Below the pieces are notes generated by a model, which was not told where the DNA came from, did no database searches, and was given only the letters and a program-made list of their open reading frames with translations. Source: a virus (taxonomy: Duplodnaviria > Caudoviricetes). From it: a stretch of 40,904 bases of DNA. Below are positions 1 through 40,904 of this stretch, piece after piece (the stretch's first letter is position 1; each line of letters opens with the position of its first letter). The position numbers and the translations under genes were made by a program. The stretch lies in the IMG/VR virus record IMGVR_UViG_3300044698_000273, positions 1-40,904 of that record. One strand, written 5' to 3'.

Positions 1-116
1 GGTCAGCGAACCCCGGTTCTTGCGTCCACTGAAAGTTCTTGGAAGGCCGGAAAACCGGAAAATCACGGAACCTCTTGTGGTTGCGCAAACTATGTCAATC
101 TTTTGACCAAGTGACT

Positions 117-1721
117 ATGACAGACCAGATTGACGAAATACGGCGGAAAAGCCAGGAGCGGGCGGATGCTGAGCGGGAGGCCGCGAAGTCCGACAAACCT
201 CAAGGGGTGGCGGGTCTGGATATCGAATTCATCGCCGAGTGCCGCAAAAAAAATGAGGTCGGCGACTCGGAGATCTACTGCGCCCTGCACCGCAAACGGT
301 ACGCGAAAAACGTGGATACCCTCGGCACCTGGTATGCCTTCACCGGCCACCATTGGCAGATCGATAAAACCAGCCGCTCCCTCGATGCGGTGGAAGATGT
401 GGTCCAGGCCTATATCCGGGAGCTGGCCGATGTCGAGGAAAAGCTTCTCAGCCTCAATGGCGACGAAAACAAGAAGGAAATCGTTGCCAAACTCAACAAG
501 AAAAAAGACTCAATCCTTGGCCGTTGCAACCGCCTCCGCACCGGTCGCGGCCGCAAGAACGTCCTCGACCTGGCCACCTCCAACTCCGACCCCCTGGTCA
601 TCACCTACGACCAACTCGACCAGGACCCATTTCTCCTGGGCGTGAAAAACGGGGTGGTGGATCTGCGCACCGGCCTCCGCCGAGACGGCCGACCGGAGGA
701 TCATATTACCATCGTAGCCCCCACCGATTACCTGGGCATCACCGCCAAATGCGACGCCTGGCGCAATTTCCTCATCGAGGTCCTGGTGGATCCTACCGTT
801 ATCGAATACCTCCAGCGCCTCCTGGGATATTCCATCATCGGCGCCGATCTCGGCGTCCGGGTCTTCCCCATCTTCCACGGGGAGCACTCCCAAAACGGCA
901 AGGGCACCATCAAAGAAGTGCTGCTCTCGGCCCTGGGCCAGGTGGCCGGCACCATCCAGTCGGAGATGCTGATCGCTACCAAGTTCGCAAAGGCGGCAGG
1001 CAGCCCGACCCCGGAGATCATGGATCTCAAAGGCAAGCGCCCTGTTTTTGCCAGCGAGACCGAAAAAGGACAACGCTTCGCCACCGCAGCGGTTAAGCGA
1101 TACGCCGGCGGCGACAAGCTCAAGGGCCGCGGCCTCCAGGATCGCGACTTCACCGAGTTCATCCCCAGTCACACCATGTTCCTGCTCACCAACTACACGC
1201 CCCACGCGCCGGCAGACGATCACGGCTTCTTCAACCGGGCCAAGATCATCCCCTTCCCTTTCTCTTTTGTCGAGGATCCCAAGGCCCCTTATGAGAAAAA
1301 GGCGGACCCAGGTCTCAAGGAGAAACTCCTGGCCGAGGCCTCCGGCATTCTCGGCTGGCTGGTGGAAGGGGCGCTCCTCTTCCAGAAGACTGGCCTCTGC
1401 ACCCCGGACAGCATCAAGGAGCCCACCGCGGCGTACAAGCGAGGCGAGGATCAGATCCTCGACTATGTGGAGGCCTGCTGCAACCAGGGACCGACCCTTG
1501 ATGAAAACGCCACCAACCTCTATCAGACATTCCGGTGGTGGTGGAAGGAAAACGTCAACAACACCCCGCCAAACGCCCGCAACTTCGGCGATGGACTCAA
1601 AATCCATTTCAAAAAGGAGAAGAAAGGCACGGTCACCTATTATGGCCTGGAGGTTAAACCGGACATTCTGGCCGATGCTCTCAAAGACGAAAACCCATCT
1701 GATTACAAGAGGTTGTACTGA
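117..1721 (+). CDS. P4-family/D5-like SF3 helicase (phage primase-helicase C-terminal type)
   Basis: LGVKNGVVDLRTG (D5_N-like), Walker A-like GEHSQNGKGT, FASE Walker B, VKRYAGGD, LLTNYTP, RAKIIPF; ATG 117 preferred over TTG 39. Confidence 0.9.
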   Translation: MTDQIDEIRRKSQERADAEREAAKSDKPQGVAGLDIEFIAECRKKNEVGDSEIYCALHRKRYAKNVDTLGTWYAFTGHHWQIDKTSRSLDAVEDVVQAYIRELADVEEKLLSLNGDENKKEIVAKLNKKKDSILGRCNRLRTGRGRKNVLDLATSNSDPLVITYDQLDQDPFLLGVKNGVVDLRTGLRRDGRPEDHITIVAPTDYLGITAKCDAWRNFLIEVLVDPTVIEYLQRLLGYSIIGADLGVRVFPIFHGEHSQNGKGTIKEVLLSALGQVAGTIQSEMLIATKFAKAAGSPTPEIMDLKGKRPVFASETEKGQRFATAAVKRYAGGDKLKGRGLQDRDFTEFIPSHTMFLLTNYTPHAPADDHGFFNRAKIIPFPFSFVEDPKAPYEKKADPGLKEKLLAEASGILGWLVEGALLFQKTGLCTPDSIKEPTAAYKRGEDQILDYVEACCNQGPTLDENATNLYQTFRWWWKENVNNTPPNARNFGDGLKIHFKKEKKGTVTYYGLEVKPDILADALKDENPSDYKRLY

Positions 1722-1920
1722 TGCGCCTGGACAGTATGGACATACATCCGGACATTCCCGCCAAGCTCAAACGGACCTTAATTGGTCTGATTACAAACAC
1801 TTGCGCCCTTGCGCGTGGACAGTGGACAGTTCGGACATTAGTACCCGGCCAAATAAACTAACAAGGGGAATGTTTACGCGCGCACGCAATATATAACCCT
1901 CCACACTGTCCAACTATCCA
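1698..1920. promoter_or_regulatory. Putative replication origin with YGGACA iterons
   Basis: TGGACAG/TGGACAT/CGGACAT at 1728, 1737, 1749, 1816, 1823, 1832; inverted CTGTCCA 1906 and CTATCCA 1914; TCTGATTACAA repeated at 1698 and 1786; lies between helicase and primase. Confidence 0.65.
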
Positions 1921-1941
1921 GAAAGAAGAAGAGAGAGAAAG

Positions 1942-3432
1942 ATGAATATGATGCAATTCCATGGTTTTCCTGGGTTTTCCGGTTTTCGCGCCGGCAGTAA
2001 AAACGGTGGAGAGTACCACGGCAAATGTCCAGGCAATGGTCCAGACTGCGTTTGCCTCGATGAAAACGAAAACCGGATGCGAATCTGGCCGCACCAAGGC
2101 CCGATCGGCATGTTCAACTGCCGCAAGTGCGGATGCCACGGCGACGCCATCCAGTGGCTCAAGGATTTCCTGGGCATTGGCTACCTGGAGGCCTGCGTCT
2201 ACCTCGGCATTGAGCCGAAGTCCAAGACCGCGGCCTCCCTCCCCGGCCGTGCCCAAGCATCCCGACCGGCTCCGGAGCAGATCCACCGGCTTACTCTCCA
2301 CCCCACCGCCTCCCCTTCCCCGGTCTGGATCGAGCATGCCGAGAAGTTCGTGGCCTGGTGCCACGAGCAGCTCCTGGCCAACCCGGAGCAACTGGCCTAC
2401 CTCGCCGCCAGGGGGATCAGCAAGGCCGCGGCCATCTCCTGCCGCCTCGGCTGGAACCCCAAGGACACCTACCGCCAGCGGGAAAGCTGGGGGCTGCCCA
2501 CCGAGTTGGACTCCAAGACAGACCGCCCCTTGCGTCTCTGGCTCCCCGCCGGCTTGGTCATCCCGGTCTACCGCAACGGAGTTCTCCAGCGGGTGCGGGT
2601 CCGCCGTCCAGCCTCGGAACGGGCCAAATTTCTACCGAAACGCAAATACCACCGGATCCCGGGCTCCTCCATCACCACCATGATCCTGGGCGAATCCTCC
2701 CGGGCCTTCGCCGTGGTCGAGGCGGAGCTGGACGCCGTGGCCATCTTCTCCGCCACCCCCGATCTGGTAGGCGCCGTGTCCATCGAAACCCTCGAAGGTA
2801 ATCTCGATGCCGAGGCCGCGGCCATCCTAGCCCAGGCCCTGGTCATCCTCGACGCCCTGGATGCGGACGATCCGACCACCCCGGCCCTGCAGCGGGCCCT
2901 GGCCAAATGGTCCGCAACCTTCCCCCGCCATCTCCGCTGGCCGGTACCGGTGGGCAAGGACCCGGGCGAGGCGGTCAAGGCCGGGGTCGATCTCCGCACC
3001 TGGATCCTTGCCGGACTTCCGCCGGTCTTCACGGTCGGTTCCGGGGCTGCGGAGATTCCCGGACAGTCCGCTTTTTCTGGCCTGTGTGGGGGAGCGGCGG
3101 AAATTGAGGGCGGTGGCGATGCCGAGGTGGCTGTAGGTGAGGAAGCGGCCTCAAGTGATGTCGCAAAACAAGAAATGGCTACGGTTGGCGAGCAAGACGA
3201 CGTTGCCGAGTTGGCCGGGCTCCTGGCCAAACATCAGGTGCGGGTCCTCAAGAGTGAGGACGGCAGAGAGGTCAGTATTCAATGGGATCAGAAGTGGCGG
3301 CAGGCGCATCAGGAAACAGCTAACCGCATCTCCGCGCTGGTGTTCCAGTCGGACTCGGTGTTCAAGGTAATCCATTATCACCCGGACTTGACGATCCATG
3401 CCGGGAATCTTTTAATGGGGCATCAAACATGA
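1942..3432 (+). CDS. DNA primase (N-terminal Zn finger plus TOPRIM-like domain)
   Basis: EYHGKCP...FNCRKCGCHGDAIQWL Zn-binding motif, YLAARGI, GLVIPV, VVEAELDA, LDADD, GKDPGE. Confidence 0.8.
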   Translation: MNMMQFHGFPGFSGFRAGSKNGGEYHGKCPGNGPDCVCLDENENRMRIWPHQGPIGMFNCRKCGCHGDAIQWLKDFLGIGYLEACVYLGIEPKSKTAASLPGRAQASRPAPEQIHRLTLHPTASPSPVWIEHAEKFVAWCHEQLLANPEQLAYLAARGISKAAAISCRLGWNPKDTYRQRESWGLPTELDSKTDRPLRLWLPAGLVIPVYRNGVLQRVRVRRPASERAKFLPKRKYHRIPGSSITTMILGESSRAFAVVEAELDAVAIFSATPDLVGAVSIETLEGNLDAEAAAILAQALVILDALDADDPTTPALQRALAKWSATFPRHLRWPVPVGKDPGEAVKAGVDLRTWILAGLPPVFTVGSGAAEIPGQSAFSGLCGGAAEIEGGGDAEVAVGEEAASSDVAKQEMATVGEQDDVAELAGLLAKHQVRVLKSEDGREVSIQWDQKWRQAHQETANRISALVFQSDSVFKVIHYHPDLTIHAGNLLMGHQT

Positions 3433-5348
3433 CCCCTGTCATTTTGAAATACCGCGACAGATTTCGCAAGTCTCCACAGCTCTCCATCAATTTCGGTGAG
3501 CTGGCCATTGATAATTTCGCCGGCGGAGGTGGAGCGTCCACCGGGATTGAGGCTGCCATCGGCCGTCCGGTGGATATCGCCATCAACCACGACCCTGGCG
3601 CCGTGGCCATGCACGAAGTCAATCACCCCGGCACGCGCCACTTTTGCGAATCGGTGTGGGATGTTGACCCGCGCAAGATTTGCGGGGGCCGTCCGGTTGG
3701 TATCGCCTGGTTCAGCCCGGATTGTAAGCACCACTCAAAGGCCCGCGGAGGAAAGCCGGTTGAAAAAAAGATCAGGGGCCTTGCCTGGGTGGCAGTGCGT
3801 TGGGCTGCAACGGTCAAGCCCCGGCTGATTATCCTGGAAAATGTTGAAGAGTTTGTCACATGGGGCCCGCTGGTTACAGATGTAAATGGCGACTGTTACC
3901 CCTGTAAGAAACGGAAGGGCCAGACGTTCCGGAGCTTCGTCAATGCGCTGCGCCGCCAGGGATATGAGGTGGACTGGAGAGAGTTGCGGGCCTGCGATTA
4001 CGGTGCCCCGACCATTCGTAAGCGTTTTTTCCTGATCGCCCGCTGCGACGGCCAGCCGATTGCCTGGCCGGAACCGACCCACGGAGATCCGAAAAGCGAG
4101 GCAGCAAAGAGCGGGCGCTTGCTTCCTTGGCGCACCGCTGCCGAGTGCATCGACTGGTCTCTTCCCTGCCCTTCAATTTTTGAGCGAAAACGGCCCCTGG
4201 CCGAGGCCACCCTGCGAAGGATCGCAAAGGGGGTCATGCGATATGTGGTGGAGTCGCCTGAGCCGTTCATCGTTCCTCTCACCCACCACGGCAAGAGGAA
4301 AAACCACGATATCAGCAAACCGTTTAACACCGTCACTGGAGCGCATCGCGGAGAGATGGCGCTGGTAACCCCTTTCATCACCTCACATGCCAATGCGTCG
4401 AATCAACGGAACATGCCGGCAGACGGGTCGCTGCGGACGCAGTGCGCCCAGGTGAAAGGCGGTCATTTCGCCCTTGTTACTCCCTTTATTTCCACCTATT
4501 ACGGGGCAAAATCGGCAAAAGATGCACGCGGGGCAAGGATGGACAAACCTATCGCCACCCAGACCACGGAAAACCGGCACGCTGTTGTTTCCGCTTTCCT
4601 TGCCAAGAACTACACAGGGGTGGTCGGGTCCGACCTGGACAAACCAATCGGAACAGTGACCGGCATCGACCACCACTCCCTGGTTGCCGCCAGCGTGGTG
4701 CGTCATTTCGGAGAAAGCGTCGGTTCTTCCCCGGCCGAACCGGTCGGCACCATCACCGCCGGCGGCCTCGGCAAGACCGGGATCATCGCGGCGAATCTGG
4801 TCAGAAATTTCGGGAAAAGCGCCGGCGCCGCTGCGGCAGGTCCGGCTTGCACCATCACCGGCAAAAGCAAGGACGCCCTGGTTACCTCCCACCTGGTCAA
4901 GCTGCGCGGCACCTGCAAGGATGGCCAGCCGGTAACCAGCCCCGCCCCGACCATCACCGCCAGCGGCACCCATGTCGGCGAGGTCCGGGCCTTCCTGATG
5001 AAATATTACGGCACGGATCAGGACCCCAAGCTGGTCGAACCGCTCCACACGGTGACCACGAAAGACCGCTTTGGCCTGGTTACCGTCAAGGGCGAAGAAT
5101 ACCGGATCGTGGATATAGGCATGCGGATGTTGTCTCCCCGGGAGCTGTACCGTGCCCAAGGATTCCCGGAGAACTACATCATCGACCGCGACTCGCACGG
5201 CAAGCCCATCACCAAAACCGAACAGGTTGCCAAGTGCGGCAACAGCGTCTGCCCGCCAATTGCGGAGGCACTGGTACGGGCGAACATGGCGGCGGTTGAG
5301 GTTATCGCTGTCGGAAACCCACCGGCACTGGCGGGGGTGCAGCGATGA
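3429..5348 (+). CDS. C5-cytosine DNA methyltransferase with repeat-expanded variable region
   Basis: Motif I DNFAGGGG, motif IV SPDC, motif VI ENV, motif VIII RKRFF, motifs IX/X RMLSPRELYRAQGFP and GNSV. Confidence 0.95.
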   Translation: MTPVILKYRDRFRKSPQLSINFGELAIDNFAGGGGASTGIEAAIGRPVDIAINHDPGAVAMHEVNHPGTRHFCESVWDVDPRKICGGRPVGIAWFSPDCKHHSKARGGKPVEKKIRGLAWVAVRWAATVKPRLIILENVEEFVTWGPLVTDVNGDCYPCKKRKGQTFRSFVNALRRQGYEVDWRELRACDYGAPTIRKRFFLIARCDGQPIAWPEPTHGDPKSEAAKSGRLLPWRTAAECIDWSLPCPSIFERKRPLAEATLRRIAKGVMRYVVESPEPFIVPLTHHGKRKNHDISKPFNTVTGAHRGEMALVTPFITSHANASNQRNMPADGSLRTQCAQVKGGHFALVTPFISTYYGAKSAKDARGARMDKPIATQTTENRHAVVSAFLAKNYTGVVGSDLDKPIGTVTGIDHHSLVAASVVRHFGESVGSSPAEPVGTITAGGLGKTGIIAANLVRNFGKSAGAAAAGPACTITGKSKDALVTSHLVKLRGTCKDGQPVTSPAPTITASGTHVGEVRAFLMKYYGTDQDPKLVEPLHTVTTKDRFGLVTVKGEEYRIVDIGMRMLSPRELYRAQGFPENYIIDRDSHGKPITKTEQVAKCGNSVCPPIAEALVRANMAAVEVIAVGNPPALAGVQR

Positions 5349-6433
5349 CCGTTGATATTTTAACCGGCGACTGTCGGGACATCCTGCCGACTCTGCCGGA
5401 GAAAAGCGTCCATTGCTGCGTTACCTCGCCGCCGTATTGGGGGCTGCGCGATTATGGGGTTGACGGCCAGATCGGGCTGGAGGCCTCCCCGGAGGAATTC
5501 ATTGTCGAGATGGTCAATGTGTTCCGGGAGGTGCACCGGGTGCTGCGGGACGATGGGACGCTCTGGCTGAATCTCGGAGATACCTACGCCGGATCGCGGG
5601 GACAGTCGCTTCGTGGCGGCCCCCCAAGTGCCTCGAGCACGCTGGCAGGAAACGGTCATCGCGGAGGCGGTCCGAAATTAAGCGGAATGACCACGGTAAG
5701 CCGCCGGCGGGACAATGCCGTTATCCCGCGCTCCGACTTTTTTATCCCCGGCCTAAAACCGAAAGACCTTGTCGGCATCCCCTGGCGCGTTGCCCTGGCC
5801 CTGCAGGCGGACGGCTGGTATCTGCGCTGCGATATCATCTGGCACAAGCCGAACCCCATGCCGGAAAGCGTTACCGACAGGCCGACCAAAGCCCATGAGT
5901 ACATGTTCCTGCTCTCCAAGTCCGAAAAATATTACTACGACCACGAGGCCATCAAGGAGCCGGTGTCCGGTTCTGCCCATGCCCGCAGGGGATACAAAAC
6001 CCCGGATGGTTGGGACACCTCATCGGGCAACGGCGGGCACGGGCAGTTCCATCGTGAGGGCCGGGAGAAAGGCAAGATCCCGGGAGTCGGTCCCAAAGCC
6101 GAGGCCGCAGCGGCCGGCGTGAAGAGCAATAAAAGTTTTTCCGCCGCCATTGTCGATTTGGTTCAAAGCAGAAACAAGCGCTCCGTGTGGACTGTGCCCA
6201 CGCAGCCATACTCTGCCGCCCACTTCGCCACCTTCCCGGAAAAGCTCATAGAGCCGTGCATCAAGGCCGGTTGTCCTCGGGGGGGGGTGGTGCTGGATAT
6301 CTTCGGCGGCAGCGGCACCACGGGCCGGGTGTCCACCAGGCTGAGGCGCAATTCCATCTTGATCGATTTGAACCCGGAATATGTGAAGTTGCAGCACGAG
6401 CGGACTTCCATGGTTCAGTTAAACGTTTTTTAG
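5345..6433 (+). CDS. Beta-class N4-cytosine/N6-adenine DNA methyltransferase
   Basis: Catalytic TSPPY near the N-terminus, IIWHKPNPMPES, HFATFP, SAM-binding LDIFGGSGTT near the C-terminus. Confidence 0.95.
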   Translation: MTVDILTGDCRDILPTLPEKSVHCCVTSPPYWGLRDYGVDGQIGLEASPEEFIVEMVNVFREVHRVLRDDGTLWLNLGDTYAGSRGQSLRGGPPSASSTLAGNGHRGGGPKLSGMTTVSRRRDNAVIPRSDFFIPGLKPKDLVGIPWRVALALQADGWYLRCDIIWHKPNPMPESVTDRPTKAHEYMFLLSKSEKYYYDHEAIKEPVSGSAHARRGYKTPDGWDTSSGNGGHGQFHREGREKGKIPGVGPKAEAAAAGVKSNKSFSAAIVDLVQSRNKRSVWTVPTQPYSAAHFATFPEKLIEPCIKAGCPRGGVVLDIFGGSGTTGRVSTRLRRNSILIDLNPEYVKLQHERTSMVQLNVF

Positions 6434-6446
6434 AGGGGGAAAGGAT

Positions 6447-7412
6447 ATGACAATGCCAGCGGAAAAACGCATCAAAAAAGGCTTGTGGTGGGACCGCAAC
6501 TGGCCGGTGCTGGAAGGCTGTACCCCGTGCTCGCCTGCCTGCGATAACTGCTTTGCCGCCGAGTATGCCCACCGTTTTGAGGGTTCGCTCCCGTATCTAC
6601 GCGGGCTGACCACGCCGGAAGGCAAGTGGAACGGCACCGTGATCATGCGCCAGGATCAGCTTGACCTGCCCCTCAAGACCAAGAAGCCCACCGTCTGGTT
6701 TGTGGCCGAACGGTCGGACCTGTTCCATCCCGCGGTGACGGATGAATATCTGGACCGCATCTTTGCGGTGATGGCGATGTCTCCGCAGCACACGTTCATG
6801 GTGCTGACCAAGCGGCCGGAGCGGATGCGTGATTATTTCTCTGGGTGGGTCGGCGGCAGCAGGGAGGTAAAAACGTCCAGTCCGAATATTATGGGCGAAT
6901 TGCGCTTGCCGTTTCCCAACCTCTGGATTGGCGTCACCGCCGAAAACCAGGAGCAGGCAGACAAGCGCATTCCTTTCCTGTTGCAAACGCGGGCGGAGCA
7001 CAGGTTCGTTTCCATCGAGCCGCTGCTATCCGGCATTGAAATATCACCCTATTTTTGGCCGCAGCGCCTTTGGATGCGTAACCAGGTGGCATTCGCGGAA
7101 AAAGCGCATGAATATCCGGATTGCATGGTCCCGATGCTTGACTGGGTCATCTGCGGTGGTGAATCAGGCCGCAATGCCAGGCCGGTGCATCCCGATTGGC
7201 TGCGCACTCTCCGCGATCAGTGCGCAGCCGTCGGGGTGCCATTCTTCTTCAAGCAGTGGGGGGAATGGGCACCTCGTGAGATCGCGCTAAAAGTATATGG
7301 CGAAGATTACGATCCAGAAAACAAAGTTGCGATGGCACGCATCGGCAAGAAGGCATCCGGCCGGCTGCTTGACGGAAAAGAGCACCTGGAGCTTCCAAGG
7401 TATTTCGCATGA
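6447..7412 (+). CDS. DUF5131 / phage Gp37-Gp68 family protein, copy 1
   Basis: GCTPCSPACDNCFA three-Cys motif, SDLFH, HTFMVLTKRPER, NLWIGVTAENQ, RFVSIEPLL, WVICGGESG, PFFFKQWG. Confidence 0.92.
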   Translation: MTMPAEKRIKKGLWWDRNWPVLEGCTPCSPACDNCFAAEYAHRFEGSLPYLRGLTTPEGKWNGTVIMRQDQLDLPLKTKKPTVWFVAERSDLFHPAVTDEYLDRIFAVMAMSPQHTFMVLTKRPERMRDYFSGWVGGSREVKTSSPNIMGELRLPFPNLWIGVTAENQEQADKRIPFLLQTRAEHRFVSIEPLLSGIEISPYFWPQRLWMRNQVAFAEKAHEYPDCMVPMLDWVICGGESGRNARPVHPDWLRTLRDQCAAVGVPFFFKQWGEWAPREIALKVYGEDYDPENKVAMARIGKKASGRLLDGKEHLELPRYFA

Positions 7413-8002
7413 CTCAGGAGCAAGCACCGCCGGACTCCTCCCCGGCCCCGGAGTTTCAGGACACCAAAAACGCCGCCGGTGTACTGCGCTTTTTGCAGAC
7501 CAACGGCTGGAAGGTGGAAAAAACCCAGTTTTACACCCACGTCAAGCAGGGCAAGCTGGCCCGCAACGACCAGGGGCTTTTCACCCGCCGTGCCGTGCTT
7601 CGGTATGCCAAGGACTGGGTGCCCCGCAACGACACCGGCAAGACGATCGGCGAGGAGCAGGAGGATCTGAATCGGACCAAGCTGCAGGAGGAGATCAAGC
7701 GGATCCGGGTGCAGCAGGAGCGGGACAACTTCAAGTTCGATGTCGAGCGCGGCAAGTACCTCCCCCGGGCGGAGGTGGAACAGGAGCTGGCCGGCCGGGC
7801 CGTGGCCCTGGATGCCGGATACAACCACATGGTTTACAGCCGGGTGCAGGAGTTCATTTCCGTCGTGGGCGGCGATCCATCCAAGGCCTCCCTGCTGATC
7901 GAGTGCCTGCTAACGGCCAGGGATGACTGGTTCAACCAGTATGCCGCGCCCATGGATTTCGAGGTGGAGTTGGCGGCGAATATGCCGCCGGATGAAGGTT
8001 GA
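7409..8002 (+). CDS. Putative terminase small subunit (Nu1-like wHTH plus coiled coil)
   Basis: N-terminal HTH-like segment (VEKTQFYTHVKQGKL), coiled coil, ERGKYLPRAEVEQE motif typical of small subunits partnering GpA. Confidence 0.6.
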   Translation: MTQEQAPPDSSPAPEFQDTKNAAGVLRFLQTNGWKVEKTQFYTHVKQGKLARNDQGLFTRRAVLRYAKDWVPRNDTGKTIGEEQEDLNRTKLQEEIKRIRVQQERDNFKFDVERGKYLPRAEVEQELAGRAVALDAGYNHMVYSRVQEFISVVGGDPSKASLLIECLLTARDDWFNQYAAPMDFEVELAANMPPDEG

Positions 8003-8020
8003 AAAAAAGGAGAGCTGATC

Positions 8021-8392
8021 ATGGAATGCGCCTGCGTAGAGGCCAGCGGAGATGATTACGCGGAGTCGAGCTATACCAAGATTCTCACGGCCGGAAAGCC
8101 GCATAAATGCGGAGAGTGCTACCGGAAAATCCAACCCGGCGAGCAGTACGAGATGTGCACCATGCTCTTTGAAGGCGAGTGGTCTCGGTGCAAGACCTGC
8201 CTTGATTGCCGTAGCGTAACCGCTGCCTTCTTTTGCGGGTTCACCTTTGAAACTGTATGGGAAGACCTCGGGAGCTCTTTGCGGGATTCTTATGGCCGAT
8301 TTCCAGAGGACAAGATGAATCTTCTGACACCTGCGGCCAGAGAAAAAGTGTTTTCGCTGATTGAGGGTATCTGGGCTGAGATGGATGAATAG
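8021..8392 (+). CDS. Zn-finger phage hypothetical protein
   Basis: AGGAG RBS; KPHKCGECYRKIQPGEQY and KTCLDC CxxC pairs. Confidence 0.75.
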   Translation: MECACVEASGDDYAESSYTKILTAGKPHKCGECYRKIQPGEQYEMCTMLFEGEWSRCKTCLDCRSVTAAFFCGFTFETVWEDLGSSLRDSYGRFPEDKMNLLTPAAREKVFSLIEGIWAEMDE

Positions 8393-8486
8393 CCTACCAC
8401 CACAATAAATCATCCCACCTGACAACAAGGCAAAAACTAACGGTTATCTTCGATTTTTCAACCAGATAGCAAGCGAACCAGCGAAA

Positions 8487-8930
8487 ATGAAAAAACAAAA
8501 AAACAGCCTGACTATCCCGAAACAGACCGTGGAAGAGCTGGCCCGCCGTTACGGGAACAAGCAGAACGCCCTTTCCGGCCAAGTAAGCAGCGACCTGATG
8601 TTTTACCATGCCCTGCTCGATCTGCAGGGCATGGAGGCGATGATCGACAGCCGCTTCAACGAAGCGGAGGTGCGGCTGCTCCTGGCGTCCACCGCTGGTC
8701 TGGCCGTGGAGCCCGGCGCCCTGGCAGGCATCGCCCCCAGGATCACCGCCGCCCTGGCGGAGCATATTCGTCCGGATAACCACCAAGCCATGACCTTCCT
8801 GTCCCATAAGATCATGAAGCTTTCCGTCAGCCAGGCGTTGTGGCTGTGGGACCGGCTCACGGTGTACCGGGCCAACAGTACCCGGCACCAGGATCGGGAG
8901 TATCTGCTGGCCCTGTTTGGGGTGAGATAA
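8487..8930 (+). CDS. Hypothetical protein (possible ribbon-helix-helix N-terminus)
   Basis: Clean 147-aa ORF in phage codon style; NSLTIPKQTVEELARRY only weakly RHH-like. Confidence 0.6.
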   Translation: MKKQKNSLTIPKQTVEELARRYGNKQNALSGQVSSDLMFYHALLDLQGMEAMIDSRFNEAEVRLLLASTAGLAVEPGALAGIAPRITAALAEHIRPDNHQAMTFLSHKIMKLSVSQALWLWDRLTVYRANSTRHQDREYLLALFGVR

Positions 8931-8968
8931 TTGCTGTCGCAACCAAGGAAAACTAGAGGAGAAATGCC

Positions 8969-9214
8969 ATGAAAAACAAATTGACCAACCTTAATGACCA
9001 CCTGTTTGCCCAACTGGAGAGGCTGTCGGACGAGGACACGAAAGGGGCTGACTTAACCGAAGAGATCGAACGCGCCCGTGCCGTATCGCAGATCGCCGGG
9101 CAGATCATCGGCAATGCGGCCCTGGTCCTGAAGGCCCAGACCGCCCTCAACGATGGCATGATCCGCCGTGCTCCAACCATGATGATTGGCGCCGTAAATG
9201 AAGCAACGGAATAG
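8969..9214 (+). CDS. Small phage protein preceding HNH gene
   Basis: GAGGAG RBS; MKNKLTNLNDHLFAQLERL...EIERARAV, a pattern I recognise from prophage genes upstream of HNH genes. Confidence 0.75.
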   Translation: MKNKLTNLNDHLFAQLERLSDEDTKGADLTEEIERARAVSQIAGQIIGNAALVLKAQTALNDGMIRRAPTMMIGAVNEATE

Positions 9215-10022
9215 ATACACCCCTGAGCAGTTGGAGTTCCTCCGGACCGGATACGACACCATGCCGATCCGGAAGCTGACGCCTGCGTTCAATGCGGAAT
9301 TCGGCCTGGCCAAGACCGAGATCCAAATCAAGGCGGCGTTGAACAACCACCGCATCACCTGCGGCAGGAAATACGGGGAGCGGATCCACTTCGCCCAGTT
9401 ATACACCGAGAAACAGGTGCAGTTCCTGCGGGACCATTACCAGGGTCGAAGCGTGGCGGAGCTGACCGCCCTGTTCAATCAGCGGTTCGCCGCCGCCATG
9501 ACGGCGCGGCAGATCAAGGCTTTTGTCAGTAACCGGGGGATTACCTCCGGTCGGACAGGCCAATTCGAGCCGGGGCACGCATCGTGGAACCATGGCGTCA
9601 AGGGGTACATGGGGGCCAACCGGACCAGCTTCAAAAAAGGCAGTGTGCCGCCGAACCGGAAGCCGCTCGGGACGGAGCGGATCTGCCCGAAAGACGGTTT
9701 TGTTTCGATAAAGATCGCGGAGACCAACCCGTATACCGGGTTTTCGACCAGGTACAAACACAAGCACGTCCATGTCTGGGAGCAGCTGCACGGCCCGGTG
9801 CCTAAAGGCCATGTGGTGTCCTTTATCGACGGCGACAAGCTCAATTGCGAGCCGGAAAATCTGATGCTGCTCACCAGGAAAGAGCTGTTGTGCCTGAACC
9901 TGCACAACTACAAGGACACCCCGGCCGAGCTGAAACCATCGGTGCTGGCTCTGGCAAAACTGGAGGCCAAGGCGGGCATCAGAACCAAGCCGAGTAGAGG
10001 AAGAAGAAAGGGAAATGGTTGA
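9198..10022 (+). CDS. HNH endonuclease-domain protein with duplicated N-terminal repeats
   Basis: HVHVWEQLHGPVPKGHVVSFIDGDKLNCEPENL; repeats YTPEQLEFLR / YTEKQVQFLR; FEPG / FKKG NUMOD-like motifs. Confidence 0.85.
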   Translation: MKQRNRYTPEQLEFLRTGYDTMPIRKLTPAFNAEFGLAKTEIQIKAALNNHRITCGRKYGERIHFAQLYTEKQVQFLRDHYQGRSVAELTALFNQRFAAAMTARQIKAFVSNRGITSGRTGQFEPGHASWNHGVKGYMGANRTSFKKGSVPPNRKPLGTERICPKDGFVSIKIAETNPYTGFSTRYKHKHVHVWEQLHGPVPKGHVVSFIDGDKLNCEPENLMLLTRKELLCLNLHNYKDTPAELKPSVLALAKLEAKAGIRTKPSRGRRKGNG

Positions 10023-10318
10023 TGGACTTAATCTTGCGGGTAAAGGAGTTGTATTTCTCTCAGATCAAATCCGGAGCCAAGCCGGAAGAGTACCGACTGA
10101 GAACCGCATACTGGCGCAAGAGGATTGAGGGAAAGCAGTTTGACCGGGTGATCGTGACCTGTGGGTACCCAAAGAGCACCGATGTCGAGCGCATCCTGGT
10201 GTTGCCCTGGAAAGGGTACACGGAAAAGACGATCACGCATCCGCTATTCGGGACGGATCCGGTCGAGGTGTTTGCGATTGATGTTTCAAAAACAGAGGGG
10301 AGCAATGGCCAAGAATAG
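10022..10318 (+). CDS. ASCH/PUA-like domain protein
   Basis: LRVKELYFSQIKSGAKPEEYR (GxKxxExR motif), YWRKRI, GYP. Confidence 0.85.
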   Translation: MDLILRVKELYFSQIKSGAKPEEYRLRTAYWRKRIEGKQFDRVIVTCGYPKSTDVERILVLPWKGYTEKTITHPLFGTDPVEVFAIDVSKTEGSNGQE

Positions 10319-11027
10319 CGGGATAGACTGGACAGACCATACCTGGAACCCCTGGCAAGGCTGCCGCAAGGTTTCGCCTGGCTGCGCCAACTGCTACATG
10401 TACCGGGATAAGGCACGGTATGGGCAAGACCCGACAACGGTGGTGCGCTCAAAGCCAGGCACATTCAACGCGCCGTTGCACTGGAAAGATCCCGCCCGCG
10501 TGTTTGTCTGCTCCTGGTCTGATTTTTTCATTGAGGACGCCGACGATTGGCGGGATGAGGCATGGGAGATCATGCGCCGGACGCCACACCTGACCTATAT
10601 GCTCCTGACCAAGCGGGCCGAGAACATCAAAGACCGGTTGCCGCCTGATTGGCCGCTGAAAAATGTGTGGCTTGGCGTTACTGCCGAGAACCAGCAGACC
10701 GCAAACGAGAGGCTTGCTGTACTACTGTTTGACGTGCCAGCCACAAAACGGTTTGTCTCTGTTGAGCCGATGGTGGGGCCGGTTGACCTTGGACATGCTT
10801 TATGCAAAGCGTGGAGTGATGGTGGCGCAACCATGGGCCGCTATTTGGATTGGGTAATATGCGGCGGCGAGAGCGGCCCGGAGGCGCGGGAGATGCTGCC
10901 AGAATGGGCCTTGCTCCTGAAACGCCAGTGCGCCAGCAGCAATACCCCGTTTTTCATGAAGCAGATGAGCCGAAAAGCGCCCATTCCCGACTTTTTGCAG
11001 GGCCGGGAGTTTCCGGAAAGCATTTAA
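10305..11027 (+). CDS. DUF5131 / phage Gp37-Gp68 family protein, copy 2
   Basis: GAGGGG RBS; SGIDWTDHTWNPWQGCRKVSPGCANCY, VFVCSWSDFF, LLTKR, FVSVEP, WVICGGESG, FFMKQ. Confidence 0.92.
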   Translation: MAKNSGIDWTDHTWNPWQGCRKVSPGCANCYMYRDKARYGQDPTTVVRSKPGTFNAPLHWKDPARVFVCSWSDFFIEDADDWRDEAWEIMRRTPHLTYMLLTKRAENIKDRLPPDWPLKNVWLGVTAENQQTANERLAVLLFDVPATKRFVSVEPMVGPVDLGHALCKAWSDGGATMGRYLDWVICGGESGPEAREMLPEWALLLKRQCASSNTPFFMKQMSRKAPIPDFLQGREFPESI

Positions 11028-11079
11028 CGCCAGAAATACCGGGCGGCTTTAGCCGTCCGGTTGATTGTTTGGTTGGAAC
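11022..11079 (-). repeat. attC-like recombination site 1 (canonical orientation on the minus strand)
   Basis: Minus strand reads GTTCCAAC-CAAAC-AATCAACC-GGACGGCTAAAGCCGCC-CGGTATT-TCTGGC-GTTAAAT: R'' / 5-bp spacer / L'' / palindrome / L' / 6-bp spacer / R' GTTRRRY. Confidence 0.8.
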
Positions 11080-11098
11080 AGCGAACCACGGAGGGAAT

Positions 11099-11725
11099 AT
11101 GATTGACCTGAATGATTTTTGCCAGAAAGACGGAAGCCCCGCGATTGCGACACCCTGGACTGAAGGTAGGTGGACATATGCCAGCAACGGACACCTGCTG
11201 TTGCGTGTGGAACGACGGGAAGAGGTGCCGGAAAAAATTGAAGCGCCAAAAGTGTCCGGGACTTCTTTGGGCGAGGCACTAGAGAAACGACCCGGCATGC
11301 GGGTTGTGGTGCCTGAACTACATATAAGACCGGTGCCATGCTCGAAATGCAAAGGCACTGGGAAGCAGTACACTTGCCCGGAATGCGGGGGTGAAGGTGA
11401 GGTTACGCCAAGCACCGAGTGGAACAACTACGACGAACAGACCTGCTTGACTTGCGATGGCAATGGTCAGTTGAGCAAGGACCATTGGTTGAAGTTGATG
11501 CCAAAAAGGGCAAACCCGGCTGGCGACGACTGCCACAACTGCGACGGAACCGGTAAGACCTGTGTGGACAAGCCGGTTAAGATTGGTGAGGCGCTGTTTA
11601 CCGACAGCCTGCTGGCGATGATTGCCCCCTTGCCGCACTGCGAGATTGGCGTGATCGGCAGGATGGCTGCGTCACGGTTTAGGTTTGATGGTGGGGATGG
11701 TTTGATTATGCCCCGCTCGGAATAA
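11099..11725 (+). CDS. Cassette A gene: protein with DnaJ-type CxxCxGxG zinc-finger repeats
   Basis: GGAGGG RBS; CSKCKGTG, CPECGGEG, CLTCDGNG, CHNCDGTG; flanked by YASNGHLL and FRFDGGDGLIMP. Confidence 0.8.
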   Translation: MIDLNDFCQKDGSPAIATPWTEGRWTYASNGHLLLRVERREEVPEKIEAPKVSGTSLGEALEKRPGMRVVVPELHIRPVPCSKCKGTGKQYTCPECGGEGEVTPSTEWNNYDEQTCLTCDGNGQLSKDHWLKLMPKRANPAGDDCHNCDGTGKTCVDKPVKIGEALFTDSLLAMIAPLPHCEIGVIGRMAASRFRFDGGDGLIMPRSE

Positions 11726-11732
11726 ATTGAGC

Positions 11733-11795
11733 GTTCCAACACCAGAAATAACGGGCGGCTTTAGCCGTCCGGCTGATTGATTTGTTGTACTTCAA
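11733..11795 (-). repeat. attC-like recombination site 2
   Basis: 38 of 43 inner bases identical to site 1; minus strand TTGAAGTACAAC-AAATC-AATCAGCC-...-CGTTATT-TCTGGT-GTTGGAAC. Confidence 0.8.
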
Positions 11796-11812
11796 AGCCG
11801 AGGAGGAACGAT

Positions 11813-12016
11813 ATGCCGAAAGCAGCAATCGCCATAGACGACTGGAAGTTGCCTATTTTTGAGCGCCATTTGGTAGGTGCAGGGTACGAATTTGAGCAGC
11901 ACCCCGGCTTGACGAGTGACACACTGACACTGACCGTGGTGACTCCATCCGTAGAGGAGTTGGAAGTAGTTGTCCGGGCTGCAAACACTGAAGCGCAAAA
12001 GAGGAAACTGCAATGA
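11813..12016 (+). CDS. Cassette B gene 1: small hypothetical protein
   Basis: Strong AGGAGG RBS at 11801; 67 aa; ATGA overlap with the next gene. Confidence 0.75.
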   Translation: MPKAAIAIDDWKLPIFERHLVGAGYEFEQHPGLTSDTLTLTVVTPSVEELEVVVRAANTEAQKRKLQ

Positions 12017-12333
12017 GAAAACAACCAAAGACCTGTATGACCGATGGCGAAGCTGTGGACCCGAACCACCGGGAGATTGACCAGGCCACTGGCATGCAAA
12101 AGGGGTATGTCGTTTTGTGCCCGGAGGAGCGGGCCAAGGGGTTTGTCCGGCCAGTGCGCAGAAGTTACAAGCATACCAAGTGCGGCACTGTGACGACGAT
12201 GGGCCAAACACTGGCCGAGACCTACGCCCGAGACCCGAAGTTTTACAGCGGGACGTTCTGTTGTGGCTGTGGCACCCATTTCCCTGTTGCTGGTTTTACA
12301 TGGGAGCCAGATGGCTCCGTAGTGGGTTCTTGA
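12013..12333 (+). CDS. Cassette B gene 2: Zn-binding phage hypothetical protein
   Basis: YVVLCPEERAKGFVRPVRRSYKHTKCG...AETYARDPKFYSGTFCCGC; stop codon lies inside the cassette-end core. Confidence 0.75.
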   Translation: MRKQPKTCMTDGEAVDPNHREIDQATGMQKGYVVLCPEERAKGFVRPVRRSYKHTKCGTVTTMGQTLAETYARDPKFYSGTFCCGCGTHFPVAGFTWEPDGSVVGS

Positions 12334-12352
12334 AGTACAACATTGATTAGCC
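12330..12352 (-). other. Putative attI/attG-like insertion site bounding cassette B
   Basis: TTGAAGTACAAC (12330-12341) is the exact reverse complement of 11784-11795; no full attC hairpin follows; minus strand reads GGCTAATCAAT-G/TT. Confidence 0.55.
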
Positions 12353-12395
12353 AGCCGCCCGGTTGAGCTGATTGGACAACTTTTTTGGTGATGCG

Positions 12396-12719
12396 ATGAA
12401 CCAAGTGCAAATGGCAGCGAAACTCTACGATACCCGTGACACAATGCGGCGCTTCTTTGGGGATAAATACCAGGAGAAGGTGAACGAATATCGCCCTTAC
12501 CTGGAAGCTGAAGCAAAGAACCACGGCGGCCAGGTGCTCTCGGCCATGATTGCGCTGTGCCAGAAATTAAACGCCGATGGCGGAGGGCATGAAATAGCGG
12601 TGGCAATGATGATGGCAACAGCGGTGGAGATGGTTGCTGCCCGGAATGGTCTTATGGTTGACCCAGAAAAAGAAAAAGCAGCGGAAAAGGTCATGATCGC
12701 CGCCGGTTTCAGGTCATAA
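12396..12719 (+). CDS. Hypothetical protein
   Basis: Open frame with GGTGA RBS before ATG 12396; ends just before the terminase. Confidence 0.65.
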   Translation: MNQVQMAAKLYDTRDTMRRFFGDKYQEKVNEYRPYLEAEAKNHGGQVLSAMIALCQKLNADGGGHEIAVAMMMATAVEMVAARNGLMVDPEKEKAAEKVMIAAGFRS

Positions 12720-12723
12720 ATTA

Positions 12724-14655
12724 ATGACCGCCCCCCAACCCATCACCCTCACCGGATCGCCACCCTGGCTGCCGCTCTCGCTGCACCAGCGTCCTGCGCC
12801 GGTGCGTCTCGCCTTCCGATTTTCGGCGGCGGAGCGGCGCGTCTTCCGTAAGCGGCGCAAGATCAAGGTGTCGGAGTGGTGCGAGAAACACCGGGTTGTC
12901 ACCCTGAGTTCGCTGGCCGGGCCGTGGCGGAACGATATCACCCCGTATCTGGTCGGGATCATGGACGCCTCGTTTTTTGTCTCGGTCCGCGAGATCTCCA
13001 TCTGCGCCTCGCCGCAAACCGGTAAATCTGAGGCGGTCAATAACTGTATCGCCTACGCCGCTGACCGCGATCCCGGCCCGGTGATGTACATCTATCCGGA
13101 TGAGTTGACCGCCAAGGAAAACTGTAACGACCGCATCCAGCCGATGTTCACCTCCTCGCGTCGTCTGCGCGAACTCATGACCGGCCGGCAGGATGACGCA
13201 TCAAGTCTGCGGATCAACCTTAAACACATGCCCATCTACATGGCCTGGGCGAGTTCGGTCCCGCGCCTGAGCAATAAACCGATCCGCTTCCTTGATTTCG
13301 ATGAAATCGACAAATATCCTGAGTCCAACAAACGGGAGACCGACTCCATCCGGTCGGGCGAGGCCCGCAAAACCACCTACCGATGGAACTATAAGATCTG
13401 GAAATCATCCACCCCCTCGGTGGAGTCGGGCAATATCTGGCAAGCCCTGCTCACTGGCCAGGTGATCTTTGAGTATCGGGTGCGTTGCCCGCTTTGCAAC
13501 GGCGCCCAGATCATGAACTTTGAGGGGATCCGCTTCCCGGAGGATGAGCGCGACCCGAACATCATCGAGGCCCAGGGGCTCGCCTGGTATGAATGCTCGC
13601 ATTGCCATGCGCATTGGGACGACCACAAACGGGACCAGGCGGTGCGGCTCGGCGGTTGGGTGTCCAAGGGCGATGAGTGCCTGGAACTCTTCTCCTACCT
13701 GGAGAAATACCGCCCCCGCAAGATCGGTTTCCACCTCCCCTCCTGGCTGTCGCCCTTCGTGCCGCTGGCGGAGATCGCCGCAGCCTGGCTCAAGTGCCGC
13801 AAGCCGGGCACCAAGGTTATAGACAAAAATGCCCACAAGGATTTCTATAACCGCTATAAGGCCGAGCCGTGGCTGGAGCACCACCAGGAGCGGCTGGAAG
13901 ACCGGATCCTCGCCCTCTGCGACGACCGCCCCCGCGGCCTGGTGCCATCCGGTAACCGGGTCGCCTGCCTGCTCGGCACCGCCGACACCCAGGACAACGG
14001 CTTTTACTACAAAATTCGCGGATGGGGCTACGGCCTGGAGCAGGAGAGCTGGCTGATCCGCGAGGGGTTTGTTGATAGCTTTGAGGCCCTGGAGCAGGTC
14101 TTCTGGCATGACGAATACCGCGACGCCGCCGGCAAGCAGTATGTCCTGCACTTCTGCGCCATCGACGCCATGGGACACCGCACCAAGGAAGTTTACGACT
14201 GGTGCCGGGTGCGCAAAGGCAAGATCGTGCCGCTCAAGGGCGAGGAGCGCATGGCCACCCCGTTCTCCTGGTCCACCATCGACACCTATCCGGGCACGAA
14301 AAAGGCGATCCCCGGCGGCGTCCAGCTGCTGCGGATCAACACCAACTATTTCAAGGACAACCTGGCCACCAAGCTGGAGATCTTCCCGGCCGATCCCGGC
14401 GCCTGGCATCTGCACAAAGATTACACCTCGGACTGGGCCCAGCAGATGTGCGTCGAGTTCGTCAACCCGAAGGGGTCGTGGGAGTGTCCGGAGGGCAAAG
14501 CCAACCACGCCTTTGATATCGAAGTATACGGCCTCGCACTGGCGGATTTGGTGGAGGTGAAGTTTTGGAAAAGGCCGGAGGAAGTTGAAACACAGGCACT
14601 CACCCCGCCCCGGCCCGCCGCCCCGGTGCGATCGCAATACATGACCCGCACATGA
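12724..14655 (+). CDS. Terminase large subunit, lambda GpA family
   Basis: GPWRNDITPYL, Walker A SPQTGKSE, Walker B DEIDKYP, STPS, CPLC/CSHC Zn motifs, ADTQ, HAFDIEVY. Confidence 0.95.
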   Translation: MTAPQPITLTGSPPWLPLSLHQRPAPVRLAFRFSAAERRVFRKRRKIKVSEWCEKHRVVTLSSLAGPWRNDITPYLVGIMDASFFVSVREISICASPQTGKSEAVNNCIAYAADRDPGPVMYIYPDELTAKENCNDRIQPMFTSSRRLRELMTGRQDDASSLRINLKHMPIYMAWASSVPRLSNKPIRFLDFDEIDKYPESNKRETDSIRSGEARKTTYRWNYKIWKSSTPSVESGNIWQALLTGQVIFEYRVRCPLCNGAQIMNFEGIRFPEDERDPNIIEAQGLAWYECSHCHAHWDDHKRDQAVRLGGWVSKGDECLELFSYLEKYRPRKIGFHLPSWLSPFVPLAEIAAAWLKCRKPGTKVIDKNAHKDFYNRYKAEPWLEHHQERLEDRILALCDDRPRGLVPSGNRVACLLGTADTQDNGFYYKIRGWGYGLEQESWLIREGFVDSFEALEQVFWHDEYRDAAGKQYVLHFCAIDAMGHRTKEVYDWCRVRKGKIVPLKGEERMATPFSWSTIDTYPGTKKAIPGGVQLLRINTNYFKDNLATKLEIFPADPGAWHLHKDYTSDWAQQMCVEFVNPKGSWECPEGKANHAFDIEVYGLALADLVEVKFWKRPEEVETQALTPPRPAAPVRSQYMTRT

Positions 14656-14679
14656 CCCGTTAACCCCAGGAGCCTCAGC

Positions 14680-14916
14680 ATGACCAACACCCAGCCCCCC
14701 GCCGCCCTCTCGCCGAAAACGGAAATCCCGGAACTGATGTACGTCCACACCGTGGCAGAACGTTTGTGCTGCTCAACCAGGAAAATCTACACCCTCATCC
14801 AGGATAACGAGATCGAAGCCGTCCGCCTGGGCAAGCGCGGGGTGCGGGTGGTCAAGTCCAGCGTGGTAAAATATTTGGAGCGCGGCCATCTGGATCCGGA
14901 GGAGTATTTTCGCTGA
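14680..14916 (+). CDS. Excisionase-like winged-HTH DNA-binding protein (HTH_17 type)
   Basis: AGGAG RBS; LMYVHTVAERLCCSTRKIYTLIQDNEIEAVRLG..VRV. Confidence 0.85.
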   Translation: MTNTQPPAALSPKTEIPELMYVHTVAERLCCSTRKIYTLIQDNEIEAVRLGKRGVRVVKSSVVKYLERGHLDPEEYFR

Positions 14917-14952
14917 GTTGGTTGGTTCTGGCTCGGCCCAAATCGCAAAAAA

Positions 14953-15003
14953 ACACAATGTGTGTATTTATTTCTTGTAATAATACACATTGTGTGCTAT
15001 TTC
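14953..15003 (+). promoter_or_regulatory. Putative sigma70 promoter with two palindromic operators
   Basis: ACACA-A-TGTGT 14953-14963 and ACACA-T-TGTGT 14985-14995; -35 TTGTAA 14975-14980, 17-bp spacer, imperfect -10 TATTTC 14998-15003; AT-rich. Confidence 0.6.
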
Positions 15004-15053
15004 TGTTCTTGAAGGGGGGCGATAACGCCAACCGGAAAACCCAGGAGATAGAT

Positions 15054-15812
15054 ATGAAACCGATGCTTGCAAAAAACTATGAGACACAGAACGTGAAAGG
15101 CTGGTTGATGAGTGAAAAACTTGACGGGTGTCGTGCAATTTGGACAGGGTCCGAACTGCTGAGCCGTAACGGAAACAAGTTTTTTGCCCCTGTCTGGTTT
15201 ACTTCCCAGCTACCAGCAGACGTGGTGCTGGACGGCGAGCTATATATCGGCCGCGATTCATTTCAGCACGGCGTTGGAATCATCCGCAAAAAGAACCCTA
15301 TTGACGCCGAGTGGCAGACGATCCGCTATTGCGTGTTTGATGCCCCGGAACACAAAGGCGGCTTTGAAACGCGCATTGATTTCTGTGCCGAGATCCTGGC
15401 TGGGTGTGGGGTTGCCGAGGTGGTAGGGCAGACGGTCTGCAAGTGTGGTGCTCATTTACAAGAGTTTTTTTCTGACCTGGTAGCATTGGGGGCTGAAGGA
15501 GTTATGCTACGCCGACCAGGTTCTGGTTACGAGCAGAGACGATCTGATAGCCTGTTGAAGTTCAAGCCGTTTGGTTCCGACGAGGCCGAGGTGGTTGGCC
15601 ATCAGGCGGGCGAGGGGAAACACACCGGCCGCCTGGGAGCGCTGGTTTGTCGGTGGGGAAAAGTCGTTTTTAACGTGGGGACTGGCTTTTCTGATGCGCT
15701 GCGTGAAGCTCCGCCGCAGATAGGAGCTAAGGTTTCTTTTATGTTTCAGGGTTTGACTGATGGCGGCGTTCCCCGGTTTCCAGTTTTTATTGCCGAGCGA
15801 AATTACGAATGA
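15054..15812 (+). CDS. Minimal ATP-dependent DNA ligase (adenylation plus OB domain)
   Basis: AGGAG RBS; PMLA, motif I SEKLDG, LDGEL, VFDAP, AEGVMLR, RSDSLLKFK, VGTGFSD, PRFP. Confidence 0.93.
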   Translation: MKPMLAKNYETQNVKGWLMSEKLDGCRAIWTGSELLSRNGNKFFAPVWFTSQLPADVVLDGELYIGRDSFQHGVGIIRKKNPIDAEWQTIRYCVFDAPEHKGGFETRIDFCAEILAGCGVAEVVGQTVCKCGAHLQEFFSDLVALGAEGVMLRRPGSGYEQRRSDSLLKFKPFGSDEAEVVGHQAGEGKHTGRLGALVCRWGKVVFNVGTGFSDALREAPPQIGAKVSFMFQGLTDGGVPRFPVFIAERNYE

Positions 15813-16027
15813 GGACGGCGCAAGAGCTGAGAGAGTCCCGCAAGGCGGCGGGGCTTTCTCTAGCTGAATGCTGCCGCCTGACAGGAACGCCCAGAAACAC
15901 CTGGGCGAGCTGGGAAACAGAAGAGGGGAAGGGCAACGCACGAAGACCGCCACCCATCGCTTTTTCCTGGCTGGATTTGTACCAACGGTTTGTCGCACCC
16001 AGGGTGGAACAATTACTGGAGGATTAG
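15809..16027 (+). CDS. Xre/Cro-type HTH regulator
   Basis: LRESRKAAGLSLAECCRLTGTPRNTWASWE; ATGA-coupled to the ligase. Confidence 0.8.
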   Translation: MRTAQELRESRKAAGLSLAECCRLTGTPRNTWASWETEEGKGNARRPPPIAFSWLDLYQRFVAPRVEQLLED

Positions 16028-16028
16028 A

Positions 16029-16532
16029 ATGGACCAGATAGCATTGATGCAGATAGCAACTCGATTAGAGCCTGGGCAAGCGATTGAAATCAGCGCCCAC
16101 GACATGCGCGAAGCGGCGAAGGGTGATCTGTCATCGTTGATGTTCGACCAGGTGCGGCCAGGAGATGTTGAGATTTTCGCCGAGAAGATCGATAAAAACT
16201 GGGGTGTGCGGATGCGGCGCAACCCAATGACCGGCGCTTATACGATGAGCAAACAGATACCTTTTGATGAAATTGTTGAGCCGTCTTTTTCATGGGAATG
16301 CCTTGAAGAACATTCGTTGCCTGCTGGTTTTCTTTGGGGCTATGGCGTGATTTCAGATGATCCTGCCGCGCCCCATGGTAAACGGATGAATAACATTCAG
16401 GCCCGAATAGAAAGGCGCGAAGACGGAAAATGGAATTATATTGTTTTCGGGCCGCCAGTACGAGACGGCTTGGAGCCCTCCAAGGGCGAAGCGATGACCG
16501 CGTGTGAGTTCTGGATGCGGCGCAACAGGTAA
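16029..16532 (+). CDS. Hypothetical protein (moron cargo)
   Basis: GGAGG RBS; 167-aa ORF followed by a terminator. Confidence 0.65.
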   Translation: MDQIALMQIATRLEPGQAIEISAHDMREAAKGDLSSLMFDQVRPGDVEIFAEKIDKNWGVRMRRNPMTGAYTMSKQIPFDEIVEPSFSWECLEEHSLPAGFLWGYGVISDDPAAPHGKRMNNIQARIERREDGKWNYIVFGPPVRDGLEPSKGEAMTACEFWMRRNR

Positions 16533-16561
16533 TAGTCAGACGTAAAATTCTCAGTCTCCCC

Positions 16562-16586
16562 TCCCGGCTTTCGCCGGGATTTTTTT
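16562..16586 (+). terminator. Rho-independent terminator
   Basis: TCCCGGC-TTTC-GCCGGGA followed by T7. Confidence 0.85.
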
Positions 16587-16600
16587 GTCCTCTCCTAAAA

Positions 16601-16640
16601 TTTAAGCGCACCAAGCGCATGGAGTGTCTTTAAGCGCACC
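16601..16640 (+). promoter_or_regulatory. Direct-repeat protein binding sites upstream of the head operon
   Basis: TTTAAGCGCACC at 16601 and 16629; AAGCGCA at 16604, 16613, 16632. Confidence 0.55.
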
Positions 16641-16683
16641 CCGTACATTTTCTTTTCCCTCGCCATGGTGGACAATCCCCCCC

Positions 16684-16905
16684 ATGGCATACAACCAGAC
16701 CGACCTCGACAACATCCAGGCAGCGATCACCGCCCTGGTCACCGGCAAGCGGCGCACCAGCGCCACCATCGCGGGGAACCGCATCGACTATGCCCCGGTG
16801 GACCTCCCCCAGCTCCGCGCCATGCGGGCCGAGGTCCAGGCCGAACTGAATCTTGCCGCCGGCCGCACCCGCTTCGTGCTGGTTTCGACCAGCAAGGGGG
16901 TCTAG
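16684..16905 (+). CDS. Head-tail joining protein (gpW-like)
   Basis: MAYNQTDLDNIQAAITALVTG...RIDY...LPQL; directly upstream of the portal. Confidence 0.8.
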   Translation: MAYNQTDLDNIQAAITALVTGKRRTSATIAGNRIDYAPVDLPQLRAMRAEVQAELNLAAGRTRFVLVSTSKGV

Positions 16906-16906
16906 C

Positions 16907-18415
16907 GTGACCGCGCCGATCCTCTTTGACCATCGCGGCCAGCCGGTTTCTTCCAGCTTCATGGTCGGCGACTACGAAGGGGCCTCCAACTCCCGCCGCC
17001 TCTCCGCTTGGGGCCTCGGCGTGTCCGGGCCCACCGCCTCGCTCTCTCACTCGCTCACCTCCCTGCGTTCCCGCTGCCGTAAACTGTCGATGAACGAGCC
17101 CCAGATCGACGGCGGACTCGACACCCTGGCCGCCAACCTGGTCGGCACCGGCATCACTCCGCGCTGGCAACTGGAAGACAGCGGCCTCAAGGCCGAGATC
17201 CAGGCCCTCTGGGCTGATTGGGTCAAGGAAGCGGACGCCGACGGAGTCACCGACTTTTACGGCCTCCAGTCGCTGGTTGCCCGCTCGATGATCGAGTCCG
17301 GCGAGGTTTTGTCCCGCGATATCTATCGCCGCCAGGAAGAAGATCTGGTGGTCCCGGTTCAGATCCAGGTGCTGGAGGCGGACCACCTGGACGAAACCTA
17401 CAACACCATCAACCAGGAAACCGGCAACGAGATCCGCTTCGGTATCGAGTTCGACGGCTCCGGGCGGCGAGCCGCCTACCACCTCTACAAAGAGCACCCG
17501 GCTGAAAATTTCCTCCTCGCCAACCCCACCATTCGGCACCGGATCGGGGCCGATGAAGTCAGGCACGTTTACCGCCCGCTGCGCCCCGGCCAGAAACGCG
17601 GCCGCCCCTGGCTTGCCGCCGCCATCTTGGTAATGCACGAGATGGCCAAGTACGACGACGCCGAACTGGTCCGCAAGACCGCTGCCGCCATGTTCGGCGG
17701 CTTTATCACCGAGACTACCCCTGGGCCGAACCCTCCTGGGCAAGGTGCTTTTGGCCAGCCGAGCATGACAGACGGCAAGGGCCGCGAGATCATCCCCCTG
17801 GAGCCGGGCACCTTCCCCCTGCTTCCTCCGGGCATGGATGTCAAATTTTCCGCCCCTGCCGATGTGGGCGGCAACTACGAGGCCTTCACCAAGCGCCAGG
17901 AGCACCGGGTCGCCAAGGGCTTCGGCGGCCTCACCTACGAGAAATTCACCGGCGATCTCGCCGATGCTTCCTATTCCTCCATACGAGGCGGCAATCTCGA
18001 AGCGCAGCGGGTTTGGAAGATGGTGATCTACAACGTCCTGGTGCATCAGTTCTGCCAGCCCTCCACCGCCGTGTTTCTCCGGCAGGCGGTGTTGACCGGA
18101 AAAATCAAGATCAAGGATTTTCTCGCCAATCACCGCAAATACCTCCGAATCAAATGGTGTATCGACGGGTGGCCCTGGGTGGATCCGGTTAAGGACCAGG
18201 TCGCCGAGCGGATGGCTATTCGCGGCGGCCTCAAATCCCGCGCTGAATCGGTGGCCGAACGCGGCCGTGACGTGGAAGAAGTGGATGAGGAGATCAGGGC
18301 CGACAACGAACGGGTTGACCGCCTCGCCCTGGTGCTGGATACCGATCCGCGCAGCACCGCCAACAACGGCAGTGCCGTGAGCCGCAAAACAAACGATGGA
18401 GAGTCCGATGCCTGA
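16907..18415 (+). CDS. Portal protein, lambda family
   Basis: GTG start; LRSRCRKL, VGTGI, DFYGLQ, ESGE, GIEFD, RPGQKRGRPW, GDLADASYSSIR, WPWVDPVKD. Confidence 0.95.
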   Translation: MTAPILFDHRGQPVSSSFMVGDYEGASNSRRLSAWGLGVSGPTASLSHSLTSLRSRCRKLSMNEPQIDGGLDTLAANLVGTGITPRWQLEDSGLKAEIQALWADWVKEADADGVTDFYGLQSLVARSMIESGEVLSRDIYRRQEEDLVVPVQIQVLEADHLDETYNTINQETGNEIRFGIEFDGSGRRAAYHLYKEHPAENFLLANPTIRHRIGADEVRHVYRPLRPGQKRGRPWLAAAILVMHEMAKYDDAELVRKTAAAMFGGFITETTPGPNPPGQGAFGQPSMTDGKGREIIPLEPGTFPLLPPGMDVKFSAPADVGGNYEAFTKRQEHRVAKGFGGLTYEKFTGDLADASYSSIRGGNLEAQRVWKMVIYNVLVHQFCQPSTAVFLRQAVLTGKIKIKDFLANHRKYLRIKWCIDGWPWVDPVKDQVAERMAIRGGLKSRAESVAERGRDVEEVDEEIRADNERVDRLALVLDTDPRSTANNGSAVSRKTNDGESDA

Positions 18416-19736
18416 TCACACCCTGGCCCACCTGTCCGGTCGCCTGTTCAACACGCCGCTCTACATCACCCCCGGCAAACTGGAGGAGATCATGGGCGTG
18501 GTCTTGCCTCGGATGCTCGGGCAGGCCCCGCTCCGGCAGGCCTCGGACGCTGCCCCCCAAGTCAAGGCGGCACAAGCCGACCTCCCGCTGATCCAGACCG
18601 CAAGCGGTCAGCGGATTGAGGTCATCCGGGTATTCGGCACCCTGGTCCACCGCTCCGGCTGGATGGATGCCGAGTCCGGCCTGACCTCCTACGACACCAT
18701 CCGCCGGCAGTTCCGCGCCGCCCGCGATTCCGCCGAGGTGGCCGGGATCCTGTTTCACCTGGACAGCAATGGCGGCGAGGGTGCGGGCCTGTTTCCCCTG
18801 GTGGATGAGATCTACGACGCCAGGGGGATCAAACCGATCCACGCCTTTGTCGATGAGCGGGCCTATTCCGCCGGGTATGCCCTGGCCTCGGCCTGTTCGG
18901 TCATCCACTTGGCCGCCACCGGCGGAACGGGCTCCATTGGGGTCATCGCCCAGCACATGGACCAGTCGGAGTGGAACAAGAAGACCGGCCTGGCCTTCAC
19001 CCCGGTTTTCGCCGGGGCGCGGAAAAACGACTTTTCCCCCCATCAGCCGCTCAGCGCCGAGGCCCTGAAAGTGTTGAACGAGATCGTCCAGGACGGTTAC
19101 ACCCTGTTCACCACCACCGTGGCTCGCAACCGCACCATGAGCATCAACGCCGTCCGGGACACCGAGGCGGGTCTATATATGGGAGACAAGGCGATTGCCG
19201 CCGGACTCGCCGATGGAATCAAAACCTGGGACCAGGCTGTTGAAGCGATCAGCAGCGCGTCCCGCCAAAACAGCCAGAACGGAGGTACCCGCATGTCAAA
19301 AGCAACACTCACCCAGAAGTTGACCGCCCTTTTCACCGGAGCCGCGCCGGAAACCGTGGCCGAGGCGGTGGCCGATCTCGCCGCCCAAACGGCCGCGCCC
19401 GGCACCCAGTCCGCCGGCGCCGTTCCCGCCGAACCCCAGGCGGCAGCCGTTGCCCCGGAGGCCATGGCCGCCGCCCGCAAAGCCGGAGCCGACGAGCTGC
19501 AGGCCAAGGTCGGCGAGATCATCACCCTTTGTGAGCTGGGCGGCAAAACCGAGATGCTCTCCACCCTGCTCAAGTCCGGCAAGTCGGTGGATGAGTGCCG
19601 CACCGAAATCGTCAACGCCAAGGCCGCCGCCTCCGCCGAACAGCCCACCACCTCCACGGTTGGAGCCGGGGCCGGGGATGGCATCAACTACCTGGTAAAG
19701 GATGCCGAGGCCCGGGCCGCGGCGGGGAAAAAATAG
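18408..19736 (+). CDS. Prohead protease S49 (gpC-like) with C-terminal scaffold region
   Basis: DSNGGE, AYSAGYALAS, TGSIGV, AGARKND, GLADGI; Ala-rich C-terminal part with internal GGAGG RBS before MSKATL (Nu3-like). Confidence 0.92.
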   Translation: MPDHTLAHLSGRLFNTPLYITPGKLEEIMGVVLPRMLGQAPLRQASDAAPQVKAAQADLPLIQTASGQRIEVIRVFGTLVHRSGWMDAESGLTSYDTIRRQFRAARDSAEVAGILFHLDSNGGEGAGLFPLVDEIYDARGIKPIHAFVDERAYSAGYALASACSVIHLAATGGTGSIGVIAQHMDQSEWNKKTGLAFTPVFAGARKNDFSPHQPLSAEALKVLNEIVQDGYTLFTTTVARNRTMSINAVRDTEAGLYMGDKAIAAGLADGIKTWDQAVEAISSASRQNSQNGGTRMSKATLTQKLTALFTGAAPETVAEAVADLAAQTAAPGTQSAGAVPAEPQAAAVAPEAMAAARKAGADELQAKVGEIITLCELGGKTEMLSTLLKSGKSVDECRTEIVNAKAAASAEQPTTSTVGAGAGDGINYLVKDAEARAAAGKK

Positions 19737-19748
19737 GCCGCGGGAAAA

Positions 19749-19783
19749 ACCTTCCGCCTTCAGCCTTCAACCTTCAGCCTTAA
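19749..19783. repeat. Heptamer tandem array (RCCTTCA)x5
   Basis: ACCTTCC GCCTTCA GCCTTCA ACCTTCA GCCTTAA. Confidence 0.85.
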
Positions 19784-19801
19784 AAAAACGAGGATACGAA
19801 C

Positions 19802-20761
19802 ATGCCTGTAATCAGCGAACTGAACAATCTCTCCGACGTCCTGAAATGGGAGCAGGAAAAACGCTACTCCCGTGAGGCCCTCACCATCGCCATGCTCACC
19901 GTTTTGGCCCTGGGCGAGGTCATCGGCCGCAAGCTCCTGGATATCCCCACCACCGGCACCGCCGATGCGGGCAATACCGGCGATGGCACCATGACCGGTG
20001 TTGCCGGCGGCAGCCAGACCCAGCTTGGCGACTATACCCTTACCTGCATCGAGGGCGGCGGCTCCGGGGCCATCACCACCCCGGCCACCGGCACCGCCGA
20101 CGGCGGCAATGCCGGAGCCAACACCATGGGCGGTGTTTCCGCCGGTGCGGCCGTTAAGGCCGGAACCTATACCATCACCTGCACCGACGCCACCAATGCC
20201 GGGGCCGAGGTTTTCCAGGTCACGGATCCGGACGGGCTGTTGCTGGCCCCCGCTACCGTCGCGGTGGCCTATGTCAATGCCCAGATCCTCTTTACCATCG
20301 CCGATCCGGGCGCGGATGCCCAGGTGGGCGACTCGTTCACCGTCCTGGCCTCGGCTGCGGACGGAAACTCCGGACTCTTCGCGATCGCGGCCCCGGACGG
20401 CACCGCCCTGCCCAACGCCACCGTGGGCGTGGCCTACGCCAATGCCCAGCTCAACGGCACCATCAACGACGGAGCCACCGATTTCGCGGTTGGCGACATC
20501 TTCACCGTCGCGGTGGCTAAAGGCGATGGCACGGCCGTGGCCCTTGATCTGACCGCGGTGGACGGCACCCAGATCGCCGCCGGTTTCGTCATTGCCGCCT
20601 ACGACGCCACAGCCGCCGCAGTGGCAGGCGTGGCCGTTGTCCGCGATGCGGTGATCGACGCCGATAACCTGGTCTGGCCCGCCGGCATCACAGCCGACCA
20701 GACCGCCGCCGCCCTGGATCAGCTCGCCGCCAGAGGCATCGTTACCAGCGAGGCGGCTTAA
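19802..20761 (+). CDS. Head decoration protein (gpD-like) with duplicated inserted domain
   Basis: DVLKWE..RYSREALT at the N-terminus; DGTQIAAG and LVWPAGIT..QTAAALDQLAARGI at the C-terminus; position between protease and capsid. Confidence 0.85.
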   Translation: MPVISELNNLSDVLKWEQEKRYSREALTIAMLTVLALGEVIGRKLLDIPTTGTADAGNTGDGTMTGVAGGSQTQLGDYTLTCIEGGGSGAITTPATGTADGGNAGANTMGGVSAGAAVKAGTYTITCTDATNAGAEVFQVTDPDGLLLAPATVAVAYVNAQILFTIADPGADAQVGDSFTVLASAADGNSGLFAIAAPDGTALPNATVGVAYANAQLNGTINDGATDFAVGDIFTVAVAKGDGTAVALDLTAVDGTQIAAGFVIAAYDATAAAVAGVAVVRDAVIDADNLVWPAGITADQTAAALDQLAARGIVTSEAA

Positions 20762-20771
20762 AGCAGTGAAT

Positions 20772-20835
20772 AGACCGAAGGCCGAAGACTGAGGAAAAAA
20801 ACCTTCAGCCTTCAGCCTTCCACCTTCAGCCTTCA
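20772..20835. repeat. Inverted heptamer tandem arrays
   Basis: AGACCGA AGGCCGA AGACTGA, then an A-tract, then ACCTTCA GCCTTCA GCCTTCC ACCTTCA GCCTTCA. Confidence 0.85.
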
Positions 20836-20855
20836 AAAAAAAGAGGACCACGACC

Positions 20856-21878
20856 ATGCCTGTAATCAACCCGTTTCTTGATAACGATGCCTTCAACATG
20901 ATCAGCCTGACCAAGGCGATCAACATCCTGCCCAACAACTACGGCCGGTTGCGCGAACTCAACCTGTTCCCCGGCCGGGGCGTCACCACCCGCACCATCA
21001 TGGTCGAGGAGCAGAACGGCGTCCTCAACCTGCTCTCCACCTTGCCGGTAGGCTCCCCCGGCCAGCAGGGCAAGCAGGGCAAGCGCAAGGTGCGCTCCTT
21101 CGTCATCCCCCACATCCCGCACGACGACGTGATCATGCCGGAAGAGTTCCAGGGCGTCCGCGCCTTCGGCAGCGAAAACCAGATGCAGAGCCTGGCGCAG
21201 ATGATCAACACCAAGCAGCAGAACATGCGCAACAAGCACGCCATCACTCTGGAGCATCTGCGCATGGGCGCTCTCAAGGGCAAGATCCTCGATGCCGACG
21301 GCTCCACCCTCTACAACCTCTACACCGAGTTCGGCATCACCCCCAAGGTCATCGATTTTGAGCTGGATGACGATACCACCGATGTGGCGGCAAAATGCCG
21401 CGAGGTGCACCGGCACGTGGAAGACAATCTCCTGGGCGAGGTTTCCGCCGGACTCCATTTCCTGGTGAGCGAACAGTTTTTCGACTACCTCATCGGCCAT
21501 CCCAACGTGGAAAAATTCTGGCTCAACCACCAGCAGGCCCTGCAGCTGGCAGGCACCGGCGGCGACCCCCGCAAAGGCTTTACCTTCGGCGGCATTCTCT
21601 GGGAGGAGTATCGGGGCAAGGCCACCGATGGCAGCGGCAACGTGCGCAAGTTTATTGCCGATGAACATGGCCATGGCTTCCCCGTCGGCACCATGAGCAC
21701 CTTTGAAACCCTGTTCGCGCCGGCGGATTTCAACGAAACGGTCAACACCATCGGCATGGAGATCTACTCCAAGATGGAGCCCCGGAAGATGGGCCGCGGC
21801 ATGGACCTGCACAGCCAGTCCAACCCGCTGCCCATGTGCAACCGGCCGGGCCTGCTGGTGGAAGTCAAGGCCAAGTAA
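20856..21878 (+). CDS. Major capsid protein (lambda gpE family)
   Basis: FNMISLTKAINILP, IPHIPHDD, TLEHLRMGALKG, FTFGGILWEEY, APADFNETVNT, QSNPLPMCNRP. Confidence 0.93.
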   Translation: MPVINPFLDNDAFNMISLTKAINILPNNYGRLRELNLFPGRGVTTRTIMVEEQNGVLNLLSTLPVGSPGQQGKQGKRKVRSFVIPHIPHDDVIMPEEFQGVRAFGSENQMQSLAQMINTKQQNMRNKHAITLEHLRMGALKGKILDADGSTLYNLYTEFGITPKVIDFELDDDTTDVAAKCREVHRHVEDNLLGEVSAGLHFLVSEQFFDYLIGHPNVEKFWLNHQQALQLAGTGGDPRKGFTFGGILWEEYRGKATDGSGNVRKFIADEHGHGFPVGTMSTFETLFAPADFNETVNTIGMEIYSKMEPRKMGRGMDLHSQSNPLPMCNRPGLLVEVKAK

Positions 21879-21881
21879 GCC

Positions 21882-22187
21882 ATGAGCTTTGCCGATGATC
21901 TGCGGGAGGCGGCGGACGACCTGTTTGAGATGGCGGGTGAGTCCGCCGTCTGGAATGGTCAACCACTCACGGTGGTGGAGGGTAAGGAATCCGAAACCAC
22001 CCTCGGCTCCCCGGGCGCGGTAATCCCGACCATGATCATTCAGGTCCGGGAAGCCGAACTCGGCGCCAGGCCAAAGGCTGGGGCGGTGGTGGTGTACCGG
22101 GGTAAAACCTGGTCCGCCACCCCGTTTCCCACCGCTTCGGCAGGAATCTGGACGGTGGGGCTCAATCAGGGAATCATCAGCTTGTAG
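21882..22187 (+). CDS. Putative head closure / head-tail joining protein (FII-like)
   Basis: Size, position after capsid, beta-rich RPKAGAVVVYRGKTW. Confidence 0.6.
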   Translation: MSFADDLREAADDLFEMAGESAVWNGQPLTVVEGKESETTLGSPGAVIPTMIIQVREAELGARPKAGAVVVYRGKTWSATPFPTASAGIWTVGLNQGIISL

Positions 22188-22198
22188 GGAGGGGCCGG

Positions 22199-22837
22199 AT
22201 GCCGATCATCGTCACGTTTGATGAATATTCAGTAGCAGAAGCAAAACACGCCCTGGACGGCATTAAAGAGGGCCTCATCACTAAGGCCACCGTTCGAGCC
22301 CTTAACAAGACATGTGACGGGGTTCGCACCGATCTGGTTGCCCTGATCAGGAAAGATTACAACCATAAAGCCGAGGCGATCAGGAAGCGGATATGGATCG
22401 ACCGGGCCTCCGCCGCCAAGCCTTCCTGCCAGGTAGTGTCAAGAGGGAGGTCTATCCACCTGACCGACATAGCCACCACCGCCGAAACCACCAAAGGGGT
22501 GACGGTCAATGTCAAGAAAAATACAGGCCGCCGCCTCCTTCGCAGTGCCTTTGTTGCTGCCTCGAAGGTCAGCGGAAAACGCATGGTCTTCTGGCGGGTG
22601 CGGGCAGACGATTCTGAAAAAGGGCATACCGTTGTCGTCGGAAAATCAAAAGGGACCAGTGGAAGCAGAGTCCGGCTTGTAGGGCAGTATCCGATCAAAT
22701 CTCTTTACGCCCCGCATCCTGAGATAATCTACAACACCGACGAAAACTGGCCAACGATTCAGAATCAGGCCCAAGCCCGGCTCGACAAAAACTTCGCTCA
22801 CGAAGTGACCGCTCTCCTTAAGGGCTACGCGAAATGA
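22199..22837 (+). CDS. Putative tail completion protein (gpZ-like)
   Basis: RALNKT...RT, basic composition, SAFVA, YPIKSLYAP; GGAGG RBS. Confidence 0.7.
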   Translation: MPIIVTFDEYSVAEAKHALDGIKEGLITKATVRALNKTCDGVRTDLVALIRKDYNHKAEAIRKRIWIDRASAAKPSCQVVSRGRSIHLTDIATTAETTKGVTVNVKKNTGRRLLRSAFVAASKVSGKRMVFWRVRADDSEKGHTVVVGKSKGTSGSRVRLVGQYPIKSLYAPHPEIIYNTDENWPTIQNQAQARLDKNFAHEVTALLKGYAK

Positions 22838-23307
22838 GCAAGACCATCCGCCAGCAGATCATCGAGGCCTTTGCCGCCCATCTTGCCGCCACGAGTTGGC
22901 AAAGCGCCCCGTTCGCGGCGGTGTACGTCGGTCGCCTTGTTTTCGACCCCGACACCGACCCGCTGCCGCTGATCACCATCCTGCCCCGGCCGGACGCAAC
23001 CGAGGCCACCCTATACGGCACGGACAGCAACACCATGCCGCTGGATGTCACCGCCCTGCTCCGGTTGGAAGCGCCGGACGGCGTGGCCCTTACCGCCACC
23101 GAGATGGGTGAGCCGGTCAAGGGCGAGTTGCAAGCGACTGCCTTTGCCATCCCCACCGCGCTGGCCGACATGGTGGAGCGGATCGAATACCGGGGCGGCG
23201 GGGTTGACGATTATCCCGACACCCTCGGACAAAGCACCTTCACCGTCAGCCTGTCGTTGGCGGTGGTGTACGAAACCAAAAAAGGCGACCCCTACAGCCA
23301 ACCCTGA
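22834..23307 (+). CDS. Putative tail terminator (gpU-like)
   Basis: TIRQQII N-terminus, acidic, YET..GDPY C-terminus; directly before the major tail gene. Confidence 0.65.
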   Translation: MSKTIRQQIIEAFAAHLAATSWQSAPFAAVYVGRLVFDPDTDPLPLITILPRPDATEATLYGTDSNTMPLDVTALLRLEAPDGVALTATEMGEPVKGELQATAFAIPTALADMVERIEYRGGGVDDYPDTLGQSTFTVSLSLAVVYETKKGDPYSQP

Positions 23308-23322
23308 ACAAGGAGAATCACC

Positions 23323-24309
23323 ATGGGTAAAACCAACAGCGCGGACCAGGCCCTGGTCCAGTACGAATCCGGCCAGACCTTGGTCCCGACCCAGGCAATG
23401 ACCGACTCCGGCGACCACCTGACCTTTTCCATCACGGCCAAACCCTGGTCCGGCAAGGCAGGCAAGGAGCCGGTGATCCGCCCCGACGGCCTGGCCACCG
23501 GCGGCGCCGTCAGCCCCAAGGTCGGCAACGACGACATGGTAACGGTGGCCGCCCTCACCTGCTATCTGGCCGGAGTTTCCACCGCGGTTGCTTCGGGGGA
23601 TTTGACCGCCGTCCGCGCCCTGACCACCGACACCCACAATATCACCAGCCTCACCGTAACCAGCGCGGGCGCCCTGGCCGCCGTCTCCGGTCTGGACTCC
23701 ACGTCCTTCTCCGAGGTGCGCGGCGCTGCAGGCGGACCGCCCCTGATCCCGGTCGGCTCCATCGAGATCGGGCAGGTTCGGCTCAGCTCGACCGCAGCGG
23801 CAGATGTCGCCGCCGCCGAGATCTTCCAGGTGCCGGGCAGCCATCAGGAGCGCTACGACTTTCCGATCTGGGATGAGGATTCCGGCCAGGGCCAGGTGAC
23901 CTTCGCCGCCGCCCTGCCTTTGATCCATACCGGCACTGTGGCCAAGGCGGTCAGCGCCGAGGTCTATACCCCGATCTTCGCCACCATCGACCCGACCTCC
24001 GATTTCGTCCCGCCGGAGACCAGCCACAGCCAAAGCTCCCAGCAGGTCTACGGCGGGACCATCGGCTCCAGCTCCAGCTCCCTGAGCCAAGGCAGCTTCA
24101 CCGCCTATCTCAAGGACGGCGTCACCGACCAGATCGTTAAAATTAAAAATGAAACCCTCTGGTTCCGCATGTATCCGCACCGGCTCAAAGCCCCGTACAT
24201 CCTCTGTCAGGGCAAGCTCGGCATCGGCCGGACATTCCCGGCCGGTAATGCCATGCGGGCGGCCTGCACCATCTCCGCGGACTCGCCAGCCATCGATATG
24301 GAAGCGTAG
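23323..24309 (+). CDS. Putative major tail tube protein
   Basis: AAGGAG RBS; Ser/Thr/Ala-rich beta protein between terminator and chaperone. Confidence 0.65.
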   Translation: MGKTNSADQALVQYESGQTLVPTQAMTDSGDHLTFSITAKPWSGKAGKEPVIRPDGLATGGAVSPKVGNDDMVTVAALTCYLAGVSTAVASGDLTAVRALTTDTHNITSLTVTSAGALAAVSGLDSTSFSEVRGAAGGPPLIPVGSIEIGQVRLSSTAAADVAAAEIFQVPGSHQERYDFPIWDEDSGQGQVTFAAALPLIHTGTVAKAVSAEVYTPIFATIDPTSDFVPPETSHSQSSQQVYGGTIGSSSSSLSQGSFTAYLKDGVTDQIVKIKNETLWFRMYPHRLKAPYILCQGKLGIGRTFPAGNAMRAACTISADSPAIDMEA

Positions 24310-24318
24310 GACACCTCG

Positions 24319-24363
24319 GCGATAAGCTGCCGGCCGCCCGCTGACAGCTTATCGCTTACCGCC
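24319..24363. repeat. Hairpin with heptamer periodicity
   Basis: GCGATAAGCTG 24319-24329 pairs with CAGCTTATCGC 24345-24355; GCTGACA GCTTATC GCTTACC period-7 run. Confidence 0.6.
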
Positions 24364-24386
24364 AAAGCGCACCTGGAGCACAACCC

Positions 24387-24824
24387 ATGCCATTCGATAT
24401 GGAAAAATTCAACGCTGCCAAGTTTATCCCGCGCACCGATAAGGTCCCGGTCCCGGCCCTGGCCAAATTCTTTCCGAAAGGCGAGAAACCGGTCATCACC
24501 ATCCGGGGCCTCACCGGCGAGGAGTTTGCCAGGGTCCGCGAGGCTCAGGAAAAAAACCGCAACATCGTCGCGGTGCTCGAAGCCCTGGCCGGATCCGGCG
24601 CGGACGAAAAGGTCCAGGCCCTCCGGGAAACCCTCGGCCTGGATTCGGACCACGTTCCGGACGATCTGGCCCGCCGGGTCGAGCAGCTTTCCGTGGGCAG
24701 CGTGGATCCGGTTCTGGATGTCCAGGCTGCGGCCAAGATTTTCCGGGTCTGGCCGGTGGTTGGGTTTGATCTCACCAACCGGATCACGATGCTGTCCGGA
24801 CAGGGGATGCTGCCGGGGGAGTAG
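24387..24824 (+). CDS. Tail assembly chaperone (gpG-like)
   Basis: Follows the tail tube gene; ITIRGLTGEE; ends CCG GGG GAG TAG. Confidence 0.75.
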   Translation: MPFDMEKFNAAKFIPRTDKVPVPALAKFFPKGEKPVITIRGLTGEEFARVREAQEKNRNIVAVLEALAGSGADEKVQALRETLGLDSDHVPDDLARRVEQLSVGSVDPVLDVQAAAKIFRVWPVVGFDLTNRITMLSGQGMLPGE

Positions 24825-25006
24825 ATCGCCTCTGGGGTGATCCGGAGGTCCGGACTGCCCTCCACCTCGGCCACGCCAGGGGCAAGATGTTGTACGAGCT
24901 GCGGCCTGATCTGTTTCCCCAGGGGTATCTGATCCCGGCGGAGACAGAGCTATGGTCGAGGTTTTTTTGCCGAGATCAAGCGCAAGTAACGGGACCGGAA
25001 AAATGA
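24815..25006 (+). CDS. -1 frameshift extension (gpGT-like) of the tail chaperone
   Basis: Slippery G GGG GAG 24815-24821; the -1 frame is open (GVDRLWGDPEV...YELRPDLFPQGYL..ETELW...) to TGA 25004-25006, which overlaps the next ATG. Confidence 0.75.
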   Translation, partial: GGVDRLWGDPEVRTALHLGHARGKMLYELRPDLFPQGYLIPAETELWSRFFCRDQAQVTGPEK

Positions 25007-25395
25007 ATGATCGGGTTGACCCAGCATATCTACAACTCTTCTGGTCGGTTCTGGTGGCCGCTGTTGTGGCCCTTTTAGCCATCGGGAGTTTCCGGGCCAA
25101 GGTGGCGACGAAGGCGGATCTGGAAAGCTCGGAAGATAACCAGGAGGCTCTCCTGCGAAAAAGCCTGTACCGGGAGGACGGCACCACCGTCTATACCCCG
25201 CGCGTGGAGTGCGAAAAAAGCCAAACATCTTGCGCCAACCGGGTCTGCGGCAAGCTGGACGAGATGCGGGCCGACAACCAACGGCGGCATGAAGAGGATC
25301 TGGCGACACAACGCATCCACCTGCAGGCTCATAGTGAGATCGCGGAGTTTGTCGGGTCGGTCAAGCAGTTCATGCAACAACGCAAGGAGGGCTGA
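25003..25395 (+). CDS. Membrane protein of the lysis region (single TM plus coiled coil; holin/antiholin-like)
   Basis: YLQLFWSVLVAAVVALLAIG hydrophobic helix followed by a charged region with a C-x6-C-x3-C segment. Confidence 0.6.
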   Translation: MNDRVDPAYLQLFWSVLVAAVVALLAIGSFRAKVATKADLESSEDNQEALLRKSLYREDGTTVYTPRVECEKSQTSCANRVCGKLDEMRADNQRRHEEDLATQRIHLQAHSEIAEFVGSVKQFMQQRKEG

Positions 25396-25399
25396 AACC

Positions 25400-25597
25400 G
25401 TGACCCGCCTTTCTATCTGCCGAAATCGTTGCGACAGCTGCGGGGATTGCGATGTGTGGGTTCCGGGGCTGACTGAGTATATCGCCAGTGGGCGGACGCT
25501 GATTTCAAAAGACAAGCTCAGGGTGGACGCCGCCGCGATCCAGCGGGCGATTGACTGCTGTCCGTTGAGCGCCTTGAGACTGGAGCCGGTGACATGA
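25400..25597 (+). CDS. Ferredoxin-like small protein
   Basis: AAGGAGG RBS then GTG; CDSCGDC ... AIDCCPLSAL matches the monocluster ferredoxin pattern CxxCxxC...CP. Confidence 0.6.
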   Translation: MTRLSICRNRCDSCGDCDVWVPGLTEYIASGRTLISKDKLRVDAAAIQRAIDCCPLSALRLEPVT

Positions 25598-26019
25598 ATG
25601 TCCTGCTGACCAGATATGAGACCTCCGACCAGGGCACCTTCGGTCTGCTCGTGGCGGAATCCGGGTTTTCCTGCGGGGTGTTGGAGCTGCCCTGGCGTGA
25701 CAACCGGGCGTCCGTATCCTGTGTCCCTCTCGGGGAATACCGGGCGGTGATCCGGCAGTCTCCCAAGTTCGGCAAGGTTTTTCATTTGACCAACGTGCAG
25801 GGCCGGAGCTTCATCCTGATGCACCAGGGCAACCTGGCCGGGGACACGAGCAAGGGCTGGAAAACCCACTCGCACGGCTGCCTGCTGCTCGGCAAATACC
25901 GGGGCAAGCTGACCGGCCAATCTGCGATGCTGGCCTCCCTGCCGACCTTGCGGGCCTTCATGCGGGAGACCGCCGACCAGCCGTTTAATCTCAAAATCGT
26001 GAGGGCAAAAAATGCTTGA
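25594..26019 (+). CDS. DUF5675-family putative endolysin
   Basis: GTFGLL, LELPWRDN...SCVPLGEY, SPKFG, RSFILMHQGN, SHGCLLLG. Confidence 0.85.
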   Translation: MNVLLTRYETSDQGTFGLLVAESGFSCGVLELPWRDNRASVSCVPLGEYRAVIRQSPKFGKVFHLTNVQGRSFILMHQGNLAGDTSKGWKTHSHGCLLLGKYRGKLTGQSAMLASLPTLRAFMRETADQPFNLKIVRAKNA

Positions 26020-26602
26020 GGCAATTTCCGGAGTTCTGGGTGGGGTGGCGAGCGGCGGTTTTACCGCTCTTTTCGGCGGGATTACCGGCGTGGTCGGGGC
26101 CTGGCTGCGGCAGAAGCACGACTTTGCGGTGATGAAGCTCCAGTCGGAGGAGAAAGGCCGGGACAGGCTGCACGAGCTGGCGGTGATGGACCGCGAGGCG
26201 GCCAGCGCCGAAAAGCTCGCCCTGGTCCACCTTGACGAAACCACGATTGCCGGGGAGCTGGCCGCCATGGGCAAGAGCATCGAGGCCGAGGCGGCGGGCG
26301 CCACCTGGTCCACCCCCTGGATGAGCAAGGCCACCGGCTGGGCGGGCAAGGTCGTCGCCGTGGCCCTGGGCGCGGTCGATGTGGTGCGCGGCCTGATCCG
26401 CCCGGCCCTGACCCTCTCTCTGGTGCTGATGACCTATCAGCTCTGGTTTGACATGAGCAAACAGTTGGGCGCGAGCTTCCCGACCGCCACCGCTTCGTCC
26501 GTGGTGGTGCGGGTGGTGGACATGATCCTGTTCCTGACCTGCATGGCGGTGGGCTGGTGGTTCGGCAGCCGGGGTTCGAAGCACGAGCGCCGCAATCAGT
26601 AG
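26012..26602 (+). CDS. Putative holin (3TM type)
   Basis: Gly-rich N-terminal hydrophobic helix, VRGLIRPALT, terminal TM ending WWFGSR plus a basic tail. Confidence 0.75.
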   Translation: MLEAISGVLGGVASGGFTALFGGITGVVGAWLRQKHDFAVMKLQSEEKGRDRLHELAVMDREAASAEKLALVHLDETTIAGELAAMGKSIEAEAAGATWSTPWMSKATGWAGKVVAVALGAVDVVRGLIRPALTLSLVLMTYQLWFDMSKQLGASFPTATASSVVVRVVDMILFLTCMAVGWWFGSRGSKHERRNQ

Positions 26603-26610
26603 TCCCATCG

Positions 26611-26703
26611 CGTCGGGTTTCGCTTTGCTCTACCCGACCTACCAACTCCAACCATGTCCGCCCACTATCCTGTAGGTCGGGTAGAGCAAAGCGAAACCCG
26701 ACG
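26611..26703. repeat. GTAG-family REP doublet (REPIN-like), perfect 32-bp inverted repeat
   Basis: GTAGGTCGGGTAGAGCAAAGCGAAACCCGACG at 26672-26703 and its exact reverse complement at 26611-26642; 29-bp spacer; each unit internally palindromic (GTCGGGT...ACCCGAC). Confidence 0.85.
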
Positions 26704-26741
26704 TTTTTCAAATTGTCGCCGCGGAAAAAATCAGGAGCATC

Positions 26742-29621
26742 ATGGCAAACGCAGACCTTGAGCGCATCATCAAAATAGTCTTTGCCGGCGACGACAAGCA
26801 GGCCGTTGACTCAATCAATCGGGTTACCTCCGGACTCTCCACCCTGGACGGCGCGGTCTCCACCTTCACCGACCCCCTGGCCGGGATGGCGGACAATGTC
26901 CTCAAGGTGGATGCCGCCCTGCTGGCCCTGGTTGCCGGGGGGCTGCTGTATGCGCTCAACAAGACCAAGGAGTTTGAGAACGCCACGGTCGAGCTGGTCA
27001 AGGTTATCGGCGATGAGATCGGGCGGTTGGATGAGGTCAAGAAGTTCGCCATCGATATCTCCGACGTCTACGGGGAGTCATCCTCCGCCGTTCTGGCCAG
27101 CGTGGCAAACTTTAAGCAGGCCGGCTTCGGGATTTCCGAGTCCATGCTGCTCACCAAAAACGCCATGGATCTCAAGATCGCCGGCGACATCTCCGCCGCC
27201 GAGTCCAGCGAGGTTCTGGTAAGCATCCTCAAAGGCTTCAAGGCCCCGGCCGAGGATGCCGCCCGGGTGGTGGACATCCTCAACGAGGTGAGCAACAAAT
27301 ATGCCACCGACGTCCGCCAGCTCGCCACCGGCATGGCGGAGCTTTCCCCCATCGCCAACGCCATGGGCTTCTCATTCGAGGAGACCGCCGGGGTCCTGAC
27401 CCCGGTAATCGAGGTTTTCCGCTCCGGCGGCGAATCGGCCATTGCCCTCAAAACCGGCCTGCTCAAGCTGATCGATGATTCCAAGCCGGTCCGCGAGGCC
27501 CTGGAGCGGCTGGGCGTGTCGCAGTTCGATGTCAACGGCCATATGCGCAGCGGCAAGGACATCCTCCTCGATGTGGCCAAGGCCTTTCAAACCGCCGAGC
27601 AGAACGACAAGCTCTTCCTCACCCAGCAACTGGTCGGCATCCAGCAGGCCGGCAGGATGGTCGAGGTTTTCGACGGCCTGGCCAAGTCCACCGAGGTGAC
27701 CAATGTTGCCCTGGGCTCGACAGGCTCGGCGGCGGAAGAAGTGGCGGCCCGCCTTGCCTCGGCGGAGGTGGCGGTCAATCGCTTCAAAGAGGGCTTCAAC
27801 AACCTGGCCATCTCGGTGGGCAGTCAGTTTGCCGCTGCCGCCAAAGAAGCGGTTGACGGCGGCACCAGCATTGAGAATGTCCTGCGCACCATGGTGGATG
27901 ATGGCACCTTCGAGCCGATCTTTGCCAAGCTTCGCGACTTCTCCGCCCGGTTCGGCCAGTACCTGGGCGGCATTGCCGAGGCGTTGCCCGAGGCGATGGA
28001 ACAAGTGGATTTTTCCGGGTTCCTTGCTGCCCTGGGCAGCCTGGGCGACACTCTGGGCGGGTTCTTTGGCGCCCTGGACCTTACCAAGCCCGATGATCTA
28101 GCCAGGGCCTTGCAGACGGTGGTGGATGCCGTCACCGGCCTGATTCGCATCACCGACGGCATGGCCGAGGCCTTTAAGCCTTTTTTCAGCCAGATCGTGG
28201 ACTTTTTGCTGAAAGTCGCGGACAGCGACGAAGAACTCCAGAAGACCATCGGCAAGATCCTCTCCTTTGCCAAACAGATCGAATCCACCAGCCTGGCGGT
28301 GGTGGTGGGTCTGGCGGCAATGCGCGAGGCGGGAGTGGCGGTCGGCCCGGTTTTCGATGTCCTGGCCGGCACGATCCAGATAGCCTTCAACGGTATTCAG
28401 ATCTCCTTCGACACCCTGATGCTCACCCTTGCCCTTGCCCGCCAAGGCTTTGCGAAATTTTGGGACACCATCACCCTCGGCAAAAGCGATGTGTTCCACC
28501 AGCAGCTGCTTGACGCCGAGGCGGATGTGAGCAAGTGGGCGGATGCCGTTGTGCGTGATGGCACGGACGCGGCCAACGGCCTCAACCGGGTTGCCGAGGG
28601 ATTTTCCGCCACCGGCGAATCCGCCGACGCCGCCGGCACAAAAATCGGCGGGGTCAAGGGTCAGCTTGATACAATCCCTTCCCACACCCAGGCCGAGGTG
28701 GAGTTCTACCTCTCCGGCCAGGACAAGCTGGCCGCGGCCCATCAAGCCATCACCGATCTGCCCGGCCAAAAGAATATCGAGATCACCACCTCCGATCTCG
28801 ACAGCATGCGCACCACCCTGGCCGCGTTCGGCATCGACATCGCCAATATCCCCGAGGAAAAGCTGGTCGCCCTCAAGGCGATCACCGACGATGCGTCCTA
28901 CAATGCCGCGGTGGAACAGTTGATGATTGATTTTCCCACGGAAAAGTCCGTCTCCATCCGCACCGCCATCGATGGGGCATCAATGGCAGAGGCCCAGGGG
29001 GAATTCAACCGGTTCGCCGATCTGGGCATCACCGTTACCGTGGATGATTCCGGCCTGGTCACCATCACCAACGAGCTGGCAGGAGCCAAGGATCTGAATA
29101 TCACCGCCAAGGTGGACAAGGCCAAGGCGGAATCTGACGTTAAAAAAATGGCCGATGCCGCCAAGGAGCTGGAAAAGTCCGTGGAATGGCGGGCCAAGCT
29201 GGATATCGCCGAGGTTGAGGCCAACGCCAAAATATTGGCCGCCACCCTCTCCACCCTCGGCAGCACCTTCGACGCCTCCACCAGCCATGCCTCAGCCATG
29301 ATGAAGGAATGGTCCGATGCCCAAGGAAAATCCGGGGATATCTGGTCCAGCGATGTGTACAAATCCAATCAGCTCACCGACATGATGGAGAGCGAGGAAC
29401 TCAATCGGCAGTCCATGCTCTCCCAGCAACGCGATCTCACCGCCGCCGAGATAGATTACATGCGGGCCCGCACCACCGCCCTGGCCCAGGGTGACGCCCT
29501 GATCAAGATCGACGGCTCCGGTCTTGCCCCGCATCTGGAAGCGATCATGTGGGACGTGCTGGGCGCGATCCAGGTCCGCGCCAACGAAGACGGGCAGTCC
29601 ATGCTGCTCGGCTTGAGCTAA
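26742..29621 (+). CDS. Tail tape measure protein (TP901-type core)
   Basis: 959 aa, Ala/Gly-rich and helical; FKQAG, AARVVDIL..VSNKYATDV, MGFSFEET, SGGESAIALKT. Confidence 0.92.
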   Translation: MANADLERIIKIVFAGDDKQAVDSINRVTSGLSTLDGAVSTFTDPLAGMADNVLKVDAALLALVAGGLLYALNKTKEFENATVELVKVIGDEIGRLDEVKKFAIDISDVYGESSSAVLASVANFKQAGFGISESMLLTKNAMDLKIAGDISAAESSEVLVSILKGFKAPAEDAARVVDILNEVSNKYATDVRQLATGMAELSPIANAMGFSFEETAGVLTPVIEVFRSGGESAIALKTGLLKLIDDSKPVREALERLGVSQFDVNGHMRSGKDILLDVAKAFQTAEQNDKLFLTQQLVGIQQAGRMVEVFDGLAKSTEVTNVALGSTGSAAEEVAARLASAEVAVNRFKEGFNNLAISVGSQFAAAAKEAVDGGTSIENVLRTMVDDGTFEPIFAKLRDFSARFGQYLGGIAEALPEAMEQVDFSGFLAALGSLGDTLGGFFGALDLTKPDDLARALQTVVDAVTGLIRITDGMAEAFKPFFSQIVDFLLKVADSDEELQKTIGKILSFAKQIESTSLAVVVGLAAMREAGVAVGPVFDVLAGTIQIAFNGIQISFDTLMLTLALARQGFAKFWDTITLGKSDVFHQQLLDAEADVSKWADAVVRDGTDAANGLNRVAEGFSATGESADAAGTKIGGVKGQLDTIPSHTQAEVEFYLSGQDKLAAAHQAITDLPGQKNIEITTSDLDSMRTTLAAFGIDIANIPEEKLVALKAITDDASYNAAVEQLMIDFPTEKSVSIRTAIDGASMAEAQGEFNRFADLGITVTVDDSGLVTITNELAGAKDLNITAKVDKAKAESDVKKMADAAKELEKSVEWRAKLDIAEVEANAKILAATLSTLGSTFDASTSHASAMMKEWSDAQGKSGDIWSSDVYKSNQLTDMMESEELNRQSMLSQQRDLTAAEIDYMRARTTALAQGDALIKIDGSGLAPHLEAIMWDVLGAIQVRANEDGQSMLLGLS

Positions 29622-29630
29622 GGAGGCCCC

Positions 29631-29990
29631 ATGCGTATCGGTATTTCCACCCCGCTTTTCGACCTGGACGGCGCCCGGCTCATCCGCGTTACCCCCCAGA
29701 CCATCCCGTCTCTGTTCAGCGGCTCCCGCAGGGTATCGTCCACCGCCACCCTGGACGGCGGCGCGCTGCTCTACGATACAGGCTATGCGGTGGCGGACCG
29801 GCGGCACACCATCGAGGCGGCGGAGCACGACGTGCGCGCCACGGCGGCCTGGTTCGCCATGCTGGTCAAAACCTACAATCTGATCCAGGTGGTCACGGAC
29901 GAAGGCGTTTTCCTCGCCGCGCCCAGCAAGTGGTCCATGATAAACGACATACCCACCCTGGATCTGCTTTTCGCCGAGCAGCTCGCCTGA
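29631..29990 (+). CDS. Putative distal tail protein
   Basis: AAGGAGG RBS; immediately after tape measure; RRVSSTATLDGG motif. Confidence 0.6.
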   Translation: MRIGISTPLFDLDGARLIRVTPQTIPSLFSGSRRVSSTATLDGGALLYDTGYAVADRRHTIEAAEHDVRATAAWFAMLVKTYNLIQVVTDEGVFLAAPSKWSMINDIPTLDLLFAEQLA

Positions 29991-29998
29991 ATTAAAAA

Positions 29999-30126
29999 AG
30001 TGCTGAGTGCGAAAAAGTGCTGAGTGCTGAGTGCGAAAAAAAAGTGCTGAGTGCTGAGTAAAAGAAACGTACCTCGTACTCGGAACTAAGCACTCGGAAC
30101 TAAGCACTAAAAAAAGAGCACTAAAA
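29999..30126. repeat. Inverted heptamer tandem arrays (AGTGCTG)n / (ACTCGGA-ACTAAGC)n
   Basis: Three AGTGCTGAGT blocks separated by A-tracts (29999-30060) facing complementary ACT-phased heptamers (about 30071-30126). Confidence 0.85.
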
Positions 30127-30140
30127 GAAAGGAGAACCCC

Positions 30141-30611
30141 ATGGCTGTCATCATCAACCAGTATTACCAGGCCGGCGTATACCGCAACAACGGCACCATC
30201 AGCCTGCTCAACCCGGCCATCACCATGGCCCTGGTCAGCAAGGACTACACCCCGGATCTCGACCTGCATACCCTCTGGGCCGATGTCTCGGCCAACGAGG
30301 TGGCCGCGGGCTCCGGCTACACCACCGGCGGAGCGGCATTGGTCAACCTCAGCCTGGTCCGCACCGGGCCCCTCACCACCTGGGATGCCGATGACCTCAC
30401 CTGGGCAGCCCTGACCAAGACATTCAAGTACGGGATCATCTACCTCAACGATACCATCGGCGGCGTGGTCAAGCCCCTGCTCGCGGTGGTTGATTTTGAC
30501 GACACCACCACCATCGCCGAAGTGACCTCGGGCGGGACTGACTTTGTTTTCCAGCCCAGCCTTTCCGGCCTGCTTGTCTTTGGCCCGGATACCACGATCT
30601 GCGGCGCGTAA
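30141..30611 (+). CDS. Virion tail protein, paralog 1
   Basis: AGGAG RBS; ITMALVSKDYTPDLDLH, GYTTGG, WDADDLTW. Confidence 0.7.
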   Translation: MAVIINQYYQAGVYRNNGTISLLNPAITMALVSKDYTPDLDLHTLWADVSANEVAAGSGYTTGGAALVNLSLVRTGPLTTWDADDLTWAALTKTFKYGIIYLNDTIGGVVKPLLAVVDFDDTTTIAEVTSGGTDFVFQPSLSGLLVFGPDTTICGA

Positions 30612-30659
30612 GGCTATAACCGCCTCGCTTAACCAGCCACCCAAAAAGGAGCCCACCCC

Positions 30660-31067
30660 ATGAGCAACGTCCTCTACGACAGCGGCCGCAACGCCTTTGC
30701 CAATGCCGGTATCAACTGGCCCAGTGACACCATCAAGGCCATCCTGATCGATACCGCTCAATACACGGTAGACCTGGCCCTTCACGACTTTCTCGATGAC
30801 ATCCCGGCGGGGGCCAGGGTAGCCATTGCCTCCCTGTCCGGCAATAGCGCCAGCGCCGGGGTCTGCGATGCGGCGGATACGGTTTTTAGCTCGGTCTCCG
30901 GCGTCAGTGCCGAGGCAATAGTACTTTACAAGGATACGGGCACCGAATCCACCAGCCAACTCATCGCCTATATCGACACGGCCGCCGCCGGCCTCCCCGT
31001 CACCCCGGACGGCACCAACATCACCATCGCCTGGGATAACGGCGCCAACAAGATTTTCAAGCTGTAG
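30660..31067 (+). CDS. Virion tail protein, paralog 2
   Basis: AGGAG RBS; INWPSDTIKAILID..YTVDLALHDFLDD, CDAAD, LIAYID, WDNGANKIFKL. Confidence 0.7.
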   Translation: MSNVLYDSGRNAFANAGINWPSDTIKAILIDTAQYTVDLALHDFLDDIPAGARVAIASLSGNSASAGVCDAADTVFSSVSGVSAEAIVLYKDTGTESTSQLIAYIDTAAAGLPVTPDGTNITIAWDNGANKIFKL

Positions 31068-31075
31068 GCCTGACC

Positions 31076-31318
31076 ATGGCACGAGAAGACCATTCACCCT
31101 GCTTGAGATGCGGCCGTTGCTGTTGGGACTGGAAAAACAACGACCCAGCCAACCGCTGCGACCATCTGGCCGATGACCTCCGCACCTGCCTGGCCTATGG
31201 CCGCCGGGCCGGAGTCAACCGGGGCGAGTGTGATAACCACATGGAAATCCGCCAGGCGTGCGATCTTCACCCGGATTGCGGCTATATGCAGGAGTGGCGT
31301 CGGCAGGGCCTCGTGTGA
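31076..31318 (+). CDS. Cys-cluster small protein (YkgJ/CxxCxxCC-like)
   Basis: CLRCGRCC ... CDHL ... CLAYGRR ... C pattern. Confidence 0.55.
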   Translation: MAREDHSPCLRCGRCCWDWKNNDPANRCDHLADDLRTCLAYGRRAGVNRGECDNHMEIRQACDLHPDCGYMQEWRRQGLV

Positions 31319-31343
31319 GGCGCCACCAACAGGAGTCCCTTAA

Positions 31344-32672
31344 ATGATCCTTTACCTGGCCGATGCCGATATCACCGCTGGCTTTTTTGAGACCCTAGCC
31401 ACGGCTCCCCCATCCTCCCGCGACGAGACCCAAGGGTGGACGGTAGACAAAAAGTCCGGGAATGTGTCCGCCGGATATCGCCCAGACACCTGGCGCCTAG
31501 CCGCTGATTTCGGGGATTTTTTGCCGCCGACTTTCACCGGCTATGGCTACCGGACCTCGGCTCGGCTTTCCGGTACATTCGCTTTTGGTTTATGGTCTCT
31601 GGCCTTCAAGGTCAAGTGCAACAGCTATTATGCCCAGATAGGTGGGCCGATGATGCGGTTGTGGCGCGGCACGGCCCCGGACGGCTCCGATGCGGTAATA
31701 GTCTTAAATTGGAGTGGCTCCACGAGTATTGGCTTCACCGCAGCCAATCAGGACCAGGCTGGCACTCTGGTTAGCAATTTCAGCGCGGGCACATTCGACA
31801 ATCAGTATCTCTTCCTGGAGGTGCTCTGGTATTGTAGCGCCTCCGGCGGCAATAATGCCGCCAGTGTGGCCTGGGTCCATAATGAGGGCGCAGCCGAGGC
31901 CCTCACCACTCCGACCTTTACCTCTGCGGCCCCCCCGCTCAATATCGACCTCACCGACCAGGGCATCCCCACCGCCGAAGTGGTCTCCGCTCCCACCGTC
32001 GCCGTCTCCCTTTCCTCCTTGACCCTGACTCTCGCCGCCGGCGAATCGTGGCCCTGGCAGGCCCCCGCCTCATCCTGGTCTTGGCGGCTGGCCCCGAACC
32101 GGCCCCGGCAGGAGATCCACATCTGCGTGCTCACCGGCGGGCATGTGAGCCTGCCGGACCTCGAGCTGCCCATCTCCTCATGGCAGGCCCGGCTCCGAAA
32201 CGGGGATCCGACCTATGTCTCGGCCATCGTCCCCAACGCCCTGGCCTATGCGGATGCAATTACGGCCAGAACAGGCGGCCAGCTCAAAGTATACAAGGGC
32301 TATCAATTCATCGACCTGCAGGGCGGCAGGTTCCTGGCCCTGGTGGCGGAGACCACCCTGAACAGCATCCGCCACGACACCGGCCCCAGATCCAGCTCCG
32401 TCACCCTGGTCGGCTATGCCAACATCACCAACGCCACGCCGAAGACTTTTGTATATGACACCCTGACCTACAAGTCGTTGCAGGCGGATGGCAAACGCCG
32501 CTGGCGCACCGGCCTCAAGCTCAATATCGCCGAAGCCATGGCGGGCGATACCTGGACGTTCATCGCCCGCCCGGGCGACACCGTAACCCACCAAGGGGAA
32601 TCCATGGTGGTCGGCTTCATCTCCCTGGCCGTCTCCGACACCTTTGAGCTGGTCGAGCTGGTGGAGGCCTGA
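31344..32672 (+). CDS. Putative tail tip/hub protein
   Basis: AGGAG RBS; 442-aa beta-rich protein; LPISSWQARLR and RPGDTV in the C-terminal half. Confidence 0.6.
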   Translation: MILYLADADITAGFFETLATAPPSSRDETQGWTVDKKSGNVSAGYRPDTWRLAADFGDFLPPTFTGYGYRTSARLSGTFAFGLWSLAFKVKCNSYYAQIGGPMMRLWRGTAPDGSDAVIVLNWSGSTSIGFTAANQDQAGTLVSNFSAGTFDNQYLFLEVLWYCSASGGNNAASVAWVHNEGAAEALTTPTFTSAAPPLNIDLTDQGIPTAEVVSAPTVAVSLSSLTLTLAAGESWPWQAPASSWSWRLAPNRPRQEIHICVLTGGHVSLPDLELPISSWQARLRNGDPTYVSAIVPNALAYADAITARTGGQLKVYKGYQFIDLQGGRFLALVAETTLNSIRHDTGPRSSSVTLVGYANITNATPKTFVYDTLTYKSLQADGKRRWRTGLKLNIAEAMAGDTWTFIARPGDTVTHQGESMVVGFISLAVSDTFELVELVEA

Positions 32673-32675
32673 GCG

Positions 32676-34244
32676 ATGGGCAAGGCGCAGATAATGGCCA
32701 GCCTTGGCGAAGGACTGTACCAGTCCAGGATCACGTACAATACCACCCTGCCGGCCGCCAGAAAGGCCGCGCTTGAGGCCCGCAAGCCTGCTCTTGAGCA
32801 GCAGCTTGCCGATGCGGCAACAGCCCGGCTGACGGCAGAGACGGATGTTACTGCGGCCCAAGCAGAGCTGAACCTGCTCATCGAGCAACTGGTTGCCGCC
32901 ACCCCGGCGGCTGCCCCGGCTATTCGCGCCGCCATTGCGGAAAAACAGGCCGCGGCCAAAATACCCGGAGAGATCCTGGCCGCAGCCCAACGGAAAGAAT
33001 CCCGCCTCACCTTGGATCTGGCCCAAATTACCACGGAGATCGCCAGGCTCGATGCCCTGCTGGCAATCGAGGACACCAGAAACATCTGGTGCGCCGATTA
33101 TTCCACCACCCTCACCGGCCAGGTGGACACCATAGAGATAAACGGCGAGCCCGGCCAAATTCTCATAGCCCCCGGAGGCTCTGGAGAGCCCTCTGCCCTG
33201 CTTACCGGGGTCGAGGCCATGACTACCGCCAACTGGGCCAGAAACTGCGCCTTGCACCCCTATTGGCAGAAATGGAAGCCCACCTACCGCACCGGCCTGA
33301 TCCTCTCCATCTCGGGAGATACTTGCACAGTATCCCTGGATGCGGCGGTGAGCAGCTATCAGGCTCTGGATATCAACCAGCAGGCTATTCTCGGCGGCGT
33401 GCCGATCCAGTACCTGAATTGCAATGGACTGGCCTTCGAGGTCGGCGATGGGGTGGTGATCCGGTTTACCGGGCAAAACTGGAGCAGCCCGGTGGTGGTA
33501 GGGTTTGCGCATAACCCGGAAATATGTTGCCCTGATATTGTCATCCAATACACCACGATCAACATGTTTCTGGGAGAATCACAGGAACTGTCGCTGGCCG
33601 CTGCCGTGAGTCAATCCTGCCCGGTGTACTGGTCGATCTCTCAATACCCGCAACCGGCGGACTGGACAAACCCAACCCCCGCCGAACTGGCCGCCGCTGC
33701 CACCGGTGACGGCACTCGCGGCACCCTGACCAACCTGGACAGCTCCCCGCTTAATGCTTCGGCCCCGGTAGTGCTGTATACCGCGCCTAGTGCCTGGATC
33801 AGCTGCGATGCGTCTCAGGCAACGGTCCAGGCCCACGGGTTCGGCCAAACTGACGAAATGACGATGCATGTGAGCGATGCCGCCGGCGCGACTGGTGCCG
33901 TCCAATGGAGTATTGGCGCTGGTTTTACCGCTCAATCTGGATCTGGTGCGTTAGGAGGCCCACCATGCCCCGGCTATGAATGTTACGTTTATGGGAATAT
34001 CTACAATCATCGTATTTATTGTTCTTCCGGCGCGCAATGGGAACAATACAGCCCCGGCGGCGGCACCGCCTTCTATTTGCCCGGTTATTGCGCCTCGCAA
34101 TGTATCCAAGATACCTCGGTTGACCCCAGCACTCCCGGTATTCCATCGTCTGCATGGCAGTCTTTTCCTGGCGCTTTGCAAATGAATCCCCCAAATGATC
34201 CGACGGACCCCCCTTCTGTTACATGCTGTATGGTGCCAGAATAG
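32676..34244 (+). CDS. Putative tail protein with coiled coil and Cys-rich C-terminus
   Basis: GEGLY, long Ala-rich coiled coil, IWCADY, WQKWKPTYRTG, YLNCNG.AFEVGD, PVVVGF. Confidence 0.65.
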   Translation: MGKAQIMASLGEGLYQSRITYNTTLPAARKAALEARKPALEQQLADAATARLTAETDVTAAQAELNLLIEQLVAATPAAAPAIRAAIAEKQAAAKIPGEILAAAQRKESRLTLDLAQITTEIARLDALLAIEDTRNIWCADYSTTLTGQVDTIEINGEPGQILIAPGGSGEPSALLTGVEAMTTANWARNCALHPYWQKWKPTYRTGLILSISGDTCTVSLDAAVSSYQALDINQQAILGGVPIQYLNCNGLAFEVGDGVVIRFTGQNWSSPVVVGFAHNPEICCPDIVIQYTTINMFLGESQELSLAAAVSQSCPVYWSISQYPQPADWTNPTPAELAAAATGDGTRGTLTNLDSSPLNASAPVVLYTAPSAWISCDASQATVQAHGFGQTDEMTMHVSDAAGATGAVQWSIGAGFTAQSGSGALGGPPCPGYECYVYGNIYNHRIYCSSGAQWEQYSPGGGTAFYLPGYCASQCIQDTSVDPSTPGIPSSAWQSFPGALQMNPPNDPTDPPSVTCCMVPE

Positions 34245-34739
34245 ATGCTTGCCGCCGCCCGCACATATTGGCAAAAAGCATACCCAGGCCAGCCTTGCAA
34301 CATCACCCAGGCCATGCGGGAATACACCGCCTCAATTTCCGCCTCACCCCTGCCGAGAAAAACCGGGACTCAGTATGGCAGAACAACGGATGCCCCCCTG
34401 AAAAAATGCCGGTGCAGTGCGTTCATGCACATAACCGAATCAGACCGGCCTGATTATGAATCAATGCTTGTTTGTTCTGAGTGTGGGGCGCGGGAATACT
34501 CGGATTTATCCATGGCGGATTACTTGCGAGCCGTATCAGCCGCCCGCGAAGAAAAAGACTTTGCTGATGTTGATGAGATCCGCGCTCCCTACGCAATCAG
34601 GGAACAACGCCGGGCGATCTGCGCGGCCTGCGAACACATCAAGGATGGCCGGTGCACGGCCTGCGGCTGCAGGATCAAACACCGCACCTACTACCGCATA
34701 TTGGCCTGCCCAAAAGACCACTGGCCGGCAATCGATTGA
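34245..34739 (+). CDS. Cys-rich hypothetical protein (DUF6171-like C-terminus)
   Basis: RRAICAACEH....CTACGCRI..RT......CPKDHW. Confidence 0.6.
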   Translation: MLAAARTYWQKAYPGQPCNITQAMREYTASISASPLPRKTGTQYGRTTDAPLKKCRCSAFMHITESDRPDYESMLVCSECGAREYSDLSMADYLRAVSAAREEKDFADVDEIRAPYAIREQRRAICAACEHIKDGRCTACGCRIKHRTYYRILACPKDHWPAID

Positions 34740-34786
34740 TAGATAGTGGTCCGCGCCGCGGCGCAAGGCTAAAAAAAGGAGACAGG

Positions 34787-34864
34787 ATGGCTGAATTTGT
34801 CACGGTTATCAAATGGGTGGGAGTCGGGGTGATCGGGTTTGCCGCCGCCGTGGTGACTGCATGA
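34787..34864 (+). CDS. 25-aa hydrophobic peptide
   Basis: AAGGAG RBS; MAEFVTVIKWVGVGVIGFAAAVVTA; TGA overlaps ATG 34861. Confidence 0.45.
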   Translation: MAEFVTVIKWVGVGVIGFAAAVVTA

Positions 34865-36414
34865 CCGCCCCGGCCTACGCATCCGATCTCACCCCGATCA
34901 TCGAGGACATGGCCTCCACCACGGGCTGGGCTGCCCTGGGCGGTGGTGCTTCCGCCCTGGTTGCCCCGGAGACGGACTTTTTCAAACAGGGCTCAAACTG
35001 CATCTCCAAGGCAGGCTGGTCCACCGCCACCAAAGGCATGATCTACAACGCCGGCAGCGGTCAGACGATCCCGGCCGGGAGCGCTCTTTTTATCTTTGTC
35101 GAGTTCTGGGCCTCCGCCGCCCTGGCCACGGAAGCAAACGGCGGCATCCAGGCCCTGATCGGCTCGGCGGCCTCGGCCTTTAGCCAGCACTACGCTTCCG
35201 GCTCCGATTACATGCGAAAGGGCCGCTTCCCCTGCCTGGTGGTGGACCCCACCCGCACCGCCGAGGCCACTACCGGCAGCCCAAGCGGCACCCTGCAGTA
35301 TTTCGGGGCCCAGGCCTATGTGCCGGGCAGCGGCCCGTCAAAGGGCCAGCCGCTCGGCATCGATGCTATTCGCTTTGGCCGGGATTTCACCGTCACCGGG
35401 GGCGAGTCCGGCAACTACGCCACCCTGACCGGGGCGGTGGCCTACAACAACGACATCTCCCGCCAGTACGGCCAGCTTGACGATGTCTCCGGCGACCCTA
35501 CCCTGATTGGCCGTTTGATCCTGGGCACCTCCGGCACCCCGGTTGATTTCCGCGACAGCAACCAGACTCTCAAGATCGGTCGCACCCCCTGCGTGGCCGC
35601 GACTTTTTCCGGTATCGAGGTAAACCACGCCTCCAGCCGGGTGGACTGGACCGGGTACACGATCAAGCCGGTCGATCCGGCCGTGCAGCGGGGGTACTTC
35701 CTGGCCAATGCCGACGCAACCATCAACCACCTCGGCTGCACCTTCGAGGATGTGGGGGTGTTTACTTACGGCGGAGCGGCCGGCACCGTCACGGGCTGCG
35801 TGTTTCGCCGGGCTGATCAGGTAAAGCCCGGCGGGGCGGCGGTCACCTCCACCCTGTTTGAGGCGAGCAACGACAGCACCGGCGCCATGCTGATCACCAG
35901 CCCGGCGGAAATGGCGGCGACCTCCGGCTGCGATTTCAAAGGCAACGCCATAGCGATCAAGATCACCGCCGCCGGCACTTACACCTTCGACGGCCACCAG
36001 TTCACCGGCAACACGGACCAGGTTGATTTCACCGGCACCGGCACCTGCACGATCAACCCGACCAACGGCTGCAATGTGAGCCAAGGCGGCTGCACCGCCT
36101 CCGGCGGCGGGACGATTGTGGTCAACGCCGTGCAGATCCAATTGAGCTTCACAGTCTCCCCTGCGATTACCGGGTACGAGTGGCGAATCTACGAGGAAGA
36201 TCCGGATCCCGGCGTTATAGGCAGCACGGAGTTGGCGGGCGAGGAGACCGCTTCGTCCAGCAGCCAGAGCTATTCCTATGTTACCGGGGATGCGGGTACC
36301 GATGTGGTCATCCAGATCATCGCGGCCGGTTATGAGGAATCGCTGACCTACCTGACTTTAGGGGCGGTTGGTCAGTCCAGAAATATAACATTAACCCCAG
36401 AGGAAAACGCATGA
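34861..36414 (+). CDS. Virion structural/adhesin protein with beta-helix-like region
   Basis: G/T/A/S-rich; repeating GCTFE / GCVFR / GCDFK turns. Confidence 0.7.
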   Translation: MTAPAYASDLTPIIEDMASTTGWAALGGGASALVAPETDFFKQGSNCISKAGWSTATKGMIYNAGSGQTIPAGSALFIFVEFWASAALATEANGGIQALIGSAASAFSQHYASGSDYMRKGRFPCLVVDPTRTAEATTGSPSGTLQYFGAQAYVPGSGPSKGQPLGIDAIRFGRDFTVTGGESGNYATLTGAVAYNNDISRQYGQLDDVSGDPTLIGRLILGTSGTPVDFRDSNQTLKIGRTPCVAATFSGIEVNHASSRVDWTGYTIKPVDPAVQRGYFLANADATINHLGCTFEDVGVFTYGGAAGTVTGCVFRRADQVKPGGAAVTSTLFEASNDSTGAMLITSPAEMAATSGCDFKGNAIAIKITAAGTYTFDGHQFTGNTDQVDFTGTGTCTINPTNGCNVSQGGCTASGGGTIVVNAVQIQLSFTVSPAITGYEWRIYEEDPDPGVIGSTELAGEETASSSSQSYSYVTGDAGTDVVIQIIAAGYEESLTYLTLGAVGQSRNITLTPEENA

Positions 36415-36707
36415 AGCTGCAAACCGCCTATGCCACGACGGTACTGGATCAAGATGAAAATAAATGGATTGTTTACAGCGGCGAGGAACGCCTGGCTGAG
36501 CTGCCGGCGATTCTTAAAGAGCAGGAGGTGATGGCGGTTATCCGTTTTGGCCGGGCGCACGAACTCGCCGGCCATGCCGAAGGGTTTGCTGCCGGGCTGG
36601 CGGTCGGCAATAAGGAACTGGAAGAAAAAATAAAGCTGCTCGAATGGCAGGTGAATACCATGGCAACAGAAAACGTCCGCTTGGCGGATATCCTCGAAGC
36701 ACAATAA
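36411..36707 (+). CDS. Hypothetical coiled-coil protein
   Basis: ATGA-coupled; C-terminal heptad pattern. Confidence 0.65.
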   Translation: MKLQTAYATTVLDQDENKWIVYSGEERLAELPAILKEQEVMAVIRFGRAHELAGHAEGFAAGLAVGNKELEEKIKLLEWQVNTMATENVRLADILEAQ

Positions 36708-36719
36708 AGGAGCACGACT

Positions 36720-38201
36720 ATGGCAACCGCAATTTTAATCGATCTGTCAAACTATGACACCCTGCTGGTTCAGTCCACCCAGGGCCGGGCAGGCACCCCG
36801 GACGGCAACATCTTTTTTGATACCACCAACGGGCGGATCGAGATCATCACCGCCGAAGAGTTGGCGACGGTAGACCTGGGTAGTGGGGCGGAAGCCAACC
36901 CGCTCACCAACGATCTGGGCATCAAATTCGAGGCGCTGTATGCTTTCGAGAACCAGGAGCGGCGAACTGACGAAAACCTTCGGATGTACGACCGTTATTT
37001 CAAGGGTACCTTTAAATTCGGTGGTGCTTACGAAATCATCAACGGGCGGAAGTTTGATATCGCCACCTCCGATACCGGCGATGACCGCACCAAGGTGCGC
37101 GGCTCCGGCTGGACTGAGCGGGCGGCTAACGGGAATGAAGACCGGATCTATTACGGTAACAAATCCTTGGGCAACATAGAAGCAACCTCCCAGCCTTACC
37201 TCCAGCTTTCTTCCGGTGGCGCGCCGGTGGATTACGCCAAGCCCGGGCCGGTCGATGAGGCGGTGCAGGTATTCGGCACTACGGCAAACGGCGACACCGG
37301 AGCCGGAACTTTCGATACCCGGACCTATGAGGCCTTGTCGGTCAGAACCTTCGGCTTCAACTATGACCGGAAAGTACTGGCCGATTCTGGGGTGACCCAG
37401 ATGGGCGGCTACTCCTCCGGTTTCGCGCTTGGCGAGTCTGCCCACCTGACCACCGGCAACTATGACCTTGTCGATGTTTACGGCGTCGCGCAGGTTTCCC
37501 CCTGGACAGGCATGTCTCTGGAGAAGCTGGCTGTTGCCCAGACGGAAAGCGGCTTTAACGAGGCGGATGGTGCTTTCACCTGGGTGCTGAACAACACCGC
37601 CAACGGCAGCCTGAACCAGTGCGTCGCCTTCCTCGATGCCCTGGCGCAGACAGATGACGACATCGACACGGGCACGGAAACCGTCACCAACGGCAAACGG
37701 GTTAACACCTGGTACAGCTACAACGCGGCAGGGCAGATCGTTACCCGCTCCGGCGCCGATTCTCTCGGGTTGTTCATTGAGAATGTCCCGACCGCTGACG
37801 AGCAGAGGATTGTTTTCACCGACGATGCCGCGGCACTCAAGACCCGGCCTTTCAGCGTCCAGCTTGAGGTAACCACCGGGGCATTTGCAATCGCCGACGC
37901 CTCGGCTTGGTATCACATGCACTTTTTGACTGACTTCAACACGTCAAGCGCGGTGACGGTGGTTGATTCGTCGGCAGCCGCCATCAAGGGGAATGTCGCC
38001 GGTGATGTTATCGGCGGGAAGATTGTCAGAGCCTTCGACTATGACGGTGATATTCTGGGCGGCACTGCCGGCACCGACAAGGACGCTGTTGTCCAGGTTG
38101 AAGGCGATGGCGGGGCAACCCAGGCCAAGACCGTGTTCACCATCTCCCGCGCTGCGGTTGTGGGCGTGACTTGTGCGCCGGGCCTTGAGACAAACGTGTA
38201 A
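36720..38201 (+). CDS. Virion structural protein
   Basis: AAGGAG RBS; acidic, G/T/D-rich 493-aa ORF in the late operon. Confidence 0.7.
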   Translation: MATAILIDLSNYDTLLVQSTQGRAGTPDGNIFFDTTNGRIEIITAEELATVDLGSGAEANPLTNDLGIKFEALYAFENQERRTDENLRMYDRYFKGTFKFGGAYEIINGRKFDIATSDTGDDRTKVRGSGWTERAANGNEDRIYYGNKSLGNIEATSQPYLQLSSGGAPVDYAKPGPVDEAVQVFGTTANGDTGAGTFDTRTYEALSVRTFGFNYDRKVLADSGVTQMGGYSSGFALGESAHLTTGNYDLVDVYGVAQVSPWTGMSLEKLAVAQTESGFNEADGAFTWVLNNTANGSLNQCVAFLDALAQTDDDIDTGTETVTNGKRVNTWYSYNAAGQIVTRSGADSLGLFIENVPTADEQRIVFTDDAAALKTRPFSVQLEVTTGAFAIADASAWYHMHFLTDFNTSSAVTVVDSSAAAIKGNVAGDVIGGKIVRAFDYDGDILGGTAGTDKDAVVQVEGDGGATQAKTVFTISRAAVVGVTCAPGLETNV

Positions 38202-38210
38202 GGAGCCGCT

Positions 38211-40040
38211 ATGTCTGTTGCCAACCCGGTTATAGACCACCTTGACCCCGCCACCAAGAGCATCTACTTGGCGGCGGGGGTCGCACAGTATCATCCGGTC
38301 ACGGACATCTACGCCGAGGTCCGCACCTTGCGGCGGCTGAACGATGCCTTGCGCTGGTTCGATGTGCCGGTTACGGCGGAGGGCAACATCCCCAAGGGCG
38401 GCGGCAAGTATACCTCCCGCTACGCCGTTTTCAACAACGGCTGGCGGGTGGTGCCTACCACCGGCTTGCCGGTGCTGTATATCTCCGGCGAGCAGATCAC
38501 CGATGACGGGCAGAGCGGGCCGGACTGTATCGACCTGACCCTGCTGCCCCCAGGAACCGGGATCACCATCATGTACGAGCCGCCTGCCTCGGAGCTGGTC
38601 CGGGCGGATGCCGAACTGGAGGCGGTAAAGCAGATGGAGTACAACAACCGGGTGGCCATCGACCCGACCAGCCCGTTCTCCGGCACCTTGTGGCCCATGG
38701 GCACCAGGCGTCAGCCCATAAACAATCTGGTTGATGCGCTGCTCATCATGGATGAGCGGGGTTTTGCGACGCTCGATGTGCTGGGGAACTTAACCCTGCA
38801 GGCCGGGGATGATGTCGGCGGCCTGTCCATCATCGGCCAGGATAGGGACACCAACACCCTGACGCTCGAAGACGGCTGCCTTACCTGGGGGGCAAACATC
38901 AGCAACCTGACCCTGACCGGCGTCTGCGGGGGCAGGATGAATCTGCATGATTGTCATATGAAAGATATCGTGGGTCTGTGCGCTACCGACGGCAACGCCA
39001 ACATTTCGAACTGTTACCTGATGGGCAGCATCCAGCTGCGTTCTCTTGCCGCCCGGCAGTTTATTTTCACCAACTGCGTGGGAGCGGAAAAGGAACTCAA
39101 GCCGACCCTGGATATAAACGGCAGTCCGGCCACGGTCCATTTTAACGATTTTGCCGGAGAGCTTTATGTCGGCGGGGCGACGAATCCAGAGCAGCACATG
39201 GCCTTTGACATCGACTCCGGCACGATAAAGTTTCTTTCCACGGTTACGCAAGGTCAGCATGAATTGCGGGGGATCGCAAAGTTTGTGGATGAGACGACCC
39301 CCCAGGATGGTCTTTTTGTTGATACCTCCGGCCTGTTGCGGCCGGTGGACTCACAATACGGCGGGAGGGTTTATATCGACGCCACAGGGGCGGCGGGCAC
39401 TCTGTATCCTTTGGGTTTGTTCGGCACTCCGGTAAATAGTATCGCAAACGCCGCGCTGATCGCCCCCAAATATAACTGTAACGATCTGCACGTCCACTCG
39501 GACACCCAAGCCGTGGGGCAGTACCTGCGCCACTATATTGTCAGCGGCCACGCCGGGGAGACGATCTCGTTCGACGCCGCGTGCGACTTGGACGGCCTTA
39601 TCTTCAAGGGGTTGGGTATCACCGGCACCTTGTCCGGCTCGAACGAGTTCGAACAGGCAATCCTTAAAGATGTGGACGGAGTGAGTGGGCAAATAAAGGA
39701 TTGCATGGCTCAGGGCGATATCGGTTTTACGGGTCAGGTGTATATCCGGGGGTTACGCTCCCACAGCCAAAACCCAATCAATCTGAACGTAGGCACGGCA
39801 ATGCTGAATGCCACGGATATTTTCGGTATGTTTACCGTCACCGGCAAGAGCGGCACCGAGGAGATCAATCTCCATTGCGGCTATGGGGCGATCACTATTG
39901 ATGAGACCTGCACCGGCCCCGGCCAAATTTATTTGGTTGGAAACGGTGTGTTGATCGCCCATAACGGCAGTTGTCCGGTGGTGAATTTACTTGAGAGTGA
40001 TGCGTCCGGTGCCGAGGCCGTCATGAGGTACACCCGCTGA
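38211..40040 (+). CDS. Virion adhesin-like protein with internal duplication
   Basis: AAGGAG RBS; two copies of Y..RV.ID......GTL.P.G....P.N....A.LI followed by beta-helix-like sequence. Confidence 0.7.
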   Translation: MSVANPVIDHLDPATKSIYLAAGVAQYHPVTDIYAEVRTLRRLNDALRWFDVPVTAEGNIPKGGGKYTSRYAVFNNGWRVVPTTGLPVLYISGEQITDDGQSGPDCIDLTLLPPGTGITIMYEPPASELVRADAELEAVKQMEYNNRVAIDPTSPFSGTLWPMGTRRQPINNLVDALLIMDERGFATLDVLGNLTLQAGDDVGGLSIIGQDRDTNTLTLEDGCLTWGANISNLTLTGVCGGRMNLHDCHMKDIVGLCATDGNANISNCYLMGSIQLRSLAARQFIFTNCVGAEKELKPTLDINGSPATVHFNDFAGELYVGGATNPEQHMAFDIDSGTIKFLSTVTQGQHELRGIAKFVDETTPQDGLFVDTSGLLRPVDSQYGGRVYIDATGAAGTLYPLGLFGTPVNSIANAALIAPKYNCNDLHVHSDTQAVGQYLRHYIVSGHAGETISFDAACDLDGLIFKGLGITGTLSGSNEFEQAILKDVDGVSGQIKDCMAQGDIGFTGQVYIRGLRSHSQNPINLNVGTAMLNATDIFGMFTVTGKSGTEEINLHCGYGAITIDETCTGPGQIYLVGNGVLIAHNGSCPVVNLLESDASGAEAVMRYTR

Positions 40041-40300
40041 TGGATGTCTGGGAACTTGCAACCTCTAACAGCACCATCGCCGAGGGCGATTTCTGGGAGC
40101 ATCTCAACGCCCAGGGCGGCGGCGGCGGCCCCACGATCATCATCGGCGGCGACTTGACCGCTGATCTCGGCCCGATGTCTGTTACGGCGTGGGCCGGGGC
40201 GGCATTGTCCGCCGACATAATCATCCAGCCCATCGAGGCGAACGCGGTCAGCGAGGTGCTGACCGCCACCATCAACCAGATAACCACCGCGGAGGTGTAG
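40040..40300 (+). CDS. Hypothetical virion protein
   Basis: TGATG-coupled; FWEHLNAQGGGGG. Confidence 0.6.
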   Translation: MDVWELATSNSTIAEGDFWEHLNAQGGGGGPTIIIGGDLTADLGPMSVTAWAGAALSADIIIQPIEANAVSEVLTATINQITTAEV

Positions 40301-40301
40301 C

Positions 40302-40634
40302 ATGGCCATGCCTGTGCTTGTAACCGGGGACGACACCACAATCCCCGTGACCCTGAAAAAAAACGGCGTCACCTTTATCATCGGCGCCGAGGCAACAATC
40401 AAGGCCCGGCTGGTGAGCCTGGACCACAAGACCACCTACACGGCCGAGGTGGAGGTGGACAAGGGCGAGACGGGCACCGACCTGAGCAAGAGCCTGGTGG
40501 TGGCAAGTTTCTCCCCCACGGCTACCAGCGCGATCGATTACCAAGGCAAGGCCCTGCTGGAGATCCAGGTGGACGATGGCGGCAAAAAGACCTGGTTCGC
40601 CGCCATCGAGATCAAGCGGGGGAATATAGCATGA
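40302..40634 (+). CDS. Hypothetical protein (BppU N-terminal-like beta sandwich)
   Basis: GGAGG RBS; GDDTTIPVTL...LLEIQV...KKTW..IEI. Confidence 0.5.
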   Translation: MAMPVLVTGDDTTIPVTLKKNGVTFIIGAEATIKARLVSLDHKTTYTAEVEVDKGETGTDLSKSLVVASFSPTATSAIDYQGKALLEIQVDDGGKKTWFAAIEIKRGNIA

Positions 40635-40668
40635 TCAGGGTGTGGACCCTGCGTGGACACTTTTCCAC

Positions 40669-40702
40669 AAAAAAGGGTTTCCGAGATAACCCGGAAACCC
40701 TT
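40669..40702 (-). terminator. Terminator downstream of the tRNA fragment (possibly bidirectional)
   Basis: AAGGGTTTCCG 40673-40683 pairs with CGGAAACCCTT 40692-40702; T-run follows on the minus strand. Confidence 0.8.
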
Positions 40703-40709
40703 ACCACAC

Positions 40710-40757
40710 TGGAGCCAACGAGGAGAGTCGAACTCCTGACCTACTGATTACGAATCA
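40710..40757 (-). tRNA. 3' fragment of tRNA-Thr(CGT) (att core, not a complete tRNA)
   Basis: Minus strand TGA-TTCGTAA-TCAGT-AGGTC-AGGAG-TTCGACT-CTCCT-CGTTGGC-T-CCA; D-arm and 5' acceptor strand absent. Confidence 0.9.
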
Positions 40758-40837
40758 AGATATTTGTATAATATCTTTTTGTTTTTTCGTCATTATTAGC
40801 TTTCAAAAAGTGTCCACTGTGGACACCACCTGTCTGT

Positions 40838-40903
40838 CTATTTCCCTTTTCTCATGGCCGCCACTTTGGCTTGGGCGTCAACCAGCCGCCTGGTTTGCAC
40901 CTG
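40838..40903 (-). CDS. C-terminal end of probable tyrosine integrase (truncated by the window edge)
   Basis: QVQTRRLVDAQAKVAAMRKGK-stop converging on the att site; resembles the helix after the catalytic Tyr, but catalytic residues are outside the window. Confidence 0.5.
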   Translation of the reverse strand, partial: QVQTRRLVDAQAKVAAMRKGK

Positions 40904-40904
40904 A

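What the first reader, a model, noticed from the sequence alone, without database searches (positions are those of the whole stretch)
11022..12341. Integron-type gene cassette array (attC sites, no IntI) embedded in a phage early operon
Seen: two 57-bp sites (11022-11078 and 11734-11790) share 38 of 43 inner bases. Each folds on the + strand; site 1 is AAT-ACCGGGCGGC-TTTA-GCCGTCCGGT-[TG]-ATT with bulged T/G, bracketed by AAC...GTT. Each intervening unit has exactly complementary ends that differ between units: GTTGGAAC (11072) / GTTCCAAC (11733), 8 bp, and GTTGTACTTCAA (11784) / TTGAAGTACAAC (12330), 12 bp. Established: cassette-specific R'/R'' complementarity, 5/6-bp spacers and extrahelical G/T are hallmarks of integron attC cassettes recombined by IntI as single-strand hairpins. 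Inference: cassette A (11028-11739, 712 bp) and cassette B (11740-12340, 601 bp) are excisable modules, so the phage has a cassette-shuffling locus, probably driven in trans by a host integron integrase. Caveat: the inner cores GTTGGAA and GTTGTAC keep GTT but deviate from GTTRRRY.
Basis: partly seen in the sequence, partly recalled or inferred. Interest (0 to 1): 0.92.

Follow-up and report, generated by a model that had tools for sequence, protein, structure and literature searches.

The report
Backwards integron cassette array in phage
This phage carries a row of small genes bounded by integron-type DNA hairpins but facing backwards compared with bacterial integrons; the same genes turn up beside different neighbours in other phages, and the array is likely the leftover of a phage-owned integron whose integrase gene, still present at this spot in related phages, was lost here.

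Summary
Observation confirmed. Both 57-bp sites are attC-type. A model built from 24 bacterial integron sites hits exactly them, top strand on minus, so the genes lie on the attC bottom strand, inverted relative to bacterial cassettes. The cassettes move as units: cassette B recurs in another phage with the same 12-bp ends and homology stopping at AA|C. Cassette A recurs in another study's contigs with a different downstream neighbour, plus one weak head-to-tail junction. The array is larger than reported: DUF5131 and ORF 12396-12719 are relic cassettes. No integrase lies in the window (record 51% complete). Related phages carry attI and a true IntI between the array and terL. In viral contigs picked by IntI alone, 26 of 28 upstream arrays are inverted, against 7 of 82 bacterial sites. 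Best reading: a decayed, phage-native inverted integron. Recombination is untested. Phage attC clusters are published (Qi 2023), but the two published cases I checked are canonical; my searches found no paper on the inverted layout. This scan noted the layout before on other DNA (18 notes). New variant of a known kind; interest 0.65.

The parts
10305..11027 (+). DUF5131 (Gp37/Gp68-like) gene; relic cassette that has lost its own attC. Its R' is 11020-11028.
   Evidence: Pfam PF07505. 86% identical over 760 nt to a cassette in L002/L205, where it is led by the same attC family with a 9-bp complementary R'' and followed by a different attC.
11022..11078 (-). attC site 1. Top strand is minus; the recombinogenic bottom strand is plus. 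R' AAC 11026-11028, R'' GTT 11072-11074.
   Evidence: Model R1 from bacterial attC: 33.8 bits, E 7e-6, minus strand. G bulge on the arm opposite the AAC, as in Bouvier 2009.
11028..11739 (+). Cassette A (712 bp): own attC, leader with ribosome-binding-like site, one gene
   Evidence: 8-bp end complement. In run X4 the 3' end is followed by other sequence right after 11740, and one record joins the cassette's own end to 11026. Homologues are bounded inverted cassettes in L239, L243 and L245.
11099..11725 (+). Gene A, 208 aa: DnaJ-type zinc-finger insert in a body that is possibly a sliding-clamp-like domain
   Evidence: PF00684 E 1.6e-7, phrog_37414. Model pLDDT 83. Best fold matches are clamps and DnaJ, but none reaches E 0.001.
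11734..11790 (-). attC site 2 (top strand minus). R' AAC 11738-11740, R'' GTT 11784-11786.
   Evidence: R1 35.8 bits, E 2.5e-6. 48 of 49 identical to sites in L002 and L012; 44 of 49 identical to a site in a canonical integron of a deltaproteobacterial genome (L231).
11740..12340 (+). Cassette B (601 bp): own attC and two genes
   Evidence: 12-bp end complement. Same unit in L111 at 84%, identical ends, homology ends at 12341. In L116 both ends have changed together. Run X3 breaks after 12342.
11813..12016 (+). Gene B1, 67 aa, unknown function
   Evidence: ORF with ribosome-binding-like site, conserved in L111-L114 and L119; no family hit.
12013..12333 (+). Gene B2, 106 aa, Cys/His-rich common phage protein of unknown function
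   Evidence: 171 relatives among 173 matched stretches in viral contigs. Nearest Atlas clusters are 83-90% viral.
12335..12385 (-). Site 3: R' of cassette B (AAC 12339-12341) followed by a likely degenerate attC with shortened loop and no R'' GTT
   Evidence: Shares a 9-mer and a 12-mer, in register, with a longer attC family in L209/L203/L205. Not detected by R1 or by a profile of that family, and the 12-mer also occurs once elsewhere in the window.
12396..12719 (+). ORF C, 107 aa: likely relic cassette gene with an unrelated C-terminal tail
   Evidence: Residues 1-80 match proteins that are bounded inverted cassettes in L217, L218, L221 and L222, 4 of 6 loci.
12720..12726 (+). Junction to terL, where relatives carry attI and intI
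   Evidence: IntI ends directly before terL in L015/L210 (97% identical to window 16028-22385), L111, L224, L225/L227, L226 and L211. Run X1 spans 11757-12908 without it. No attI motif above chance.
12724..14655 (+). Terminase large subunit, GpA type; right-hand landmark of the array
   Evidence: PF05876 and PF20454.

Best explanation
The locus is an array of attC-bounded gene cassettes whose genes lie on the attC bottom strand, and it is likely the remnant of a phage-owned integron (cassette array, attI, intI, then terL) that has lost attI and intI. Shown: attC anatomy and strand; cassette-specific end pairing; the same cassettes beside other neighbours with breaks at AA|C; complete integrons at the same position in relatives; no integrase in the window. 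Inferred: an IntI would fold and cut the plus strand at AA|C of R', excise attC plus gene as a circle and insert it at attI beside terL. The genes are likely inverted so that they, and intI, are read with the phage early operon without a Pc promoter. The cargo likely comes from the ordinary phage gene pool. Here the array would now move only through an IntI supplied in trans, by the host (likely Desulfobacterota) or by a co-infecting relative.
For: R1, built from 24 bacterial sites lacking the window's 17-nt core, hits only the two sites at E<1, both on minus. Its strand call agrees with an experimentally tested TJE1 site. Cognate ends pair 4 of 4 beyond the triplet in 26 of 36 phage cassettes, against 34 of 1260 non-cognate pairs. 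Shared cassettes break downstream at or within a few bases of AA|C in all 5 close nucleotide-level pairs, and in L243/L245 and L212/L382. attI cores are conserved with different first cassettes. The relative's IntI passes TIGR02249 at 399 bits, cut-off 265; the phage IntIs carry the IntI insertion and catalytic motifs. Among 79 viral IntI loci, 52 had attC hits; 26 of 28 upstream arrays are inverted (57 inverted, 5 canonical, 8 unclear of 70 sites), against 72 canonical, 7 inverted, 3 unclear of 82 bacterial sites. A terL homologue follows intI in 13 of those 28 loci, within 50 nt in 8.
Against: No recombination was tested. Both window sites have two L-stem mismatches, and the predicted share of the recombinogenic fold in the array is 0.008 and 0.13, against 0.3-0.9 for four bacterial sites. 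The record is 51% complete, so an intI elsewhere is not excluded. The closest terL relative (L016, 86%) has neither array nor IntI, and only 3 of 61 terL loci had attC hits, so gain of an integrase-less array is also possible. The upstream attC body does not always travel with its gene: it is swapped in 4 comparisons. A first, ribosome-site-based orientation test gave only 13 inverted, 9 canonical, 6 tied loci; it miscalled loci with annotated genes. The viral loci include near-duplicates. The head-to-tail junction is one record of depth 2 with 12 letters on its short side, below the tool's 31-letter bar.
Confidence: 0.75

Rival explanations
1. The lineage never had its own integrase here: the array was assembled and is shuffled only by the host's chromosomal IntI acting in trans.
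For: The same 49-bp family sits in canonical chromosomal integrons, mostly of Desulfobacterota. 18 of 28 genome assemblies with this site have an IntI over cut-off, two of these hits lying in phage contigs. Qi 2023 showed phage attC sites work with IntI1. No attI remnant is in the window.
Against: Close relatives on both sides carry intI at exactly this slot: L015 on the head side, and L212/L227 on the early side, the latter two contigs joined only by inference. Inverted cassettes are rare in host arrays (7 of 82 sites). L226 shows a parallel loss of attI and the start of intI.
Confidence: 0.13
2. The hairpins act as shared boundary repeats or terminators, and modules are exchanged by homologous recombination or slippage rather than by IntI.
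For: Sites 1 and 2 are 45 of 50 identical. Both score as terminator-like, though 10 such sites were found against 5.6 expected. attC bodies are swapped near R'' in 4 comparisons.
Against: Neighbouring sites in most arrays are unrelated in sequence yet break at AA|C. Cassette ends co-vary (L116 against the window). attI and IntI are present in relatives.
Confidence: 0.07
3. The genes are in normal orientation and the integrase prefers the other strand, so each cassette is gene plus downstream site, cut at R''.
For: Homology starts at or just before the R'' GTT in 4 comparisons. Top-strand recombination at R'' is known for some sites (Nivina 2016; Bouvier 2009).
Against: The downstream site never travelled with the gene in any comparison, while the upstream site did in L004/L205, L243/L245, window/X4 and window/X3. 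attI faces the array in the standard geometry.
Confidence: 0.05

Closest known systems
CALINs and integrons in phage genomes (Qi et al. 2023, PMC9892861; parts 1-4 of 7 of the text and supplement passages read)
   Same: attC clusters without IntI in phages; methyltransferase cargo; sites shown to be IntI1 substrates.
   Different: TJE1 (3 of 3 sites) and Shewanella phage M16-3 (4 of 5 sites) are canonical by my model. The parts of the paper I read do not describe inverted genes or a phage integrase beside terL. Here the genes are inverted and the relatives' intI is part of the phage operon.
Sedentary chromosomal integrons (IntI, attI, attC; anatomy from Bouvier 2009 PMC2727003 and Nivina 2016 PMC5027507, passages read)
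   Same: R'', L'', L', R' boxes, 5/6-nt spacers, G and T extrahelical bases, cassette-specific end pairing; the same 49-bp family occurs in Desulfobacterota integrons.
   Different: Genes face intI and start just after R''. No promoter-like site was found at 8000-13000. This window lacks attI and intI.
Reverse integrons of Treponema type (search listing only; layout recalled)
   Same: intI points the same way as the cassette genes.
   Different: There intI precedes the array and genes are canonical relative to attC. Here intI follows the array and genes are inverted. 23 viral IntI loci showed the reverse layout, 19 of them canonical.

Membership tests
attC site | AAC and GTT R boxes with 5- and 6-nt spacers and L boxes | tested here: met
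   Each L stem has two mismatches in the canonical register.
attC site | Extrahelical G (and T) on the R''-L'' arm of the bottom strand | tested here: met
   Model alignment places both on the plus strand; criteria.
attC site | Hit by an attC covariance model | tested here: met
   Own model R1 from 24 bacterial sites: 33.8 and 35.8 bits, next hit E=1. It recovers three TJE1 sites. IntegronFinder's own model was not available; Rfam gave no hit here.
attC site | Recombined by IntI as a folded bottom strand | not testable with these tools
   Only indirect: breakpoints at AA|C.
attC site (site 3) | Full R'-L'-L''-R'' anatomy | tested here: not met
   No R'' GTT; missed by R1 and by the family profile. 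Filed as a likely relic.
Gene cassette | Cassette-specific R'/R'' complementarity | tested here: met
   8 and 12 bp; 26 of 36 phage cassettes against a 2.7% null.
Gene cassette | Found in different arrays with borders at the crossover point | tested here: met
   B in L111 and X3; A in X4; DUF5131 in L205.
Gene cassette | Gene on the top strand, ending at R'' of its attC | tested here: not met
   Genes lie on the bottom strand and start after R''.
Gene cassette | Free circular form | tested here: inconclusive
   One 151-nt record, depth 2, joins A's end to its start; circle or tandem copy.
CALIN | Two or more attC sites in a cluster with no IntI nearby | tested here: met
   The record is 51% complete.
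Complete integron | intI gene next to the array | tested here: not met
   Absent in the window; met in relatives.
Complete integron | attI site | tested here: not met
   Motifs of the relatives' attI regions are not above chance in the window.
Reverse (Treponema-type) integron | intI upstream of and co-oriented with a canonical array | tested here: not met
   In relatives intI is downstream of the genes and attI has the standard geometry.

The most novel reading that the evidence does not exclude
Temperate phages of Desulfobacterota and other hosts run their own integrons at the early/late boundary, with phage-specific IntI clades. They build inverted cassettes out of ordinary phage genes and exchange attC bodies at R'', so they hold a mirror-image cassette pool apart from the host's and show cassettes being made.
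Probability: 0.35. Interest if true: 0.85.

Novelty: new variant of a known kind. Interest (0 to 1): 0.65.

Why it matters
Integrons are known as bacterial devices, and phage attC clusters were reported as rare captures (21 of 10,705 genomes, Qi 2023). Here the layout is fitted to the phage: the genes and the integrase run with the phage operon, and the cargo is phage-type (6 DNA methyltransferases and 2 PAPS-reductase-like genes among 16 family hits in 33 cassette genes). That would give phages a site-specific way to swap accessory genes, plausibly against restriction. It also bears on the open question of how cassettes arise (recalled as unresolved): gene B2 had an attC hit nearby in only 4 of 80 homologue loci, so the same gene can be compared inside and outside a cassette. 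The relatives supply IntI, attI and attC for a direct assay.

Tried and rejected
Rfam scan: nothing relevant. My strict grammar scan missed both sites, an early sign of the L-stem mismatches, and a looser one gave many false hits; both were replaced by the covariance model. My early note placing the 12-bp end at 12329 was an off-by-one slip, as was the first circle fold for B (redone). Cassette A protein: no relative in viral contigs; 18 proteins, itself included, in the protein search. 5 of the 14 stretches with the 17-nt core lacked the AAC/GTT frame and were set aside as chance. Site 1 had no match in GenBank phages. The sequence following cassette A in X4 was not found in viral contigs, so it is not shown to be an attC. 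Virus Rctr41k has an IntI-like gene but no convincing attC. GC skew did not tell replication direction, so the lagging-strand idea (Loot 2017) is untested. No RNA holder listed. The ribosome-site orientation test was replaced by a composition test with controls; L370 was dropped as a cut-off hit. The tree joins the two phage IntI clades only weakly (83/77), so one origin is not shown. The wider fold search did not run, so the clamp-like fold of gene A stays a lead. Top-strand inversion of bacterial cassettes was rejected as the source: it would invert attC together with its gene.

Full report
Setting. The window is a whole virus record of 40,904 bp, linear and rated 51% complete. It is a lambda-like tailed phage: primase and methyltransferase genes, then small genes, then GpA terminase, portal, capsid and tail genes, all on plus. 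The finding lies just before terL.

Observation. All stated coordinates hold. The two sites are 49 bp from AAC to GTT and share 38 of 43 inner bases. The unit ends pair over 8 and 12 bp; the bases beyond the fixed triplet would pair by chance at about 9e-4 and 4e-6. Free folding is only modestly better than shuffles (z -2.45 and -1.44 on plus). Contigs of run X1, which may be the source sample, cover the region in overlapping pieces, one spanning 11757-12908.

Are they attC sites? The same 49-50-bp family occurs in 9 of 14 viral stretches with the core motif and in most of 35 genome stretches, largely Desulfobacterota. Several of these sit next to an IntI. I built a covariance model from 24 bacterial sites that lack the window's 17-nt core (96.9% of cells paired). 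In the window it hits 11022-11078 and 11734-11790 at 33.8 and 35.8 bits, and the next hit has E=1. As a control it finds three sites in phage TJE1, with the strand matching the bottom-strand primer that Qi et al. used. The window's sites are imperfect: each has two mismatches in the L stem. The predicted share of the recombinogenic fold is 0.008 and 0.13 in the array and about 0.3 and 0.25 in circular form, against 0.3-0.9 for four bacterial sites.

Orientation. Both hits have the top strand on minus, while the genes are on plus. Each site therefore leads its gene, which starts about 27 nt after R''. By longest ORF, 24 of 36 phage cassettes were inverted, 1 canonical and 11 unclear; 55 of 63 bacterial cassettes were canonical, 2 inverted and 6 unclear. 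Some of those phage loci were picked through the window's cargo, so I repeated the test on 79 viral loci picked by IntI alone, 52 of which had attC hits (L370 dropped). A ribosome-site test was noisy: 13 inverted, 9 canonical, 6 tied among 28 upstream arrays, and wrong on loci with annotated genes. A composition test gave 26 inverted and 2 canonical. Its controls were TJE1 3 of 3 canonical, M16-3 4 of 5 canonical and bacteria 72 of 82 canonical. The loci include near-duplicates and five contigs already seen.

Mobility. Cassette B occurs in L111 at 84% with identical 12-bp ends, and homology stops at 12341, where a different attC begins. In L116 both ends have changed and still pair. The DUF5131 gene is a full cassette in L205, led by the same site family with a 9-bp complement to the window's 11020-11028; in the window its own site is gone. 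ORF C homologues are bounded inverted cassettes in 4 of 6 loci, and site 3 looks like a shortened member of a second family, though no model detects it. In run X4, from another study, cassette A (at most one difference per piece) is followed by other sequence directly after 11740. A second record joins the 12 bases of window 11726-11737 in front of 11026, the head-to-tail junction expected of a circle or tandem copy. That is a single record of depth 2, below the tool's bar for a bridge, so it is a hint only. Across phage cassettes, cognate ends pair 4 of 4 in 26 of 36, against 2.7% of non-cognate pairs.

The integrase. The window has no tyrosine recombinase and no attI motif above chance. Three of 14 viral records checked carry an IntI over the TIGR02249 cut-off and two more carry its C-terminal part. 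The layout is early genes, inverted array, attI, intI on the same strand, then terL in L111, L224 and L211; in L226 attI and the start of intI are lost. L015, 97% identical to window 16028-22385, has the end of intI abutting terL, but its contig stops there. A prophage in a Desulfurivibrionaceae assembly is 76-87% identical to much of window 129-10284 and has a different array at the same place; another contig of that assembly starts with attI, intI and terL, a join inferred from a 2-base overlap and the end complement. A terL homologue follows intI in 13 of 28 upstream-array loci. The phage IntIs have the IntI insertion and catalytic motifs and form two well-supported clades, joined weakly. 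Against a universal feature: L016 (terL 86%) has neither array nor IntI, and only 3 of 61 terL loci had attC hits, many with short flanks. X1 also holds a contig matching the L205-type DUF5131 cassette with that array's neighbours, so an IntI-bearing relative may share the sample (inference).

Mechanism. Established (Bouvier 2009 and Nivina 2016, passages): IntI cuts the folded bottom strand in the AAC of R'. Shown here: the anatomy, the strand and the breakpoints that this predicts. Inferred: excision and insertion by a phage IntI; inversion so that cargo and intI are read with the phage operon; later loss of attI-intI in this lineage. Cargo is phage-type: 16 of 33 inverted cassette genes hit PHROGs, 6 as DNA methyltransferases. 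Gene B2 had an attC hit nearby in 4 of 80 homologue loci and gene A in 6 of 80, so most copies are ordinary phage genes. Unexplained: in four comparisons a gene keeps both of its ends but has a different attC body (window/L203, L209/L316, L212/L382, L205/L206), while in four others the leading site travels with it (L004/L205, L243/L245, window/X4, window/X3). Occasional top-strand crossover at R'' would explain this, but it is untested.

Literature. Qi et al. 2023 (PMC9892861; parts 1-4 of 7 and supplement passages) report 3 complete integrons, 1 In0 and 17 CALINs in 10,705 phage genomes, and 5 of 6 tested sites worked with IntI1. The two cases I checked are canonical; the others were not checked. 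Searches found no paper on inverted phage cassettes or a phage integrase beside terL. That library holds only openly licensed PubMed Central papers and bioRxiv. Passages only were read of PMC5371416, PMC11023631, PMC8618304, PMC8876359, PMC13366799 and 10.64898/2026.09.14.751636; none of those passages describes the layout. Reverse integrons were seen as a search listing only. This scan has noted the inverted layout on other DNA (18 notes). I recorded the inversion, before reading them, and they are not counted as evidence.

Verdict. Real and well supported as an inverted attC cassette array. In this genome it is an integrase-less remnant; its interest comes from the complete phage integrons in its relatives. 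New variant of a known kind, interest 0.65.

Noticed in passing
window 26611-26703: Perfect 32-nt inverted repeat with a 29-nt spacer before the tape-measure gene; looks like a REP-type element (label recalled).
   Followed up: no
window 19745-19788 and 20797-20840: 44-nt direct repeat, 93% alike, in front of two head genes.
   Followed up: no
window 14922-15812: ATP-dependent DNA ligase gene between terL and portal, in a stretch not shared with the 97%-identical relative L015.
   Followed up: no
window 6447-7412 and 10305-11027: Two DUF5131 paralogues; only the second looks like a former cassette.
   Followed up: partly
L226 6750-6790: A cassette's R' is joined into the middle of intI, so attI and the start of intI are lost: a parallel case of decay.
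   Followed up: partly
L328, L379 and 21 other viral IntI loci: A second phage layout: long attC sites downstream of a co-oriented intI with mostly canonical genes (19 of 23 loci); none had a GpA-type terL match nearby.
   Followed up: partly
L002 1105-1899 (minus): The PAPS-reductase-like reading frame can start inside the loop of its own attC.
   Followed up: no
window 11080-11093 and L013 about 4225-4240: Cassette A and an unrelated methyltransferase cassette share a 14-nt leader right after R''.
   Followed up: no
L111 2690-2700; L004 and L321: The first attC of an array often follows a resident-looking phage gene whose stop codon lies in R'.
   Followed up: partly
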